Positions 1 through 64,000 of a DNA stretch of 64,000 bases are shown piece by piece (within the stretch, counting starts at the first letter, position 1; each line of letters begins with the position of its first letter). The stretch is from a virus. The translations under genes were made by a program, and so were the position numbers. Location of the stretch: positions 96,001 to 160,000 of the IMG/VR virus record IMGVR_UViG_3300030329_005082; one strand, 5' to 3'. Under the pieces are notes generated by a model, which ran no database searches, had not been told where the DNA came from, and saw only the letters and a program-made list of their open reading frames with translations.

Positions 1-2556
1 CAGTTGTGCATATGGTCTTTTGCTGCCAAAGATCTTATTTTTGGAAGCGCGATCAACAATATTCTTTGTCCAATGCCAGCCGTAAATACCAGCAGGAGTA
101 TTGTATTTAGTCCCTGGGTTGATGCCTACCTTTTGCACATCTGTGAAACTTACTAAAAAATTAGGGTCTCCAATCGCATTCATGATAGCGTCCCGATCAG
201 GATTGGAACTTATTTTAAGCTCTTCTTCTAGAACCTCTTTGATGAGGCTCCTTATTAGGCTGACAGTTTTAGACTCATTCTTTCCTGGGAGGTTTTTGTA
301 CTGTGGGTCATCCTTGGACAGGAGTGGCTGCTTTGTTTCAAATTCTTTGACTATTATGTCCCATTGTTTTTGGACCAATTTCTCAATTACATCAACGTGT
401 TCGTCAAAGTAAGTAAGGAACGTCATGTTCTGTAGGATTTGTTTTTCGCTAGTACTAGGCTCAAAAGCAATAACAACTGCACCCATGGCTTTATAGGTCG
501 GAGCGTTACCACTATATTGCGGGCTCGCAAATGTCTCTGGGTACAGATAGAATTTTATTGAATCTAGCGCATTAAGAGCGGGGGTTACGTCTTCTTTTTC
601 TTTTTCCGGAAGTCCAGCCATGGGAAGCTCTAATTGCTTGTGGGCAGCTTGAGCAGCATCCATAATCTCATCTGATAGAGAATTGATCATAGGCTTGGAG
701 TGTACAGGAGCTAGTTGTACCCCTCTCTTACGCAAGTAGATTGTTGACTTCATATTCTCCCAGTCACGAAGACTCCAGCCGAAAACATCTGCCATTGTTG
801 GAGACTGTGCATATTCAAGTGGTTTTTCTGAGTTACCAGAAGCATCTTTACGGGGCCCTGGGACTGGATAATTGTCTAGCTCAAAGAAAGCTGCGACTGT
901 CAATACACCGGCTCTTGTAAGAGGGGCATCTACTTTAAAGTTCTTTAGTTGTTTGCCAGCGATGATTTCTTCTTCTTCGTCAGTTGTGTCCAGAAGCTCT
1001 CCATAAGGAGTCTCTTGCATCCAGCCATCTTCCATCATAGAGTTGATAATGGCTTCCTTGACTTCATCATAAGACTCAACGACATTGGAAACATCTTCTA
1101 TGAGTTCTCGGGCTCCATCAAGTTGTAATCCCCATGATTCTATCTTTCCGAAAATACGCAATATAGCCTTACCAGTGACACTGCGTTGAATGCCAGCATC
1201 CCAATCTTCTATGTGAGCATCAGGTACATACCACTCGCTATCTTCGTAAGCAGCCTCGGCTAAGCTGGCTAAAGTTCTTAGGGGCTCCAAGCGATTGAGA
1301 GCCTGAAAGGCTTCTTTTTCGTCTTTGGCTCCAACCATTGGGGCTTTTATCATCCCCTCTTCAAGGTAAAAATCAAACTCAAAGTCAATAGACACATTGA
1401 CTTCTGGCATCTCATTCCATTCGTCCCAGTCAACACTTATATTTGACCTAACATCTTGGTGATCTAAATATGAATGCTCTAGGTCTAGAATTGCATTCCT
1501 GGCTTCATCAACAATTTGTTCAATCCGATCTTCGCCAACAAAATCAATATCATCTTCGTCACCAGATACATCAACTGAATCAGAAGGTCCATACATCTCT
1601 AGTGCATCGGAGAGTTCTATGTTTTCCATGCCGATCAAATTATTAAACATGGTGTGTTCAGAACTGTCAGAATATGAACCACCTCTGCGAACAAAGTCTC
1701 CAAGCCATAACTTCTCGGAGAAGACGGGATGGCTCTTCTGAATATCTCTTGCCCAGGCAATAACAGTATTCAAGAAACCAGGGACAGGCTTACCATAGAT
1801 CCGAGTCTCAGGCACGAGTAGTGCTAGCGGTTTGCCTTGGGTTGCTAGTTTTGGATTATCTAAGCGACGAAGGCGAACACGAGCGATGGGCCTGATACCA
1901 GAAACGCCACGGTCGCGATCTGCAAATAATTCATGGTCGTCAAGATGTTCCTCTGCTTTTTTATAATCGTCGCCATCAATAAGATAAGCGATAGCACCGG
2001 CACGCATAGCATCAGCAATTGCACACTTGAAATAATCATGACCCTCTGAGTGGCATGATGTGATTCCTTCTTGTCCAAAGTCTGACATTCTCAGAACGTC
2101 TACTGGATGCTGAGAAATCACAACAGCATATTTGGTATCTAATACGTCCGGATTGCCGAGGAAGTTTGCTTGGAACTTGTTCCACCACTTTTGAACTTTT
2201 TCAGGAAGCTCTTTGCCAATGGTTTTTCCAAGTCTTGTTTTTCTTTCCCTTTTTCCGACACGGGTTTCAATTTCTTGAGTTGCGGTGCCGTCTTCAAGGT
2301 TGACTTGAATGCCCTTGGCTGCCAAAGGCGTGACAATATAATCGTAAAAATTCTGGATTTCTTCATTATCGGAAGCCATCATAGGAATCAAGACACGCTC
2401 TTTGCCGCCAAAGACAGGAGACATTTCCGACTGTTCTAAATCTTTGGCAGCGTCTACGACATAATCGTAAACCTCTGAACTAATCTCATCTAACCTACGG
2501 AATGGTTCTCTCTGGTCAGCTAAATACTGATTCCAGCTATGGAGCAAATCTTTCAT
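1..2556 (-). CDS. Large (>852 aa) multidomain hypothetical protein, probable internal head protein; runs off the left end and is absent from the ORF track
   Basis: ATG at 2556 after GAGG. I translated ~2556-1980 and 300-1 with no in-frame stop: MKDLLHSWNQYLADQREPFRRLDEISS...ISQHPVDVLRMSD...SCHSEG...SLIRSLIKEVLEEE...VGINPGTKYNTPAGIYGW. The middle was not fully translated. Confidence 0.85.
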   Translation of the reverse strand, partial: MKDLLHSWNQYLADQREPFRRLDEISSEVYDYVVDAAKDLEQSEMSPVFGGKERVLIPMMASDNEEIQNFYDYIVTPLAAKGIQVNLEDGTATQEIETRVGKRERKTRLGKTIGKELPEKVQKWWNKFQANFLGNPDVLDTKYAVVISQHPVDVLRMSDFGQEGITSCHSEGHDYFKCAIADAMRAGAIAYLIDGDDYKKAEEHLDDHELFADRDRGVSGIRPIARVRLRRLDNPKLATQGKPLALLVPETRIYGKPVPGFLNTVIAWARDIQKSHPVFSEKLWLGDFVRRGGSYSDSSEHTMFNNLIGMENIELSDALEMYGPSDSVDVSGDEDDIDFVGEDRIEQIVDEARNAILDLEHSYLDHQDVRSNISVDWDEWNEMPEVNVSIDFEFDFYLEEGMIKAPMVGAKDEKEAFQALNRLEPLRTLASLAEAAYEDSEWYVPDAHIEDWDAGIQRSVTGKAILRIFGKIESWGLQLDGARELIEDVSNVVESYDEVKEAIINSMMEDGWMQETPYGELLDTTDEEEEIIAGKQLKNFKVDAPLTRAGVLTVAAFFELDNYPVPGPRKDASGNSEKPLEYAQSPTMADVFGWSLRDWENMKSTIYLRKRGVQLAPVHSKPMINSLSDEIMDAAQAAHKQLELPMAGLPEKEKEDVTPALNALDSIKFYLYPETFASPQYSGNAPTYKAMGAVVIAFEPSTSEKQILQNMTFLTYFDEHVDVIEKLVQKQWDIIVKEFETKQPLLSKDDPQYKNLPGKNESKTVSLIRSLIKEVLEEELKISSNPDRDAIMNAIGDPNFLVSFTDVQKVGINPGTKYNTPAGIYGWHWTKNIVDRASKNKIFGSKRPYAQL

Positions 2557-2565
2557 TAATGTTCC

Positions 2566-3513
2566 TCACGCCTTTAAAACGACCTTCAATAAATAGGCAT
2601 CAGAATCAATAAAGGCGGCATTGTCTTTACGGTCGCTGAATACATCGGCTGGCATCTCCCCAATGTCTTTATAACCGGACGTGTCCATGAGTCGGACTTC
2701 TACGTCATAAGCCAGCAACGCTTTCACCAACTTCATGGCTTTTTTCTGGGCGTCAGCATCCAACCCCAACAAGACTGGTGTGTCGTTTTTTACGATCTTC
2801 CGAAAGAGTCGGCTGTCTTCTCGTAGGGTTGAGCCGAGCAGCGGAATGCTGTTCTCGCCAGCCACAATAGCGTCAAAAACACCCTCAACCAAAGTGACCT
2901 CTCGTTCCCAGTCAATCAGCAGTTCGTTGAAGATGATGTCTTTGTTGCCGGGTCCGTTGAGATACGGAGGCCAGACATTAGGATCATATGTGCGGGACGT
3001 GAAAAAGTTACAGTAGCCGTCTTCGTCAAATGAAGGGAGGATAATCCTGTTTTTGTATTCCCCGGAAGCGCAGTAGCCGATCTTCCAATAAAGGACGTCT
3101 TTCTGTTCAACGGCACGTTTGCGTAAATAGTTTAGGGGCACTCTTGCCGAGGCAGGGTGAGAGCGACCAGTTAGTGTTTGAAACTCATTTGGAAGGTCAA
3201 TTCGCTGTTTTATTTCCTCTTCTTTCGCAAAGAGGTTGTCTAGGTCGCCTAGCTCAATATCGGCGTCAAATTCCTTCCATCTATGGATGTGACTTATATC
3301 GCCCCAACGACGCACTATGCGTCGTAAATTTTTGGTACGCCAGTCACATGTCCAACACTTGGCAACATTCTTATCAATATTGATTGATAGCTTTGGCTTG
3401 TGGTGCTGGCAACATCGTGAAGGATAAAGGAGTTCCTTGCCCTGCCGGTGAGGGCGACCAAGGATCTCATCTAGGATTCGCTTCTTTTTGGCTGAGGTTG
3501 GATCGTTGAACAA
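2566..3513 (-). CDS. dnaG: Phage DNA primase (Zn finger + Toprim)
   Basis: CCQHH...CWTC zinc finger; Toprim motifs LVEGVFDA and LDAD. Confidence 0.9.
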   Translation of the reverse strand: MFNDPTSAKKKRILDEILGRPHRQGKELLYPSRCCQHHKPKLSINIDKNVAKCWTCDWRTKNLRRIVRRWGDISHIHRWKEFDADIELGDLDNLFAKEEEIKQRIDLPNEFQTLTGRSHPASARVPLNYLRKRAVEQKDVLYWKIGYCASGEYKNRIILPSFDEDGYCNFFTSRTYDPNVWPPYLNGPGNKDIIFNELLIDWEREVTLVEGVFDAIVAGENSIPLLGSTLREDSRLFRKIVKNDTPVLLGLDADAQKKAMKLVKALLAYDVEVRLMDTSGYKDIGEMPADVFSDRKDNAAFIDSDAYLLKVVLKA

Positions 3514-4122
3514 TTAGTATCCGAGTTCTTTAAGTTGCCTAATAGTATTATCCACGTCATCTGGATTATGTTTAATGGCAATGCCGCCACCAGCAATAAA
3601 CTCGTTGATATACTTGTCACGATCATCAATCAGAAGACCTTGCTTGCCCTTGTGGGTTCCGAAGGGCTCTTTGGTATCTGATAGATTGACTAGATTTCTT
3701 GGCAATCCCAACTCTCGTTCTACCCAAAGACGCTTACCTTCTCTGGATCCCTCTGCCATGGGTGCTGAAAGAATTTCAATGCCTGGGATGTTTTTTGCAT
3801 AATCCCATAATTTCTTTCCGCCTTTTTCCCAGCCGAGGTTAGCCCACAATTCTACGTCGTCCTCTACAAGACGATACATAAAATCACGAGTGCGATAGTT
3901 TCGGGGGAAACTCTGTTCGGAACTGTCGGGTCTGGCGATGTGCCAGCGGTCAATCTCCACATCCCAGCCGCCAATCTCTTTGGCAGTTGATCTGGCTAAC
4001 TTGTGTAGTGGATCGTCCGGACTATCCTTGAGGCGTTTCATTTCCTCGTTCATGTATTTAAGCACGCCTGTTTCAAAATCTACAAGCACGCCATCCATGT
4101 CCATAAAGACTTGATGATTCAT
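3514..4122 (-). CDS. HAD-superfamily 5'(3')-deoxyribonucleotidase-like protein
   Basis: DMDGVLVDF motif I, ILSAP motif II, K-x-x-W, LLIDD motif IV; SD GGAGG. Confidence 0.8.
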   Translation of the reverse strand: MNHQVFMDMDGVLVDFETGVLKYMNEEMKRLKDSPDDPLHKLARSTAKEIGGWDVEIDRWHIARPDSSEQSFPRNYRTRDFMYRLVEDDVELWANLGWEKGGKKLWDYAKNIPGIEILSAPMAEGSREGKRLWVERELGLPRNLVNLSDTKEPFGTHKGKQGLLIDDRDKYINEFIAGGGIAIKHNPDDVDNTIRQLKELGY

Positions 4123-4142
4123 AACGGTACTCCTCCGTATGA

Positions 4143-4172
4143 ATATTATCGCATATATTTTATGGAAGTCAA
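4143..4172 (-). promoter_or_regulatory. Sigma70-type promoter for the HAD-primase unit
   Basis: TTGACT (4172-4167), 18 bp, TAATAT (4148-4143), or 16 bp to GATAAT; lies in a short intergenic gap ahead of GGAGG-ATG. Confidence 0.6.
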
Positions 4173-4176
4173 GAAG

Positions 4177-4620
4177 TTATTTATCTTTTTTATTGCGAGG
4201 CATGTCACGACGGGCATTTTTTTTGCTTTGCATTTCCAATTCGTAACGCTCTCTGGCTTTTCGTAAGATATCATCGTTCTGTTGCTGCTGTCTTGCTTCT
4301 TCTTCTTCATCTTCAGGAGTTACTTCGGCTGGTACTGGCCAAGCTGGCTCTTCTTTGTTTCCTGGCGGTAAACCTTCTTCAACCATGCTTATGAGGTCTT
4401 CTAGTTTGTTTTGAACATATTTTGCTAAACCAAAGGCATCTGTACTCACATCATCTGCTAATGGACTTCCGGGTTTACGGGCTTCACCAAGAGACTCCAG
4501 GGCTTTCAATAAATGACCTAGTGCCTCACTGTTGCTGCCGTAACTGCCACCTTTAGGGCGGGTAAGTCCGCCAACTTCTTCTCTGATGATTTTTGCTAGT
4601 TGTGATTTTGTAATCTTCAT
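4177..4620 (-). CDS. Hypothetical protein with N-terminal MKITKSQLAKIIREE tag
   Basis: Start moved from the track TTG to ATG 4620 (GAGG upstream); N-terminus shared with the neighbour, bodies unrelated. Confidence 0.75.
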   Translation of the reverse strand: MKITKSQLAKIIREEVGGLTRPKGGSYGSNSEALGHLLKALESLGEARKPGSPLADDVSTDAFGLAKYVQNKLEDLISMVEEGLPPGNKEEPAWPVPAEVTPEDEEEEARQQQQNDDILRKARERYELEMQSKKNARRDMPRNKKDK

Positions 4621-4631
4621 TTTGTTTGCCC

Positions 4632-4973
4632 TCAATCTCGCTGTCGGCGGCTTACAATATTTTTAGCCGTCAGTTGCGCTAAGTCAATTCTATCAACACC
4701 GGAAAGTTCGGTCAGTCCATTGTCTTCTAGGTATGACCGTACTAAATTTTGTATTTCTGAATTTCTCATTAGCATGTGTAAAACATTGTTTTTTAGAGCC
4801 TCTTCGTCAGTGCCGCCAGGGAAGGACTCGCCCCTCCAAGATTTCCCGGTGATATGGCCCCCTAGTTGGTGGGCTAGTTTCACCAGATCATCATATCTAT
4901 CAGAAACACCGATTTGGTGATGCCGAATTTCTTCTCTAATGATTTGTCGTAGTTGAGACTTGGTGATTTTCAT
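4632..4973 (-). CDS. Hypothetical protein with N-terminal MKITKSQLRQIIREE tag
   Basis: Start moved to ATG 4973 (GGAGGG SD). Confidence 0.75.
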   Translation of the reverse strand: MKITKSQLRQIIREEIRHHQIGVSDRYDDLVKLAHQLGGHITGKSWRGESFPGGTDEEALKNNVLHMLMRNSEIQNLVRSYLEDNGLTELSGVDRIDLAQLTAKNIVSRRQRD

Positions 4974-4994
4974 TACTTTACCCTCCGGGTACAA

Positions 4995-5000
4995 TAAATA
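4995..5000 (-). promoter_or_regulatory. Putative late-promoter box (CTATTTAT)
   Basis: TANTTA motif recurring upstream of many genes in gene orientation. Confidence 0.5.
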
Positions 5001-5005
5001 GTATG

Positions 5006-5575
5006 TTAATCAACTAAAACTATCTTCTCTGTTAGGAACCCTTTGTTGTCTTTGTTTCTCAAAAGATATTCACCAGCACGGGCAATCACTATGGCGTCTG
5101 CCCTGTCGTCAGTTCCCTTCTTGTAGTTTCTTCCGCCACGAGCCATTTCGTACTTGAATGCTGTCTTTTCTTTTTCAATCACAGCTTCAATGACCATCTT
5201 CTTTCTTTTTGGTCCCTTTGTTCCACGGGGAAATGACAATCCATACAAAGACCTGGCACTGTTCACATTAATATACGTTGGTTCTAATTCAAACGTATCA
5301 TAACACATCCATGAAACAATGCCGTTGAATTTGGCTAGTTTCATAATTGTGTCGGCTCTGGACCTTCCAGGGATGAACTTCTTGAGAGCGGTTTCAATAA
5401 AAACATGTTCTATGTCATGATCTCTCAATTGCCAGAGTTCTGATCCGATCAGTTCTGCTTTTTGGAATAGGTTGTCTGCCTTTGAGATGTCCCAGTGGTC
5501 GCTGAGGATTAGTTGACGATCGTCTATAAGAGCAACACCGACTATTGCGGTGGAAATGTCTAAGCCTAAAATCAT
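5006..5575 (-). CDS. ruvC: RuvC-like Holliday junction resolvase
   Basis: ILGLDISTA (D), FIET (E), DDRADAI (D-x-x-D) catalytic pattern. Confidence 0.88.
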   Translation of the reverse strand: MILGLDISTAIVGVALIDDRQLILSDHWDISKADNLFQKAELIGSELWQLRDHDIEHVFIETALKKFIPGRSRADTIMKLAKFNGIVSWMCYDTFELEPTYINVNSARSLYGLSFPRGTKGPKRKKMVIEAVIEKEKTAFKYEMARGGRNYKKGTDDRADAIVIARAGEYLLRNKDNKGFLTEKIVLVD

Positions 5576-5586
5576 ACCTTAGTTTA

Positions 5587-6780
5587 CTACAGGTCAAGCT
5601 TTAGTTTAAATGTGTATTCGTCAATCTCTTTTTTCATGACGGGGTTCGCAAGCTTTGCTACGCCAATAAGATTTTTGTCTTCGTCAAAGATGCCGATCTG
5701 CGTGATGAAAGTTTGCTTTTGAAACTCATCTTCAAAATCACAGTATTGACTTTCTATAGTATTCTTGATAACAAGTTGACGTGGTTCTATATAGCCCTGG
5801 CTGCCGGTTATGGTTAGTGATCGCCAATCACCATTTGAAGAACTCAACCAAGTTGGGTTTGTTGAGTTGTTTAGTTGTCCTGGCTGGGCTGTTGCAAACA
5901 TAGTCATCGTTGGAATCTTTTGTGTACCTTTAAAGGTCACCATGCTAAGACTTGCCGTTGGGAATCCGCCTGCACTACTTGTGCCAGTATACGTCCCGAA
6001 ATAGGTCCATTTAGGATTGACGTTTGTGGCTGCATTGCCAGTCCCAAGATAATCATCATATGAAGTGGTGTTGATATTTGCGGAAGAAGTTAACAGAATA
6101 AACCCTTCATTATACAAAACAACACCAACAATTGACCCACTAGTTGCACCCATTGTTGAAATAAGTTCGCCATTACGCCGAGAGTCTACTGCTTGAGCCA
6201 TCAAAGACCCTGTATAGTAAAACTTAAGATCTACTGAACCTTTCTCAATTCCAGACTCAAAGAAGATGGAAGGAATCTCTATCATGTTCACGTTGCCGTG
6301 ATCATACGCATCGGTATATTCATAACTGTCGCTAATATAACGATAGTAGTTCATTGTGTTTTGCAAGGCTATTAGCTTCTTGCGGTTAGTTACGAAAGCG
6401 TTTTTCTGTGCTTCTGTTCCCGCCGGAAACGGGTTAGTCGTTGTGTGAAAATATTGACGACTCAAGGAAGCTGTCAAGGGATAAGACCCTGTGATCATTT
6501 CGCCGGGTTCCATGTTTTCATATGAGGCAGTTGTTACATTTGGAAAAGATAACCAAAACCCATCTTTGATAATAAATGGGTAGATCAGTTGTTGAACAGT
6601 ACCGTCGCGATCAACATTATACTCGTATAAACTAATAGAACCTGTGGGAATGTTTCTTCCCATGTTTCTATCATTGTTGATATAGGCTGATCCGCTATAA
6701 AAGACAAATTCATATTCCGGACGGGTAACCATCCGATTTATGAATATATCGTCTTGACCGAATTCGTGGAGGTATGACAT
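5587..6780 (-). CDS. Virion structural (baseplate/tail-associated) protein
   Basis: C-terminal ITQIGIFDEDKNLIGVAKLANP motif typical of tail-collar/baseplate-attachment domains; paralog of 6792-7868. Confidence 0.6.
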   Translation of the reverse strand: MSYLHEFGQDDIFINRMVTRPEYEFVFYSGSAYINNDRNMGRNIPTGSISLYEYNVDRDGTVQQLIYPFIIKDGFWLSFPNVTTASYENMEPGEMITGSYPLTASLSRQYFHTTTNPFPAGTEAQKNAFVTNRKKLIALQNTMNYYRYISDSYEYTDAYDHGNVNMIEIPSIFFESGIEKGSVDLKFYYTGSLMAQAVDSRRNGELISTMGATSGSIVGVVLYNEGFILLTSSANINTTSYDDYLGTGNAATNVNPKWTYFGTYTGTSSAGGFPTASLSMVTFKGTQKIPTMTMFATAQPGQLNNSTNPTWLSSSNGDWRSLTITGSQGYIEPRQLVIKNTIESQYCDFEDEFQKQTFITQIGIFDEDKNLIGVAKLANPVMKKEIDEYTFKLKLDL

Positions 6781-6791
6781 GCAGCCTCCCG

Positions 6792-7868
6792 TTAGTAATC
6801 TAGTCTAACCCTAAGAGTGTACTCGTCTGCTGGAGTCTTCTTTAGAGGCTCGCTCAATTTGCCGACAGCCAACAACTCATTGTTTGCTCCATAGAGACCA
6901 ACAGTTGTGATGTAGGAGACTGGATCATCCGTACTCACATCTTTGACTCTAATCTTGCTAGAGTTTAGGTAAGTTGGGTTACTGCTGTAATTGAACTCAT
7001 TAGATCCTGCACGGCAGAAGTAAATTGTTGAGTTTAGTTCGGTTGTGTTGTTAAAGCTGACATTGCGTACTCTGCGACGAAGTGCGTCGCAGCTAGCACT
7101 GATTGCGCCAGAGACCATGAGTTGTGTGGAATTCTGTGCAGCAGGATTCATAGGTCTAGCGGCAGTAGCGATTGGAGTATTGAACACAGAAGACGTAACA
7201 ACGGCAATACCAGCTTGATAGAATACTAGACCAGCAGCAACTCCTGTTGGCTCTCCATCACTAGAGGCAGCCCATAAGACGTTATATTCGCCTGCTGGTG
7301 AGTTTGTCAAAGCATTAGTTGCATTTGTATCAGTTAGAGTAATTAATTCATCGCCTATTGTGGCCGGTGTCAGATCGCTACCAGCATTTAATACTAGCGA
7401 GAACCCGCCGCCGTTGACCTTTTGAATCTCATCCTTTGTGAGGAGTCTGGCAAAATTGATGAAATAAACTCCATTCATTCTACTAGAGGCATCAGAAGTA
7501 CCAAAAGCACCAGAAACATCAAATCTCTGAATATTGCCGTCTGAGTCATACCCACACAACATTTGGGCCATTTCATTGTAAATATCGTTTTTCTGATTGA
7601 GTTGTGTAGGGGAAAGAACTTCACCACCGGCTATTCCAGAATATAAACCAACAGTCAAATCTAGAATGTGGTTTGCTGATGAACTTAGATAAGGGTAATC
7701 ATAAACTGATTGGAACATTCCGTGGGAATAATTCTTTACGTTTTCTTCTGCTCCGAAAGTACCATAGGTTCCGGACAAGATTGTTCCTGTAAGAGGAATT
7801 GCTTCATGAAGCTTTGTTCGGTTCTGTTGAACATCTTCGCTTAGTAGTGTCTTAAAACTCGTTGCCAT
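6792..7868 (-). CDS. Virion structural (baseplate/tail-associated) protein
   Basis: C-terminal ITTVGLYGANNELLAVGKLSEPLKK...LRVRLDY. Confidence 0.6.
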   Translation of the reverse strand: MATSFKTLLSEDVQQNRTKLHEAIPLTGTILSGTYGTFGAEENVKNYSHGMFQSVYDYPYLSSSANHILDLTVGLYSGIAGGEVLSPTQLNQKNDIYNEMAQMLCGYDSDGNIQRFDVSGAFGTSDASSRMNGVYFINFARLLTKDEIQKVNGGGFSLVLNAGSDLTPATIGDELITLTDTNATNALTNSPAGEYNVLWAASSDGEPTGVAAGLVFYQAGIAVVTSSVFNTPIATAARPMNPAAQNSTQLMVSGAISASCDALRRRVRNVSFNNTTELNSTIYFCRAGSNEFNYSSNPTYLNSSKIRVKDVSTDDPVSYITTVGLYGANNELLAVGKLSEPLKKTPADEYTLRVRLDY

Positions 7869-7888
7869 TTGTTATTCCTTCTTATAGT

Positions 7889-8845
7889 CTATATTTTCTT
7901 CAACAACTTCAATGCAATGTCTGTGCGATAGCCAGTTGTGAATCCGGTAACCCTAACGACTGTATCAATTATCCTAACATCGATATCGCCATCGCCAGGG
8001 TCTGTTGTACCAGTTGAACCAAGTTGTGTAAAGAGAGCAGTATTCACTTGTAGGTCAAGCGTTGCTCTTAGGTTGAATTTCAAACGTGTTCCGATTCGTC
8101 CGGTGGTGTCTGTAGAGCCAATCACTTTACCTGGGCTGCGAAGTCCGTCCTGCGTTTGTTCTGTTTCAAAAGGAAGAAAATAGTCTTCATTAGAGTTCGT
8201 GGAGAAATAATAACTCGCTACACTATCATCATCAATAAATGTTGGAGTAGCCAAAGTCCCATCACTAGTTGCTAGTTGCAAGAGTCTGTTATCAACCTCA
8301 ATAATATACTGAGTTTCCATCAAGCTTCTGTTTGTTTCGGACAAAGATCCCAAAGTTAGTTGAGAAGTGTCCAAGCCTTGATCAAATACAATTTTTGATT
8401 CGCTGTCTAATGCACCATCTTGAGATGCTCTATATCCACCAGCAGTAAATGCTGTACCAGTATTGTCCCTAATCGCTGTAGTTGTCGTTGCATCTACGGC
8501 AACACTATATCCGCCGGCAGCCTGCGTTGGCGCGCCAAGAGCAGGAAGGTTGTTCAATTTAATAACAGGCAAATACAACAAAGAGTTATCAGCGTAAGTC
8601 AAAAGCTTATTCTTCAAAACACTTGTATTATTTGTAAAAGCTTCAAACACAGGAAGCTGGAGAATTCTCAAATCTTCATAACCTGAAGATGTTACTGGGG
8701 TATAAAGTGAATAATCAACTTCGTCGTCGCCAAGTGCAAACTTGGAAATTCTAAAGCTGCCATCACCGGCTGCAAGGCGCTTTCTGCCAGCGTCTGTCAA
8801 AACAGCGTCTAGGATGATGTCGCCACTATTATCTAAAAATGCCAT
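7889..8845 (-). CDS. Conserved large-phage virion structural protein
   Basis: MAFLDNSGDIILDAVLTDAGRKRLAAGDGSFRISKFALGDDEVDY N-terminus; SD GAGG; located in the baseplate block. Confidence 0.6.
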   Translation of the reverse strand: MAFLDNSGDIILDAVLTDAGRKRLAAGDGSFRISKFALGDDEVDYSLYTPVTSSGYEDLRILQLPVFEAFTNNTSVLKNKLLTYADNSLLYLPVIKLNNLPALGAPTQAAGGYSVAVDATTTTAIRDNTGTAFTAGGYRASQDGALDSESKIVFDQGLDTSQLTLGSLSETNRSLMETQYIIEVDNRLLQLATSDGTLATPTFIDDDSVASYYFSTNSNEDYFLPFETEQTQDGLRSPGKVIGSTDTTGRIGTRLKFNLRATLDLQVNTALFTQLGSTGTTDPGDGDIDVRIIDTVVRVTGFTTGYRTDIALKLLKKI

Positions 8846-8915
8846 AACTTTTCCTCTTTATAAACTACACTCGCAGTTCTTATTAAGTAGTATCGTTTTA
8901 TCAAAATTATTTTTC

Positions 8916-11900
8916 TTAATCATTACACAATGTATTTTCGTCTTCTTCTTCCGGCGCTTTTTCGTCAAAGGTGAGTTTTATATCAAATTTGCGACCCGTA
9001 TCTCGGGAGGTCAATCGGAAGACAAATGTGTTGCCTACTACTGGTGATCCATGTACTGATGCTAGGTTTTTTGTGCCCTGTATAACGCCTTCTGAGTCTA
9101 GATCAAAAAATGGGAATGTCTGTATATCAGACGCTTCCACTCTCATAAATCTAGCGAAGCGGCGGGTGGGCATCTGTGTTGAAATCGGTGTATATTGAAA
9201 CAACTCTATTTCGGGTATAAATAACCCTTTTTCGTACACCAGTCGCACTCTATAAATTGGAGCCGGCAAAGATGGATTACCGTGATTATCCTCTACATAG
9301 CAGGTGTAATAATAATAAGTGTTAGTTTCTAAAGTATCCAACACATCAAATGAAACAACTGTTTCAACATTTTCTTCTGGGTCAAGTGACAGCGTTCGTA
9401 TTCCTCCGCTGGCAAAAGATGCATATAGATCATTATAACTTGGTACGGTAAAATCTAATGCTCGCGCTCTCAAGAGAATAACTTTTTGTATTTCTTCTAT
9501 GCCTTCGTTTTTATATTCTAGATGCCCTGGTCTAAGGTCGTAATTTTCAAACTGCCTCTGGTATTGGTATAGTGCTTGGATTTTTTCTGCATTTTGTCCA
9601 ACATTTATAAATTCAAGCGCATGATCGCCTGTGTAGTTTCCAGTACCAAGTTGAGTGTTTATTTTAATTTGTCTAAAATTGTCCAATAAAGGAAGGACTT
9701 GAATATCCGGGGCACAGGGAGGGTGAGACATAATATTTACGATCGGATAGCTGATACATCTTGCAACCCTTGGGTCTTGTGGGTCCTCAAAAAATGTGCC
9801 ATAAATTGGAACCTCTAATACTTGAACAACAGGTTTCTCATATGAGCGGATATCATAAGTAACCAATGCTGGGTTCATCGTGTTTGGAATCTCTTGAGGG
9901 TCATTTGTGAGGAGCGACAACGGCTCGTCGGCATCAATAACCAAAACCTCACATTGCGTACCGACAACAAGCCTAAACTCACTCAACTCATAACGGTATT
10001 TAGTGTCGTATTTCACTTGCGTATCAACATAGGTTATAGTTTGAGACTCTCCTGTGTTGGCAAACAAAATATCTTGAATTTTTGTACCTTCCTGATTATA
10101 CTTGGATAATCTGTATCCCAAAGATTCAGATGGAGACTCTGTGTCTTTACCGAGGTAATTGAAGTAATTCAATACTTTTGGTTTTATTGTGGAACGAGAA
10201 TTTAATAAAGCGCGTTGAAGATTCTCTTTTTGAGAATTTGTCAACCGAAATCTTGTTATTGGTTCTATTCCTTTTTCCGATACCACCAAAGATTCAATAA
10301 CTTCGTCATTCATTCCAAATTCTAGTGCTTCAAAAATACTTGTTGATCGGAAAGGTTTTGTTCCTAAATTAGTAGTTGATATAGAAAACCCATTACCGTC
10401 CTCATTGGTAACAACATAATCTGTAAATACTTGATAGGATTGTTCTGCTCCTTCGCTTGCTCGCAAAGATTCTAGAACGGCTGAACTTACTTTGTTTTCT
10501 TCAATTATCTTTCCAACGTCTCCTTGGTCAGAAGTGGCAAACGAAGGCTGTATATACATTGGAAAGAATTTCTTTTTCTCTTCTAGTTTCTTTAGTATTC
10601 CGATCTCTGTTGCTGGGAACATAACGGATTTCAAAGATCTGTCAATTGTTATTTTCTGTTCAGCAGTAAGATCGCATGTTGCTTTATGTGAATACACATC
10701 AAGATAATCTCTAAGACTTGTGTCGTTTAGAAGGTTTTGATTTTCGGGAATATTGCCCTCTAAAGTCGCTGAGACTGCATACTCTTTTTGCAAAGTATTG
10801 CCGGCAACTGGGTTACCTTGCCAGGCAGGGCTCAACCTTAGTCCGTCATTGTCAATAATCGCGGACGTAAACAAATCATAGATATACATACTTGGCTGTA
10901 CATTTTCAGGTATATTTGATCCACTAACTGTTTTTTCATAGTTTTTATCATAGAAAAGATACTCTGGATTAATCTGAGAAAATCCTATAGCCCGAGGAGG
11001 ACCCTCATCCAAATCTAGAAAAGCGTGTGTCTCTAGTCGTGTGACATATGGTGTTTCCACAGTAAACTTTACAAAATCATACACTGTTTTCTTGCTCTTG
11101 GGGGATGTCTTCAGAAGATTTAAGATATATTCTTCACCCAAAACACTCTTCACTGCATTATACAGAGCAACCCTATCTTGATATATTTCTGTACCAAGTC
11201 CGGCAAACAAATACATTGTTCCAAATTGAAAAGATTTACCTAGATTTGGGAAGGCAGCCGCACCAAACGTTGAGAACTCAGCCTCAAGTCCTGTCACACG
11301 CTGTTGAAGCCTCGCTATCTCCCTTTCGTTTTCCTCGGATGGGTTTTCCAGTTGCTCTAGTGCAATTTCCCGTTGGCGTTCAATCAGGGTGTCTATCTCT
11401 TCTTGTATACTGGCACGTGTTTCTCTAAATCTTAGCATTTTATATGCATGTTCATGAAGTGGCTCATCAACTTTAGCAGTAGCAATTATTGCCCCATAAA
11501 AAGCCAAAGACCCTTCTGTTATCTCTCCGTCCTCATAGGTGAGTATTGTAGATAATTGCTGAGTTATTTGTTCTCGCGAGTCGCTTAATATCCTCTCTAT
11601 GGTTTCGGCTCTCAATTTAGAAAGTACCCCTGGGAGCCTGATAACCCCTCCCATGCCGTCTGTGGCTAGATAATCATTTGAGCGAATTTGAGATAAGCTG
11701 TACCCCTCCCTCTCAGCAGTGGGGTTGTTACGGATAGCAACGAGCCACTCATCCATTTGTTTTTGATCTGGCATTAGTGCAATATCTTGATTATCCTCAC
11801 TCCAGCCACCCAAGGACCAGCGTATATTAGACCCATATGATTCAGCCGAAGCCTGAAGAGATGGATCATAACGGAGCGGCTTGATATATCCCTTGCGATT

Positions 11901-11969
11901 ATAAAACCGTGAAATAGGTTCGCGAGCGGCAATTGGCGGTAATATGCGTATTTTTCTGTTAAAGGTCAT
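8916..11969 (-). CDS. Hypothetical 1017-aa protein, probably virion
   Basis: Long ORF in the structural block; beta-rich C-terminal half (YVDTQVKYDTKYRY, YYYYTCYVED). Confidence 0.7.
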   Translation of the reverse strand: MTFNRKIRILPPIAAREPISRFYNRKGYIKPLRYDPSLQASAESYGSNIRWSLGGWSEDNQDIALMPDQKQMDEWLVAIRNNPTAEREGYSLSQIRSNDYLATDGMGGVIRLPGVLSKLRAETIERILSDSREQITQQLSTILTYEDGEITEGSLAFYGAIIATAKVDEPLHEHAYKMLRFRETRASIQEEIDTLIERQREIALEQLENPSEENEREIARLQQRVTGLEAEFSTFGAAAFPNLGKSFQFGTMYLFAGLGTEIYQDRVALYNAVKSVLGEEYILNLLKTSPKSKKTVYDFVKFTVETPYVTRLETHAFLDLDEGPPRAIGFSQINPEYLFYDKNYEKTVSGSNIPENVQPSMYIYDLFTSAIIDNDGLRLSPAWQGNPVAGNTLQKEYAVSATLEGNIPENQNLLNDTSLRDYLDVYSHKATCDLTAEQKITIDRSLKSVMFPATEIGILKKLEEKKKFFPMYIQPSFATSDQGDVGKIIEENKVSSAVLESLRASEGAEQSYQVFTDYVVTNEDGNGFSISTTNLGTKPFRSTSIFEALEFGMNDEVIESLVVSEKGIEPITRFRLTNSQKENLQRALLNSRSTIKPKVLNYFNYLGKDTESPSESLGYRLSKYNQEGTKIQDILFANTGESQTITYVDTQVKYDTKYRYELSEFRLVVGTQCEVLVIDADEPLSLLTNDPQEIPNTMNPALVTYDIRSYEKPVVQVLEVPIYGTFFEDPQDPRVARCISYPIVNIMSHPPCAPDIQVLPLLDNFRQIKINTQLGTGNYTGDHALEFINVGQNAEKIQALYQYQRQFENYDLRPGHLEYKNEGIEEIQKVILLRARALDFTVPSYNDLYASFASGGIRTLSLDPEENVETVVSFDVLDTLETNTYYYYTCYVEDNHGNPSLPAPIYRVRLVYEKGLFIPEIELFQYTPISTQMPTRRFARFMRVEASDIQTFPFFDLDSEGVIQGTKNLASVHGSPVVGNTFVFRLTSRDTGRKFDIKLTFDEKAPEEEDENTLCND

Positions 11970-11971
11970 TT

Positions 11972-14900
11972 TTACATTGGCCCTTTATATCCGGTGACAA
12001 AACCATATGCCGGGGCTTCTTCTTTTACTTCAGGGTCGTCAAAATAACCTTCGGGATATTTCTCTGGATTTTCTTCTTCTGGCTGATCTGTTTCTCCCAG
12101 TCCGAGTAAAAAGTACTCATTATACATTGGCAATTCTAAAGTTTCCTTACGTTCAAAATACTCTTGCACTAAATCTAAAACAGGTTTTTTGTAATGACTC
12201 AGTATCTTAATGTAGTCCAAAGGAGACATTAGTCTAACACGACATAGTAGATTTTGTTGAATTTTTACTGCATCTGCTATTTTCCTTTGTGAAAGAAGAC
12301 GCCATTGAGGTAGCTTAGTTTTCTCCAGGCGACTATTATCAACAGGGCTAACAGTCAAAACATCTGCTGAAAACTCTGTCTCTTCTGCCAGATTGTTGAA
12401 TCCGTCCAAATATTCTATCCTTGCTATTTGTTTGTAGTTTAGCCAAAATGTCAAAAACTTAGCATATATTTTGGTTGGATCATAGGTGGCTGGATATGGT
12501 GGCTCATTTGGATCATTTTTTGAAAAACTGATGAGCATATTTTCTTCACGAGTTGTGTTACCTGGGTCTTGGTCTGACAAGATTGGACGGCAAGCATCAA
12601 ACTGAATTCTCTCATTCCCGAACCTATTTGATTGTTGGGTTGTTGCTATAATCATTGCGCTCTTAACTTGATTAGGCAAATTTGCCACAGGTGTATCCTG
12701 TAAGACAAACGTAAGACTTTCATCTGTAAGCCCTATCATTGTAACAAACTCTTTCAAAGAATTGAAAGGAATATCTTCATATCTAATAAACCTTGGATCT
12801 ATATCACTGTCTACAGTCAGTTCTCCAAAAATAGCAAATGGTAACTTGATAGGTCTCTTTATAAGTCTTCTTTGTTCGCGAGAAGCTGCTTCATTACCTG
12901 GGCGCTTAGAAGCTGATGTGTCTGACAAAGAGCTATTGGCATTTTCCATGTAAGTCAAAACAGATGGGTCTGTATTATTAGCACCACCAATTATTGAAGG
13001 TATAGCCAGAGGACCATTGCGGAAAATAAACATACCAGACCCAGGTGTTGCGTTTTCTGTGGTAGGAGGAAATTTTCCTGTACTTATCTTGGGAGGGTTG
13101 TATTGTGGTGTTGGAGTTGAGCTAAATTCTACACAATGTTGTTCCTCTAAAGCTTTCATAACAGACTCATAAAGAATATTATTTGGTGTCTGATGTGGGT
13201 CATCATCTACTATCACAGGGTTTATTTGACGATTATCTACTGAAAATTTCATGTTTGAAATATCGGCAAACAATTGAGCATATTCGTTCAGGTCATAACG
13301 CACCGTGGGCCTGACAGAACTACCAGCAGCCGGAACATACATTGTATTTCTGCCTGGTGTTCTGATAACATTTGACGTCATATAAGCATATGCTGGTCCC
13401 ATATATGATTCTATAGGTGCTATATCCCTATCATCAATAGATGAGAAATATTTTTCAAATTCTGCCATTACTCTGTTTTCATATTCTGTCAAAGAAATTC
13501 TTGAAAGACCAAACTGTTCTCTGTTACGCTCGCGAACAAAAACATAATCAGTACCATAATCTAGAGACTCTCCTTTTGGCACCGGCTTATTGAATATTGT
13601 TTTGTCTGTAATCAAAGGAACTTTACGCTGGCAAAATCCCCTGCGCTGAAGTTTAGAGTCTTGATCAAAAGCCAATCCACGACCGAGGGGATCATTCGGG
13701 AAAATCTCTGTCAATTTACGATAGATAATCTGGATCCCAACGTCCATAAGTTTTTCCAGATCTTTAATAACCAACGGATCAATAAGTCCATTGTTTTTAC
13801 TAAACTCATCTCTAAAGAAAAGTGCAATGTTTATTCTGTCGCCCTCAAACGCGAACGGGTTCAAGTCATCCAACAACTCTTGGTATTCAAAAGCAGCCTT
13901 GAGAAGGACGCTATCAAACATTTGAGCTTCGCCATCTATAATGCCCTTGATTCTATTTAGAGGAACATTTAGGGTCATTCTTTTTGGATTATACAAGTCT
14001 CTGCCATCACTTACTACTCCCCCAGAATATCCGCCGGGAGTTGGCACTGAATTGACTATTGTGTCAAAGATGTCTGACACTGTAGTTTTTCTTGCTAGCA
14101 AATATTTGATCATATTTCTCATAAAAATTGGTGCGCCATCATAAACAACATATTCAGCGCCATAAACAAAATTTGCATTTATTTGTGAGCCTTTGTGTCC
14201 ACCGTATTTTTGAAATTTGCCAAATTGATCTTTGCCTTCAAAGAATATTATCTTGTTTTGTACACCGTCAGAGTTTTCAGGTGTCAAATAAACATTTGGA
14301 ACTGGTGTAGCTTCGCCAACAACCTTTTCTGGAAATGTTGTATCTGGACCGGTTTCTACTGCTCGTCCTGAAGTATCCAAGTCATTGACGGCTCGGGTGG
14401 CGTCTTTAGATACCGATCGGCGAATCACGTTCATCCTTAACACTTTAGAAGGCTCTGAGTCTGGGTCTTCCATCAATCCTGTGCCATTGATCAATTGTGT
14501 TGATATTTTTTTACTTCTATACAGAAACGGAAAATAACTATTCTTTGCCAGACAAGACTCTATATCAAAAGCGAACATAAAGCGATTATTTTCATCACTA
14601 TCTTTTGCAATCCAGAAATCAGAAAAGTAATTGTCTTTTTTGATAATCTTTCTAATTTCAGGCTTGGAGTCTAAAATTGTTCTTGAGAGAGAACCATATA
14701 CTCTATCAAATACAGAATTTACTCTTTCTATGAAGACATTTTGTGGGCTTAGATCTATACGTTGGAAAATTATTGCTTGGGGCGCACGGACAGTGGTCAT
14801 GTCAGTATAGTCACCATCTTGTAATTGGGGTCCGGGGCCTCTTAGTGGGTTTGAGCGTGTTATTCTTGGCCAAGCATATCTATCACCAATCACAGTCGCA

Positions 14901-15727
14901 GTCCTGGCAGCAGACATCCCAGTCACTAAAGATATCTCTGGAAGCTCAAAGTTATCCCCAGGTGGGGCAAAGTCGGCGTCATAAACGAACATGTAAAAAG
15001 TTAATTGTTCTAAATCACCTTCGGTCAATCCTGAAAAATCAAACACTACAGGATCTAAGTGAACCCTTTGCATGTTGTGTGTAGGGTTTCGTGTTATTTG
15101 TTCAATTGATGTTTCAGACCAAAAGCGAGACCTTCCACTTTCTTCATCAAACTCAATTAACTCAACGTCACTAAGTGATCTTCCAGTCCCAACATTTGTA
15201 TCAACAGCAGAACGACGTATAATTTCGCCATCCTCGTTTCTTGGCATATGATCTAGCACAGGCACATCATAATAGATTGTACCTTCCATCACACCAGAAT
15301 TTGAAAATTGATTTCTGAACATTTGAGGAATTAAGGTTCTTTGGGTGGAATATGGCGACATTGGCTGAGATTCATTGAAGACATAACCGCCTACCCCTAA
15401 ACTTTCCTGTAAAAATTCAACATACTCATCCGAAGGGTACTCTTCGTTGAACCCATCTACGCGATGGGTGTTTGACATTAGAAGATATTCATTTACTCTT
15501 TGTGTCGCGAAATCTATAAGTTGTGATGATTTTTTACTATAGGAAGCAACTATCCGAATACGAAGACCTTCTAATTCCTCATCCATTTCTGCCACCCTAG
15601 ACACTGACTGGACCAAAGAAGCATTCACAATCCCCATTCTCTTTACTGAATTGGGGTCTTCCTCTTTCCTACTCACCTCAAGTGTGATGGATCCAAAGTC
15701 TAGATTTTTAATTGATCTTAATAACAT
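11972..15727 (-). CDS. Hypothetical 1251-aa protein, probably virion
   Basis: Long ORF with SD AGGA, coupled to the downstream gene; no motif recognised. Confidence 0.7.
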   Translation of the reverse strand: MLLRSIKNLDFGSITLEVSRKEEDPNSVKRMGIVNASLVQSVSRVAEMDEELEGLRIRIVASYSKKSSQLIDFATQRVNEYLLMSNTHRVDGFNEEYPSDEYVEFLQESLGVGGYVFNESQPMSPYSTQRTLIPQMFRNQFSNSGVMEGTIYYDVPVLDHMPRNEDGEIIRRSAVDTNVGTGRSLSDVELIEFDEESGRSRFWSETSIEQITRNPTHNMQRVHLDPVVFDFSGLTEGDLEQLTFYMFVYDADFAPPGDNFELPEISLVTGMSAARTATVIGDRYAWPRITRSNPLRGPGPQLQDGDYTDMTTVRAPQAIIFQRIDLSPQNVFIERVNSVFDRVYGSLSRTILDSKPEIRKIIKKDNYFSDFWIAKDSDENNRFMFAFDIESCLAKNSYFPFLYRSKKISTQLINGTGLMEDPDSEPSKVLRMNVIRRSVSKDATRAVNDLDTSGRAVETGPDTTFPEKVVGEATPVPNVYLTPENSDGVQNKIIFFEGKDQFGKFQKYGGHKGSQINANFVYGAEYVVYDGAPIFMRNMIKYLLARKTTVSDIFDTIVNSVPTPGGYSGGVVSDGRDLYNPKRMTLNVPLNRIKGIIDGEAQMFDSVLLKAAFEYQELLDDLNPFAFEGDRINIALFFRDEFSKNNGLIDPLVIKDLEKLMDVGIQIIYRKLTEIFPNDPLGRGLAFDQDSKLQRRGFCQRKVPLITDKTIFNKPVPKGESLDYGTDYVFVRERNREQFGLSRISLTEYENRVMAEFEKYFSSIDDRDIAPIESYMGPAYAYMTSNVIRTPGRNTMYVPAAGSSVRPTVRYDLNEYAQLFADISNMKFSVDNRQINPVIVDDDPHQTPNNILYESVMKALEEQHCVEFSSTPTPQYNPPKISTGKFPPTTENATPGSGMFIFRNGPLAIPSIIGGANNTDPSVLTYMENANSSLSDTSASKRPGNEAASREQRRLIKRPIKLPFAIFGELTVDSDIDPRFIRYEDIPFNSLKEFVTMIGLTDESLTFVLQDTPVANLPNQVKSAMIIATTQQSNRFGNERIQFDACRPILSDQDPGNTTREENMLISFSKNDPNEPPYPATYDPTKIYAKFLTFWLNYKQIARIEYLDGFNNLAEETEFSADVLTVSPVDNSRLEKTKLPQWRLLSQRKIADAVKIQQNLLCRVRLMSPLDYIKILSHYKKPVLDLVQEYFERKETLELPMYNEYFLLGLGETDQPEEENPEKYPEGYFDDPEVKEEAPAYGFVTGYKGPM

Positions 15728-15743
15728 ATCTTATCCTACACTA

Positions 15744-16637
15744 CTAAACTTCATTCGTAACAACCTTGCAGATATTACCAGGGTTTCTGTCAATGTTGTT
15801 TTTATAAATTGTTGAATTGGAAGGCATCTCAACCCCTGGTACCTCTTGGTCTAATAAAATATTGAAATAATATTCTACGTAGGTGTCATCTAAGACCGGG
15901 AAGCCGGCTAAAATATCTTCGCTGTTACCACCGATTGTTTGCGCTAAAACGGCGGGTGTTGTCTGGTTCCTTAAATTCTCAGCATTGATTGAATGGGTAT
16001 TGATAAAAGACAAGGCTTGCATCTCACTACCTCCTTTGGGGTCTAATTTGAACACTTCTAGATCATAGTTCCCATTCACGCTGAAGATTGTATTCAATTC
16101 TTGTATGTCTAATGTTATGTTTTGATTTTCCAACAAATCATATCGTACCGATGATCCGCTTTGCTCTACAGAATAAGCAACATACAAAGACGCAGACACG
16201 ACAGGCAACGTATTATTAGCCATATATTCCGGATGTTCGTTTAGGTCTTTATCACTATTGTTAGTTACGCGAATGTCCCAAGAGGGGGCGAAATCAGAAA
16301 ATTGATTATTCCGCCCAAGGAATCTATTGTAAGTTGCACAATAAGCCTTGTATTTATCAAAATATGTCTCATAGTTGGCGCTGGTTCTAGAACTAATCGG
16401 TCTAGATGATGATGAAAATTTAGTCCATGGTCTCGTGCGTGGTGTTGTATTCTTTATTCTCTCAACTATTTGATTTTGTGTTTCTGATTTTCCGCCAAAG
16501 GCTCCATCATACAATACACCTGTGTCATAAAAAGCGTAATATGATGGATTAAACTTGCCCTCTGAGAGCTTCTGCCTCCCGTAAGGTGTCAACTCTATTT
16601 GGATGACTTCTTGTTTTTGATCAAAGAACTTAACCAT
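15744..16637 (-). CDS. Virion structural protein; N-terminus paralogous to 7889-8845
   Basis: IQIELTPYGRQKLSEGKFNPSYYAFYDTGVLYD vs ILDAVLTDAGRKRLAAGDGSFRISKFALGDDEVDY. Confidence 0.6.
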   Translation of the reverse strand: MVKFFDQKQEVIQIELTPYGRQKLSEGKFNPSYYAFYDTGVLYDGAFGGKSETQNQIVERIKNTTPRTRPWTKFSSSSRPISSRTSANYETYFDKYKAYCATYNRFLGRNNQFSDFAPSWDIRVTNNSDKDLNEHPEYMANNTLPVVSASLYVAYSVEQSGSSVRYDLLENQNITLDIQELNTIFSVNGNYDLEVFKLDPKGGSEMQALSFINTHSINAENLRNQTTPAVLAQTIGGNSEDILAGFPVLDDTYVEYYFNILLDQEVPGVEMPSNSTIYKNNIDRNPGNICKVVTNEV

Positions 16638-16641
16638 ATCT

Positions 16642-16647
16642 TAAGTA
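16642..16647 (-). promoter_or_regulatory. Putative late-promoter box, 4 nt before ATG (leaderless)
   Basis: TACTTA-AGAT-ATG; no SD. Confidence 0.55.
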
Positions 16648-19600
16648 TCACTCCGGACGGTTTTGTGTCAATCCTCTAAGATCAACGCCGGGCGAATCAA
16701 TAACTCCAGAACCTGCTCTTGCTTCTTCTGCTGCTCGTTCAAGCTCACGAGTAGTTGCCCTACCCTCTTCTTGATACTCTTCTAATTCTGATTTTAGTTC
16801 GGGACGGAAACCAACTTTTGTATTTATTTTGCCCAATTCTAGAACAGAACAGTAATCATAAGGCCAATTGTATGTCGGATCACCCAAGTGATGCTTCAGC
16901 ATGTAAATGCTCTTAGAAAAATTATCTCGGTCAGCAAGGAGTCTGGAGGCTGTCCTTTCATCCATCCCTTCGTTTATGAAAGATTGACGAATACTATCAT
17001 AAGTAAACGCCTTGTCGCCCTCTACTTCTTCTACGACCATTTGAGTATAAGAAGGTATGCCTCGCTCTTTAACCTTGAAGACAAGCCACTTGATATCTGG
17101 GAAAAACCCTAAGCGGTCTGGGTGCTTAGCAATATCCAACAAATCATAACGAGGGTGACCATCTCGTTCAGCCCCCAAAGCCAACTGTTCTTTCAGCACT
17201 TCTGGGAAAACAGTTGGTTCAGCCTCTACATTATCTCCAGGCATATAATGATCTATTGCTGATAGACTTTGGCGGAACTTGGTTGAAAGTTCTGGCATTA
17301 CCCCTTGCCATATATCTGACAAATCTTGACGGGTTAAGGAAACTTTATGCTCCATCAGGTAAACGACTGGTGTTTGTGTCATTTCTTCCCCCTCTAAAAT
17401 AGAGTCGTAATCATCGCCGCCAAATGGATTAATGAGATCTGGAATTGTTGGGTACCCCTTTGGTACCATTCCCATAAGTTTTCTTGCGAGAGCAGGGGGT
17501 AGAGAAAATTTAGTAAACTGCTTCCTAAACTGTTTCACTTTTGGTCCTAGCTTGTCGGCAGGTCCCTGAAGAGTTATAAGCCTTGGTTCATTGAGTTTGG
17601 GATCAATATAAAAAGGAAGCGCCAAAATAGCCTCTGATATACTCTTCTCGTTGTCGGGAGCTAGTTCGCCAAGACGCTTTGCTCTAGACATATCAAACCC
17701 GGAGCGGATGATTTCTTCTGAATCAAAGCCACAAAGGTCCGCAAGGGAACGAACTGTCCTGTTCGCCTCAAGGACAAAATCTGGTACTTTTTTCACATAT
17801 TTGTATACTCTCTCAACATCTCCAGTAGATCCATCAGGAGTACCGATGGCAACCAAGTCATATTCTTCACTTTCACCTGTTGGGATATCCTTAATGTAGA
17901 GATAGGATCCTTGGTTAGTTTGAGGCATCACTCCGTATTGGTGCCACATACCCTGAGCGGATGATGTATACATCCCAACATTGACCGATGAAGAATAAGC
18001 ATATTGGTCTGTTGGTCCGGAACGATCAGGGAAATCCAAAGTTGGGCATTCCCATTTTGGCATGATTACCCATTTGTTGGGGTCAGATGACTTATATGTG
18101 CCGCCGTGGTCAGTAGGGAATTCATTGCCGATACTAATTGATGCATCAATGTCCATTCTGTTTTGCCAGGCTCTATTCCAACCATAATCAGGAGTACCAG
18201 TTGTAGAGGTAGCCACGCCGTCACGATCAACAAAGGACCCAGAAGTAAAATCATAAAAGCTACTACTAGCGTTCAAGAACTGAACAAAGACTTCTCCTCT
18301 GTCATTGTTAATGATTTCGTCTAGTGTGTAAGAATCCTTGCCACCATCTGGCATAAAGGTTATACGAACTAACGAAGGTCCATAATAATGAGGGGGCGTA
18401 AATGGAGCGAACTCGCCGCGGTGACGGGGCCATGATAATGGCTTGGGTATTTGATTAGCTGTCAGAGTCTCCCAGGCGGCAGACCCAGTAGCTGTTGGGA
18501 TCCCGTAAGCATATGGGTTACTGTAGAAATTGAACTCCTCGGTCTTCATTAGCCCAATTTCCATCATATAGGCAGCGTCCTTTTGGACATCAACTGTCCT
18601 AACTGGTGCAGAAACTTCCCCTTCGCTGGAAGCTGGCTTGCCAAACTGAGATACAAACTTGGCTAAATACCCATCCGAGCCGTATTTGTTTTCTTTCTTG
18701 CTCAAGAAAAACTTGGGAACGTTTGCTAGGAAGTTAGAGACAGCCTTCTTGTAAAGAGTGTCGTCTAGTCCCTTGGGAGTAATAGATCCGCTGACATCCA
18801 AGTAAAGCAACTGATTCAAATCAGAAAGAACTGTTGGTTGTTCATATCCCTCTTCTAGTGCAGCGGCGGGATCTAGAATGGTCTCAAAAGGTAGTCTGTC
18901 TGCCCAGAAAAACTTATTGACCTCGGCAGAACTCCACTCCGCATCTTCTCTATTTCTTCGTTTGTTTCCGGGGATTGATCCTGCACCTGTTGTGGCGCTG
19001 CTAAGTGATCCGCTTAGGCAACCACGAAGAGTATCATAGTGCAATGCTGCAAGGGGGAAGTATTGATCTGCATTTCTTTCGGCTCGGCGGATTGGATAAT
19101 CTACAGCAACACCAGATTTGATGGAGTTATACATGATACCTGGGGCAAAGAATGGTCGCAATAAGGATCTCCAAGCCGGGGTAGTGCCGGCAGAACTACC
19201 AGCATATACAGCGTTTGATGAGTAGGCTGTTCGGAACAAGGCAGCAATATCCAGAGTCCTATCAACAGGATAGAAGCCACTGTAAGGCAAGAGCTTGACA
19301 ATTGCTTCAGACTCTAGCTCAAAATGTCGGGGATAATCATTGAATATAAAATTACGATCACCTTCGTCAGTAGGCATGAAATCTTCCAAGAACTCAATAT
19401 CATCGGTTTGAGCAAATCTTTCATAGAAGTTTGGATTGGTTCCGTCAAAATTGCTGGTGTTAGATCCTGTTATTTCAAGACTTGCTGATATGACTGCAAA
19501 TAACGATCCTTCGTTTTGATATTGTTCTATGTGCTCGCTGATTCTGAACTCTGGTAAGATTGTGTGGTCTTTGCCGACAAGTCTAATATCTGAAACATAA

Positions 19601-22600
19601 TCTTCATATGAGCCGTAGAATGGATATGTTGCTGGTGCGAGTTGTCCCCTTCTTGGTCCATCAACATAACGACGGTCGCGACCGGCAGTCCAGGCTGGTC
19701 TTGTGTAAGCGGAACCGGGTGAGCGAGGCTCTGGCAGTTCTCCCGAAAACGCAGTTCCGGCAGCAACACCACCAGCAAACGCCACTTGGGTGCATTGTCC
19801 GCCAGAAATTCCTGTACCTGTAATTGCCTGCCCATTCATTGCCACACCTGCGACATCTGCTACGATCTGCATCACAGCACCAACAGCACCTGGGTCTACT
19901 GGTGTTACATCAATCTCTGCATTTGATTTGCACAAAGAAACAGAAGTATAGATGGCATTTATAACATCGTTTGTAGTACTAACGCCGCTACAACCTATGA
20001 AATAAGATGTTGCATTAACTCTCAACCCTGCATCGCTTGGCAGTTTGGTCTGGTCAAATGTGAATGTCACAGCAGTAGTGGTTGTTGTAATTATGATTGT
20101 TTGTCCGTCCAAAATGCTCGCAACTGTCTCAACGGCTGTAATTGATGCAGTTGCCGGCACGGCTGGAGTTGCGTATGACACAGTTGTGGTTACTGGAATA
20201 TTGTACACATATTGTGCTGAGTTTATGTTTGCGGCAGCATAAGAAGCTGTCCCGTCGCGGAAAGAAGCATTGGTCACCTTATCATTAATCGTTCCATAAT
20301 GGGTCATCATTAGTTCGCCGCAAGGCATTGTTGCCGCATCGGCAAAAACTACAGGAACAGAAGCTGTCAAAATCGTGACCAAAGATCCTGTAGAGTCAGA
20401 ATACAAATATGAATCAAGTGGCCACATAGACCCAGAACCATTCCCAGAGCCAATTGGAGCCGATGCATCAAGTGAGTTATAAGGCTTTTGTTCTGATGCT
20501 TGCACTGTGTACCCTTGGGAGGTTACAAAAGGTGTCTCAACTCTTGGTAGCTGACGAACGTATGTTAGCTTATTTGCGGCAGAGCGCAAGTCAGCATATG
20601 TACTGAAAGATGAAACATCATAACTTGATACAGCTATGTCACTCCTCCAGAAATCATTAATAAATGACAACCTAGCTCTGGAGCCGGAGAAATATGTATA
20701 AATCTCTTTAGGATAAATTGTCTCAGGATATGAGAACACCTTGATAAGATCTGCACCGTTGGCAACTCGTGGTGTTGGTGGTACAAATTGATCTCTTAGT
20801 ATTTCATAAGGTCTTTTTATTTTCCCGTAAGAAAACTTAATGCCGCCGTTTATTTGTCTGTTTAGTTCTCTGTTTGCAAAGCCCATCAACTCGTTACCAT
20901 AACTGTATTTCATGCTTACAGTTATTTTCTCACCCAATGTTTTTGCTGGTGTCCCGAGCGGGGTTTTGATTTGGTGAATTAAAGGCTTGTATCTAGAAGT
21001 GACCGGTGCTTCTCTAAGAGAGACAGAATAATAATAATTTGACGTGTTGCCTTTTCTATCCGTCACTTGTCTTGAGGAAGTTGAATTACTAAACGAATTC
21101 ATAGGCAACCCAGTGCCCTGTTCTACTGTTTCTTGAACTTGTGGCAGAACATTGTAAGTGTTTTTCTGAGTATAGAACTTCGCATAAGGGTCTGTTCCAT
21201 TGCTAATCTGCTTCCATGGTACAAAATCGCGATTCTTAGACCACTTAAACTTCTTTGTATAAGCTAAATCAAAAATCAGGGCAGAGTCCCAACTAGAAAC
21301 AGCATTGAGGCTCTGAGTCACAAATGAAATATTTTCTGGATAACGAGACCGTAGAGCAACATATTGTCCATATATAGCAGAATTGTCCGAACCAGAAATA
21401 TAAGAAGTCCATTGAGATCTGTCAGCAGCAGGCAACGCTCTTGTTACATAACCATTATCAAACGTACTGCCAGTAATAACAGTAGTCGTTGGGAACGTAG
21501 TGCCAATCATCAACTGATTCACACGGTTCATTGGTGTTTTATGTATAGAGGGTATTACTGAACTTCCTGTTTCAAACCCTCCAAACGTTGAGTGCTTCTT
21601 AAGGTTTTCATTATGTGGCAGTCTTACTGCCATATTTCTGAAGGGCAGTGCATTGTTGGGAGAGAACTGATCAGAGTTCACATCCCTAAATTGTTGTTTA
21701 GAGTCTTGCTTGGAGCCGGGTGCAGCAAATCGGTCAGTGAAGATTGTTTCATTTATTCTTCGTGAAGGTATCTGCCGTGGTGCAGGATAGTCTGCTGAGC
21801 CCGTTAGTCCAAGGGCTCTTCGGGCTGGTGTTGTTAGGAATGCTGTCGGCGCACTATAAGCATAATGACTGTTGTTGAAAACAAAGTCCATATTTGTGTC
21901 TGCGCGGTTGTTCCCTTGAACAACTTCATAATATTTTGAATAGTTTCCGACTTTTCTGACGCCATCAGTTACTTGATGGTCAGAGATGACTGTTTTGATG
22001 TTTGCAATATTCAAAGGCGACTTGGAAGCCAAACCTCTTAGGTATTGACCTTTGGGCTTGTTTTCTATCGTCAAGGTTGTTATAGAGCCAGTCCCGCTAG
22101 CAATCTCTAAGCTGTATTCTTCGGCGCGATCTACTGTTCTAAATGGTGCGTTATGACGTGCTTGAATACCACCAACCCACCTTTCAGCGAATGGACCCTG
22201 CATGGGAACACTTTGACGATAAGGAAGAACACTGTCTTCGTGGATATTGGTTAGTGATATGCCAGTAAGTCCGGAACTGTTGAGTCCAGCATTATATCCT
22301 GATACGATACTAGAACTTACCGCCGTAAACGGAGTAATCTGACTACCCTTGTAGAGATTGCCGTCTTTGGTTGCTCGGAAAGCTACTTTTTTCTTTTCAT
22401 TCGGAACATCTTCATCTGTACAATCTGGAAATGCTTCAAATCTGTCAAAAGTTAAATCACGGAATCGGCGCTTCTTGTTGAGGTACTGATTGATACCGCC
22501 ATAATAAGGAGGTATTAGTTTGGCGGAAATACAAACAATAGAGTTTGCACCCCTTTGAGTGGCTTTCTGATCTGTAGCAACAGTATGAGGAGGTCCAATT

Positions 22601-25600
22601 TCTCTGGACCATGCGTTTAAAACAGCATTTCTGGTTGCTAATATTCCATCAGAATCCGCAACAAGTGGTGGTACGTCTCTCTCGGCTCTTGTCTGCCACC
22701 AAACACAATTTTCATTTTGATTGCCGCTTACTGGGTGGTGATTTTTTGCCCAACCGGGAATATCCAAACATATTGTGCCTCTTGGTGCGCCGAGGAGCCC
22801 GCCAGGTCCACCAGGGTGTCGGTCTCTTAGTATTGAGATCTTGTGTTGAATTTTCGGACGCTCAAGAACGTGGTTCTCAACAATTTTACGAACATCAGAT
22901 GCGTGGCGAGCAGATTCAGGGAAAAACTCTTCAATCACCTGACTCATTGAAGTGTCTAGCCACTTGAAATAATCAATGTATTTTTCTAAGTCAGGAATAT
23001 CGTTTCTTACCTTGCGGAAGAATATCTCTCTAACTTTTTCCATTCGCTTATAATTTAAACGATACTTGTTTACTGGTTCACCAATGAGGTTGTTAAAGTC
23101 TTCAATGCTAGCAAACAATTCAAGCATCCTGTTGGAGATGCTGCGATACATGGATCGTTCTACAGCAAAATAGAATGTCTCAGGTCTCGTATAAATTCCG
23201 AAAGTCTGCTCATCAGAATTGAGAGCTTGAACCATCTCTTCGCCGCCAACATATTCAGGCACCTGAAGTTTACTGGTATGGATATAAGCTTTTCGGACTG
23301 GTGTTGAACTAGCCGCAAAGAAATCACCACGTCCAGAATGTTGTCGTAAGTTAATATTACTGAACATTGCTTTCTGGTATTGACTTGGGTAATCCGCTGC
23401 GACGGAACCAGAAGAGAAATCTTGAACAACAAAGCGACCAGAGGCGTCGCTTCCTGTAATATTTCCGAAGTCCCAGTTTAGGGCAAGTGTTTGAATGCGG
23501 GGTATATAAACATTTGGATTCTGAGCTTGGAAAGAATAAGCATTTCTATATGGACGGAGGCGTCCGTGAGTATCTGCTTCCTTAGCTTGAAGGTCTAGCG
23601 TTCCAGATGGGAAATAATCTGTCCAAAATCTAACACTAGAGGCACGGACATCTGTTTTTTCTAACGTGCTGCCTGTAAAGTTTGTCCTGTGAGCACCAAC
23701 ATAAATTCTCTTATTTGACTCTATGATTGGTGCAGCATCATTATAAGTCATAGATGCGCTGGCTAGGAAGCTATTTCTTTTAACTCCTGTATCATAATTT
23801 ACACCGTAAAGTTCCAGGGTGTAGCCGTCTGTTGATACTGATGCGCCATTGATTGCATCTGTAAAAGGATATTTTGTAGGGCGTAGAGATAAAGTAAAGT
23901 TCCACTTTTGATTATCATATACGTCATTGAATATAGAACTTGATAAAAGTGTCGTGCCGGCCCGATTCTTGACAACAAAATAAGCATCTCTGACCCGGTA
24001 ATTTGGTGAATAAACTTTAGGATATTCCCCTGGAGACCTGATTGCATATACTTGAAGTCCGTGGTCATTCCCCGCAGTCTGCCATGTCATATCCGTGGAG
24101 GTTTGATCTGTATCAAAAGGCGTGTGGAAACCCATCAAAGAAGAAGTCAAAACCCTTGGCATTTCGTAAGGCAACAATTCGGGATTATCTTTGTCTGGAA
24201 AAACTATTTCACTCTGTAAAGAAAAGGCAAATTCTTCAAGGTTCAATGACCCTGTTACAAACCCTTTAGAATTAGTATTAGAAGCGTCGGGATACTGATA
24301 AACACTCGCCTTTACATCCCCCTGGTTTAAAAGTCCCGTAAAGTCTGCGAACTTTTTAGTACTCATCGTAGAGATATAATTGCTCTTAACTTCAAAGTCT
24401 GAATTATCAGGATACGTGTTGAGAGCTATGACTTCTTCACCCACACCCAAACAACGAATGAAGTTTCTAATTGATTTTTCAGTACCCTTAGACTTTAGAA
24501 TAAAACTAAGGTTGTTGTAGATGTTTTTATAAATTGAATTTTTAACTTCTATGAGTCTCTGTTCAAAATTTATCTGCTCATCTCTTTGTAAGAATTGTTG
24601 TAAAGTGCCGGCATTTTGGAAGAATTCGGGCATTTCCAAACCCATTGATTCTACTAGGCGGTCATTATAAGGATACTCATTGATTGAGCCAGTGGCGCTG
24701 CCACTAATATATTTTACATGACGAAGCTCTTTAAGTGCGGTCAATTGATTATAAAGAGTGTCAAAATAGCTGGAAAGTATTTGTGTGACACTTACAATCT
24801 CATTTTCACCGTTTTCTTCCTCTTCAATTATCCAATTAGGAAGATGATTCAACAAGCGAGAGTTGTTATTATAATCATAATTGCTGCCGGTTAAAACATA
24901 TGCAGCCTTCGTGTCTACATAAAGCGGGTTGGAAGTTCTGATGATCGGGTCACCAACTTCTCTTACCGATTCTAATTCAAGTGAATCAACTGCTGAGGCT
25001 GTGTTTCTGCTGTGAGTTGTATTATATCCTGTAAAGGCACCATTAGATAAACGACCGGAATAATCCAAACATATACTGTCAATGCTCGCGGTCTGAGTAA
25101 TGCCTTCGTTGAATTTTAGATAAACACCCAATCCAACATTTGCGTCATATTTGTCTGTACCACCGCCAACGCTATCAAACCAATATCTTCCTATCTGTTC
25201 ATCGTTGCGATTAGTCTTCCAAAATCTAAATTCGTCAACAGACGCTGATAACTTTCCGTACCCCTGGGCGGCACCTGGCAGTCCTGATATGTCTGTTCTA
25301 AGAGCACCAATGTTACCAATCATTGAACCAGTGACTAAACCAATTTCCGCAGACACAGCAGGCGGAATAGCTGTTTGAACACAGGCACCATTTACAAAAA
25401 AGTCAATTGTAGGACTGGACCCAGAAGTATTAAATACAAATGAGAAGTTTCGGAAAACTCCGTCTGAAATACTTATACCACCTGTTGTCGGGACTGGAAT
25501 TCCATCAAAACCGTGGGAACCGGATTTCATTGTTACATAAAATCTATCCTCTGTCCCTTGTCTTAGTTCAATTCTCAATCTGCCGTATTGAGCAGATGTG

Positions 25601-26205
25601 GTTGCAGCACCATTCCAAAGGTCAAAAATAACTTGACGCTCTGATGATGTTGAGGCATCAATTTCCGAGTTCTTCTTTAGGAAGAATTCAACTGAACTAC
25701 CGCTTGGACCGCCGAATTCTAGATTGGAAGTTCTGTTTTTAGATTCTTTATAAATGGATCCTGAATGGGGTCCGCCTTTGATTTGGATATATTCTGCTGA
25801 GGATGAGTAATATCCAGAAGCGTGTGAGCTTATGGCTCCATAATCTGCGCCAATAGTGACATATCCTGTAGAAGTTGGATATACATCTTCAAGGATATAT
25901 TTCTCTAAAGGGTTGATTTTATTATAAAAGCCGACTCTTTCTAATATTGATCCATCGTATGGGTAATAGTTCGCAATATAATTGAAAGCGTTGCTATAAT
26001 ATTGCTCAGCCGAACCAAACCTAACAAAACTTTCTGGCTTTGAATAATCAACAGGGGGAAGAAAATATTTCTGTTTTTGTATAGAAGCAGACAGGTGAGC
26101 TTCGGACTCTATTCCGTCACCTAAAGTATCAGGCGCACTAAGTTTCAGGAATTTTCCGACAGTAACAATTTGTAGGTTATTGTCAAATAGTTTTTTTACA
26201 CTCAT
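16648..26205 (-). CDS. Giant 3185-aa virion protein with LamG/ConA-like domain(s); baseplate wedge or fibre scaffold
   Basis: LSASVDEFRFWK...VYLKFNEG LamG-type signature; Ser/Thr/Gly rich; follows gp6- and gp25-like genes. Confidence 0.7.
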   Translation of the reverse strand: MSVKKLFDNNLQIVTVGKFLKLSAPDTLGDGIESEAHLSASIQKQKYFLPPVDYSKPESFVRFGSAEQYYSNAFNYIANYYPYDGSILERVGFYNKINPLEKYILEDVYPTSTGYVTIGADYGAISSHASGYYSSSAEYIQIKGGPHSGSIYKESKNRTSNLEFGGPSGSSVEFFLKKNSEIDASTSSERQVIFDLWNGAATTSAQYGRLRIELRQGTEDRFYVTMKSGSHGFDGIPVPTTGGISISDGVFRNFSFVFNTSGSSPTIDFFVNGACVQTAIPPAVSAEIGLVTGSMIGNIGALRTDISGLPGAAQGYGKLSASVDEFRFWKTNRNDEQIGRYWFDSVGGGTDKYDANVGLGVYLKFNEGITQTASIDSICLDYSGRLSNGAFTGYNTTHSRNTASAVDSLELESVREVGDPIIRTSNPLYVDTKAAYVLTGSNYDYNNNSRLLNHLPNWIIEEEENGENEIVSVTQILSSYFDTLYNQLTALKELRHVKYISGSATGSINEYPYNDRLVESMGLEMPEFFQNAGTLQQFLQRDEQINFEQRLIEVKNSIYKNIYNNLSFILKSKGTEKSIRNFIRCLGVGEEVIALNTYPDNSDFEVKSNYISTMSTKKFADFTGLLNQGDVKASVYQYPDASNTNSKGFVTGSLNLEEFAFSLQSEIVFPDKDNPELLPYEMPRVLTSSLMGFHTPFDTDQTSTDMTWQTAGNDHGLQVYAIRSPGEYPKVYSPNYRVRDAYFVVKNRAGTTLLSSSIFNDVYDNQKWNFTLSLRPTKYPFTDAINGASVSTDGYTLELYGVNYDTGVKRNSFLASASMTYNDAAPIIESNKRIYVGAHRTNFTGSTLEKTDVRASSVRFWTDYFPSGTLDLQAKEADTHGRLRPYRNAYSFQAQNPNVYIPRIQTLALNWDFGNITGSDASGRFVVQDFSSGSVAADYPSQYQKAMFSNINLRQHSGRGDFFAASSTPVRKAYIHTSKLQVPEYVGGEEMVQALNSDEQTFGIYTRPETFYFAVERSMYRSISNRMLELFASIEDFNNLIGEPVNKYRLNYKRMEKVREIFFRKVRNDIPDLEKYIDYFKWLDTSMSQVIEEFFPESARHASDVRKIVENHVLERPKIQHKISILRDRHPGGPGGLLGAPRGTICLDIPGWAKNHHPVSGNQNENCVWWQTRAERDVPPLVADSDGILATRNAVLNAWSREIGPPHTVATDQKATQRGANSIVCISAKLIPPYYGGINQYLNKKRRFRDLTFDRFEAFPDCTDEDVPNEKKKVAFRATKDGNLYKGSQITPFTAVSSSIVSGYNAGLNSSGLTGISLTNIHEDSVLPYRQSVPMQGPFAERWVGGIQARHNAPFRTVDRAEEYSLEIASGTGSITTLTIENKPKGQYLRGLASKSPLNIANIKTVISDHQVTDGVRKVGNYSKYYEVVQGNNRADTNMDFVFNNSHYAYSAPTAFLTTPARRALGLTGSADYPAPRQIPSRRINETIFTDRFAAPGSKQDSKQQFRDVNSDQFSPNNALPFRNMAVRLPHNENLKKHSTFGGFETGSSVIPSIHKTPMNRVNQLMIGTTFPTTTVITGSTFDNGYVTRALPAADRSQWTSYISGSDNSAIYGQYVALRSRYPENISFVTQSLNAVSSWDSALIFDLAYTKKFKWSKNRDFVPWKQISNGTDPYAKFYTQKNTYNVLPQVQETVEQGTGLPMNSFSNSTSSRQVTDRKGNTSNYYYSVSLREAPVTSRYKPLIHQIKTPLGTPAKTLGEKITVSMKYSYGNELMGFANRELNRQINGGIKFSYGKIKRPYEILRDQFVPPTPRVANGADLIKVFSYPETIYPKEIYTYFSGSRARLSFINDFWRSDIAVSSYDVSSFSTYADLRSAANKLTYVRQLPRVETPFVTSQGYTVQASEQKPYNSLDASAPIGSGNGSGSMWPLDSYLYSDSTGSLVTILTASVPVVFADAATMPCGELMMTHYGTINDKVTNASFRDGTASYAAANINSAQYVYNIPVTTTVSYATPAVPATASITAVETVASILDGQTIIITTTTTAVTFTFDQTKLPSDAGLRVNATSYFIGCSGVSTTNDVINAIYTSVSLCKSNAEIDVTPVDPGAVGAVMQIVADVAGVAMNGQAITGTGISGGQCTQVAFAGGVAAGTAFSGELPEPRSPGSAYTRPAWTAGRDRRYVDGPRRGQLAPATYPFYGSYEDYVSDIRLVGKDHTILPEFRISEHIEQYQNEGSLFAVISASLEITGSNTSNFDGTNPNFYERFAQTDDIEFLEDFMPTDEGDRNFIFNDYPRHFELESEAIVKLLPYSGFYPVDRTLDIAALFRTAYSSNAVYAGSSAGTTPAWRSLLRPFFAPGIMYNSIKSGVAVDYPIRRAERNADQYFPLAALHYDTLRGCLSGSLSSATTGAGSIPGNKRRNREDAEWSSAEVNKFFWADRLPFETILDPAAALEEGYEQPTVLSDLNQLLYLDVSGSITPKGLDDTLYKKAVSNFLANVPKFFLSKKENKYGSDGYLAKFVSQFGKPASSEGEVSAPVRTVDVQKDAAYMMEIGLMKTEEFNFYSNPYAYGIPTATGSAAWETLTANQIPKPLSWPRHRGEFAPFTPPHYYGPSLVRITFMPDGGKDSYTLDEIINNDRGEVFVQFLNASSSFYDFTSGSFVDRDGVATSTTGTPDYGWNRAWQNRMDIDASISIGNEFPTDHGGTYKSSDPNKWVIMPKWECPTLDFPDRSGPTDQYAYSSSVNVGMYTSSAQGMWHQYGVMPQTNQGSYLYIKDIPTGESEEYDLVAIGTPDGSTGDVERVYKYVKKVPDFVLEANRTVRSLADLCGFDSEEIIRSGFDMSRAKRLGELAPDNEKSISEAILALPFYIDPKLNEPRLITLQGPADKLGPKVKQFRKQFTKFSLPPALARKLMGMVPKGYPTIPDLINPFGGDDYDSILEGEEMTQTPVVYLMEHKVSLTRQDLSDIWQGVMPELSTKFRQSLSAIDHYMPGDNVEAEPTVFPEVLKEQLALGAERDGHPRYDLLDIAKHPDRLGFFPDIKWLVFKVKERGIPSYTQMVVEEVEGDKAFTYDSIRQSFINEGMDERTASRLLADRDNFSKSIYMLKHHLGDPTYNWPYDYCSVLELGKINTKVGFRPELKSELEEYQEEGRATTRELERAAEEARAGSGVIDSPGVDLRGLTQNRPE

Positions 26206-27719
26206 TTATCTTCTTCTTTAATTTTGAATTTGAACACCTCTGGTTGTTCAACATACTCACCTTGTAAATAGTAAGCAAATGTAATTCCATATGCATAGCC
26301 TGGTTCAAGGTAGGAAGTATCTAATTCAAAATAATTACCGCTCACGTCGTATGAGAGACGACTGAAGTAGTTGTTAGCACTTCCTGTACCAAATGGGATG
26401 ACCTCTAGATCATCAACAACTCTATGAATGCGGTAATAAGAATCTTCTATAATATCTGGGAGTGTTTCCGCTGTTGCTACTGTATAAATGTTGGGATTCC
26501 AGTTTTTCTTTCTGGCAAATACGCGAAGGTTTGGAGTTTGTCCTTGTGTGTAAGAATCTTCTAAATTGGTTATAGAAGTGATGTACTCTTCACGATACAA
26601 CCCATCAATAGTTCCAAATGTTTTAGGTTCATAAGATGCTGTATAAAAATCTACTCTAGAGCCGCCAGACCCTGTATGCCAGACATCAAATACTGTGTCA
26701 AGCGCACTGGTGCTAGCAAAAGAGGCCGTATAAACACCAGTTATTGTTGCTCCATTTTCCCTTAAGATTCCGGCAGTGACACTGGTGTCGGCGGTGCCTC
26801 CCGGCTTTACAAGACTCAGAGCACCTCCAGATGGAGCCGCACTGCCAGAATAAATATCTACGGTCAGCGTTTCATTAGATAGCCCAGGAATATTCTGAAG
26901 CTGTCCTCTTACTATATTATACAAATACAGCGTGTTTAGATTATTGTCTGCACTTGCAACGCTGCTGCTAACAAAGAAGCTGCCGCGATGGTCTTTTCTT
27001 GTAGAATCCCAGCGGGCTTCAAGAGTTGGACGGTAGTGGAAGAATTCACTGGTTCTAGAGAAGAACTTTTTAGTATACATTGTTTCTGAGCCGGACACCA
27101 CTGAATCTGGAAATTTTACAAGAAATCCATAATTTGCCTCTCCGCCAACAGCGTCCAACCACTTATAAACCTGATCGGAAACATCAAGAGACATATTCTC
27201 TAATCCTGTTTCAAATGTAAAAGTCTTCTTGGTTTCGGCGGGGGCTAAATATGTTCCACCTGCCTGGGTCCAAGTTGTTCCTGCGGCAGAAGATAACCAA
27301 CTGGAGGCTCCAAGATCTGTGTAATTTTCCATATCTAAGCCACGACCCTCTGTCCAAGTTTCTGAAAGCATATAAACATCCAAAGAGAAATCTCTAGGCG
27401 CTGTATTGCCATGAGGGGCATTATAAAGGTTTAGATAAAATTTGATACTTCCTGTATCCGCCGGCAAGACGCCACTTGCCATATCTGAAGTGATTGTAGA
27501 TATTGGGAACTGAATAATGAACCTACACTGCTCAGCGCCCGAAGCATTGGCTGCGGAAGGACTTGTTGTCACAGATGCAGTAGTTTGCCCATGGATTACA
27601 AATGCCTCAAGAATATCGGCACCGCCCATATTTGATTCTTCGCCACGGGTAATCAAATTGCTTTTGTAAGCATTCGTGATTGTATTATCTTTGGCGGCGT
27701 AATATTTTTTGATAGCCAT
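26202..27719 (-). CDS. DNRLRE-like domain virion protein
   Basis: KDNTI...SNMG...RFIIQF...LYN...WTEG...NYGFLVK...FFS...PTLE pattern. Confidence 0.55.
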   Translation of the reverse strand: MAIKKYYAAKDNTITNAYKSNLITRGEESNMGGADILEAFVIHGQTTASVTTSPSAANASGAEQCRFIIQFPISTITSDMASGVLPADTGSIKFYLNLYNAPHGNTAPRDFSLDVYMLSETWTEGRGLDMENYTDLGASSWLSSAAGTTWTQAGGTYLAPAETKKTFTFETGLENMSLDVSDQVYKWLDAVGGEANYGFLVKFPDSVVSGSETMYTKKFFSRTSEFFHYRPTLEARWDSTRKDHRGSFFVSSSVASADNNLNTLYLYNIVRGQLQNIPGLSNETLTVDIYSGSAAPSGGALSLVKPGGTADTSVTAGILRENGATITGVYTASFASTSALDTVFDVWHTGSGGSRVDFYTASYEPKTFGTIDGLYREEYITSITNLEDSYTQGQTPNLRVFARKKNWNPNIYTVATAETLPDIIEDSYYRIHRVVDDLEVIPFGTGSANNYFSRLSYDVSGNYFELDTSYLEPGYAYGITFAYYLQGEYVEQPEVFKFKIKEEDK

Positions 27720-27720
27720 T

Positions 27721-29514
27721 TTAGATCACTGCTCCTATAATGTCTCTATTTGGCAGTAATACTTCAGCAGCAGCATCTTCTGGGAGTACTAAGAATCTAC
27801 CATCGTCAGAAAGATTAGAGTCAATATCAAATCTATAATTACTATAAACTCCGCCGACATTATTTACAAGCTCTACTTCGGTTGTGTCTACAACCCCAGG
27901 AACCTCGTTCAATAGTTTATAAATCTGGGAAATGTAAATTGCCTCTCCGATGTTAAATTTGATATTGATATATTCGTCTTTTAGTTTTTGTATGCACGCA
28001 TCAAGCAATTCATAACGATTGACATCTAATGCTGGCAAGACTTTGAACTTGATGCCAATATTGATTACTTTGCCGCTCAATACATCAACAGTATCGTTGA
28101 TCATTCTGTATTTGTTCAGCCAAACTCTTGTGTTTTCTTTAAGATTTGTATTTGGTTCAATCAAATCGCCGTTAGCATTTTCTGATAGAAGATAAACATT
28201 GAGATTTCTCTTTAGGGAATTTACATCACGAACAACATTGGCTCGCTTAACTTTACCAAACTTTGAAGGCATACGATAAATCAGATTGATATAATCTACG
28301 CGAGTTACCGCTCGGTTCTGGGATGCGAAGGTTCCGAAAGCTCTTTCTCTGATTTCTTCCGCCGTCAAAATACTCGTATCCCCTAATATTGGATTCTCAT
28401 TTTCTACTTCTATAGAGGTGACAACTCCATTAAGTGAATTGAGATCCAACGTTCCCTCGTTTCTAAAAGAAAAACGAGGAGAGATCACTTCACTCAAACC
28501 ATTGACGGCAACGTTAATTTCGTCCGATGTGTTTGCGGCGTACTCAATTGTTAGAGTAGTGTCTGTTGGAACAACACCAAACTTATCTGTTTGAATTAAA
28601 TTTGTAGGGTCAAATGTTTGATCTGTTATATGGGTGCGACCATTCACATCCAAAACAACATCGGCTGGATCTGCTACGACATCTGTTGTGATATTGTCTT
28701 GGGAACCATACCCAAATTGAATATAAGTGTCTCCATTTGCTTCAAATTGTGTCACAAACCTACGAGGAACAGGCTTAAGTTTCATAATATAAGGAACAAC
28801 TTCTCGGTCTGAGGATGTGTTCTGAAATTCTTTTATAATGACATCCTGTGTGAGGAAATCAACTTCATAATATTCATTCCCTTGACTGTCTTTTACGGAG
28901 ATAACCTCGCTAATATTTCCCTGATCAATGTTAATTCTTAGGAATCTCTCATAATCTGTCACTGTTGTTATCTGTTCATACACTTGCCCAGAAACTACTT
29001 GTCCAAAAGCCTTAACGGCAAAAAAGGTTGGATTACCAGTAGAGTCATCAACACGAGCAACAGTTACCTCATTATTAGGATTAGTAAAATCAACATTTTC
29101 TGTCAAAGTAAAAGCAGACCCGTTCTTTGAGGAAATAAGACTACCTCTTTGTAATATTGGAAAATAATCTAAATCAGGTCCACGAGAATTGGGATCAGCA
29201 GGGACAATAATATAAAAAGATGCAAGTCCTGTAGATTTGGCAGCGCCGGGAGTTTTGTACCCTAACGTGTTTGAGAGACGGTTAACATTTTCATAAGTGA
29301 TGGCGCTATCCAGAAAACTTTCGTTTGCCTGAAAGTCTGCATAGAAAGACAACTGGTCGCCAACATAGGCTACCATATCCATCATCAATGCACCAAAAGA
29401 AGCTTCACTGAAATCCTTAAAGGTCGTGGGATAGTACCTTTCAGCATAGTTTACCAAGTCTTGCTTGATACTTTCAAAATCTCTGCTGGTGTAGTTTATC
29501 GGTCTTTTTGCCAT
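27721..29514 (-). CDS. Baseplate wedge subunit (T4 gp6 / baseplate-J-like)
   Basis: INYTSRDFESIKQDL...YYP...DFSEAS.G..MDM.AYVGD.LSFY; QNRAVT..DY. Confidence 0.85.
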   Translation of the reverse strand: MAKRPINYTSRDFESIKQDLVNYAERYYPTTFKDFSEASFGALMMDMVAYVGDQLSFYADFQANESFLDSAITYENVNRLSNTLGYKTPGAAKSTGLASFYIIVPADPNSRGPDLDYFPILQRGSLISSKNGSAFTLTENVDFTNPNNEVTVARVDDSTGNPTFFAVKAFGQVVSGQVYEQITTVTDYERFLRINIDQGNISEVISVKDSQGNEYYEVDFLTQDVIIKEFQNTSSDREVVPYIMKLKPVPRRFVTQFEANGDTYIQFGYGSQDNITTDVVADPADVVLDVNGRTHITDQTFDPTNLIQTDKFGVVPTDTTLTIEYAANTSDEINVAVNGLSEVISPRFSFRNEGTLDLNSLNGVVTSIEVENENPILGDTSILTAEEIRERAFGTFASQNRAVTRVDYINLIYRMPSKFGKVKRANVVRDVNSLKRNLNVYLLSENANGDLIEPNTNLKENTRVWLNKYRMINDTVDVLSGKVINIGIKFKVLPALDVNRYELLDACIQKLKDEYINIKFNIGEAIYISQIYKLLNEVPGVVDTTEVELVNNVGGVYSNYRFDIDSNLSDDGRFLVLPEDAAAEVLLPNRDIIGAVI

Positions 29515-29537
29515 AATGTTTGTACTCGCCTCGTCTT

Positions 29538-29942
29538 TTAACTAGTCATTGTTGATGTTATTATTAGCTGATCTTCCTCATCATATGGTAAGATATTATA
29601 TGTAATGACAACCCTAACCTCATTAAAACCCATAGTGGGGTCCTCATCTGATGTTGTAAAGTTGACAGAAACAAGGTTTACCGCTGGAGCATACATGTCT
29701 GCTTGTTCTGCCACTCTGGAGGCTATCTCCTCAAATGTAGATGGTCCAACATTCTCAAATAAAAGGTTATAAATACCTACACCAAAATTAGGAATCATGA
29801 CTCTTTCGCCAGGTGATGTGAGAACAATGTTTTTAAAGTTCTGCTTAATCACCTCTTTGAGGGTCTTATTTAGACGATATGGCCCATCCGTCTTGTCGTA
29901 AACTAGAGGGACTTTTGGTGATATTCCTTGTCTCTTTGTCAT
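29538..29942 (-). CDS. Baseplate gp25/GPW-like protein
   Basis: LTSPGERVMIPNFGVGIYNLLFE signature. Confidence 0.88.
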   Translation of the reverse strand: MTKRQGISPKVPLVYDKTDGPYRLNKTLKEVIKQNFKNIVLTSPGERVMIPNFGVGIYNLLFENVGPSTFEEIASRVAEQADMYAPAVNLVSVNFTTSDEDPTMGFNEVRVVITYNILPYDEEDQLIITSTMTS

Positions 29943-32900
29943 ATTCTAAGTAGCTCTTGTAGCCGACTTTTTTCTGCCGGTATAAGATCCTTTCTCTGGT
30001 TCCATAAATATTCTGCTATATCTGCTCTCCACGTTGCTGCAAGATTCTCTAAATCTCCGAATGTTTCTTCTAAGGTGGGTAAATTTCTTTCTTCTATTTC
30101 GTCTAACAATTTCAATGCCACATACGCCGGATAATGCACATCTCCTAAAGATGGAGTAACACCATCAGGTATATAAACCTCTAGTCTGTTTCTCAGATTT
30201 GCTATAGTTAGTTCCTCACCCGAAGCATATGAGAAATATAACATATCTGATATTATATCGCTGACCTGTTCTGGTAAATCATGGCTGCCATAGCGGGCGA
30301 AAAATTCTGGATATGTTCTTAACAATATAGAATAATGTTCTCTTTGTATTGTTGTTTCCAATACAACTATACGATCTTCTACTTCTTGTTTTGTAAAATA
30401 TGTAACGTCTACAAGGTCCCAGGTTTTTTCTGTTGCTGGGAAATTTTCTATTTCTTCTTGGTACTTTGTTACAACCTGTCCTGTTATATTACTCAACAAA
30501 GAGTCATCGGCGGCAGCTATTTCTATCTGGGTTTTAAAACGTCCAGATTTAAAGTTTTTAGTAATATCTACCACGCTATCAAATGTTACCAAATACAATC
30601 CAATAAAAGCTCCTATGGGAAAATAATAAGCTCCATATTCATACCCCCTTCGTGTCAGAAGTTTTTCTTCTCCAAATGTCGTAGTGAGAGCATTATCTAT
30701 GAACCGAATTGCTTTTCGTGCTTCTGACAACGTTAGTCCTAAATTATTATCATCCGAAAGAAGTCCTATTTTTAGTTCTTTGTAAAACTCTAACAAAGTA
30801 GTCTTATATCGTTCAAGTGTTACTGGAACAGAAGCGTCATAAGGCGATGTGGCGATGCTGCTTCGTATATCTTTTGATACAGTCTTGAGCATAGAGTTAT
30901 AAATTTTTCCCACAAGTTCCTTTATGAAATCTTTTGGTGTTTGGGAAGTAGAGAATTCTAAATTATTTTCTGGTACGTCACCAAAAACCTTCTGTACTAC
31001 CGACATCTTATCATATATTAAATAAGATAAATCTCTGTTTTCAAGTTCTTCATATGTTTTACGATACAGATAATCTGTGACAATCTTATTTGTAATAAAG
31101 CTATTCCAGTGAGGATATACTCTTGTCAAAGGATAGACGTTCATAAAGTAGTACTGTATCCTTGACTGAATGCATAAAACAATAGATTGAGCAATTTGAA
31201 CCTCTTCGTTTGTCACACACTTATCCTCGTTGACCATAAAGGGAGGCTTATTTGTGGATCTTATAAATGTTTGTAGTTTAGACTTTTTATCTGATCTGAT
31301 ATAGGAATCATTTATATTTTCGTCAATAAATTCAGTCCAATTAGCAACAGATACGGTACTTATTTCTCCCCCTTGATCGGACTGCTCTTGAGTAAATGGC
31401 GCGACGGTTCCGTCTTCTGCTTCCTCAGTGTCTTTAGATGTCCCAGATGGAACAGGAGCATTATCATGGTTTCCGATAATAGAGTTTGTCACTTCCCAAC
31501 TAATAGATCCCTGCATAATATCATTAATTAAATTTGTTACGGAAACATTACTTCTAGATGGCATAAGTTGTGTTTTTGCAGACAGTGACTGAGGCTCTTC
31601 ATTCACTGCGAACGGTCCATTTATCAAAGGCCCTCCTGTATTTTGTCCTCCAACATTTTTATCACCAATCCCAGACAAAAGTCGGTAATAATTAATGCCG
31701 GCAACCCCATCCTCTCGGTCACGGGGCTCTGGAATATACATTGCTAGAAGTTTTGATTTTATTTCAAACTGATCTTCGCCTGGTTGAACAGGTGCTGCTT
31801 TCCTAGTCTTTACATTTTTGAATATTCTAACTCCACCATCTTGAATATTATTTATAAACATTAAACATCTTGCATTTGATGTTGGAAAATCACTTATCCA
31901 CTGATCTGGTGGTATTACTTTCTTTTGTCTTTTCCAATATTCTTCTAGGTGTGTATGCAATCTTTTGTAAAGTTCCGGCAAATCATCATTCCAATTAGAT
32001 CGCTGCATAGTAATTGAAGTAAGTCCTTGACGAAGTATTGATGGAGATGTACGCACAGCATAAGAAGATTCTTTGTCATCAACGTCGGAGTGGATGTCCC
32101 AGCGACTAAACCAAGGATCAGATAATTTATCAGGCGGAGGATAAGGTAAATCAACTCGCGAGATTTTATGCCCTATCCGGCGGGAGGGTGCTGGGGCAAA
32201 ATAAATAAATTCTCCGTTCCTTTCTGCTGATCTTTGTTGGGCTATTATAACACGTCGTGAGATCAACATTCTAATTGAGTAAAAAAGATCCTGACCAAAC
32301 AATGTTGTATATAAGTTATATGTGGGGTCCTGAGAATTCTTGGCTTCTTCTTCAAATAATTTAGCCCACCACTCTGCAATTGATTGCCATAGTGCATTAC
32401 TGTATTTGGCAATTGTTTCAAGGAGTTCATTGTATCCATCCATGATTGGAATTGAATTTATTATCTCTTGTATTTGTCTTTCTATATTTTCTAATCCTCG
32501 TAACCAATCACACATGGCATTTATTTTTGCTATCTTATCATTTGCCAAACTCATATATTGAGACTCTAGTTGTTCTCTGCTAATTTCAAGACCTAGAGTG
32601 TCTAAATTTGGCTCGCGACCGGTGCAATATGCCTCTAGAGGCGAAAATGTAAATTTAGCTAATTCCTCAGCATTTTCATCGCGCATTTTATCCCCAAGCA
32701 ATATAAAAAACGTTTGAATTTTTTCTACTGAAAATTGTATATCCTCATATACTGTTGGATCAATTGTTCTTGTCTCGTTTTCTTCTTCCTCGGGGTCTGT
32801 ATTACTATCTGCGGGGAATGTGATTATTCCATTCTGCACGGTCTCTAATATTAATTCATAAAGAGTATTATCTCCGTCACCAAAAGTCAAACGATCAAGT

Positions 32901-35404
32901 TCACTTGGTGTACACATATAAGAAATATCTCTAATGAAAGTTTGGATCTGAGTAAGTGTGGGGTCATCTTTTTCATTTCTTCTGATATTATACAGGTCTG
33001 CTTCTTTTGCGACCTTTACTATATCAATATCACCCAAATATTCATTAAGATCTAAAAATCCGTAGCGAAGATCTTTTAGAGCATCTTCCAAAGTATCTTG
33101 ATCAGGACCATCAGGCCCACAACCTAAAGATGCTTTTATTATATCTTTGATAATACCCAGTGCAATACTTTGTATGAATCCTAAAATGATTTTTATAACC
33201 ATTTCCTCGTAGAGTTCTGTTTGCCTTTGGTGCTTTGATTTAGTAAACCTTTGTACACCTTTTGGCACCTTGAGATCAATAGTAAGGGGAAAGCCTATGC
33301 CAGGTGGTTTACCTGAAGCATCCAGTTCTGGTGACATATTTTTAGGGTCTAAAATTTGGGTCTCTATCACATTCCCCATTACATCTAGTCCGCAGAATAT
33401 TTCTTGGTTTATCTTTTTCTCTATTTCCCTAATAAATAGCCGAGGGTTATCGCCAGCCTGAATTGCTTGAGAAAGGTAGGCTTTAGACACTTGGTCTTTA
33501 ATTAGTTCGTCTCTTGCTAGTAGAATAGCCTGACGAAGAAGTGTTCTCATCTTTGCTTTACCAGAAATGTTTTGCCAGAATCGCAGGACATCTCCGAGAG
33601 CTTGAGCTTGGGCTGTGTTACAATCACCACCCCCCATGTCACTCAAAATCGTAGTTATTTGATAGTATGGGTATTTGGTTTTGTTTCTTCTTTTGAGATT
33701 TTCCAACATTTTATCTCCCTCTTTATTGAGGTTGATTATTTTAGTATAAAGTTTCTGTCTCCTTTGTAATCTAAAATTCAATAACGATTCTTCTGCTTTT
33801 TCTCTAATTTTATCTGGTGAAAGTTCCACTGATGGGTAGATATATTCATCAAAGAAATCAGGCCATGGCTTTCTTGATTCTTCTGCCCTTAAAGACTCAT
33901 CGGAATAAATTTCATAACTATTATTAATGAGACTGAATGTTGTAGGACTTAGCAGAGAGAATGCATTAAGAATCTTCCTGGGAAGATTTTCATTTTCTAA
34001 CACACTATAGAATGTTTTATTTCCTATACCTCGTGTCATAATAAATCCATTTACTACAAAATATTTCAACTTGTAATCTTCAGAGAAAACAAACTCAACT
34101 ACATCGTCATCATCTAGAGCAAATTTGTTGTAAATATAGGCCAGCGACAACATGTCAATAAAAGAATCTAAACGAGTGGCTTCTTGATCTAAATTTATAC
34201 CCTGTATGTCTTCGGGTTTTATTCCTTCATTTTTTAGTTGAATTGAATATTCCCTGATTGAAGAAACAACCCTTGGAATATAGCGGATTAGATTTGCTAC
34301 TCTTACAGACTTTTTGTGAACAGGTGGAGACTGTTCTGGATTTGTAAGAATTTGTGCTTTTTCCAGAGGAGTTTTTTCAAACTCGTCGTATGCTACTGCG
34401 GGTCCGCCGCCGGAACTTAAAGAATTTACCACACTTCTTTTAACTCTTATGGCGTGTACCCAGCGAGAACCAGGGCGTACATCTAAGTGTGTTAAAAAAT
34501 TGATATCCTCAGAATTTAAACCCACATCTATAAGTCTTTGTAGATTATCTGTAGAATATTTTCCAGTGAATTTTAGTATCCCTGAGAGTCCATCAATCAC
34601 CGCTTGTCCAAGTACTCTGGATGCTTCGGGAGTCCTGTTCCAATAAGACTTGTCAAAATATTGTGTGGAAGCTATATCTGTCCTTGTTGTAAAATAGAAT
34701 TTATCATCAACAGTGTTGTAATATACCTTATTTGTATCTGTCCCTGGTCCGCAATTGGCCCTCCAATCATAAATATCAACATTATTGTCGCTATTGACGA
34801 ATGAGGTAGCGACAGTAGACATGGAAAAATTTTCAATACTTTCAAACGAATCTAGACTTACTTGGTTTTGCAAATCAGCAGAGGATCTCATAAGAGTAAG
34901 ATATTCGTTTGAATGCAGAGAAGGAAAAGCAACCAAGCGAGAAACAAGCCCGGAAGGGCCTGTGTTGTTGACATTTTCTGGAAGCAGAGAAGAAGGTGTT
35001 GAATTAGAGGTATAGTTATCAATCTTACCAAGGCGCTCCAGCCTTGATACTAAGGTAGATAATTCTTCATGAGATTTTTCTCCACTTGGCATCTCTAATT
35101 TTATTTTACTACCATCTGGAACTATTACACTATTTTGAGGATATAAAACATTATAAGCCTCTAGATCAATTTTTAAAATTTCTAGATTTGGTGTATCTTT
35201 TTCAATTCTTAGGGCTTGCAAATCTTCTACACTGAGTTTTAGTTGATACCCTTGCGGTAAGAATGTGTAATAATTTACACAAACATCATGAATGACATCT
35301 ATTACAAATTTGTTTCTATAATCACTGAAATCGTATTCTATATGATCTCCCCACACAGCGGCAAAAGGATTTATAATATTTTTCTGTTGCTTATTTATTA
35401 TCAT
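29939..35404 (-). CDS. Hypothetical 1821-aa protein, probably virion/baseplate
   Basis: Long ORF between the gp5-like and gp25-like genes; helix-rich central part. Confidence 0.7.
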   Translation of the reverse strand: MIINKQQKNIINPFAAVWGDHIEYDFSDYRNKFVIDVIHDVCVNYYTFLPQGYQLKLSVEDLQALRIEKDTPNLEILKIDLEAYNVLYPQNSVIVPDGSKIKLEMPSGEKSHEELSTLVSRLERLGKIDNYTSNSTPSSLLPENVNNTGPSGLVSRLVAFPSLHSNEYLTLMRSSADLQNQVSLDSFESIENFSMSTVATSFVNSDNNVDIYDWRANCGPGTDTNKVYYNTVDDKFYFTTRTDIASTQYFDKSYWNRTPEASRVLGQAVIDGLSGILKFTGKYSTDNLQRLIDVGLNSEDINFLTHLDVRPGSRWVHAIRVKRSVVNSLSSGGGPAVAYDEFEKTPLEKAQILTNPEQSPPVHKKSVRVANLIRYIPRVVSSIREYSIQLKNEGIKPEDIQGINLDQEATRLDSFIDMLSLAYIYNKFALDDDDVVEFVFSEDYKLKYFVVNGFIMTRGIGNKTFYSVLENENLPRKILNAFSLLSPTTFSLINNSYEIYSDESLRAEESRKPWPDFFDEYIYPSVELSPDKIREKAEESLLNFRLQRRQKLYTKIINLNKEGDKMLENLKRRNKTKYPYYQITTILSDMGGGDCNTAQAQALGDVLRFWQNISGKAKMRTLLRQAILLARDELIKDQVSKAYLSQAIQAGDNPRLFIREIEKKINQEIFCGLDVMGNVIETQILDPKNMSPELDASGKPPGIGFPLTIDLKVPKGVQRFTKSKHQRQTELYEEMVIKIILGFIQSIALGIIKDIIKASLGCGPDGPDQDTLEDALKDLRYGFLDLNEYLGDIDIVKVAKEADLYNIRRNEKDDPTLTQIQTFIRDISYMCTPSELDRLTFGDGDNTLYELILETVQNGIITFPADSNTDPEEEENETRTIDPTVYEDIQFSVEKIQTFFILLGDKMRDENAEELAKFTFSPLEAYCTGREPNLDTLGLEISREQLESQYMSLANDKIAKINAMCDWLRGLENIERQIQEIINSIPIMDGYNELLETIAKYSNALWQSIAEWWAKLFEEEAKNSQDPTYNLYTTLFGQDLFYSIRMLISRRVIIAQQRSAERNGEFIYFAPAPSRRIGHKISRVDLPYPPPDKLSDPWFSRWDIHSDVDDKESSYAVRTSPSILRQGLTSITMQRSNWNDDLPELYKRLHTHLEEYWKRQKKVIPPDQWISDFPTSNARCLMFINNIQDGGVRIFKNVKTRKAAPVQPGEDQFEIKSKLLAMYIPEPRDREDGVAGINYYRLLSGIGDKNVGGQNTGGPLINGPFAVNEEPQSLSAKTQLMPSRSNVSVTNLINDIMQGSISWEVTNSIIGNHDNAPVPSGTSKDTEEAEDGTVAPFTQEQSDQGGEISTVSVANWTEFIDENINDSYIRSDKKSKLQTFIRSTNKPPFMVNEDKCVTNEEVQIAQSIVLCIQSRIQYYFMNVYPLTRVYPHWNSFITNKIVTDYLYRKTYEELENRDLSYLIYDKMSVVQKVFGDVPENNLEFSTSQTPKDFIKELVGKIYNSMLKTVSKDIRSSIATSPYDASVPVTLERYKTTLLEFYKELKIGLLSDDNNLGLTLSEARKAIRFIDNALTTTFGEEKLLTRRGYEYGAYYFPIGAFIGLYLVTFDSVVDITKNFKSGRFKTQIEIAAADDSLLSNITGQVVTKYQEEIENFPATEKTWDLVDVTYFTKQEVEDRIVVLETTIQREHYSILLRTYPEFFARYGSHDLPEQVSDIISDMLYFSYASGEELTIANLRNRLEVYIPDGVTPSLGDVHYPAYVALKLLDEIEERNLPTLEETFGDLENLAATWRADIAEYLWNQRKDLIPAEKSRLQELLRI
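29947..29952 (-). promoter_or_regulatory. Putative late-promoter box, 4 nt before ATG (leaderless)
   Basis: TACTTA-GAAT-ATG; no SD. Confidence 0.55.
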
Positions 35405-35409
35405 AATTT

Positions 35410-36330
35410 TTAGTTCGTAGTATTAAATTTACTCTTGAAATTATAAAATGCAAAAGGGTTTCTATCCGAGAAATTAAGCTTATGAAACACACTCTTGAGA
35501 GTCCACACATTCATTCTAATTACGTGCGGCACTAAGGAAATCATCATTCCTGCTAATTTTGTTTGGGCTGGAGCAGAAACCACAGGCACCTTAGATTGAG
35601 AAGCCATATATGTCAAAAGAAGTTTTAGCTGAAAATCTAAGAACCCTAAAAGCTCCGAGGTTAGTTCTTGTTGTCTTACCAAGAGTGTATATAAATCATC
35701 ACCCTTTACCAAAGGTTGTAAGCCCCTATCGTCGTTACCGGCGATCAAATCAATGCCGCGGACCTGTTGTCCAATAAACCAGCCAGATCCAGCAGCGTAC
35801 TTATCAGTACCAGTTACAATTTTCACACCTTGTCTTCCAACAATCCTAACAGAATCTGATTTGATAACAATCGCTGGCTCGTTTTTTACATAGCCCACTT
35901 TCCCCTCAACAATTCCAAAATACTCATCGGAATCAATGTTTGATGCCTGTTGTGTCATGTATATTCTTGATGAATCCATATAAGTACTTGGATCAGTTGC
36001 AATTGGATTACCTTCTGCATCTGTCTCTTTTGCACAAACGCCGTTTATACCAGCGATTAAATCTATTCTTGCTACATTTGTCCAGCGACCAACTGCTCCA
36101 AGCCCCTGGGCTCTGGTTCCTGGCCTATCTCGTCCAATAATGATTGCAGCATTAGATTCTCCATCAATGACTTTCTCGGCAGGAGTGACGGTCAATTGGG
36201 GCTTTGCTGCCAACATTGGACCATTACCAAACCCAGAGGAGTGAGCCTCAATCTCTCCAGGGTTTTGCTTTAGCCTTCTTTCTTTTGTGGCATCTAAAAA
36301 TGTATCTGCTATTGTTGGTCTTCTAGGCAT
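35410..36330 (-). CDS. Baseplate hub/spike (gp5/gp138-like) protein
   Basis: IIIGRDR, IDLIAG (twice), IVIKSDSVRIVGR, QPLVKGD motifs typical of spike beta-helix proteins. Confidence 0.65.
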   Translation of the reverse strand: MPRRPTIADTFLDATKERRLKQNPGEIEAHSSGFGNGPMLAAKPQLTVTPAEKVIDGESNAAIIIGRDRPGTRAQGLGAVGRWTNVARIDLIAGINGVCAKETDAEGNPIATDPSTYMDSSRIYMTQQASNIDSDEYFGIVEGKVGYVKNEPAIVIKSDSVRIVGRQGVKIVTGTDKYAAGSGWFIGQQVRGIDLIAGNDDRGLQPLVKGDDLYTLLVRQQELTSELLGFLDFQLKLLLTYMASQSKVPVVSAPAQTKLAGMMISLVPHVIRMNVWTLKSVFHKLNFSDRNPFAFYNFKSKFNTTN

Positions 36331-36336
36331 CTTTTA

Positions 36337-37479
36337 TTACTTCTTTACAAATAGATTGGGGAAAAAATCTGTTTCAGGGTCAGCATGAGTGCCAAATTGT
36401 GAAACCTGTCCGCCCGTTTGCCAGGACGGATCATTATCATACACTACACCAAAATGTAGATGAGCAGGTCCTGCACCGGAGTCTCCCGATAAAGCTATTT
36501 GATCTCCTGCTTTTACTGTTTTTCCTGAACCAAACTTGTTAGCAGCTATTACAGAGTCTTTTGTAAGGTGCATATAAAGAGTATAAAAAGTACTATTTGG
36601 AGTATCAGCTTTATATGCTGTGTGCTTAATGACGGCATAATACCCTGCACCGTGAGTTTCTGGATTTCGCGATTGAGCGGCTGCAATAAGCTCGCCATCC
36701 AAAACTGCATAAACTTTTTGTCCAACCCCAGCCCTTAAGTCTATTCCAGCATGGTTTGCTGAACCTCCTGGGGGTGGGTTTCTTGATCCAAAGGGTGAGG
36801 TTATATGCCCTAAAGCTTCTGTGTTTGTAGTTGGGCGCGCTGTTAAAGGCCCTCTTGGTGAAACTCCTGTAGTTGACTTTGGTATTGACGTCTGTTTTAT
36901 GGGTCTACCGCGGGAACCTCTGGAAGCTGCACATGCCTTTTTGACCGTTGATTTCTTTGCTGATCCACTATTAGGCATTGGAACTTCGCAGTTTTCGGAA
37001 GAATCGGTCCAATCAGGGCTATTATTAATTATTTTAATAATTGTCGCGCCGATTTCGGCAGTAAAACAAGTACTAGGGTTGTTGATTCTTATTTGTACTT
37101 TAGCACCAGCAACAAGTTCTGTTCCTCCTAAAGACTCATCAATATCGCAAGTGATTTGGGGTAAATCAACTGCATTATCTTTAGCACTCAGAGGCTTAGG
37201 ACAAATATAACTTCTAGGATCTTCTTCAACCCTTACTTTATATTTTACATGTTTAAACTTATCTGATTGGAAAAATTCAAAGTTACCAATCTTTTCGTAC
37301 CAAGTGGGTAAACGGAGAGCACCAGTCAACACCTTAGCTGTAACAACTTGGTTTTCTTTATATGTGCTCTTTCTTGCGATAAGTTTTCGGTTATTTTGCT
37401 TAAGCAAACCATCAACGCCATCAGAAGGACGCCAAGAAGTCTGAGTCAAATCAACTGGTTTATTATCAGAATCTGCCAT
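36337..37479 (-). CDS. M23 peptidoglycan endopeptidase with N-terminal extension (tail-associated lysin candidate)
   Basis: ITSPFGSR, HAGIDL (HxxxD), YMHL, GDSG..AHLHF (HxH). Confidence 0.85.
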   Translation of the reverse strand: MADSDNKPVDLTQTSWRPSDGVDGLLKQNNRKLIARKSTYKENQVVTAKVLTGALRLPTWYEKIGNFEFFQSDKFKHVKYKVRVEEDPRSYICPKPLSAKDNAVDLPQITCDIDESLGGTELVAGAKVQIRINNPSTCFTAEIGATIIKIINNSPDWTDSSENCEVPMPNSGSAKKSTVKKACAASRGSRGRPIKQTSIPKSTTGVSPRGPLTARPTTNTEALGHITSPFGSRNPPPGGSANHAGIDLRAGVGQKVYAVLDGELIAAAQSRNPETHGAGYYAVIKHTAYKADTPNSTFYTLYMHLTKDSVIAANKFGSGKTVKAGDQIALSGDSGAGPAHLHFGVVYDNDPSWQTGGQVSQFGTHADPETDFFPNLFVKK

Positions 37480-37484
37480 TTCTA

Positions 37485-37775
37485 TTACTCCTTATTGAGC
37501 ATATCAAACAACTGATTCTTGTCTGCTTCGGATAGACCGTCTTGCTTCGTTGCTGCATCCTTTTTATAAACCAAGGTTGCCAACTTGACAAGTTGTTCAT
37601 TACTTCTCTGAAGTGTTTCTACAAATTTGGCTGCAACGGGACCGCTATCAGAGTAACGATCTGCCGAAACAACCATATATTCTTTAAGGTTAGAAAGCAA
37701 GTCTTCAGTGACTTGACGATCCTTATTTATATTATCTAGAGCTTGCTCTATTAGTGATTCTAAGTTCTTTTTCAT
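37485..37775 (-). CDS. Hypothetical 96-aa helical protein
   Basis: Clean ORF; conserved-looking KFVETLQRSNEQLVKLA. Confidence 0.7.
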   Translation of the reverse strand: MKKNLESLIEQALDNINKDRQVTEDLLSNLKEYMVVSADRYSDSGPVAAKFVETLQRSNEQLVKLATLVYKKDAATKQDGLSEADKNQLFDMLNKE

Positions 37776-37779
37776 ACAA

Positions 37780-37785
37780 TAAATA
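37780..37785 (-). promoter_or_regulatory. Putative late-promoter box, 4 nt before ATG (leaderless)
   Basis: CTATTTA-TTGT-ATG; no SD. Confidence 0.55.
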
Positions 37786-37790
37786 GGAAG

Positions 37791-38480
37791 TCACTTAATT
37801 TCTCCTTCGTTCCACTTACTCTTGAAAACTCTGAACTTCTCTCTCATCTTGTTTAGACAACTGACTATTTGTTTTGTATTCAGACCTGTAATCTCTCTCA
37901 TATACAGATATATTGCCTTTTTGTTGAAAATTTCTATTTGGTCCACGTTATTCATAAGGGTCAAAATTGCATTTAGGACTTTTTCCTCATTGGGTTTTAG
38001 GTTTGGGTTGTGCCAGCTTTTTATTTCTACCAACAAAAAGTGCCAAAATTCTCTCTCTTCTTGTTCATCAAACAGATCTTCATTTTCGCCGTTAGATACA
38101 GCCTCAATCTCACGAATCATTGAATCGTATTCAATCTCGCGACGGTTCTTTTTGGTCTGTTGTTTAGCTTTGTGAGTGAACCAGTTTTTTGTGACTACTG
38201 AAAAATAGGAAAATGCTTTTGTGCCCTGGGTTGGGTCAAATTTGCCGAGGATTGTTGTCAACCAGATTTTACAATCTTCCTTGAGATAATCAATATTCTC
38301 TAGAGAAGTAAACTTATAAGTATAAACAATCTTAGTCACAAGTTCGTCAAAAGCTGGTTGGATATGTTCTACATATAGTTCTGTTCTTTTAGATAAGCTA
38401 TCAGTGGCACAATAATCAATAATTGCCTGTTCTGTAACTTTTGTAAAATAATGATTTTTCTTTTTAGCTTTTCTAGCCAT
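37791..38480 (-). CDS. Phage sigma-factor-like protein (gp55/sigma70 region-2-like)
   Basis: KFDPTQGTKAFSYFSVVTKNW resembles sigma region 2.3-2.4; C-terminal helical NKKAIYLYMREITGL; start moved to ATG 38480 after GGAGAGG. Confidence 0.65.
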   Translation of the reverse strand: MARKAKKKNHYFTKVTEQAIIDYCATDSLSKRTELYVEHIQPAFDELVTKIVYTYKFTSLENIDYLKEDCKIWLTTILGKFDPTQGTKAFSYFSVVTKNWFTHKAKQQTKKNRREIEYDSMIREIEAVSNGENEDLFDEQEEREFWHFLLVEIKSWHNPNLKPNEEKVLNAILTLMNNVDQIEIFNKKAIYLYMREITGLNTKQIVSCLNKMREKFRVFKSKWNEGEIK

Positions 38481-38769
38481 CATCCTCTCCATATAACATG
38501 CTGGTGTTTATTTGGATGAAATCCTCCACATCACCACTCAAGTCTCTTGTGTGTTCTAAGAGTCCCTGCAAGGTTTGATCGCCATAAAATGTTTCTAACC
38601 CATATACTCTGGTTAGATGTTCTTTATAAGAGTCAATTGCGTCTTGTAGTGAGTTGACATCATCTGTTGTCATTTTTACAAATTTTATTAGATTCCGGCA
38701 ATACCAGATTAAAAAACCGTTAGACAATAATGAGAGAACTAAGAGCGAAACAAGAATTATATCCGTCAT
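38473..38769 (-). CDS. Small membrane-anchored coiled-coil protein
   Basis: Hydrophobic residues 4-22 followed by an amphipathic helix. Confidence 0.65.
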   Translation of the reverse strand: MTDIILVSLLVLSLLSNGFLIWYCRNLIKFVKMTTDDVNSLQDAIDSYKEHLTRVYGLETFYGDQTLQGLLEHTRDLSGDVEDFIQINTSMLYGEDDG

Positions 38770-39029
38770 TCTGTTCTCGCTTTTTGTGTTAATTCTTCTT
38801 TTGTTTTCATTAGTTCTTCTTTCCCGTCTTGAATTGCTTCGTGAACTTCTGTTCCAACTTTTTTATCTTTCACAATATTGGATTTTTTAACTACAGAAAT
38901 AGCATTTCCTAGATGTTTTTTTATTGCCGTTGATTCACAGTGAATGCAAATTATGCCCTCTTCCTTATATCGGTGCCTAATCTCAAATTCTTTATTGCAA
39001 TCTTGACACAGATAGTGATAAAGTGGCAT
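38766..39029 (-). CDS. FmdB-family zinc-ribbon protein
   Basis: MPLYHYLCQDC...CIHC. Confidence 0.8.
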   Translation of the reverse strand: MPLYHYLCQDCNKEFEIRHRYKEEGIICIHCESTAIKKHLGNAISVVKKSNIVKDKKVGTEVHEAIQDGKEELMKTKEELTQKARTE

Positions 39030-39220
39030 TATTCTATTTCAAACTTATTTTCTTCATTCGTATTTCCGATTGAAATTGTTGGAGGATTCTCTACATAGAC
39101 TAGACCATCCTTAACTGTCAAGTTCCAATCAGACAACAATTCTGTAATATCTATTTCTTCAGCTAAGCATTTCTGCAAAGTCATCAAAAGTGCGCCAATT
39201 GCTTGAGGTGATAATTTCAT
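39029..39220 (-). CDS. Hypothetical 63-aa protein
   Basis: AGGAG SD; stop overlaps the next start. Confidence 0.7.
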   Translation of the reverse strand: MKLSPQAIGALLMTLQKCLAEEIDITELLSDWNLTVKDGLVYVENPPTISIGNTNEENKFEIE

Positions 39221-39247
39221 TTTATTCTCCTAATAATATTATCTAAT

Positions 39248-39898
39248 TTACTTTTTCACAGTAACAAAATATTCCCTATGTGGAGTATCTAATGACACCA
39301 ACCCATCACCGTACCCACACAAATTTCCTGTTTCTATTTCAATATCCATTGATTTATCAAAATATGATGTTAGTTCATCTATTGAATATAAGTTTACAAA
39401 AGGTGAACTTGTATAATAATCATTAGTATCTGTTGGAAATTGTATATACATCTTCCCGCCAGGTTTTAAAAAATCATACAATTGATTTATTAATGTTTTA
39501 TGATCCTTTTTGTTGATGTGTTGGAAAACCATCAATGAATATATGAAATCAACAGATTCTTTTTCCATATCAGGGATTACTATCCCATCAGTCTTTATTT
39601 TTTTGATTGGTTCTGTAATTTTGTCTAAATACGATTGACAGACGTCAACACCGATCTTGTTCTCATGAGGCACATTTATATGCTTTAGCACCCTGGCTAC
39701 ACCACAGCCAAATTCTAATACAGTTGCATTGTTTGAAAATAGCCCGCTATTATTTAACTTCTCGGACTCTAGTACACCCTCATTGTAAAATTCTAAGTCA
39801 CTTCTTTTGGGAAGGATATACTCTCTCCAATTATCTTGCAGAGAATGAAACTCCCAAAATTCATGATAATGGCTCATAATATTACTAGTTTCTTTCAA
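39248..39898 (-). CDS. Class I SAM-dependent methyltransferase
   Basis: VLEFGCGVAR motif I; VDFIYSLMVFQHI; LKPGG. Confidence 0.85.
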   Translation of the reverse strand: MKETSNIMSHYHEFWEFHSLQDNWREYILPKRSDLEFYNEGVLESEKLNNSGLFSNNATVLEFGCGVARVLKHINVPHENKIGVDVCQSYLDKITEPIKKIKTDGIVIPDMEKESVDFIYSLMVFQHINKKDHKTLINQLYDFLKPGGKMYIQFPTDTNDYYTSSPFVNLYSIDELTSYFDKSMDIEIETGNLCGYGDGLVSLDTPHREYFVTVKK

Positions 39899-39925
39899 TC
39901 TTCATCCCATCCTAATATAAGTATA

Positions 39926-40639
39926 TTATAAAGGTAATCCTTTTTTAAATCTTTCTTCCCATAAAATCAAATCTCTTTCAAAATCTGACTTGGTATGTAC
40001 TGCTTTTCCCTTGCGAGCTAGCCATTTAGCGGAATACATGGGAAAATGATTTGCATAATAATCACAAGTTTCTTCCCACTGGTCTATTGAGATGGATTTA
40101 CCATAATGTCTCACAGACCCTTCGTCTAGGATCCTAAACGATTTTAGACTACATTCCCTTTGGTCTAGTCCGTGGTACCCTGTAGTTGCTCCGTACCTAA
40201 AAGCAAACAGGATTGATCTATATTCTGGACCTATCCATTTTCTTTCTGTATATTTCTTGTCTATATCTTCTTCTGTGATATAGAAATCAAATAATCTCAT
40301 TCTTACAGCGTCTAAATTGTTATTTAGTTTTCCCCAATCAAACTCTATACGCTCATCGGCATCCATATAAACAAACCAATCATTTTCTGATAGGTGTTTT
40401 GATGCTTCTGTATAGACGGCATGTCTGTTTTGAAATTCTGCACGGGCTCGGAATTGATCCCAGGACTGACCTTCAATTACCGACGTCACTATTGGGTGGT
40501 TTTTACAAATCTCAACTGTGTTGTCTACTGAAAAATCATCATATACAAAAACTTGTTCGCAAAACTCTGCCATATGATCCAGGGTTTCCTGCATAATCTC
40601 TGATTCGTTCCGAACTCTTGTCAACCCGACGATTTTCAT
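39926..40639 (-). CDS. Glycosyltransferase family 2 (GT-A)
   Basis: TRVRNE, YDDFSVDNT, YMDADE (DxD). Confidence 0.85.
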   Translation of the reverse strand: MKIVGLTRVRNESEIMQETLDHMAEFCEQVFVYDDFSVDNTVEICKNHPIVTSVIEGQSWDQFRARAEFQNRHAVYTEASKHLSENDWFVYMDADERIEFDWGKLNNNLDAVRMRLFDFYITEEDIDKKYTERKWIGPEYRSILFAFRYGATTGYHGLDQRECSLKSFRILDEGSVRHYGKSISIDQWEETCDYYANHFPMYSAKWLARKGKAVHTKSDFERDLILWEERFKKGLPL

Positions 40640-41517
40640 AATTTTAGATACTCCTGTACTTGTTTTTGAATGTTTAGATTTTCTAAAGCATATTCTCTAT
40701 TTTTGTCGCCCTGAATATAGTCATACTTGTTTATCTCATAAATGAGACTCTCTTTTGTCACGGGCTGCTGTATCTTTCTTCCCGAACAATTATTTTCTAA
40801 AAAACCATCAATGTTGTGAGATGTTACGATGCCGTCCATAAGTCCCGGTTGATATGGTCTTTGGTCGGCAATTAGAACGGGCTTTCCGCACGCCATTCCT
40901 TCATACGCCCCGCGACCGAGGCTTACTACCAGATCTGCTGTTTTTATCACATTTTGGATGTCAAGTCGTGGTGAGGTGAATTTATTGTTATACTCTACCG
41001 TTATTCCTAATTCAGACCCAATCTCTAATAACATCTGGTTAAATTGATCCGATTGCGATAAACTAAACATTTTGTTAATATTTTTTGAAGGACTCTGGTC
41101 AGGGCAAAAAACTTCGCAATTTATACCGTTGTGTATCAGAGTTGAGTCAATACCTTTAGAAGATAAATAATCCTGAACTTCTTTAGAAATAGAAACATGT
41201 CGTATTCCTGGCACAGGCTGCTCAAGATGTGGAAAAATACCATGACATGTTTGAATTATATTTGACCCTGGAAATAAATTCAAAACACCATTCACGATAG
41301 TTGTGTGGTTTAGAAATGCTACATCATAAGAATTAGACATCTTATTAATAGAACACCCAAGGTTGGATTTTATCATCTCAGACATAACACCCTCTTGCAT
41401 GGTGAGAATATCTACATGGTGTCCGAGGCGAACTAGTTCTTGAGCCATCGTATAAATAAATGTTTCACTACCGCCTAAAGTATGTAAGTGATTTTGTCCT
41501 AATAAAATTTTCTTCAT
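40636..41517 (-). CDS. Glycosyltransferase family 4-like (GT-B)
   Basis: GGSETF, IHNGI, EGMACGKPV; true start MKKILL at 41517 (TAATG coupling). Confidence 0.8.
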   Translation of the reverse strand: MKKILLGQNHLHTLGGSETFIYTMAQELVRLGHHVDILTMQEGVMSEMIKSNLGCSINKMSNSYDVAFLNHTTIVNGVLNLFPGSNIIQTCHGIFPHLEQPVPGIRHVSISKEVQDYLSSKGIDSTLIHNGINCEVFCPDQSPSKNINKMFSLSQSDQFNQMLLEIGSELGITVEYNNKFTSPRLDIQNVIKTADLVVSLGRGAYEGMACGKPVLIADQRPYQPGLMDGIVTSHNIDGFLENNCSGRKIQQPVTKESLIYEINKYDYIQGDKNREYALENLNIQKQVQEYLKL

Positions 41518-42743
41518 TACGAGGTTACTTGTCCGGAAAGAAAGTAAAAGTTCCACAACATAGAGTATAAAACCTCATCGGAGATTAGCTTGTCTCTGGT
41601 ATTACTGTGAGTATGTTTTAGAGACCCTTTTGTGTCATCTAGTTTTGATGATAGGACTAAAGATTCTGCATGATACAAATATACATCAGCACCAGCATAA
41701 TAAACCTTGTGACCTAATTGAGAAACTCTTAGGCAAAGATCTGCATCTTGATAACTGCAAGCAAGGGTTTGACAGAAGCCACCAATCTCTACAAATGTTT
41801 CAAGATCAATAATTTGAAATGCACCTGTAACAAACTTTGTTTCTCTGTTGGTATTAACCTTGTGGTTATTTTTGTCGCTAAATCTTCCATAATGAACCGG
41901 AGACATAAAAATATGTGCTTGATCTCTCAAGAATGGTGTAGTCACTACATAAGTTCCGCCACCATACTGAACTTTGCCGAAAACACCACGCTCACGAACG
42001 GATTCCTCGGAGGTTTGGAAATCTTTTGCTAATTCTCTGTAGGTTTTATCTTCATCTATAAGATGGCAAAATCCCGTCTCAGGATATAATAATTTTGCAC
42101 CAGTTATTTTAGTGCCTGTCTTTTTTGCTTTAGCGTGGGTTTTCAACAGTGTTGGTACAGCTTTTTTATTAGGAGCCCATAGATCAGCATTCCACAAAAT
42201 AATATCTTCATGCCCCAGGCGATGGTATAAGAAAGCCCCTATATTATTGAGCATAGAAAAGTTAAAAACATCCGACGCATAATCAACCCTAATATAAACT
42301 GCGCCGTGGCGGTTAGCAAGTTGTTCTATTTCTTCTGGTTCTTCGGATCTGTCGTCAATAACTGTAACATTGGCAACATTGTTTACACCCATCTCCTCAA
42401 TATTTTGCAAAGTAAATTCTAAGAGATTTACATTATCTTTAATAGGAAGCAAGAGTCCTGGCTTATCAGGATCTATATTCTTAAGGTTTTGATAAGTTAC
42501 TTTATATTCTACATTCTTGCCGGCAAACGGGTAATTGCCAACTGAATTAGATTCTAGAATTTCAACATAATTGGATATCCTGGGGTATACGTCTCTCTTT
42601 GAATGGACTATTGAAATCTCATCCTGCTGGAATTCTACTTGAATTTTATTGACTTCTGATAGCGCCTCTTTATTCAATCCCTCATTTTGGGAAAAAATAT
42701 CACAGTTCAAGTATTTGTGCGTCGTCGGTTTCTCCCGAAGCAT
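41517..42743 (-). CDS. Glycosyltransferase family 2
   Basis: LLLPIKD, VIDDRS, FNFSMLNN, VTGAFQII, YQDADLCLR. Confidence 0.8.
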   Translation of the reverse strand: MLREKPTTHKYLNCDIFSQNEGLNKEALSEVNKIQVEFQQDEISIVHSKRDVYPRISNYVEILESNSVGNYPFAGKNVEYKVTYQNLKNIDPDKPGLLLPIKDNVNLLEFTLQNIEEMGVNNVANVTVIDDRSEEPEEIEQLANRHGAVYIRVDYASDVFNFSMLNNIGAFLYHRLGHEDIILWNADLWAPNKKAVPTLLKTHAKAKKTGTKITGAKLLYPETGFCHLIDEDKTYRELAKDFQTSEESVRERGVFGKVQYGGGTYVVTTPFLRDQAHIFMSPVHYGRFSDKNNHKVNTNRETKFVTGAFQIIDLETFVEIGGFCQTLACSYQDADLCLRVSQLGHKVYYAGADVYLYHAESLVLSSKLDDTKGSLKHTHSNTRDKLISDEVLYSMLWNFYFLSGQVTS

Positions 42744-43974
42744 TTAGACTCCCCATCTGATTTATAACTCTATAATACATCTCGTTGATATTTTCTTGAG
42801 AGAACTTATTGCGTATATGTTCTCCCAATAATGCTGCATCTTTTTTATTAGTAATAGGAGATGTCACTAAGTTTCTAAGGTTTTTCTGTAATGATTCATT
42901 TTTAGGATAACACCATTCACATTCTGGAGTAATCAATCCTGGCATAAGGTGATCTTGTTTTACTTTCTCAATATCATACGATGTTTTTAAAAACAAGTTC
43001 TTTCTTTTTGTTTTTCCGCTTTTTTCATTTGTAACCGGGGCATGTAAAAAGTCCATATGACCCGACCATGAAGGAGCAATGACTGGAATGTCGGCACATA
43101 CGGCATTGAAAATTGGTATACCGAAACCTTCGCCGTGAGCATGTGAAACATAACCTGTAATAACATCCGGATCATAAAGAGAGAACACTTCCTCTTGAGA
43201 AAGGTTGCCATGAATTAGATGAACTTTACACTTGTGCTCTGGTGATTTGAAATTCAAGTACTTCTTCAACAAGTCCTTGGTCATCTTTTCATCTATTCGG
43301 CTATTGTTCCTCATATAAGTCTTTAGGATAAATGAGGCATCTTCATCATCATTGAATTCATCCAAGAACGAACCAAGCATTTCAAAGATGTTTTTACGTG
43401 GAGCAAGCTGCGACACGCACAAGAAATTTTTGCTCGTAGTGATGGCTTCGTAACCGGAAAATTTTTCTCTTTCTTGAGGAAGGTTGTTATAGAAAGGAAT
43501 AACCTCAATAGGCGTCCTAATTTTTTCATTTGTTTGGCTGTCAACGGCTTTCAAGAGGTTTTCTCTAGCATGGTTGGAAACCACAAGAATCTTTTGAACC
43601 ATATTACAGTTAGCAATCCACTCTTTAGGAGCAGCCACGGTTTCCAAAGCGGCAGTCACCCCGATGTCATAGTTGGTAACTTTGTGCCATTCGTTGGGAG
43701 GTCGTACTTGAAAGCAGCAGTCAAAGCCGTCAGGCATAGAAGTGCCGGTAGACTTCAGAAACTTAAGATACTGCTGGGTATTCTCAATGAGGGGTCCGTA
43801 CTTGCTGGTATAATCTAGGTTACGGGATGCTTCAGCCCACTGGAGATCAACCAAGTGTACTATATGTTTTTGTGGGCTGGATAAGAGTGCGTCTGCTATT
43901 ACCCGTGCATGATCGCTGTAACCGCTAACGTTGCAGAAAGATCCGATGATTAATATTTTCTTTTGTTCCGTCAT
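42700..43974 (-). CDS. Glycosyltransferase family 4
   Basis: SGYSDHAR, PRKNI, AHGEGFGIP, PVIAPSWSGHMDF. Confidence 0.85.
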   Translation of the reverse strand: MTEQKKILIIGSFCNVSGYSDHARVIADALLSSPQKHIVHLVDLQWAEASRNLDYTSKYGPLIENTQQYLKFLKSTGTSMPDGFDCCFQVRPPNEWHKVTNYDIGVTAALETVAAPKEWIANCNMVQKILVVSNHARENLLKAVDSQTNEKIRTPIEVIPFYNNLPQEREKFSGYEAITTSKNFLCVSQLAPRKNIFEMLGSFLDEFNDDEDASFILKTYMRNNSRIDEKMTKDLLKKYLNFKSPEHKCKVHLIHGNLSQEEVFSLYDPDVITGYVSHAHGEGFGIPIFNAVCADIPVIAPSWSGHMDFLHAPVTNEKSGKTKRKNLFLKTSYDIEKVKQDHLMPGLITPECEWCYPKNESLQKNLRNLVTSPITNKKDAALLGEHIRNKFSQENINEMYYRVINQMGSLNASGETDDAQILEL

Positions 43975-45221
43975 AATTCAGTCATTCTCCATGCTTGGTA
44001 GTTCTTACGATTTCCCCACGATCCGTACTTTTCATGAATCTCTTGAAGAAGATTAACCCAAGAAGTGCCGTAGTTGTCAAAGTTGTAGTTCTTCATGACA
44101 TGTTCACGTCCTTGTTGACCTAGTTCTTCCCTTTTTTTCGGAGACATTGCGTAAATCTCATTCAATGCGGAAATGAAATCTTCCTTTGAAACACGATCTT
44201 CATAAATGTAAGGAACTTGTTGGGAGCCGATGAGGGCTTTGGATGCTGGCTTTAAGCCGATTCCAAACCAGTTTTCCCCATCAGTTAGCTGCTCTTGTAG
44301 TCCGCCAGTAAGAGTAGCAATAATCGGTGTCTCGCTGGCCAATGATTCTAGGGTTGATAATCCGAACCCTTCAGCATCGGCAATATTGACTGTACAATCA
44401 GCAATGCCATAAAGCTTTGCTAGATCTTCTGCCGGCAAACCTTCCTTAGAGAAGATAACCTCTGAGTTGACAAGTCCATAATGTTCTGCTAAGTACTCAA
44501 GTGGTTGTCCATGCGGATCATCTGGTTTTGTGTGCATAATCAAACAGGCGCTGTCTTGATCTATGTGATCCTGCTTCAGGAATTCACTAAACCAATGGAT
44601 GAGTGTCCCGCTCTGCTTCCTTCTAGCATTTCTATTATTCCAGAAAACAATAAATTTGTCTTTTAGAGCTTTGTTGTTTTTTAATACGTCTGCTCTTTCT
44701 GATGCCGATATTTTCCGGAAAATGTCTACTGGCACAGCGTGAGGCAAATAAACCTCGTGAACATCCGGAGATACGTTTTGAACAATATCACTGGTGACTT
44801 TTGAAATTGTCACTATTACATCATTTGAATCGTAAAACTTCTTATTATACATGGGCAGCGGATAATTGTCCCATACATGATAATAAATCATGGGGATATT
44901 TTGGCGAATATCTTCCTCAAACATCCACAACCACTCATAATATCTTGGATCAGTCATAAACCAAAGCATATCTGGCTTAACTTGATTGATTAATCCTAGA
45001 ATTTGCTGCTTATCGCCGTAACCATCTACAGGAAGAATGTGCCAATGCTCTTCCTTCTTCATCAAATTGTAATTCGGATGTTTAATAGCTCCACCAAGTG
45101 AAAATACTTCAAACTTTCCGGACTTCAGAAGAGCCTCAATCATATACTTTGTTTGTGTACCAACACCTGATGGCAGTAAAGGGTGGTCACTAATCGTCAT
45201 GACCTTGATTCTATCTGACAA
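43971..45221 (-). CDS. Glycosyltransferase family 4
   Basis: SDHPLLPSGVG, NRNARRK, AEGFGLSTLESLASETPII..TGG. Confidence 0.85.
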   Translation of the reverse strand: MSDRIKVMTISDHPLLPSGVGTQTKYMIEALLKSGKFEVFSLGGAIKHPNYNLMKKEEHWHILPVDGYGDKQQILGLINQVKPDMLWFMTDPRYYEWLWMFEEDIRQNIPMIYYHVWDNYPLPMYNKKFYDSNDVIVTISKVTSDIVQNVSPDVHEVYLPHAVPVDIFRKISASERADVLKNNKALKDKFIVFWNNRNARRKQSGTLIHWFSEFLKQDHIDQDSACLIMHTKPDDPHGQPLEYLAEHYGLVNSEVIFSKEGLPAEDLAKLYGIADCTVNIADAEGFGLSTLESLASETPIIATLTGGLQEQLTDGENWFGIGLKPASKALIGSQQVPYIYEDRVSKEDFISALNEIYAMSPKKREELGQQGREHVMKNYNFDNYGTSWVNLLQEIHEKYGSWGNRKNYQAWRMTEL

Positions 45222-45230
45222 TTTTATCTC

Positions 45231-46070
45231 CTATGAACAATATTCTGTCTTATAAAACTCACAAGTGCCAAATCTATCTTTACAGTTTGTGCAAGAATTT
45301 CGGTTCTTGATGTAGTTTTCCTTTGTGATATTATGCAATGCTTTCGTCAAGGCGTTAAGTGCATCGGTAGTTCTTTTCTTGCCGGCAGTCACCCGCACGA
45401 ACTCGGCTTTCTTGCCAACCTTCGCAGTTCGCTTGAGCAAAACGAAGTGACAGTCAACGTCTTTGGGGTCAACTTCGTACTTCTGGGCATAGAAGTGTTT
45501 ATAGAATACGAGTTGGTAGGCGAGGATTTTGTCACTCTTCTTTTCACGTCGCCAACCCCAGGAGCAGGTCTTCCAGTCAATCAGGTGGATTTTCTCATCC
45601 TTCTTAGAATAGACCACAAGATCAATAAAGCCTTTGAACTTTTTTTCTGCTTCCGTGAATTCTGTGATGGGCTCGTAGAGTTGTTCTTCGGCTGCCAGCA
45701 CTTCCCAGTCCTCACCGAGTTTACCGAACTTGTCGGCAAGACAACGATAAAGGTCAGGAATGATTTCAATACCATTTACCAACCACTCTTTGAGGGCGAA
45801 ATCTCTTTTAGCTTCTAATTGGGCATCATCGGGCAGGGCGTTGAGTTCTGCGATAAACTGCTCTTTAACCAGCGCCATGATGGCACCTTGAGATTTGTAC
45901 TTTTCGGGGGAAGTCAAAGTAAATTCACAAACAGTGTGAATGGCTTTCCCGAAAGCCGTGTAGATGTTGCCCTCAAACTGAGCTACTTTGTCAATATATG
46001 TAAGCTTGTGATAATGAGGACAAATGTGCCAATTCCGCCACTCGGAATAGGAGATGTGTTTGCCTGCCAT
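45231..46070 (-). CDS. PD-(D/E)XK (RecB/Cas4-like) exonuclease
   Basis: ISYS, CP, FGKAIH, FKGFIDLV, LIDWKT, QL..Y, C-terminal CxxC...C. Confidence 0.85.
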   Translation of the reverse strand: MAGKHISYSEWRNWHICPHYHKLTYIDKVAQFEGNIYTAFGKAIHTVCEFTLTSPEKYKSQGAIMALVKEQFIAELNALPDDAQLEAKRDFALKEWLVNGIEIIPDLYRCLADKFGKLGEDWEVLAAEEQLYEPITEFTEAEKKFKGFIDLVVYSKKDEKIHLIDWKTCSWGWRREKKSDKILAYQLVFYKHFYAQKYEVDPKDVDCHFVLLKRTAKVGKKAEFVRVTAGKKRTTDALNALTKALHNITKENYIKNRNSCTNCKDRFGTCEFYKTEYCS

Positions 46071-46082
46071 GTGATCTCTTTC

Positions 46083-46742
46083 TTAGAGATTGTGTAAATT
46101 CTCTATCTTATTATACAACAAAGGACTGATTTTGAATAGTGTTTCTTTGTTTCCCATGTAAAAAGCTTCAAAACCCGTTGCAAAATATTCCCTGAGAGAT
46201 ACAGATGCATATGGTCTTACGAAGAGTCCAGCGGTGGATAACTTCAGCATATTTCCACCAACCCTATCATATAAGAACATATCTAAGTCCTTATTGTATT
46301 TAATATCTGTAAAATCATACTCTTCGGTCCAGTAACCCTCTGCACGCAATTCTGCTTCTAACATCTTTCGCTTCTTTAGAAATTCTGACTGGATCTCACC
46401 ATCGTCATAGATCTCTTTTACATATTCTGTCTCTAGGTGATGAGCCATCTCATGAATCAAATCATCCAGAAGATCAACTAATTTATCCTGTTTGTCTGAC
46501 AAATAAAGCCAATCGTTAGAATATAGGGCTGATATGTTCCTATCGTCAAATTCTTCTCTATGGGCAATTTCAACCCCTTTGAGCCCTTTGAAATAATGTG
46601 AAGGAAACTTATCTTCAACTGCTCTAAACACAGGGGAGAAGTCTACGCCGTCTTCTGCTGGTTCTTCTTGATTAACTACAACATTCCCAAATCTAAAATG
46701 TCGGGTAGTGTTTTTAGTTTTTTCAAGAATGTATTCTCTCAT
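46083..46742 (-). CDS. Zincin-like metallopeptidase-domain protein
   Basis: IHEMAHH (HExxH) and downstream REYFATGF (third-ligand E). Confidence 0.6.
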   Translation of the reverse strand: MREYILEKTKNTTRHFRFGNVVVNQEEPAEDGVDFSPVFRAVEDKFPSHYFKGLKGVEIAHREEFDDRNISALYSNDWLYLSDKQDKLVDLLDDLIHEMAHHLETEYVKEIYDDGEIQSEFLKKRKMLEAELRAEGYWTEEYDFTDIKYNKDLDMFLYDRVGGNMLKLSTAGLFVRPYASVSLREYFATGFEAFYMGNKETLFKISPLLYNKIENLHNL

Positions 46743-48040
46743 AATATCTCTGCTGCCAAGGTTGCTAGTTTGGATCTTTCACCTTTATAAAGAGTTACGT
46801 GACCAGAAATTTCATAATTCTTAAATTTTTCAACAGCGTGTGTAAGCCCATTAGATACAGCATCCACATAAGAATTATCTATTTGCTGCACATCTCCTGT
46901 TAGAATAAGTTTGGTTCCGTGTCCTACTCGTGTGATTATAGTCTTAAGTTCGTGTGCCGTTAAGTTCTGAGCCTCATCAACAATTATAAAAGCGTTAGAG
47001 ATTGAACGGCCTCGTATAAATGTCATGGCTTCAATTTCAATAATCCCTTGTTCCATTTGAATATCTAGAGCCATCCTATCCCCATAGAGATGTTCTAAAT
47101 TATCTCTCAAAGGAGCAATCCATGGAGCCATCTTTTCTTCAAGTGTGCCTGGGAGGAATCCTATATCGCGACCCATCGGCTGAACTGGTCTTGTAATGAT
47201 AAGTTTATCGTACCCACCTGAGTTTCTAGTAGTATTGATAACTTGTTCTAGACCGCAAGCAGCAGCCAACAAAGTCTTGCCTGTGCCGGCAGGTCCTGTC
47301 ATTGATACAATTTGAATATCCCTGTTGAACAAGAGATTCATTGCAAATTCTTGTTCTTTATTCTTTGCAGACAATCCCCATATGTTTTTATACTTTACAA
47401 GCTTTTTCAATGGAGTATTGTGATTCTTGAACTCACAAACAGCAGATTTAGTACTAGACTTGCTTTTGAGAATTATGAATTGATTAGGGTGTAATAACGC
47501 GTCCTCCGGCAGAAAAACATCATCACCTTCATAAAATTTATTGATTACATCTTCATCCACTTGTATAGTTGTACACCCATCGTACAAATTCTTTACAGAA
47601 CTGATTACTTTTTGTGGCTGATAGTCTTCGCACTTAATTCCAAATGAATCACACTTGACTCGCATATTGATATCACGAGAAACAACTGTAAGCTCATGAC
47701 CTTCGGATATAAGTTTTTTTGCTGTGGCAATGATTTTATTATCTGAGTCTTGACTATTCATACCTTCTGGTAAGAAAGTCTTATCAAATTGTGCTGCAAA
47801 CAACCTGCCTTTTCCTCTGCCAAGGGCAACGCCATCAAGCAGACTACCCTTTGAGCGGAGACCATCCAGAAACTTGTTGGTCACTCTGGCATTTAACCCT
47901 GGTGTATCTTGTCTGTGTTTGTGTTTATCTATTTCATCCAGAACAATTGTAGGGATGGCTATATTACTCTTGCCAAAGGATAAGATTGAGCGAACTTCAG
48001 TTAGTAAAACATTTGTATCTAATAGTACTGTTTTGGTCAA
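46739..48040 (-). CDS. phoH: PIN-domain + PhoH ATPase fusion (PhoH2/YlaK type)
   Basis: LLDTNVL and DNKII PIN motifs; GPAGTGKT Walker A; RGRS; IVDEAQN; GDVQQID; TTG start after AAGGAGG. Confidence 0.92.
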   Translation of the reverse strand: MTKTVLLDTNVLLTEVRSILSFGKSNIAIPTIVLDEIDKHKHRQDTPGLNARVTNKFLDGLRSKGSLLDGVALGRGKGRLFAAQFDKTFLPEGMNSQDSDNKIIATAKKLISEGHELTVVSRDINMRVKCDSFGIKCEDYQPQKVISSVKNLYDGCTTIQVDEDVINKFYEGDDVFLPEDALLHPNQFIILKSKSSTKSAVCEFKNHNTPLKKLVKYKNIWGLSAKNKEQEFAMNLLFNRDIQIVSMTGPAGTGKTLLAAACGLEQVINTTRNSGGYDKLIITRPVQPMGRDIGFLPGTLEEKMAPWIAPLRDNLEHLYGDRMALDIQMEQGIIEIEAMTFIRGRSISNAFIIVDEAQNLTAHELKTIITRVGHGTKLILTGDVQQIDNSYVDAVSNGLTHAVEKFKNYEISGHVTLYKGERSKLATLAAEIL

Positions 48041-48065
48041 TTTTTGACCTCCTTGTCTATAATAA

Positions 48066-48071
48066 TAAATA
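48066..48071 (-). promoter_or_regulatory. Putative late-promoter box (ACTATTTAT) upstream of phoH
   Basis: Lies just downstream of the tmRNA terminator. Confidence 0.55.
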
Positions 48072-48082
48072 GTTGTTTAGAC

Positions 48083-48108
48083 AAAGAAAAAGCCGCCCGA
48101 AGGCGGCT
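48083..48108 (-). terminator. Rho-independent terminator of tmRNA
   Basis: AGCCGCC-TTCG-GGCGGCT then TTTTCTTT; overlaps the last base of the CCA end. Confidence 0.9.
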
Positions 48109-48430
48109 GGTGGAGGTAGGGAGAATTGAACTCCCGTCTTGTCTAGTTCCATAAAAAGGTCATTTACAAGGTTAGTAGTGCTTTTATCGTCGGCAAAACA
48201 CTTGACTAGATCATTTTACTTCTGGTGAAAATAATCAAAAACACTTAGGAATTCAAATATGGCTTTCTGTTTATTGGCTGCCACCGCCTCAAACATCGTC
48301 AGGTTATTAAGCTGCGAGTGCTAGTTGAAAATCGTCGTTTGCGATTATTAGATAAGCGTTTTTAGTGAGCCACGCTTCCCTCACCCTTGCACCTTTTTTA
48401 CTTTCCTATCAATCGATCCCGGTTACCCCC
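48108..48430 (-). ncRNA. ssrA: tmRNA (one-piece, 323 nt); tag (A)ANDDFQLALAA**
   Basis: Acceptor stem GGGGGTA/TACCTCC with G3:U70, A-CCA end, T-arm GGGAG-TTCAATT-CTCCC, resume codon GCA at 48342 after TAATC, double TAA at 48309-48304. Confidence 0.95.
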
Positions 48431-48440
48431 TTGTAATATT

Positions 48441-48469
48441 ACTTTAGTATATAACGAAAGATTTGTCAA
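48441..48469 (-). promoter_or_regulatory. Sigma70-type promoter of tmRNA
   Basis: TTGACA (48469-48464), 17 bp, TAAAGT (48446-48441). Confidence 0.7.
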
Positions 48470-48569
48470 GTTATTTACCTTCATAATATGCTAGCAATTG
48501 CTGTCATGGCTTTCAAAGCTCACAATAGCAGTATAATAGTTAAAAAAGAAGTGTTAAGTTAAAACTGAA

Positions 48570-49358
48570 TTAAAATTCTAAATCCAAATCAAATTCTTCT
48601 TCGGCATCCTCGGCTGCCTCATCTTCAACTTGGTCTAGATCTTCTTTTTCTTTTTCTGCTTCATATTCGGGGGTTGTGACATCTGGGAGAGTGGTTGTCA
48701 AATCATTTTCAAACTTATCAAAGTATAACAGCAAGTTTGTGATCAAATAATCATAGAACAAATCTCTATCTTGGTCATCTGCCAGCATGTCGTATGCATC
48801 TACTATTTGTTTTTCTACTCTTTTAAAAGTATCAGCAGCAAAGTTTCTGCCGGTTTCGTTCTGATCTTCTATTTGAACGAAATCATCTTCCTCTTTTTCG
48901 TCTTCAATATCAATAAACTCGCCATCTAAATCTTCTAGCTCTTCATCGCCATCAATAACAATATCAACATCTTCAGATAGTATATCTTCGTTTATTTCAT
49001 AAACTACACTCTCTCCGAGATCCTCAGCATCAGTAGTAACCTCAATTGGACGCAAGGCACCCTTGACGGCATGAACTAAATGATTACGAAAAGATTCTCT
49101 CTGTTCAACAGATGTAGTTAGCATCAAATAATCATCTTCAATGGTGGGAATAATATTCTTAAGAAGATCAGCCAAGACATTGATACCAGTATAAGTGCTG
49201 GGTTCCTCAGTGCCGGTTTCGGCTTCAACTAACAAAGTCCTAATAACTGATCTCAGTTGGGATTCTTGCTCATGAATTGATTTAAGACGATCCTTTAGTT
49301 TTCCGCGAACATATTCGCGAATCAACTGCTCAGCTATTAAGGTTTCTCTGCTTATCAT
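48570..49358 (-). CDS. Acidic hypothetical protein, probable prohead core/internal protein
   Basis: Very D/E rich; many I/L-x-E sites (LIAE, LIRE, LLVE, INE, LSE). Confidence 0.65.
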   Translation of the reverse strand: MISRETLIAEQLIREYVRGKLKDRLKSIHEQESQLRSVIRTLLVEAETGTEEPSTYTGINVLADLLKNIIPTIEDDYLMLTTSVEQRESFRNHLVHAVKGALRPIEVTTDAEDLGESVVYEINEDILSEDVDIVIDGDEELEDLDGEFIDIEDEKEEDDFVQIEDQNETGRNFAADTFKRVEKQIVDAYDMLADDQDRDLFYDYLITNLLLYFDKFENDLTTTLPDVTTPEYEAEKEKEDLDQVEDEAAEDAEEEFDLDLEF

Positions 49359-49378
49359 AGTTAAAAAATCCTCTATAA

Positions 49379-52300
49379 TTATCTTCGTCTTTGTCGTTTA
49401 GGACGATTTACTTTGGGTTTCGTGCTTTTTTTGCGTCTTTTTTTCGGGAATGAAGCAGGGGCATACCCTGGAGATCCGAGAGTTGAACCAGGCGCAAAAC
49501 CATTTCCTCCGCCCTCAACAGCACCGCCGGCCATGGTTGCCATTTCCTCTATAGCAGCATCTATTTCAGAATCTATCTGATCAGTTGGTTTAAAGATCCT
49601 CCAGATCTCTTCGCCGTCAACACTGTCAGGCATATAAGATAAAAACTCATCTTTTTTATTCAAATTGATAAAGTCGCGAATATCTTCAGCACTAAACACC
49701 TGTCCTTCTGAGGAGGTTACGGGTTCTTCTTCAATTTCTTCTACTGATATGCCGGGGTTGTGTCTTTCTGCATATGATTTGGCATTTTGGAAACGGGTGT
49801 CACCCTCATCCTTACTACTCTTGATTAATAATATTGTGTCTTGTGGTCTTGATTTGACAGGATCAGCCAAAAATTCATATACTGTTGTAACGGGACTCCT
49901 GTAGTCTGCAATCTCTACGCTTATTTTGGGAGACGCATCAGAAGATGATAAGAACTTAGACCATATTTCAAGAGATTGTTCAGCAGACACTTCTGGTTTA
50001 TCTACAGGGCTAATCAAAACCATCACATTATCTACATCTGATCTCTTTGCTACTTGATTTACAAATTCGTAATGACCTTTGTGTGGCGGCTTGAACTTGC
50101 CAGGAAATAGAGCAATTCTTTTACCTTCTTCTTCAACAAGTGGTTGAACAGATTCATTGCGTTGACCTGGCGCATCAGAGTCTTGAGAGATCTGTTGAGA
50201 CATCTCGTCAGCAACAACTTTAGATTCTTCAATTGCTTTTTGCCCGGCACCAATAGCCTGGCTTCTATCTTGATAAGTAAAATAATCATTTACATTTTCA
50301 GACAATTTAGATGTTGCTTCAAAAACCCTCTGCAAATTATCAGATAAGAATTCCATATATTGTTCAGCAACATCAACAACTCTTTCTGTGGTAATTGGCA
50401 GCGTACCTAATGTTTCATAATCTAAGCTACTAGAAACTGCCTTCAATTGTTGAGGACTGATAGCCCACTGGGTGCCGCCTGCACGCTCTAATAACAACCC
50501 CTCTGAGATGAGTCTTTTATTTTCTTCTACAGAATAAATCCTGTGGGCTGCTAGCTGTTGCGGCTCTATATCGGTACCATCTGGTAGCTCATCAGAGACA
50601 GTGACGGTTTCATCGGGTGCAGGTGGTGTCTTCTTCCTGTTTCTATACCCTTTTGTCATTTGTAAGAGTTTATATTTTTCCGGCCAATTGGAATCACCTG
50701 TAAGACTGTTGAGTTTCTTGATAGAACTGGACGGGGTGCGAGCAATTTCATAAGGAAGTGCAAATAATTGGGCGTCCTTGGTTGTACCACCTTTTGCAGA
50801 TGCAATAATTGCATTTATAAAGTTATCTCTTGTGAAAGTGAATTTTTCTAAAGCAATATTATCGCCATCTTTTCTGGCAACGATATATACCATTTGTCCA
50901 AACTCTTCTAAAGAATCAACAAGATTGGTATAACTTCCTTCAATCTTAGTTTTTTGATTTAATAATTTGAGACTGATAGGAACTGGCTGTGTGTCTTCAA
51001 GTTCTGAAAAGGCAATAAGATCTTGGATAGGTAAATTCCCTTTTTCACTTACTTCGGCTTCTTGTTTTCCACGAAACAATGCTGACAAGAACCCTTCAAA
51101 GACAAACCCAGCAGAGGCAGAATTAAAGCTCCTGATGACTGCTGATAAAGATTCTAACAAAATAAGAGTGCTGATAATTCTTCGTGGCGAGCGAATACCG
51201 CCGCGAGGATTATTAATACTATCATTTAAAAACTGAAGCTTTTCTTGGATAGTTGCGCCACCACCAACAGTGTCAAAGATCTTTTGAATTTGCTTTCTTT
51301 CCATAGACTCAGGGTCACCCCAAGCCTCAGTTGGTACAAATTTAGGAAGTGAGAGAACAAATTGTTTTGCTTTTTCCCTCTTAATATTTCCCTCATCTTC
51401 TGTTAGGATATTTCTAGGACGGGAAATACTTTCATTTGCAACGGCTGGGGAAGTTCTTCCACCAAATTTGAACATTCCAAGAATCTGATTTAGAGGTGCA
51501 AAATTTCCAGAAAACTTATAAGTGTGACCATCATAATCAAAAACAACAGCCTCAACAGGAGTGGTTATTTGTGAAAAGTCCTTAATCTTATTCAGGTGCC
51601 TTTGCATCACCTCCATGGCAGCCGGGTTTTCTGGACCCATTGCTGTCAATTCTCTGACTGCTGTTGCTAATTCATCTCTTAGGCGAATTACTTCTTTATC
51701 TGTGTCTGCAATGAAAACACTATCAAGTCCCTTTAATAACTCTACAGCAAAATCATGAATAACTATTTCAAGTGGTTCAATCGCTTGTTGTAACAAGGAT
51801 TTTTTACTGTTGATTACATTATTTAGATCCTGAAGATCTTGTGGGTTCAGACCTTTCTTAAGGGCTCTTAATCCAATATTACCGGGTAATTTTAAGAGAT
51901 ATTTTACGATCCCATCTTTCATATTATCTGGTAATTCTGTATCAAGACCGTGAAACAAACGAGAATATAAGTAATCAGTCATAGTGGAATCGTCGGATAA
52001 TCCATTTTGAGATATTTCACGATTTATCTTCTCTATAGAAGACTTAAGGACTTCTTCATCTTCCATTTTTTGAAGTTGTATAATAGCCTTTCTGGCAAGA
52101 TTGAACCTATTGTCAGATAGTTGATCTTGCATTCTTTCTAAAGAGTTATCAATTATTTCCAATGATCCGTTTGGAATAGGACGCCGTTCTCCGGTTTCTT
52201 TATCAAAACGAAAATGACCCACTCCATGTATCTTGAGAGTCTTATTATCATATTTTATAACATTTACAGACCCTGGGTCGTTAGAGTCGCCTTCGGTGCC

Positions 52301-52681
52301 AGGGTCCATAATCTCAGCGTTATACCAAATATTTGCGTCAGATCCAAAGACTTTTTCTTTTTCCTCATCAGACAGCGCCTCAACAGCTTTTTCAAATGCT
52401 GCAAATCCGCCTGTAAAAGCCTGAGTCAAACCACCTCGTCCTGCAAATTTTGTAGCTAGACCTTCAGCATCTAACCCTCCTGACATAAGGTTCCCCTTAT
52501 TTCTGGCTCCTTTTGCTTTTCCTTCCGGAATAGAATAAGAAAGAAAAAGATTTTGCCCGTCTACCTTCTCTTCGGCAGTAAGTTCTGCGTCAGCAGCAGC
52601 CTTCAGAATCTCTTTCATTTTTGCAAAAGTTAGACTACGGTTATCGTAGAGGTGGTCCATGTGACCTGCAACGCCACCCAT
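49379..52681 (-). CDS. 1100-aa fusion: ATP-dependent ligase-like domain + PD-(D/E)XK-like domain + HxGH nucleotidyltransferase
   Basis: EKVDG (I), NAE (III), EAVVF (IV), YKF (V); GFVFE...PIQD...ISLK; FPGKFKPPHKGH...SAEDIR. Confidence 0.65.
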   Translation of the reverse strand: MGGVAGHMDHLYDNRSLTFAKMKEILKAAADAELTAEEKVDGQNLFLSYSIPEGKAKGARNKGNLMSGGLDAEGLATKFAGRGGLTQAFTGGFAAFEKAVEALSDEEKEKVFGSDANIWYNAEIMDPGTEGDSNDPGSVNVIKYDNKTLKIHGVGHFRFDKETGERRPIPNGSLEIIDNSLERMQDQLSDNRFNLARKAIIQLQKMEDEEVLKSSIEKINREISQNGLSDDSTMTDYLYSRLFHGLDTELPDNMKDGIVKYLLKLPGNIGLRALKKGLNPQDLQDLNNVINSKKSLLQQAIEPLEIVIHDFAVELLKGLDSVFIADTDKEVIRLRDELATAVRELTAMGPENPAAMEVMQRHLNKIKDFSQITTPVEAVVFDYDGHTYKFSGNFAPLNQILGMFKFGGRTSPAVANESISRPRNILTEDEGNIKREKAKQFVLSLPKFVPTEAWGDPESMERKQIQKIFDTVGGGATIQEKLQFLNDSINNPRGGIRSPRRIISTLILLESLSAVIRSFNSASAGFVFEGFLSALFRGKQEAEVSEKGNLPIQDLIAFSELEDTQPVPISLKLLNQKTKIEGSYTNLVDSLEEFGQMVYIVARKDGDNIALEKFTFTRDNFINAIIASAKGGTTKDAQLFALPYEIARTPSSSIKKLNSLTGDSNWPEKYKLLQMTKGYRNRKKTPPAPDETVTVSDELPDGTDIEPQQLAAHRIYSVEENKRLISEGLLLERAGGTQWAISPQQLKAVSSSLDYETLGTLPITTERVVDVAEQYMEFLSDNLQRVFEATSKLSENVNDYFTYQDRSQAIGAGQKAIEESKVVADEMSQQISQDSDAPGQRNESVQPLVEEEGKRIALFPGKFKPPHKGHYEFVNQVAKRSDVDNVMVLISPVDKPEVSAEQSLEIWSKFLSSSDASPKISVEIADYRSPVTTVYEFLADPVKSRPQDTILLIKSSKDEGDTRFQNAKSYAERHNPGISVEEIEEEPVTSSEGQVFSAEDIRDFINLNKKDEFLSYMPDSVDGEEIWRIFKPTDQIDSEIDAAIEEMATMAGGAVEGGGNGFAPGSTLGSPGYAPASFPKKRRKKSTKPKVNRPKRQRRR

Positions 52682-52682
52682 A

Positions 52683-52922
52683 TTATTTCTCCTCGTTCAG
52701 AAGTTTCAATTGCTCTTCTAAAGAACTTACACGCTCGTTTAGAGATCTTACATGGCGTTTAATAGAGCGCAGGTGCTCTTTGGCTACCGAGAGACGATTC
52801 GTGTCTCTTTTGTTTGTAACTCTCACGCTCGTAATAATATCATATAACGCCTGTACAGACGCAGCGGGATCTATTTTTAGTTCTTCCTTTAATAGAAGAG
52901 CTTTAGTCAGCTTTCTTAGCAC
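52683..52922 (-). CDS. Hypothetical 79-aa coiled-coil protein
   Basis: GTG start overlapping the upstream gene; LLKEE, LNE, LEE motifs. Confidence 0.6.
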   Translation of the reverse strand: MLRKLTKALLLKEELKIDPAASVQALYDIITSVRVTNKRDTNRLSVAKEHLRSIKRHVRSLNERVSSLEEQLKLLNEEK

Positions 52923-53124
52923 TTGACTTCTTCTTGGCTACTTTTTTAGCAGGAGCCTTCTTGACTTTGGGTGCTTCTTCAGCAGCAGCTTCAACTTCAG
53001 CTTCTGGCTCAACAACGGGCTCTGCTACTGGAGCAGGTGCTGGTTCTGCTACTGGAGCAGGTGCTTTACCTTCAGCAGCTAGGGCTGCGGCGCGACGACG
53101 TTTTCTTAATCCTGGGCTTGCCAT
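52903..53124 (-). CDS. 73-aa low-complexity protein (basic N-terminus, Pro/Ala/Glu middle, KKAPAKK tail)
   Basis: AAGGAGG SD, own ACTATTTAT box at 53166-53171, strongly biased codons. Confidence 0.75.
   Translation of the reverse strand: MASPGLRKRRRAAALAAEGKAPAPVAEPAPAPVAEPVVEPEAEVEAAAEEAPKVKKAPAKKVAKKKSSAKKAD
53021..53065. repeat. 21-bp direct repeat, 24-bp period (APAPVAEP x2)
   Basis: tctgctactggagcaggtgct at 53021 and 53045. Confidence 0.9.
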
Positions 53125-53193
53125 TTTAATATCCTCCTTGGGGAAAATGAAACGAATATGTAATATAAATAGTTACTAAATTCTTTCTATGTC

Positions 53194-53949
53194 CTATGCG
53201 GAGCCTGATTCTTTAATGATTACTTGCCCATTGACAATATCAAAGTAGAATTTAGCATAATTTCCTTGCCTATTTGTACCATTCATATATAAGTAATTTC
53301 CAGACCCTGAAACATATATGTCAGCGTGTGTAAGCAAGGTATCGCCATCAAATTTAAACCAGGGGTCATCCACTTGATCGCCAAAGTCTGAATATGGTAC
53401 TTCTTTGATTACAGTCCCGCCATTTTCAATTGTAAACTCATATTTGGCTGCGGAGCCAGATTCATTAGTTCCGTGAAGATATAAGTTGTTTCCAGAACCT
53501 GAAATGTATATGTCTGCATTCGTAAGCAAGGTATCGCCGTCAAAGGTCAACTCGTAGTCACCCACATTGTAGTTGAAACTGTTTCCTAAGCTAGCACTTA
53601 GTAGCGCAACGGTTCCTGAAAGAGATACATAAGAACTTGAAAGCGAAGTATAGGAACTTGAAAGAGATGAAAAATCAGAAGATAAATTGATTACCTTACT
53701 ATCAACAGATAAGATTTCAGAATTATTCACAGAAATATCATACATGCTGGAAGAAAGTGAAGAACTCAAAGATGTGATAGATGCATTGATAACAACGTTA
53801 GAATCCTCTAAAGAATCAAGTCGGTTCTCAAATGCAGCAGACACTATTTCCATTGATCCTGTTATATTTTTTTCATCAATGAATTTGGCGACTGCTTTTT
53901 TCATAGCATGATGAGCAGAAATATGTCCTAAGCTTCTTCTTTTCCCCAT
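53194..53949 (-). CDS. Short fibre-like protein: Ser-rich heptad stalk plus two tandem 64-aa beta modules
   Basis: SSLSSSYTSLSSSYVSLS heptads; FDGDTLLT.ADIY.SGSGN.LY..GTN twice, 192 nt apart. Confidence 0.6.
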   Translation of the reverse strand: MGKRRSLGHISAHHAMKKAVAKFIDEKNITGSMEIVSAAFENRLDSLEDSNVVINASITSLSSSLSSSMYDISVNNSEILSVDSKVINLSSDFSSLSSSYTSLSSSYVSLSGTVALLSASLGNSFNYNVGDYELTFDGDTLLTNADIYISGSGNNLYLHGTNESGSAAKYEFTIENGGTVIKEVPYSDFGDQVDDPWFKFDGDTLLTHADIYVSGSGNYLYMNGTNRQGNYAKFYFDIVNGQVIIKESGSA

Positions 53950-53961
53950 TTGACTATATCT

Positions 53962-54414
53962 TTACTCGGGGTTGATGTGATAGCCCAGAGATTCATCTGA
54001 TAAGCTTATTTGGGAATGTCTATCAACATACCCAAATATATTGAGCGCACTATTTAGGTCTGCTTTTGCGTAAACGCTAACGCCTCTGTGAGGTATGCCA
54101 GGATATACTTGCATTAGTCCGACTTCTTTATCAACATCTATTTTTACAGTTTTTGATGGATCAGAAAAACTACCATCACCGCCGATTTCTAAAGTTAAAA
54201 ATCTGTCAGACGTTGTATAGTTAGATACCCAAAGGAATACCTCATCGTAAGTATAATTTGTAGCTTGATGTACTAATACTCCAGCCGTAGTAATACTCAA
54301 AGGAGAAGTATCCGAATCCCCAGAAAGACCCAATCGCGAAACAGGAGATGGTGAGCTTTTAAAAGCTAATCCATTAATAGAAGGACTAGATGGTTGATTT
54401 CCTAATTTTGCCAT
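53962..54414 (-). CDS. Small beta-rich virion accessory protein (putative)
   Basis: LSG...TTAGVLVHQA...DEVFLW.SN...LTLEIG...FGYVDR pattern recalled from phage structural proteins. Confidence 0.5.
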   Translation of the reverse strand: MAKLGNQPSSPSINGLAFKSSPSPVSRLGLSGDSDTSPLSITTAGVLVHQATNYTYDEVFLWVSNYTTSDRFLTLEIGGDGSFSDPSKTVKIDVDKEVGLMQVYPGIPHRGVSVYAKADLNSALNIFGYVDRHSQISLSDESLGYHINPE

Positions 54415-54459
54415 TTTTCAAACCATCCTCCAGAAAAAGATTCATTATATATATTTCAT

Positions 54460-55350
54460 TCAACGAAAAGTGTTTTCAAGCTTTAGGTTCATTTCTTCAA
54501 TCCATATTCTGTCAACCTTGGTGTTGACATTGGGTGTTTTGTTTGCTTTTTCCCAAAGCTGCATTTCTCCTTTAGCGATTGCCTTCTTGAGAAATACTTT
54601 AATAGCGACAAGTGGAGAAGATAATCCAACATTTTCAATAACAGAATATCCTGCAAATATAACCCCAACCAGTTCGTTGTTTTTGTTTATTACAGGAGAT
54701 CCACTTGAGCCAGGTTTAGTTGGAATAGTGTAAATAGAGTATCCACGATTATGGTAACCGGAAAAAATACCTTTAAAAATCAACACAGATCCAGGCCAAA
54801 ATAATCCGTGCGGTGCTGCCATATTTATAACAGTCTCTCCTTTTTTTGGTTCTTCACTTGCTACCTTTAAAACAGGGTGTTCTGTATAAATGTCTGAGAC
54901 TTGTAATAGGCATAAATCAAACCTGTCGTTTATATCAACAACTCGGGCTTTATATTCTGTTCCCTCCAGATCTACTACAGTAAAAGTAGACCCCTTGTTT
55001 ATTACCTTGTATCCATCAATATTTTGAACTTTAGGTATCTTATTCTCGCAGGAATGTCCGGCAGTCATAACATAAGAAATGCTCTGAGAAACCTCACTGC
55101 GGAAAACAAATGCACCAGAAGATACATACCTCATCATTGCTTTTTGGCAAGCTATTTTTTCGGTTTTTGGATCTTTTCCGCAGCCCTCAAGCTCAATTGA
55201 GTGTTTGATTTGTGTGAATGTGTGTCTTGGTAAAATCTCTTTTTTATCTTCTTGATTTAAATTAACTGTAGCACATCCACTGACACAACTAGACAAACTA
55301 AATAACGAAATTATAAGAAACTTGACGTAAATTGGTGTTTTTTTCTGCAT
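54460..55350 (-). CDS. Trypsin-like (S1) serine protease, probable lipoprotein
   Basis: TAGHSC (His), DLCLL (Asp), PGSSGSP (Ser); signal with LSSC lipobox-like Cys. Confidence 0.88.
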   Translation of the reverse strand: MQKKTPIYVKFLIISLFSLSSCVSGCATVNLNQEDKKEILPRHTFTQIKHSIELEGCGKDPKTEKIACQKAMMRYVSSGAFVFRSEVSQSISYVMTAGHSCENKIPKVQNIDGYKVINKGSTFTVVDLEGTEYKARVVDINDRFDLCLLQVSDIYTEHPVLKVASEEPKKGETVINMAAPHGLFWPGSVLIFKGIFSGYHNRGYSIYTIPTKPGSSGSPVINKNNELVGVIFAGYSVIENVGLSSPLVAIKVFLKKAIAKGEMQLWEKANKTPNVNTKVDRIWIEEMNLKLENTFR

Positions 55351-55357
55351 AGCATAG

Positions 55358-55383
55358 TAACTAGATTGAAAGGATACTATTTA
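55358..55383. promoter_or_regulatory. Back-to-back divergent TANTTA boxes
   Basis: TAGTTA on minus (55363-55358) and CTATTTAT on plus (core 55378-55383), each facing its own gene. Confidence 0.55.
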
Positions 55384-55419
55384 TCCACAGTAAATCAACA
55401 CAAATCATTTACTAAAGGA

Positions 55420-55686
55420 ATGGAATTTCAAATGATGAGCACCATTATGTTATCTGGTCTTTTGCTTTTTTCTAGTCAAAGTCTTGAATTTCCTAAAGTT
55501 TGGCAGAAAATACAAGGACAATGGTCCTATGTTGGTCAAGTTAAGGAAAAAACACAAATTTTGATTTGGATAGAAAAGAAAACAAAAACCCCAAACAATA
55601 AGATACTTACTAAAGAGATAAAGAAGATGCCATTTATCACTTTATCACCAACGGGAGAGGTGTTGAATCTAGATCCACTCCCATAA
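55420..55686 (+). CDS. Small secreted protein
   Basis: Hydrophobic signal IMLSGLLLFSSQS; start ATG 55420 or 55432. Confidence 0.6.
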   Translation: MEFQMMSTIMLSGLLLFSSQSLEFPKVWQKIQGQWSYVGQVKEKTQILIWIEKKTKTPNNKILTKEIKKMPFITLSPTGEVLNLDPLP

Positions 55687-55699
55687 GGAGCGGTCTTAT

Positions 55700-56170
55700 A
55701 TGTTCAAACTTCTAACAAGAAGAACTACCCTTTTAGGTATCTTAGCCTTTACGGCTGCTGTTTCACTACATTATCAGATTAAAGCAAACAGTCTATATCA
55801 AACAGTCTTCAAAAAAGAATCCACTTTTTACACACCCGGTCAACACGGAAACTGTAAATGGGTGGTTCATATAAGTAATAAAATTACAACAGAGCCAGGC
55901 GATAATTCTGCGGCTCAAATAGGCATTCCAGAAGTAAGCAAAGATGGTTATATTGCCGGGATACTTCAAAATGGTCCTGGGAACTCTTTATTATTTGCCT
56001 TTAAGCTTCCCACCCAGTCCGGTGATTCTCCTCCATTTATCATGACTGCTACATACAATCTGGAAGATTTACCACTAAAGCAGATAAAATTTAGGGTATT
56101 CAATAGTACAGCTATGACAATGATTTTATATTCTACATACGAAAGTTGTGTTGAGGCTACAATGAGATGA
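55700..56170 (+). CDS. Secreted or membrane-anchored hypothetical protein
   Basis: TAAGGAG SD; signal peptide MFKLLTRRTTLLGILAFTAAVSL. Confidence 0.7.
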   Translation: MFKLLTRRTTLLGILAFTAAVSLHYQIKANSLYQTVFKKESTFYTPGQHGNCKWVVHISNKITTEPGDNSAAQIGIPEVSKDGYIAGILQNGPGNSLLFAFKLPTQSGDSPPFIMTATYNLEDLPLKQIKFRVFNSTAMTMILYSTYESCVEATMR

Positions 56171-57426
56171 GGCAGATCTCTATAATTCTGTCTTGTTTAA
56201 TACTTGCATCATGCCAAGCTTGTTTAGATGATGACCAATTAGTCGCCCTAGAGTGTGCGCCAGGAACTATTCAGGTGTGCGACCATAACGGACAAATACT
56301 CACCTCTCTTAATCACAGAGACCCTCCAGAAAAAGCAGGCGTTTGCAGGTATGGAGCCAGAACTTGTACATTTGATGGTTGGACAGAGTGTGTTGGTGCC
56401 ATAGGTCCATCGGAAGAGGTTTGTGATGGGTTAGATAATGACTGTAATTTGCTAGTGGATGATAATTTTCCAGAACAACACCAATTATGTGGCTTTGTTG
56501 AGGGTGCCGATTATGGTGTAGGGGTCTGTACACCAGGCGTCATGAAATGTGATAATGGATCTCTTTATTGTGATGGTCACGTTGGTCCATCCGAAGAGGT
56601 ATGTGACGGATTTGATAACAACTGCGACGGCTCTATAGATGAAGGTGTTGCTAATACAACTGCTATTGTTTGTTATGATGGCCCTGACGGGACGATGGCA
56701 ATTGGTGAATGCCGGGCTGGTGTTCGTTATTGTACTGATGGTGGTTTTGATGGACCCTGCGATGGGCAGATTTTACCAGTACAGGAGATATGTGACAATC
56801 TTGACAACGATTGTGATGGAGAGGTTGATGAAGGGTTTGATACCCGTGGAGTAGATTTAGTTTTTATAATTGATATTTCTGGCTCGTTTGATGATGAAAT
56901 AGACTCTATGATAGAGGGCATTACTCCGCTTTTAGATGACCCGATCACTAGTAATTTTCGCTTTGGTTTAGCTGTGATAGGTAGACAGAACCTTGGGAAT
57001 TATGAACCCCCATTGAACCGACATTCTGAAATGGTGACAGATTTTGTTCCTGCTGATGAATTTCTGCAATACCTTGAAGGGATGCGTCTTTTAGAGGATG
57101 GCGGCATAGAACCATCTATAGATGTAACTCTGTGGTCAATGGAAGGATTATATCCTTTTTCGTGGGATTTAGGGAATCAAAAAGTAATAATCTTAATGAC
57201 TGATGAAGTCGCGCAAACGATTACAGGAAGAGAAGTGACCCAAGTGAATGATCATGCTGTGCAGAATGGTTTTGAAATATTTGTTTTTGCTCTCCCTGAA
57301 CATCATCATTCGTTCTTAGGAATGGTTCGTGATGACCAAGATAGATTATATACTCCCGCTGTCAACTCACAAACAGTTTTCCAGCAGATTAGACAAATAT
57401 TTGAAGATTTATGTATCGGTGGTTAA
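56167..57426 (+). CDS. Lipoprotein with three MopE-related Cys-rich repeats and a C-terminal vWA domain
   Basis: LASC lipobox; E.CDGLDNDC, CDGFDNNCDG.IDEG, CDNLDNDCDG.VDEG; MIDAS DISGS, E..I, ILMTDE. Confidence 0.85.
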   Translation: MRQISIILSCLILASCQACLDDDQLVALECAPGTIQVCDHNGQILTSLNHRDPPEKAGVCRYGARTCTFDGWTECVGAIGPSEEVCDGLDNDCNLLVDDNFPEQHQLCGFVEGADYGVGVCTPGVMKCDNGSLYCDGHVGPSEEVCDGFDNNCDGSIDEGVANTTAIVCYDGPDGTMAIGECRAGVRYCTDGGFDGPCDGQILPVQEICDNLDNDCDGEVDEGFDTRGVDLVFIIDISGSFDDEIDSMIEGITPLLDDPITSNFRFGLAVIGRQNLGNYEPPLNRHSEMVTDFVPADEFLQYLEGMRLLEDGGIEPSIDVTLWSMEGLYPFSWDLGNQKVIILMTDEVAQTITGREVTQVNDHAVQNGFEIFVFALPEHHHSFLGMVRDDQDRLYTPAVNSQTVFQQIRQIFEDLCIGG

Positions 57427-57854
57427 TCCTCTAGGGGTTCTACAATTTCATCAGATTCTTCTTTATTTTCACCTTTGCTAGAATCAAAATCAACCTCAAC
57501 GGTTTCTTTTCCTTTCTCAAAAGCAAATCCAACATTTCCGTTGGTTGTAATGAATTTGCTACCACTGCCATCTTTTTTGAACTCTTCCTCTAGTTGGCTA
57601 TACATGTATATTTTAATGTTTTCTTTAAGAACTTTTGCATTATTCAAAAGATGCTCAACTATAATTTCTAATCTTTCAGCCATCTCAAGAGATTTTTTAG
57701 GATCTCCATGCTTGAGACTTGTTAGTAAAAGTGGAATAACATTGGGATGGCTTTTTTCAAAAGCCTCTATTGAATCAAGAGCTAACAGATGAAGAAACTT
57801 CCCAGCTTTATAATTTTTGATATTTAACTTTAGTTCTATATCTTTAGGTTCCAT
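57423..57854 (-). CDS. Hypothetical protein
   Basis: ATG 57854 after GGGGGAG; TAGTTA box at 57881-57886; stop overlaps the convergent lipoprotein stop. Confidence 0.65.
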   Translation of the reverse strand: MEPKDIELKLNIKNYKAGKFLHLLALDSIEAFEKSHPNVIPLLLTSLKHGDPKKSLEMAERLEIIVEHLLNNAKVLKENIKIYMYSQLEEEFKKDGSGSKFITTNGNVGFAFEKGKETVEVDFDSSKGENKEESDEIVEPLED

Positions 57855-57883
57855 TTTATCTCCCCCTAACATATTATCTATAA

Positions 57884-58438
57884 CTAGTAATTCTCTTCTA
57901 CATGTTTCCTTATAATTTCTTTAATGGCTTCCTTTTCTTCTTCAGTTTCTGCATGAGCCCATGACCAAGCCAAGGTCAACTTGATATCTCTTGTCTCTGC
58001 TTCTCCTTCTTGGATATATTTTTCTAATTCTTCTGAGATATCTTTAGAATCAATATCACTAGTGTCAATGTTTAAAGTTGAAGCAATGACAAATAAGGTA
58101 GCTAGGTCTCCTTCACTGTATGCTTCAGAGGCATCTGAAAAATATCTTGTCAAAACATCAGAATCTACTTTGTCGGGATGTGTTACTTTTGAAATTCTTC
58201 TATACAGTTTTTTCATGTCTTTAGACTTTTGTTTTTTTTCTTGTTCTATTTCTTCATCCTTTTCCTCTTTGGACAGTTTTTTAGCTCGGTTCATCATTTT
58301 CTCATATTCATCTGGGAAGTCTTTGTAAAACTGTTCTTTGAATTTCATAAACTTTTCTTGAGTTTCTTCAAGATCTTCTGACACATACTGTGCATGAAAT
58401 ACTAGTTTTTTTATATTTTTGGGACTTTCATCGGACAT
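57884..58438 (-). CDS. J-domain (DnaJ-like) protein
   Basis: KKLYRRISKVTHPDK, helix II plus HPD motif. Confidence 0.8.
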   Translation of the reverse strand: MSDESPKNIKKLVFHAQYVSEDLEETQEKFMKFKEQFYKDFPDEYEKMMNRAKKLSKEEKDEEIEQEKKQKSKDMKKLYRRISKVTHPDKVDSDVLTRYFSDASEAYSEGDLATLFVIASTLNIDTSDIDSKDISEELEKYIQEGEAETRDIKLTLAWSWAHAETEEEKEAIKEIIRKHVEENY

Positions 58439-58442
58439 GTCA

Positions 58443-58448
58443 TAAGTA
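58443..58448 (-). promoter_or_regulatory. Putative late-promoter box, 4 nt before ATG (leaderless)
   Basis: TACTTA-TGAC-ATG directly after a terminator. Confidence 0.6.
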
Positions 58449-58454
58449 TCTTCT

Positions 58455-58489
58455 TAAAGAAAGAAGGGGCGGCATAAAGCCACCCCTTC
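58455..58489 (-). terminator. Rho-independent terminator of the coiled-coil operon
   Basis: GAAGGGGTGGC-TTTAT-GCCGCCCCTTC then TTTCTTTA. Confidence 0.88.
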
Positions 58490-58525
58490 CAAAAAACCTT
58501 TACTGATATTTAGTACTATTACTTA

Positions 58526-60037
58526 TTAGCCAGCCTTGACTTCAAGCTTCATAAGCTCTTCAGCACCGGAGGTGTCGTAAGAAAAGATAAGATCAACATT
58601 ATCTGTACCGTCTACCAATTTAAGTGTACCACCGTTGGATCCGTCGCCTGCGAAAGCAAACTTAGCCTTGAAAGCATCAATGTTGCTTTGTACAGCAGAG
58701 TCACCAGCAGCACGATCAGCAGCCTCGCTAGCGATATTCACACCTAGTGCGGTATCAGCAGCGAGACGAGAAGCCTCAGCGGCAGCAACATCAGCAATAC
58801 GATCAACAAGCTCAGCATCAATAAGAGTATCAATGCTGTTATCCGCAGCCAAGCGTGATGACGCTTCAGCAGATAGAGCTGAACTACGTGCAGCAGATTC
58901 TGAAGCGAGATTCACAGAAATAGAAGCATCGGCAGATGCAGCTATTGACTTCTCTTGAGATACTGCGCCTTCACGATTACTAACTTCGTTAGCAAGCGAA
59001 TTGGCATAACCAGTATCTGCGGTTTCGCGAAGAACAATCTCAGCAGACAATGCAGCATTCTCAGAAGAAACTTCAGCAGCAAGGTTTGCATTGAGAGCAA
59101 CATCACCGGAAGCCATGCTAGAGGCTTCAGCAGTCAAAGCAGCACCGCGAGCAGTGACTTCAGCAGCAAGATTGTTACTTACAATTAGATCACCAGAAGC
59201 ATAAGCAGCTTCTTCACTAGCAACAGCCTCTTTACGAGAGCTAACCTCAGAAGATCTGAGAGCATCAAGTGCAGAATCAGCAGCCTCGTGAGCAACGACC
59301 TCAGAAGAGACGCCGGCTGAACGAAGGGCGATTTGAGTATTCAAGTCGCCTGTAATTGCTGTATCTACAGAAGCACGTGCAGCAGCCTCGGCAGCAACCA
59401 AGGTACCACGAGCAACAACAGCAGAAGAGATATCTTCTGACCGTGCCATGTCACCGGACAACTGAGAACTAGCCTCGGAAGAGAGAGCACTAGATCTTGC
59501 AGCGATTTGTGCTGTAATCCTTGTTTCCAAAGATGTATCAGCATTGCCACGCGCAAGAGCTTCAGCAGTAACAGCAGCACCACGTGCAGCAATTTCTACA
59601 TCTGCGCGAGAATCAACACTAGTATCAGCCGCGCCACGAGCAGCAGCTTCAGCAGCAACATCAGCAACACGCTCAGACTTGGCAGCACTAAGTGCAGCAG
59701 CCTCAACTACATCACCAGATTCACGAGCAGACAACTCTGAAGAGAGAGCTTGTGATCTTGCAGCCACTTCGGATGCGATATTCACTGAGATGAGGTTATC
59801 CCCTGCCAAGCGAGAGGAAGCCTCTGCGGCGATGGCAGCATCTTCTGCTACCAACTCATTGGAAAGGTTCCCCTCAATAACAACACGATGGCTTGCTTCA
59901 GCACTAAACTGGGCGTTTAGGGTACGATCAGCGCCACCTTCTGGGGTTGCAACTTTTAGAAATTCCGCCAACTCGTCGTGAGCAAGCATCTTCTTCTGAA
60001 GGACTAGGCCCTTTTTATCAGAAATATATGTAGCCAT
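58526..60037 (-). CDS. Ala-rich coiled-coil fibre-like protein, paralog 3 (503 aa)
   Basis: 29-aa period E-x-x-x-R-x-x-x-D repeats; shared GLVLQKKML N-terminus and beta-rich C-terminus; TAAGGAG SD. Confidence 0.8.
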   Translation of the reverse strand: MATYISDKKGLVLQKKMLAHDELAEFLKVATPEGGADRTLNAQFSAEASHRVVIEGNLSNELVAEDAAIAAEASSRLAGDNLISVNIASEVAARSQALSSELSARESGDVVEAAALSAAKSERVADVAAEAAARGAADTSVDSRADVEIAARGAAVTAEALARGNADTSLETRITAQIAARSSALSSEASSQLSGDMARSEDISSAVVARGTLVAAEAAARASVDTAITGDLNTQIALRSAGVSSEVVAHEAADSALDALRSSEVSSRKEAVASEEAAYASGDLIVSNNLAAEVTARGAALTAEASSMASGDVALNANLAAEVSSENAALSAEIVLRETADTGYANSLANEVSNREGAVSQEKSIAASADASISVNLASESAARSSALSAEASSRLAADNSIDTLIDAELVDRIADVAAAEASRLAADTALGVNIASEAADRAAGDSAVQSNIDAFKAKFAFAGDGSNGGTLKLVDGTDNVDLIFSYDTSGAEELMKLEVKAG

Positions 60038-60081
60038 TTTATTTTATCTCCTTATAAAATGTGTTTGTTTAAAAATGCTAA

Positions 60082-61581
60082 TTACGCACCCTTAAAGAGT
60101 TCTAGAAGTACAACACCAGAAACGGTGGTGAAGTTCATACGAACAACATCGGAACCATCAGTTAGAGTAAGGTTTGCACCGGCACCTGCGACATCGCCGC
60201 TGAAGCCGAACTTGGTGTCCAAGCTTGCAATTTCATTCATAATAACTGTATCAGCAGAAAGACGAGAAGAAGATTCAGAAGAAATCTCACCTTCTTTCAC
60301 TGTATCAGCAGACATACGACTAGAGACCTCTGTAGACAAGTCCGCAGAGCGACTAGAAACAGCGTTAGCAATCTTGGTATCAAGACTATTGTCCTTCTCC
60401 AAGCGTGTAGCCTCTTCAGCAATCACAAGAGCAGTACGTTCTGAGATTTCAGAAGAAATGCTAGAATCAAGAGCACTATCGCTAGCGGCTCTGATTGTTG
60501 CGATAGATGCAACAGCAACACCGCGTGCAGTCTCTTCACCGGTAACAGCAGTCATGATGCTATTATCAGCAGCAAGACGAGCATTACCTTCAGAAGTAGA
60601 ATCAGCAGCGCGAGCAGCTTCTTGTACATCAATAGCGTCAGAGATAGCCTGATCAGCAGCAACACGAGAAGAAGCCTCGGTTGATACGGCAGTGCTTCGT
60701 GCTGTTACTTCAGCAGCGATATTTGCACTGAGTGTAGAATCAGCGTTACCACGTGCAGTTGCCAAAGAGACAAACGCATCGCTAGCAACTGCATACTCTG
60801 TAGAAATTGCCTGAGATAAAACAAGATCCTTAGAAGCACGTGCGGCAGCTAAAGAAGTAATAGCAGCACCGCGGTTGCCAGCCTCTAGACCAATGTCTGA
60901 TGCCAAAGCATCATCAGCGGCAAGACGAGAAGAAGCCTCTGAAGACAAAGCTGCTTCACGAGCGGCGATTTCAACAACCAACGCTGAAGAAAGAGCCTTG
61001 TCGGCAGCAGATCTTGTAGCATCTTGTGCAGAATGAGCAGCAGCGCGAGCAACCGCTTCATCAGTAATTAATGTACCCAAAGAAGAGTCACCAGCCAAGC
61101 GAGAAGCTTCTTCGGCAGCGATCGCTACAACAGCAGCGGAGGCTTCAGAAGAAATTTTGCTAGACATAGCTGCATCATCTTTTATCATTTCGGACAACTC
61201 AGCAGATAGAGCAGAACTACGATCACCTGTTTCTGTTGTCAAATTTGCAGAAATACTATTATCTGCTGCGAGGCGAAGTGCCTCTTCGGCAAGAACAGCA
61301 GCTTCACGTGCTGCGATTTCGCTAGAAATATCACCGCTCAATACTGTATCGCCAGAAAGACGTGAACTGCGTTCAGCAGCCGCGGCTGAGGAACGAGAAG
61401 CAGCCTGAGTAACAATAGATGCACTGAGTCCGTCACGTTCGGTCTTTTCCATAGACAATTTTTCGTTGACAGTTTTGTCACCTGAAACCATTAGAAGAGC
61501 AGCTAGTTCATCGGATGCATCAAGCATCTCCTTTTGTAGGACTAAGCCATCTGCATCCCCGGCATTAATATATGTAGCCAT
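60082..61581 (-). CDS. Ala-rich coiled-coil fibre-like protein, paralog 2 (499 aa)
   Basis: Same architecture; TAAGGAGG SD. Confidence 0.8.
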   Translation of the reverse strand: MATYINAGDADGLVLQKEMLDASDELAALLMVSGDKTVNEKLSMEKTERDGLSASIVTQAASRSSAAAAERSSRLSGDTVLSGDISSEIAAREAAVLAEEALRLAADNSISANLTTETGDRSSALSAELSEMIKDDAAMSSKISSEASAAVVAIAAEEASRLAGDSSLGTLITDEAVARAAAHSAQDATRSAADKALSSALVVEIAAREAALSSEASSRLAADDALASDIGLEAGNRGAAITSLAAARASKDLVLSQAISTEYAVASDAFVSLATARGNADSTLSANIAAEVTARSTAVSTEASSRVAADQAISDAIDVQEAARAADSTSEGNARLAADNSIMTAVTGEETARGVAVASIATIRAASDSALDSSISSEISERTALVIAEEATRLEKDNSLDTKIANAVSSRSADLSTEVSSRMSADTVKEGEISSESSSRLSADTVIMNEIASLDTKFGFSGDVAGAGANLTLTDGSDVVRMNFTTVSGVVLLELFKGA

Positions 61582-61659
61582 TTTTTATTTCCTCCTTAGA
61601 AAATAAATTTGTATTCTAAACAACCAAATGATACAAAACCAATAAAGAGTTCTTAAGGT

Positions 61660-63168
61660 TTAGCTCAAGAACATCTTCACTAGAGTTGCATTGACCTTGA
61701 CAAACTGCGCCGTAACGCTGTTACCAGAAGCAGCATCGGTCATCAAAAGACTACCACCACCAGCACCATTGCCAGAGTAGGCAAGTCTATCAGTGAGGAC
61801 CTTAAGTTCAGAACTTCTAGCAGCATCACCAGCAGAGCGATCTGTAATAGCAGAAGCTAACACAGTGTCTAGAGAAGAATTTGCAGCCGCAGCAGCAGCC
61901 TCTTCAGCAAGAACAGCAGCTTTACGAGAGCTAACCTCGGAAGACAATGCACTTGATTCAGCGGCATCACCTGCGATACGAGCAGTGCTAGCATCAGCAA
62001 TATCAGATCCGCGATCAGAGATAGCATTGGTCAACTTGAGTGCAGCAGATGTATCACCAGCGGCGCGCAAAGCCTCTTCGGCGTCTATAGCAGCAATACG
62101 AGCAGAGACAGCAGTTGAAAGGTCTGCGGAAACTACAAGATCACCAGAAACACGAGAACTAGTCAAAGCAGTGTGATCTACAGCACGAGCAGCAGCTTCG
62201 TCATCAATCTCGCCCTGTAGAGCAAGATCTTCAGCGTTGCGTGCAGCAGCTTCAGCAGCAACAGCAACAACACGGGCAGAAACAGCAGTAGAGAGTGAGG
62301 TGCTATTAGCAGCATCACCAGCTTCGCGAGCAACGACTTCAGAAGAAATCTTAGCAACGCGATTAGCAACAGCAGCATCCTTGTCTGCGGTGAGTAATGT
62401 ATCAACACTACCACGAGCGGTGATTTCAGCAGCAATTGCAGCAGCATATGCAGCTTCTTCAGTATCTAGCGCAGCAGAAATTACTGCATCGCCAGACTCA
62501 CGCTGACTCAAACGAGTACTTAGATCAGTAGAACGATTTACTACTTCAGAAGAGAGAGTAGCAGCTAGGAGAGCATCACCAGAAACTCTAGCGTCGCTCA
62601 AAGAAGCCAAACCAGCATCTTCAGAAGACTTTTCAGATTCTAGAGCAGAATCAACAGCACTATCACCAGCAGCGCGAGCGTTAGAAGCTACGGTCATCAA
62701 AGATGCACGAGCGTCTTCAGCATCACTCATGTTTGTTGTGATGTTTACATCAGCAGCAGCACGAGCAGCAGCTTGAGCAGCGACAGCAGTATTCATTGCA
62801 GCCAATTCAGCAGCAATACCTGTAGAAAGAGCAGCATCACCAGCAACGCGAGCAGCTATTGCGTCAGTCATGTCAACCTCACGAGCAGCAACGCCAGTAG
62901 ATAGTGCTGCGCTTTGTGCGTCATCACCTGTACCACGAGCATTAATTGTTACTGTCATGTCAGATGCACGAGCAACAACTTCTGCACTTAGGGCTGTTGA
63001 AACAGCACCTCTTTGAATCATAGCTTCATCAAAAGCTTTGTTCAATTTTTTATCTAGGCCAGACTCTGGCTCGGAAACCATTAAAACCTCTGCAAGATCA
63101 GCGGATGAATCAAGCATTTTCTTTTGTAGGACTAAACCGGATTCGGATAGATTGGAAATATAAGGCAT
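61660..63168 (-). CDS. Ala-rich coiled-coil fibre-like protein, paralog 1 (502 aa)
   Basis: Same architecture; AAAGGAGG SD. Confidence 0.8.
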   Translation of the reverse strand: MPYISNLSESGLVLQKKMLDSSADLAEVLMVSEPESGLDKKLNKAFDEAMIQRGAVSTALSAEVVARASDMTVTINARGTGDDAQSAALSTGVAAREVDMTDAIAARVAGDAALSTGIAAELAAMNTAVAAQAAARAAADVNITTNMSDAEDARASLMTVASNARAAGDSAVDSALESEKSSEDAGLASLSDARVSGDALLAATLSSEVVNRSTDLSTRLSQRESGDAVISAALDTEEAAYAAAIAAEITARGSVDTLLTADKDAAVANRVAKISSEVVAREAGDAANSTSLSTAVSARVVAVAAEAAARNAEDLALQGEIDDEAAARAVDHTALTSSRVSGDLVVSADLSTAVSARIAAIDAEEALRAAGDTSAALKLTNAISDRGSDIADASTARIAGDAAESSALSSEVSSRKAAVLAEEAAAAAANSSLDTVLASAITDRSAGDAARSSELKVLTDRLAYSGNGAGGGSLLMTDAASGNSVTAQFVKVNATLVKMFLS

Positions 63169-63322
63169 TTTATATTTTCCTCCTTTTATGTGTTACGAAA
63201 CAAGTTTGAGACTGATAGACAACCTGGGCTAAAAAACCCTCTGTGTAACATTCTAAAACCTTCCTTTAAGTGAATACTTAAAAACCGTTTCACTGCCATC
63301 TGTATCTAGTATTATGAATAGA

Positions 63323-63328
63323 TAACTA
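63323..63328 (-). promoter_or_regulatory. Putative late-promoter box for the coiled-coil operon
   Basis: TAGTTA ~155 nt upstream of the ATG, downstream of the tRNA terminator. Confidence 0.35.
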
Positions 63329-63510
63329 AGCAGTAAAATGATTTATATTTTGTGAAACATTCTTTCGTACAACACGAAACACTTTATCAATTAGTCTTCA
63401 AAGTGACAAAAGGAAAAGGTTAAAGAACATTATGGCATTTAGATTTAGTTAGTCTTATCTAAGATGCCCCTTATAAACGCCCCCAGTCGCATTAAATTCA
63501 AACTTTTTAT

Positions 63511-63535
63511 AAAAAAAAGCTCCCTAAAAGGGAGC
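63511..63535 (-). terminator. Rho-independent terminator of the tRNA cluster
   Basis: GCTCCC-TTTTA-GGGAGC then T8. Confidence 0.9.
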
Positions 63536-63539
63536 CCTT

Positions 63540-63627
63540 TGGAGGAAGGAGAGGGATTCGAACCCTCGGTGGGTTGCCCCACACAGCATTTCCAATGCTG
63601 CACCATCGGCCTCTCGGTCATCCTTCC
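63540..63627 (-). tRNA. trnS: tRNA-Ser(GGA)
   Basis: GGAAGGA/TCCTTCC acceptor, CAGCA-TTGGAAA-TGCTG anticodon arm, long variable arm, TTCGAAT, encoded CCA. Confidence 0.93.
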
Positions 63628-63630
63628 ATA

Positions 63631-63660
63631 TATAAGCAGTTTAAAGACATGCTTAGGTCA
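63631..63660 (-). repeat. 30-nt tRNA-spacer element, copy 1 (H-type pseudoknot candidate)
   Basis: 27/30 identical to 63911-63940. Confidence 0.85.
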
Positions 63661-63680
63661 TACGCTAGAATCGCACTCTA

Positions 63681-63756
63681 TGGTGGAGAGTATCGGAGTC
63701 GAACCGATCACCCCCTGCGTGCAAAGCAGGCGCTCTACCAGATGAGCTAACTCCCC
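63681..63756 (-). tRNA. trnA: tRNA-Ala(TGC)
   Basis: 76 nt, G3:U70, CCTGC-TTTGCAC-GCAGG, encoded CCA. Confidence 0.95.
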
Positions 63757-63781
63757 ATTGATATAATTAGAAGGCAACAAA

Positions 63782-63901
63782 CTACTTTACTCTAAATCTA
63801 TGATCAATCCATGACTTTGTGTAATACATGATAGATAACCATACTGAAAACAGTAAACCATCAACATACCCAAGGCTATCCCAAATCTCTACGAGTTCCA
63901 T
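63782..63901 (-). CDS. 39-aa small membrane protein inside the tRNA cluster
   Basis: AGGAG-N5-ATG; MELVEIWDSLGYVDGLLFSVWLSIMYYTKSWIDHRFRVK*. Confidence 0.65.
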   Translation of the reverse strand: MELVEIWDSLGYVDGLLFSVWLSIMYYTKSWIDHRFRVK

Positions 63902-63910
63902 TTGTTCTCC

Positions 63911-63940
63911 TATAAGCAGTTTATAGACTTGCTTAGGTCT
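63911..63940 (-). repeat. 30-nt tRNA-spacer element, copy 2
   Basis: Starts 1 nt after the tRNA-Thr CCA and ends at the SD of the small ORF. Confidence 0.85.
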
Positions 63941-63941
63941 A

Positions 63942-64000
63942 TGGTGCCGGCTGTAGGGATCGAACCTACGGCCTTCGGGTTACAAATCCGATGCTCTCCC
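63942..64000 (-). tRNA. trnT: tRNA-Thr(TGT), 5' part beyond the window
   Basis: TT-TGT-AA loop, GTAGG-TTCGATC-CCTAC T arm, A-CCA end. Confidence 0.85.

Follow-up and report, generated by a model that had tools for sequence, protein, structure and literature searches.

Candidate T4-type capsid-targeting tags at the N-termini of diverse proteins in an uncultured T4-related phage

Introduction

In phage T4, the internal proteins IPI-III, along with Alt and gp24, carry an N-terminal capsid-targeting sequence (CTS), which is removed by the prohead protease gp21. The adjacent genes ipII and ipIII carry one common 10-residue version of this tag. The T4 internal proteins are diverse defence proteins which share only the conserved targeting sequence (PMC3012670), and Alt is a packaged ADP-ribosyltransferase whose propeptide is cleaved by gp21; further, the targeting sequence has been used to package foreign proteins (PMC5694885). 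Additional systems invite comparison. In phage SPN3US, the paralogues gp53 and gp54 possess an identical 15-residue N-terminus with K-S-K-L, which is cut at x-x-E (PMC5694885), while the polyvalent proteins, found in phages and conjugative elements, are predicted to travel with the phage DNA (PMC5512222, Iyer et al. 2017).

The stretch of DNA considered here, henceforth the window, comprises 64,000 nucleotides (bases 96001-160000) of a 178,630-bp IMG/VR virus record with a completeness rating of 98%, i.e., the approximately 178.6-kb genome of an uncultured T4-related phage. Two classes of N-terminal tag, termed A and B, occur in this genome, and they recall the T4 CTS in several ways: they begin at residue 1 (10-20 residues in T4, 14 here), end in I/L-x-E, and are found on otherwise unrelated proteins, including the products of adjacent genes, as in the case of ipII and ipIII. 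As in T4, the genome also encodes a protease of the gp21 family, and the maturation site of its gp23-type capsid protein (predicted in the present case) shows this motif too; the candidate cargo is diverse and quickly turned over, with a weak match to the ADP-ribosyltransferase (ART) fold paralleling Alt. However, tag A lacks sequence similarity to the T4 tag and tag B shares with it only aromatic-x-x-F-[I/L]-x-E; about 26 genes bear one of two classes of tag, with a relative reaching at least 34 tagged genes, as against a handful in T4; and packaging and cleavage are, in the present case, predictions.

The resemblance to the polyvalent proteins lies in the tag-B bodies, which include GNAT and NUDIX domains, a portion of the PHROG family that bears the annotation 'ParB C-terminal domain' and a weak ART-PolyVal match, and in the prediction that the tagged cargo is likewise delivered with the DNA. 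Polyvalent proteins, however, combine 2-15 effector domains in one polypeptide, whereas here most domains lie in small genes of their own, every one of them tagged; also unlike polyvalent proteins, no zincin-like processing peptidase was seen in the tagged proteins. The inner-body and ejection proteins of phiKZ and SPN3US are comparable as head proteins with N-terminal propeptides, theirs being removed by a gp21-related protease, but those propeptides belong to a distinct lineage, mostly exceed 100 residues and have S/A/G at P3, as against 14 residues and I/L/V at P3 here. A loose similarity connects the N-terminus of SPN3US gp53 and gp54 with tag A and with the N-terminus of a head-module protein described below, perhaps as the trace of an older signal common to them. 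Finally, purely as an analogy, the cargo-loading peptides of encapsulins are short portable peptides that send unrelated cargo into an HK97-fold shell; these differ in being usually C-terminal and uncleaved, and in involving neither a virus nor DNA.

Results and Discussion

A pair of adjacent tagged genes in the window

Two adjacent genes of the window (genes 1 and 2 in Table 1) share the 15-residue N-terminus M-K-I-T-K-S-Q-L-x-x-I-I-R-E-E, while their bodies show no mutual similarity in BLASTP comparisons with the first 20 residues cut off. The preliminary description of the window had singled out this pair as having a shared tag on unrelated bodies, and both the BLASTP result and the profile scores of the two tags (33.0 and 34.1 bits) bear it out. 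The genes start at ATG 4973 (gene 2) and ATG 4620 (gene 1), each preceded by a GGAGG-like site, and their start methionines coincide with those of their database homologues. Upstream TTG starts were considered for both genes and rejected, as the ATGs preceded by ribosome-binding sites and the starts of the homologues favour ATG.

Both proteins are sparsely represented among 5.8 billion proteins: gene 2 has only three homologues, all three of which retain the tag, and gene 1 has a single one, with 68% identity and the tag likewise kept. Neither protein belongs to a family in Pfam or PHROGs. The AF2 model of the 113-aa product of gene 2, in which the tag is predicted as helical, is of too low quality for fold searching (pLDDT 47); the ESM Atlas provided no useful lead for this protein or for the approximately 140-aa head-module protein discussed below. 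At the nucleotide level, megablast with 25 kb against cultured phages returned no match, and tblastn with a 20-residue tag query is statistically powerless. The genomic surroundings of the pair are replication and repair genes rather than head genes.

Table 1. Positions of the tagged genes and associated features; coordinates are those of the window unless given as genome
Feature	Position	Strand	Remarks
Tag-A gene 1	4177-4620	minus	147 aa; Gly-rich linker after tag, acidic stretch in body; tag profile 33.0 bits
Tag A of gene 1, residues 1-14, ending I-R-E	4579-4620	minus	
Tag-A gene 2	4632-4973	minus	113 aa; near-orphan body, conserved basic C-terminal tail; tag profile 34.1 bits
Tag A of gene 2, residues 1-14, ending I-R-E	4932-4973	minus	I-x-E from residue 12
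1868-aa protein, first 852 aa in window	1-2556	minus	divergent tag B at N-terminus, 27.1 bits at genome 98556 = window 2556
Tag-B genes, 9-11, with enzyme-like bodies	genome 89045-98556 and 172338-174256; window 2515-2556		
Peptidase_S77 (gp21-type prohead protease)	genome 70969-71571		PF03420, 1.3e-29; PHROG 207 head maturation protease, 4.7e-53
Tag-A gene directly upstream of S77 protease	genome 71618-71965		
CTATTTAT box, gene 2	4994-5001	minus	21 nt upstream of ATG 4973; heads two-gene unit; putative late-type promoter
CTATTTAT box, 1868-aa gene	2589-2596 (genome 98596)	minus	40 nt upstream of the 1868-aa tag-B gene

Extent, position and conservation of the two tags

A 16-column profile of tag A, built from genome coordinates, was scanned against the six-frame translation of the whole genome and recovered 15 strong matches of 21-35 bits, as against a best score of 8.5 bits on reversed sequence; all 15 begin at the initiator methionine of coding-strand ORFs of 74-160 aa. 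The same kind of scan with tag B, which has a W-R-K-F-L-K-E core, recovered 9 strong and 2 weak matches, every one of them N-terminal, with control scores of 6.1 bits at most. Thus, the strong copies of both tags lie at the initiator methionine in 24 of 24 cases, and the conserved length is 14-16 residues. About 26 proteins of the genome bear tag A or B on mutually unrelated bodies: an all-against-all BLASTP comparison of the bodies with the first 20 residues removed produced one weak match only.

The shared motif is far in excess of chance expectation, but the further examples that the preliminary description gave within the window are not upheld. The supposedly related segments (49358, 52922, 46742 and within 49379-52681) either gave no match or scored no more than 0.1 bits. 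Likewise, no internal copy exists in the ORF at 1-2556, which instead carries a divergent tag B at its own N-terminus. The majority of the real copies are located outside the window, at genome positions 31.6, 71.9, 80-87, 89-98 and 171-175 kb.

Inspection of the tags reveals [ILV]-x-E at residues 12-14 in 15 of 15 tag-A copies and 7 of 9 tag-B copies (at 13-15 in one copy of each tag), as compared with 8% of other ORFs; hence, two dissimilar tags share their length and their end. The divergent tag-B copies, namely those of the 1868-aa protein and of the gene at genome 91070, are without the motif at these residues. Additionally, residues 5-7 of tag B are L-T-E, the same tripeptide as at the T4 gp23 cut site.

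The conserved unit could in principle be the DNA or mRNA, serving either as a joint at which recombination exchanges cassettes or as an enhancer of translation initiation, with the peptide as a by-product. The differing cassettes found at fixed slots in relatives (see below) would accord with this proposal, as would the two T4 tag copies that are identical in DNA. However, where residues are identical, the codon is identical at only 51% of the positions: Arg9 is encoded by CGA, AGA, CGG and AGG, and Leu8 and Thr4 by four codons each. Further, the DNA upstream of the tags is conserved no further than the ribosome-binding site, and the motif retains its peptide form across distant genomes. Since codons vary freely at conserved residues, selection acts on the peptide, and, as judged from these alignments, the conservation of the tags is at the peptide level and not at that of the DNA. 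The nucleic-acid explanation is thus largely refuted and stands very little chance of being correct.

The prohead protease, the predicted capsid maturation site and the head module

Looking for a gp21-like prohead protease elsewhere in the genome, as the preliminary description had proposed, uncovered a clear Peptidase_S77 member that co-occurs with the tag. Its alignment with T4 gp21 shows conservation of the His, Ser and Asp columns, and its neighbours are the genes for the portal, a scaffold-like protein, a gp23-like capsid protein, the sheath and the tube; no HK97-type protease (PF04586) is encoded in the genome. The known maturation site of T4 gp23, L-T-E/A (the slash marking the cut), aligns with L-K-E/S of the capsid protein encoded here, and the same site is [LIV]-[RKS]-E in 11 relatives. 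This alignment of the gp23 site with [LIV]-x-E in the capsid proteins suggests that the T4-type specificity is conserved and, at the level of sequence, the ends of the tags and the predicted maturation site of the capsid protein display one and the same motif. In tag A, Glu14 is mostly followed by a further Glu, whereas small residues occupy this position at the capsid sites here and at T4 sites; accordingly, a cut at the exact Glu14 bond is uncertain.

The tags are also connected to head genes by position. One tag-A gene lies directly upstream of the S77 protease gene (Table 1), and tag-A genes occur among the portal, protease and capsid genes of four relatives (G026, G003, G016 and G010). 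Just after the protease is encoded a head-module protein of about 140 aa, which is conserved in all relatives and represented by 474 cluster representatives. Strong conservation marks the N-terminus of this protein, which looks like tag A with two residues left out, the tag-A profile scoring it weakly, at 5-11 bits in ten relatives against 2.1 for the control. A parallel is again provided by T4, whose tag resembles the N-terminus of the scaffold protein gp22. The head-morphogenesis module additionally contains a homologue of the ribosomal protein bS21 (genome 70238-70528; PHROG 21469, 9.6e-7), whose gene recurs at this position in relatives as well as in Microcystis phage Mel-JY01.

Distribution across viruses and linkage to the protease

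The exact tag-A pattern is present in at least 119 stretches of IMG/VR, whereas among 185,579 prokaryote species genomes it was found in only 5 contigs, all from MAGs. One contig labelled as the Methylococcaceae MAG TMED69 (NHDW01000006.1; 305,838 bp) has several tag-A copies and is probably a large phage contig mis-binned into a bacterial MAG. The proposed extension of the profile scan from this genome to relatives located tag A in each of the 13 genomes tested, at 4-34 copies per genome. The richest, G008, has at least 34 tag-A genes, many in one tandem array of about 11 kb (G008:C1:146-157 kb). Tag B is confined to closer relatives. The tag profiles found no match in T4, Syn9, P-SSM2, HTVC008M, RM378 or Mel-JY01, while a shortened form of the tag is seen in Flavobacterium phage vB_FspM_immuto and variants in a 484-kb uncultured phage. 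In vB_FspM_immuto, which is cultured and also encodes an S77 protease, the shortened tag heads two genes (MW353176, near 102842 and 113150) and contains I-K-E or I-R-K-E. Literature searches with motif strings, and for capsid-targeting sequences in metagenomic T4-like phages, found no prior account within their incomplete coverage.

Among 26 other tag-bearing IMG/VR contigs, S77 is encoded in 21, including all four with at least 90% completeness, and the remaining five are 27-52% fragments in which the capsid gene is also missing; IMG/VR may over-represent head-gene fragments, which would inflate this linkage. In the four large near-complete genomes, the tags are likewise accompanied by genes for ClpP and GroEL, and thus co-occurrence by itself does not single out the head protease. 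This raises an alternative by which the shared N-terminal helix serves some other purpose within the cell, either as a handle by which a phage chaperone or protease (GroEL/ES, ClpP, FtsH) times folding or degradation, or as a helix through which the tagged proteins all dock onto a single partner of host or phage origin. The present genome does encode both ClpP and GroEL, and the location of the window pair among replication and repair genes would be in line with such a role. However, these two genes lie at genome 13.7-19 kb, far from the main tag arrays, and the alternative leaves unexplained the fixed [ILV]-x-E in two unrelated tags, its match to the capsid site, the tag genes within head modules and the resemblance to the head-module protein. 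It is further countered by G026, which has 11 tags and S77 and lacks ClpP and GroEL, although the completeness estimate of this genome may be wrong. Taken together, an intracellular handle appears unlikely. G026 merits description in itself: with only 37 kb it is rated 97% complete, and it carries (G026:C1:18900-37016) a 1437-aa portal-containing ORF, S77, bS21 and the 11 tag-A genes; this may be either a fragment with a wrong completeness rating or a relative of exceptionally small size.

Cassette turnover and the nature of the tagged proteins

Comparison with G001, the closest complete relative included, indicates that the tagged genes behave as exchangeable cassettes. The RuvC-like, nucleotidase and primase genes which flank the window pair are 76-88% identical between the two genomes, whereas the slot of the pair itself is occupied in G001 by one different gene. 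Most genes in the tagged arrays of G001 match those of the present genome across the tag only, with few bodies shared. Close to the pair are two adjacent paralogous genes with similar C-terminal ends (window 5587-6780, 397 aa, and 6792-7868, 358 aa), which are kept in G001; they have no family match and are probably structural.

The bodies following tag A are small orphan proteins, and searches of Pfam and PHROGs with ten further tag-A proteins likewise returned nothing significant. By contrast, those following tag B fall into different families or folds, namely GNAT, NUDIX, the ART fold and a nucleotidyltransferase-like type, the matches of the last two being weak, whereas those to GNAT, NUDIX and the 'ParB C-terminal domain' PHROG are clear. 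The tag-B GNAT matches an internal stretch of a PHROG profile of 3925 positions, and two tag-B proteins match positions 333-464 of the 472 in the PHROG annotated 'ParB C-terminal domain'. The ART-PolyVal score of a tag-B body is 21.5 bits, below the cut-off of 31.2. In structure comparisons, the nearest solved folds of a 131-aa tag-B protein all belong to the ADP-ribosyltransferase superfamily (Tpt1/KptA, DarT, Arr and toxin A chains), and its predicted model thus points, albeit weakly (best Foldseek E 5.8e-4, TM 0.47), to an ART fold. While the small tagged proteins have at most one recognisable domain each, the 1868-aa protein might itself be polyvalent, as the sole such candidate among those tagged; in it, Pfam finds only a NUDIX domain, situated further downstream, beyond the window, and a search of PHROGs contributes a single further family, of unknown function, that follows the NUDIX.

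The cargo repertoire bears on a further alternative, namely that these are ordinary fast-evolving paralogues in which duplication has left the N-terminus alone recognisable, with the tag being no transferable signal. The tagged genes do form tandem arrays and, as the tag-A bodies are without family matches, a common origin is possible for these bodies. For tag B, however, this proposal has to contend with bodies of distinct families and folds, and with one body that is found both tagged and untagged: its homologues P0009 and P0010 are without the tag and start just past the tag and Gly linker, although these could be gene-calling truncations, and P0011-13 have the same tag B in front of other bodies. 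The AF2 model of the tagged version has a well-folded body (pLDDT 79), with the tag as a detached, low-confidence helix. Further, even under common descent, 14 residues conserved at the peptide level beside unalignable bodies would still demand a function for the tag. Divergent paralogy therefore appears quite improbable.

A promoter-like element upstream of tagged genes

The 8-mer CTATTTAT has 17 copies on the coding strand and 1 on the opposite strand. The sheath, scaffold-like and other head genes are preceded by its 7-mer core at a distance of 40-70 nt, and this core also heads most of the tagged transcription units, the window pair included (Table 1). From this placement we infer that the box is a late promoter. 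In the same genome, the N-terminus of a 233-aa protein (window 37791-38492; genome 133791-134492) resembles, by eye, gp55, the sigma factor for late transcription in T4; this would agree with a late-promoter role of the strand-specific CTATTTAT box.

A capsid-targeting interpretation

The reading best accommodating the above, and one that is held to be reasonably probable, is that the tags are 14-residue N-terminal capsid-targeting propeptides of the T4 type, with packaging, cleavage and injection all predicted from the sequences. Under this model, the tagged genes would be transcribed together with the late structural genes. The amphipathic helix of the tag would then bind the assembling prohead core, as the similar N-terminus of the head-module protein would also do, so that the cargo would be enclosed upon closure of the gp23-like shell. 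The gp21-type serine protease would next cleave after Glu14 of [I/L/V]-x-E, the short peptide would exit the head, and the mature cargo would remain in the head with the DNA and probably enter the next host alongside it. Tag A would be the carrier of small orphans, including both window genes, much like the T4 internal proteins, and tag B that of enzyme-like cargo, comparable to T4 Alt and to the domains of polyvalent proteins. The rapid turnover of the cassettes fits roles in host takeover or in countering host defences.

The portable label on diverse, swappable cargo envisaged in the preliminary description is accordingly supported in part, as an N-terminal label of the T4 head-loading kind on exchangeable proteins, by the I/L-x-E end, the tagged genes in head modules and the cargo that differs between close relatives, even though the additional examples it drew from the window were wrong. 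As to its view of the tag as a general delivery system and an engineering tool, both the principle and such use are established in T4 (PMC3012670, PMC5694885), so that this would not be a new kind of system. The novelty lies in the tag sequences, in the presence of two classes of tag, in how many genes of one genome bear a tag, in the enzyme cargo and in the spread through an uncultured T4-related group.

Conclusions

In its broadest form, the proposal is that a large uncultured group of T4-related phages possesses a portable loading code with at least two tag classes, by which dozens of swapped effectors would be placed in each virion as 'unbundled' polyvalent proteins, amounting to the largest capsid-delivered arsenals known; this is offered tentatively, as a possibility of slightly less than even standing. 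In this form of the proposal, the two tags might differ in where they load their cargo, in how many copies or in when it is released, and possession of a tag would be enough to pick out a protein in a metagenome as a candidate injected effector. Since the principle and its engineering use are known from T4, the gain would be in scope and annotation rather than in concept. If the capsid-targeting interpretation is true, a 14-residue motif would flag hundreds of candidate head-packaged, and probably injected, proteins in uncultured phages, and loading tags would be gained for the engineering of non-model phages. The proteins so flagged, which are otherwise unannotated orphans, would be the first actors in the host. 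It would also mean that domains familiar from the giant polyvalent proteins can be delivered singly, and that the internal-protein strategy of T4 is old, widespread and greatly expanded beyond the T-even phages.

Follow-up and report, generated by a model that had tools for sequence, protein, structure and literature searches.

Three length-matched genes of a marine T4-like phage probably encode the three strands of one heterotrimeric coiled-coil rod

The locus described here raises a simple question: do three adjacent paralogous genes of matching length encode three separate fibres, a mixed population of trimers or the three different strands of a single rod? The genes lie within a stretch of 64,000 nucleotides (the window) taken from a 178.6-kb T4-like virus record of an uncultured marine phage, whose genome shows T4-like traits, including a gp23-type capsid protein, a T4-type portal and a sheath. 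An initial annotation had offered two answers, a straight rod assembled 1:1:1 or three interchangeable whisker types. The features of the locus are as follows:

63511..63538 (about), minus strand: terminator-like hairpin, 6-bp GC stem followed by T8, read by eye and not listed by the scanner
61660..63168, minus strand: chain 1 gene, an open reading frame of 502 aa, first in the operon (N-terminal peptide, residues 1-60; rod, 61-460; cap, 461-502)
61789..62988, minus strand: chain 1 rod, 400 residues (13 x 29 + 23)
60082..61581, minus strand: chain 2 gene, an open reading frame of 499 aa (N-terminal peptide, residues 1-56; rod, 57-456; cap, 457-499)
60214..61413, minus strand: chain 2 rod, 400 residues
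58526..60037, minus strand: chain 3 gene, an open reading frame of 503 aa (N-terminal peptide, residues 1-58; rod, 59-458; cap, 459-503)
58664..59863, minus strand: chain 3 rod, 400 residues
58462..58490, minus strand: strong intrinsic terminator after chain 3, 12-bp stem with 8 GC pairs and a T-run, found by the scanner
57884..58438, minus strand: J-domain-like protein, 184 aa, with the invariant HPD motif
57423..57872, minus strand: acidic protein, 149 aa, a conserved downstream neighbour without a family match

The reading frames bear out the initial annotation in number and matching length, and several of its finer claims also hold: each gene has a Shine-Dalgarno sequence (GGAGG or GGAG) 8-9 nt upstream of its ATG, the motif M-x-x-Y-I ... 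GLVLQK-x-M is common to the N-termini of all three chains, and the operon is bounded by two terminators, the upstream one just after a tRNA-Ser. Wherever a locus extends far enough, a J-domain-like gene is found downstream of the trio.

Most of each protein is a rod with a 29-residue period. Every chain has its residue autocorrelation maxima at lags 29 and 58 (0.24-0.28, against about 0.15 elsewhere), and when the window's rods are written in rows of 29 the register is kept from end to end with zero indels. A profile of the 39 repeats is marked by Asp22 (38/39), Arg7 and Arg18 (32/39 each) and Glu3 and Glu14 (26/39 each), with V, I or L at positions 4, 11, 25 and 29; the pattern, [E-x3-R-x3-D-x9][E-x3-R-x6], is the 18+11 period already proposed. 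The repeats number fewer than the 14-15 first counted: there are 13 in full and a part of 23 residues, which makes the rod exactly 400 residues in each chain. The hydrophobic stripe is narrow, like that of three-stranded bundles. In an AlphaFold2 monomer model, chain 3 is one unbroken helix from residue 40 to 459, preceded by 40 disordered residues; 400-420 helical residues are consistent with a predicted rod length of 60-65 nm and, with 29 residues spanning 8 helical turns, the helices would be almost straight. The C-terminal beta caps are present as described, at 42-45 aa rather than a common size of about 45; they are chain-specific and conserved better than the rod.

None of the three proteins was placed in a family by Pfam, NCBIfam or PHROGs, a PDB sequence search with them returned nothing even at E ≤ 10, and tblastn against 50,697 GenBank phages, with the low-complexity filter on, gave no match. 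In the ESM Atlas, look-alikes of both the N-terminal peptide and the cap scored below 0.9 throughout and serve as leads only; the clusters nearest to the cap are viral, some of them fibre families.

Relatives came from about 14 marine metagenomic loci, at each of which the trio is present in unchanged order. The chains fall into three separate clades with matching inner topology (the orthologues of chain 1 form a single clade with support 100/99). The initial annotation had treated free variation of copy number or length among relatives as fatal to a shared rod; we looked for such variation and found, throughout the relatives recovered, conserved copy number, order and rod length, every chain's rod being exactly 400 residues in two of the three phage clades. 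The remaining clade (L007/L008/L020) carries small indels that are unmatched between chains (+2 in repeat 6 of chain 1, −2 in repeat 12 of chain 3 and, in L007, a further +1 in chain 2), and an in-register heterotrimer would there need local bulges in one chain. About half of the relatives have an extra N-terminal lectin-like head on chain 1 alone, and in some of them lectin-like and FnIII-like modules are fused to that chain. AlphaFold2 gave the lectin part of this extension a pLDDT below 55 and modelled only its last ~85 residues well, these being a weak match to FnIII/Ig folds. The window's genome holds no separate homologue of the lectin extension, and no receptor-binding tip was recognised on the fibre in the window's phage.

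The key to the structure proved to be another point that the initial annotation had correctly seen: the repeats at which the core Arg is replaced differ from chain to chain. Where Arg7 or Arg18 is lost from one chain, the Glu four residues earlier (Glu3 or Glu14) is lost from the same repeat of the preceding chain, in the cyclic gene order 1->2->3->1, and the cycle closes, with 3->1 included. Within the window, 13 of the 14 Arg losses are matched in this way (odds ratio 51, p = 5e-7). Over eight phages, odds ratios run from 30 to >700 and p values from 3e-5 to 9e-14 (L020, 3e-5; L011, 2e-7; L014, 7e-8; L010, 1e-8; L008, 6e-10; L007, 9e-14); the sequences of related phages are non-independent, and each per-phage test takes the different repeats as its observations. 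Loss of Arg showed no association with loss of Glu in the same chain (0/14 in the window) or in the following chain. Chains were aligned gaplessly by register, a MAFFT alignment of nine chains having been rejected for its 29-residue slips. Shifting one chain by one or two repeats abolished the signal, scoring Asp and Lys as equivalents left it unchanged, and it stays in register past the indels of the L007/L008/L020 clade.

An unbiased scan of 812 position-pair tests, covering the same chain and the next chain at offsets up to 9, ranked the inter-chain pair 3->7 first (z 27.9) and 14->18 third in the pooled phages; 3->7 also headed the ranking when the window (z 8.5) or L008 was scanned by itself. 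This relation is the only one with independent co-changes from one phage clade to another (window versus L008, odds ratio 11, p = 2e-4; L010 versus L008, odds ratio 14, p = 9e-6). Losses of the near-invariant Asp22 line up across the three chains, falling in one shared layer, and do so in independent lineages (p 0.0006-0.012). The positions of poorly matching repeats are weakly correlated between chains, for the most part without significance (r 0-0.34), and carry no weight in what follows.

Since Glu and Arg partners come and go jointly in different genes, and in no case inside a single gene, a 1:1:1 rod is favoured. On this sequence evidence we consider it highly probable that each of the three genes supplies its own strand to a single ABC coiled coil, parallel and in register; the first of the two answers originally offered is thereby supported and the interchangeable whiskers are disfavoured. 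Among the 11 possible cyclic trimer compositions, the order 1-2-3 leaves the fewest orphan charges and repulsions in 7/7 phages, with the order 1-3-2 and homotrimers much worse by the same count. A chain-2 homotrimer, with 48 salt bridges and no repulsions in the window, is not strongly disfavoured by so simple a charge count, and the heterotrimer is therefore not established as 'obligate', as it had first been called. An idealised straight three-helix bundle puts the C-beta atoms of inter-chain Glu(i) and Arg(i+4) 9-11 Å apart, within salt-bridge reach, with differences of only 0.5-1 Å between neighbours, which separate neither one neighbour from the other nor the handedness of 1-2-3.

An ABC rod might nonetheless have its place outside the virion, as an intracellular scaffold or filament during infection, or might be part of a higher-order (ABC)2 bundle. 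The operon does lie about 80 kb away from the capsid/tail module, adjoining tRNAs and auxiliary genes, with the J-domain protein and exported proteins among its neighbours; chain 2 alone bears a weak likeness to SF-assemblin, a 29-residue filament protein (PF06705, E = 0.16, 11.8 bits against a gathering threshold of 30.6), and no receptor-binding tip is present. We regard this reading as unlikely. Long fibre-like proteins with this rod repeat number in the thousands and form an unnamed E-x3-R-x3-D superfamily (the rod profile matches 2610 proteins at E ≤ 1e-3, 715 at E ≤ 1e-10; autocorrelation maxima at lags 18, 29 and 11), one member of which adjoins a terminase and a P22-type portal. The lectin-like and FnIII-like modules on chain 1 of some relatives, the fibritin-like succession of N-terminal peptide, rod and small beta cap, and the narrow hydrophobic stripe also tell against it; they suggest a trimer located on the virion, perhaps with an adhesive or whisker-like function.

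That the genes specify three separate homotrimeric fibres, as interchangeable whiskers with one docking motif and a common length ruler, seems very improbable. T4 fibritin and the other phage coiled-coil fibres so far characterised are homotrimers, a single docking site could be served by the shared N-terminal motif, and the unmatched 1-2-residue indels of the L007/L008 clade and the few same-chain charge conflicts in chain 2 would suit such fibres. Homotrimers, however, predict coupling of Glu and Arg within a chain. Some 150 single-gene relatives with the same repeat have exactly that (odds ratios 23-48), whereas the same masked scan of the trio found within-chain coupling in 0/18, against the strong coupling between its chains in one cyclic order. 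A chain-1 homotrimer, moreover, would carry 42-51 orphan charges and 6 repulsive pairs, and losses of Asp22 coincide across chains. Slighter still is the chance of promiscuous mixing into variable trimers, 2:1 as well as 1:1:1, for although the compositions 2-2-3 and 2-3-3 are only moderately worse than 1-2-3 by charge count, every locus retains all three chains in fixed order and co-diverging, the covariation completes the whole cycle and each chain has its own kind of cap, under stronger conservation than the rod.

The single ABC rod would be about 60 nm long, with 400 helical residues per chain. Each half-repeat would present a Glu and, four residues on, an Arg on or beside the core stripe, with Glu of chain 1 facing Arg of chain 2, chain 2 facing chain 3 and chain 3 facing chain 1, for a total of some 50 salt bridges between chains, all in a single fixed cyclic order. 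In about a dozen layers the pair is replaced jointly in both partners (for example, Gln facing Glu, or Leu facing Tyr or His); such layers would make every chain unique, and homotrimers or the reverse order would leave charges unpaired or bring like charges together. Asp22 would make up a layer contributed by all three chains. Trimer nucleation and registration probably fall to the chain-specific cap, as they do to the foldon in fibritin, and attachment to the T4-like phage particle probably to the conserved N-terminal peptides. We hold with moderate confidence the fuller proposition that this is a natural, selected, heterotrimeric alpha-helical bacteriophage fibre, 60 nm long and almost unsupercoiled (29/8), whose chain order and register are set by a code legible in some 50 inter-chain Glu->Arg pairs and a dozen co-replaced layers that disfavour homotrimers, and which in some lineages has a single lectin head on one chain and long and short forms via an internal start.

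To our knowledge, characterised phage fibres are homotrimers, a symmetry under which all three tips, and all three surfaces, are necessarily identical. A fibre of three different chains would break it: such a fibre could bear a single head, offer distinct binding faces from end to end and assemble in one register only. For coiled-coil research, it would add a long natural ABC heterotrimer, non-heptad and nearly straight, with specificity rules readable from sequence alone and about 14 natural variants to compare. Setting between-chain against within-chain covariation also provides a general, cheap test for telling hetero- from homo-oligomeric repeat proteins among metagenomic tandem paralogues. 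Selective heterotrimers are an active design problem—a foldon-derived heterotrimer preprint is one example (10.1101/2025.03.25.645370)—and the trio, if we are right, would offer a ready-made orthogonal scaffold.

Among known systems, single-gene phage fibre stalks have the same repeat unit and Glu(i)/Arg(i+4) coupling, in a phage structural context where examined, but each such fibre has a single gene, the coupling lies within the chain (homotrimers are presumed), length varies and the domains at both termini are different. The collar whisker of T4, fibritin (gp wac), is a homotrimer from one gene, with heptad segments broken by loops, and is attached at the neck (gp13/gp14) by its N-terminal domain. 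Like the trio, it belongs to a T4-like phage, is ~500 aa long and combines a short N-terminal docking part, a long parallel three-stranded coiled coil and a small C-terminal beta trimerisation unit; the trio differs in its three genes, gap-free 29-residue period and charge pairing and covariation confined to contacts between chains. The three proteins showed no sequence relation to fibritin and no Pfam match to Fibritin_C (PF07921), and a whole-genome search gave only a sub-threshold 13.5 bits inside an unrelated 3185-aa open reading frame. Laminin and fibrinogen build a long, parallel coiled-coil rod from three paralogous chains, which are selected by means of charged residues and a terminal nucleating domain; these proteins are eukaryotic, heptad-based, supercoiled, disulfide-linked and unrelated in sequence, and the likeness is one of analogy only. 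Three consecutive paralogous fibre genes, the tripartite tail proteins of virophage DSLV2, have been proposed to form a single heterotrimer, mainly from modelling and binding assays (J Virol 2025, PMC12724248); they have a gp37-like beta-structured tip, no alpha-helical rod and no sequence relation to the trio. SF-assemblin has a 29-residue periodicity, read as four heptads and a skip residue (J Cell Biol 1993, PMC2119799), and it and beta-giardin share this coiled-coil period with the trio without its being evidence of homology, theirs being eukaryotic, two-stranded cytoskeletal filaments. Our literature search found no description of a heterotrimeric coiled-coil fibre in viruses of bacteria. 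The trio shows, at the level of sequence, features expected of an ABC heterotrimer: three distinct chains, co-encoded and co-diverging at about 14 loci, with inter-chain contacts that are, statistically, specific to one order and one register.

The window covers positions 96001–160000 of a virus record 178,630 bp long, rated 98% complete by CheckV. Genes for a contractile sheath, a T4-type portal (271 bits) and a major capsid protein of the gp23 type (206 bits) mark the virus as a distant T4-like myovirus; its genome also carries a tmRNA and tRNAs. Three consecutive minus-strand open reading frames (ORFs), here called chains 1, 2 and 3 in operon order, encode the paralogous rod proteins, and we found no further copies of these genes elsewhere in the genome. 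The initial annotation's description of an operon bounded by two terminators, with a strong Shine-Dalgarno sequence for every gene, was borne out: such a sequence lies ahead of all three ORFs, a stem-plus-T8 follows a tRNA-Ser gene upstream and a terminator closes the trio downstream.

Features of the rod operon
61660–63168, minus strand: chain 1, 502 aa
60082–61581, minus strand: chain 2, 499 aa
58526–60037, minus strand: chain 3, 503 aa
58462–58490: terminator with a 12-bp stem, closing the trio
57884–58438, minus strand: J-domain-like gene, 184 aa, with an invariant HPD motif

All three proteins are rich in alanine (21–24%) and serine (13–16%), and their residue autocorrelation peaks at lags of 29 and 58. 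Counted from the first repeat to a C-terminal K-F-x-F motif, each chain contributes exactly 400 residues (13 × 29 + 23) free of indels. A profile of the 39 repeats upheld the 18+11 pattern proposed earlier: Glu occupies position 3 and position 14 in 26/39 repeats each, Arg occupies positions 7 and 18 in 32/39 each, Asp stands at position 22 in 38/39 (preceded at position 21 by Gly or Ala), and V/I/L recur at positions 4, 11, 25 and 29. At 3.625 residues per turn, a repeat of 29 residues supplies eight core layers, and computed angles keep the hydrophobic stripe on one face; coiled-coil theory therefore leads us to expect almost straight helices. The AlphaFold2 model of chain 3, computed with its orthologues, shows a single unbroken helix (residues 40–459, pLDDT 70–87); in chain 3, residues 1–39 are disordered and the cap shows two short strands at low confidence. 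A helical rise of 0.15 nm per residue would make the rod 60–63 nm long. Searches of the three proteins against Pfam, NCBIfam, PHROG and PDB sequences returned no match, the sole hint being SF-assemblin, which scored below threshold; this filament protein of eukaryotes shares the 29-residue period.

Exact-protein look-ups and pattern scans recovered approximately 14 related marine metagenomic or viral loci (here given L numbers). Every contig long enough preserves the order chain 1, chain 2, chain 3, J-domain-like gene, small acidic gene.

Chain lengths (aa) in the window and related loci
Window, chains 1/2/3: 502/499/503
L009, chains 1/2/3: 502/501/504
L011, chains 1/2/3: 503/500/504
L007, chains 1/2: 503/502
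L010, chains 1/2/3: 831/509/507
L014, chains 2/3: 509/504
L008 and L019, chains 1/2/3: 835/508/497
L020, chains 2/3: 508/497

The rod is exactly 400 residues long in all chains of the window and L010 clades and 398–402 residues long in the L007/L008/L020 clade. In a maximum-likelihood tree, chains 1, 2 and 3 form three clades (support 96–100), each with the same inner branching, from which we conclude that, on the sampled sequences, the triplication predates all of these phages and the three genes co-diverged. Rod identity between paralogues is only 26–36%. Orthologues consistently share more in the N-terminal part (48–70%) than in the rod (31–45%). The cap (24–82%) also exceeds the rod in most pairs, but not when chain 2 is compared with the L008 clade (24%).

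The strongest evidence on how the chains pair comes from covariation between them. With the chains aligned gaplessly by repeat number, a pattern was first noticed by eye: a chain that lacks Arg7 or Arg18 still has Glu at its own position 3 or 14, respectively, and it is the product of the preceding gene (chain 3 preceding chain 1 in cyclic order) that has lost this Glu. Counting 13 repeats × 2 units × 3 chain pairs per phage, we found that in the window Glu loss in the preceding chain matches 13 of the 14 Arg losses (odds ratio [OR] 51, p = 5e-7), against 0/14 for the same chain and 1/14 for the following chain. The association recurs in L009 and also in L010 (p = 1e-8), L008 (6e-10), L007 (9e-14), L011 (2e-7), L014 (7e-8) and L020 (3e-5); it persists when Asp and Lys are counted as equivalents and vanishes when the Glu-bearing chain is slid by one or two repeats (p 0.1–0.9). 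Because the pattern had been spotted by eye, we ran an unbiased scan of all repeat positions at offsets up to ±9 with same-chain and next-chain partners (812 tests). In the pooled phages, inter-chain 3→7 ranked first (z 27.9), 22↔22 second and 14→18 third, and 3→7 was also top in the window (z 8.5) and in L008 (z 8.0) taken singly.

The two sites also change together between clades. For the preceding-chain relation, the window's phage and L008 differ by 11 double changes (OR 11, p = 2e-4) and L010 and L008 by 16 (p = 9e-6), with many independent replacements at the paired sites (for example Gln/Glu, Ala/Met, Leu/Tyr, Leu/His and Ser/Trp). Co-change is much weaker for the other relations: following-chain values reach only p 0.01–0.05, and same-chain co-change is not significant in the deep clade comparisons, giving p 0.002–0.014 on two double changes in the two closest. 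As a positive control for the signature of a homotrimer, some 150 relatives that carry the rod repeat in a single gene showed Glu14/Arg18 coupling within one chain (OR 23–48, inflated by false repeat calls); the same masked scan on trio chains gave within-chain coupling in 0/18.

Losses of Asp22 likewise fall in the same layer of all three chains, with substitutes that differ per chain (coincidence p 0.0006–0.012 by shuffling). The L010 clade shows such a triple loss at repeat 11 and the L007/L008 clade shows one at repeat 2; the latter clade also lacks Asp22 in two or three chains at repeats 9 and 10.

Each of the 11 possible cyclic trimer compositions was then scored by its numbers of salt bridges, of charges left orphaned and of pairs with like charge, and order 1-2-3 came out best in 7/7 phages. 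In the window, this order gives 51 bridges with 13 orphans and a single repulsion, compared with 39, 34 and 4 for the reverse order 1-3-2 and 24, 48 and 6 for a chain 1 homotrimer. Where Arg is replaced by Glu, the partner is usually Gln; as such a chain keeps its own Glu, Glu would face Glu in a homotrimer, which would amount to a negative-design feature. A model of three ideal straight helices in a bundle places the C-beta atoms of Glu(i) on one chain and Arg(i+4) on a neighbouring chain 9–11 Å apart. Arg7 and Arg18 sit 16–28 degrees off the middle of the core stripe, each next to a small residue (position 8 or 19), so that an inter-chain salt bridge is feasible in the model, which fits either neighbour.

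All of these lines are most simply satisfied by a 1:1:1 trimer whose chains run parallel and in register and follow one another in one fixed cyclic order, that of their genes. We regard this arrangement as highly probable on this sequence evidence, which shows a selected heterotrimer that may or may not be obligate. A closed six-chain (ABC)2 ring would be expected to leave identical covariation and is a poor fit to the narrow, Ala-rich stripe; by charge count alone, chain 2 could also form a homotrimer. The in-register 1:1:1 trimer has to accommodate unmatched indels as one-chain bulges in the L007/L008/L020 clade: among L007, L008, L019 and L020, +2 in chain 1 at repeat 6 and −2 in chain 3 at repeat 12, and in L007 +1 in chain 2 at repeats 7–8. 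Level with the +2 indel stand a Trp in chain 3 and a Tyr in chain 2, perhaps producing a knob or bulge at that point, and the covariation picks up in register beyond these small indels.

From the phage-fibre contexts of the rod superfamily, the fibritin-like layout in a T4-like genome and a lectin-like extension on some chain 1 proteins, we infer that the trio is a virion fibre. The extension (~330 aa, N-terminal, on chain 1 alone) is shared by the L010 clade and by most members of the L008 clade; L007 has the short form. Its lectin domain is concanavalin-like (Laminin_G_3, E = 1e-13 in L021) and precedes a confidently modelled FnIII/Ig-like domain. An asymmetric trimer would bear exactly one lectin-like head. 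In 7/7 long-form genes, GGAGGA lies in frame 6–7 nt before an internal ATG of the common core (L008:1100–1165; L010:7955–8015; the same site in L012, L013, L014, L019 and L021), encoding Gly-Gly with the minor codon GGA used twice (17% of glycines); this suggests initiation at the internal ATG, and a short form of chain 1 is probably also made from the same gene. Chain 1 of the window's phage occurs only in the short form, so this phage's fibre would terminate in a bundle of ~45-aa peptides and a small cap; adhesion and a whisker-like, sensing or structural role are equally likely.

The J-domain-like protein beside the trio (184–205 aa across the window and the L008–L020 orthologues; weak DnaJ Pfam match, E = 1e-4) shows 59–88% conservation, far above that of the fibre chains; it may act by recruiting the host's DnaK, possibly to help assemble the fibre. 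A block at 54460–57426, holding a trypsin-like lipoprotein protease and a MopE-repeat/vWA lipoprotein (the latter on the sole plus-strand stretch), is also kept next to the rod genes of L009 and L010. Genes for two group-1 glycosyltransferases and for an 1100-aa protein with a cytidylyltransferase-like end lie at 42700–45221 and 49379–52681 (both minus); in view of a rod surface rich in Ser and Thr, virion proteins could conceivably be glycosylated. A tmRNA gene (48108–48430, minus; tag peptide ANDDFQLALAA) adjoins a PhoH/PIN fusion gene (46739–48040). Four giant ORFs matched no family among the Pfam and PHROG families searched.

Giant ORFs in the window
16648–26205, minus strand: 3185 aa
29939–35404, minus strand: 1821 aa
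11972–15727, minus strand: 1251 aa
8916–11969, minus strand: 1017 aa

These are probably tail or baseplate proteins, given an M23 peptidase gene nearby (36337–37479); the 3185-aa ORF includes a sub-threshold Fibritin_C-like stretch (13.5 bits).

A rod profile search over 1.84 billion representative proteins showed the repeat to be widespread, with 2610 matches in proteins of up to 5165 aa, one single-gene relative adjoining a terminase and a P22-type portal; the complete architecture from N-terminal peptide to cap appeared in just three representatives. The E-x3-R-x3-D 18/11-residue stalk repeat marks a very large fibre-stalk superfamily (2610 representatives), which matched no Pfam family in this analysis and, with its within-chain Glu/Arg coupling, would merit a separate family description.

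Among known systems, T4 fibritin is the nearest functional analogue and has a similar layout, but its testable defining features—a foldon domain, a single gene and a homotrimer—all fail for the trio on the sequence evidence; no Fibritin_C domain was found in the window's T4-like genome. The nearest structural analogues are animal proteins, laminin and fibrinogen, which are heterotrimeric coiled coils. No phage fibre built as a heterotrimeric coiled coil emerged from full-text literature searches. Among viruses, the closest precedent for a mixed fibre of three paralogues is the tail of virophage DSLV2, in which three consecutive paralogues have been proposed to form one mixed gp37-like tail fibre (PMC12724248), although its fold differs from that of the trio rod. 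Set against these systems, the trio would represent a phage trimeric coiled-coil fibre encoded by three genes and carrying a pairing code that can be deciphered.
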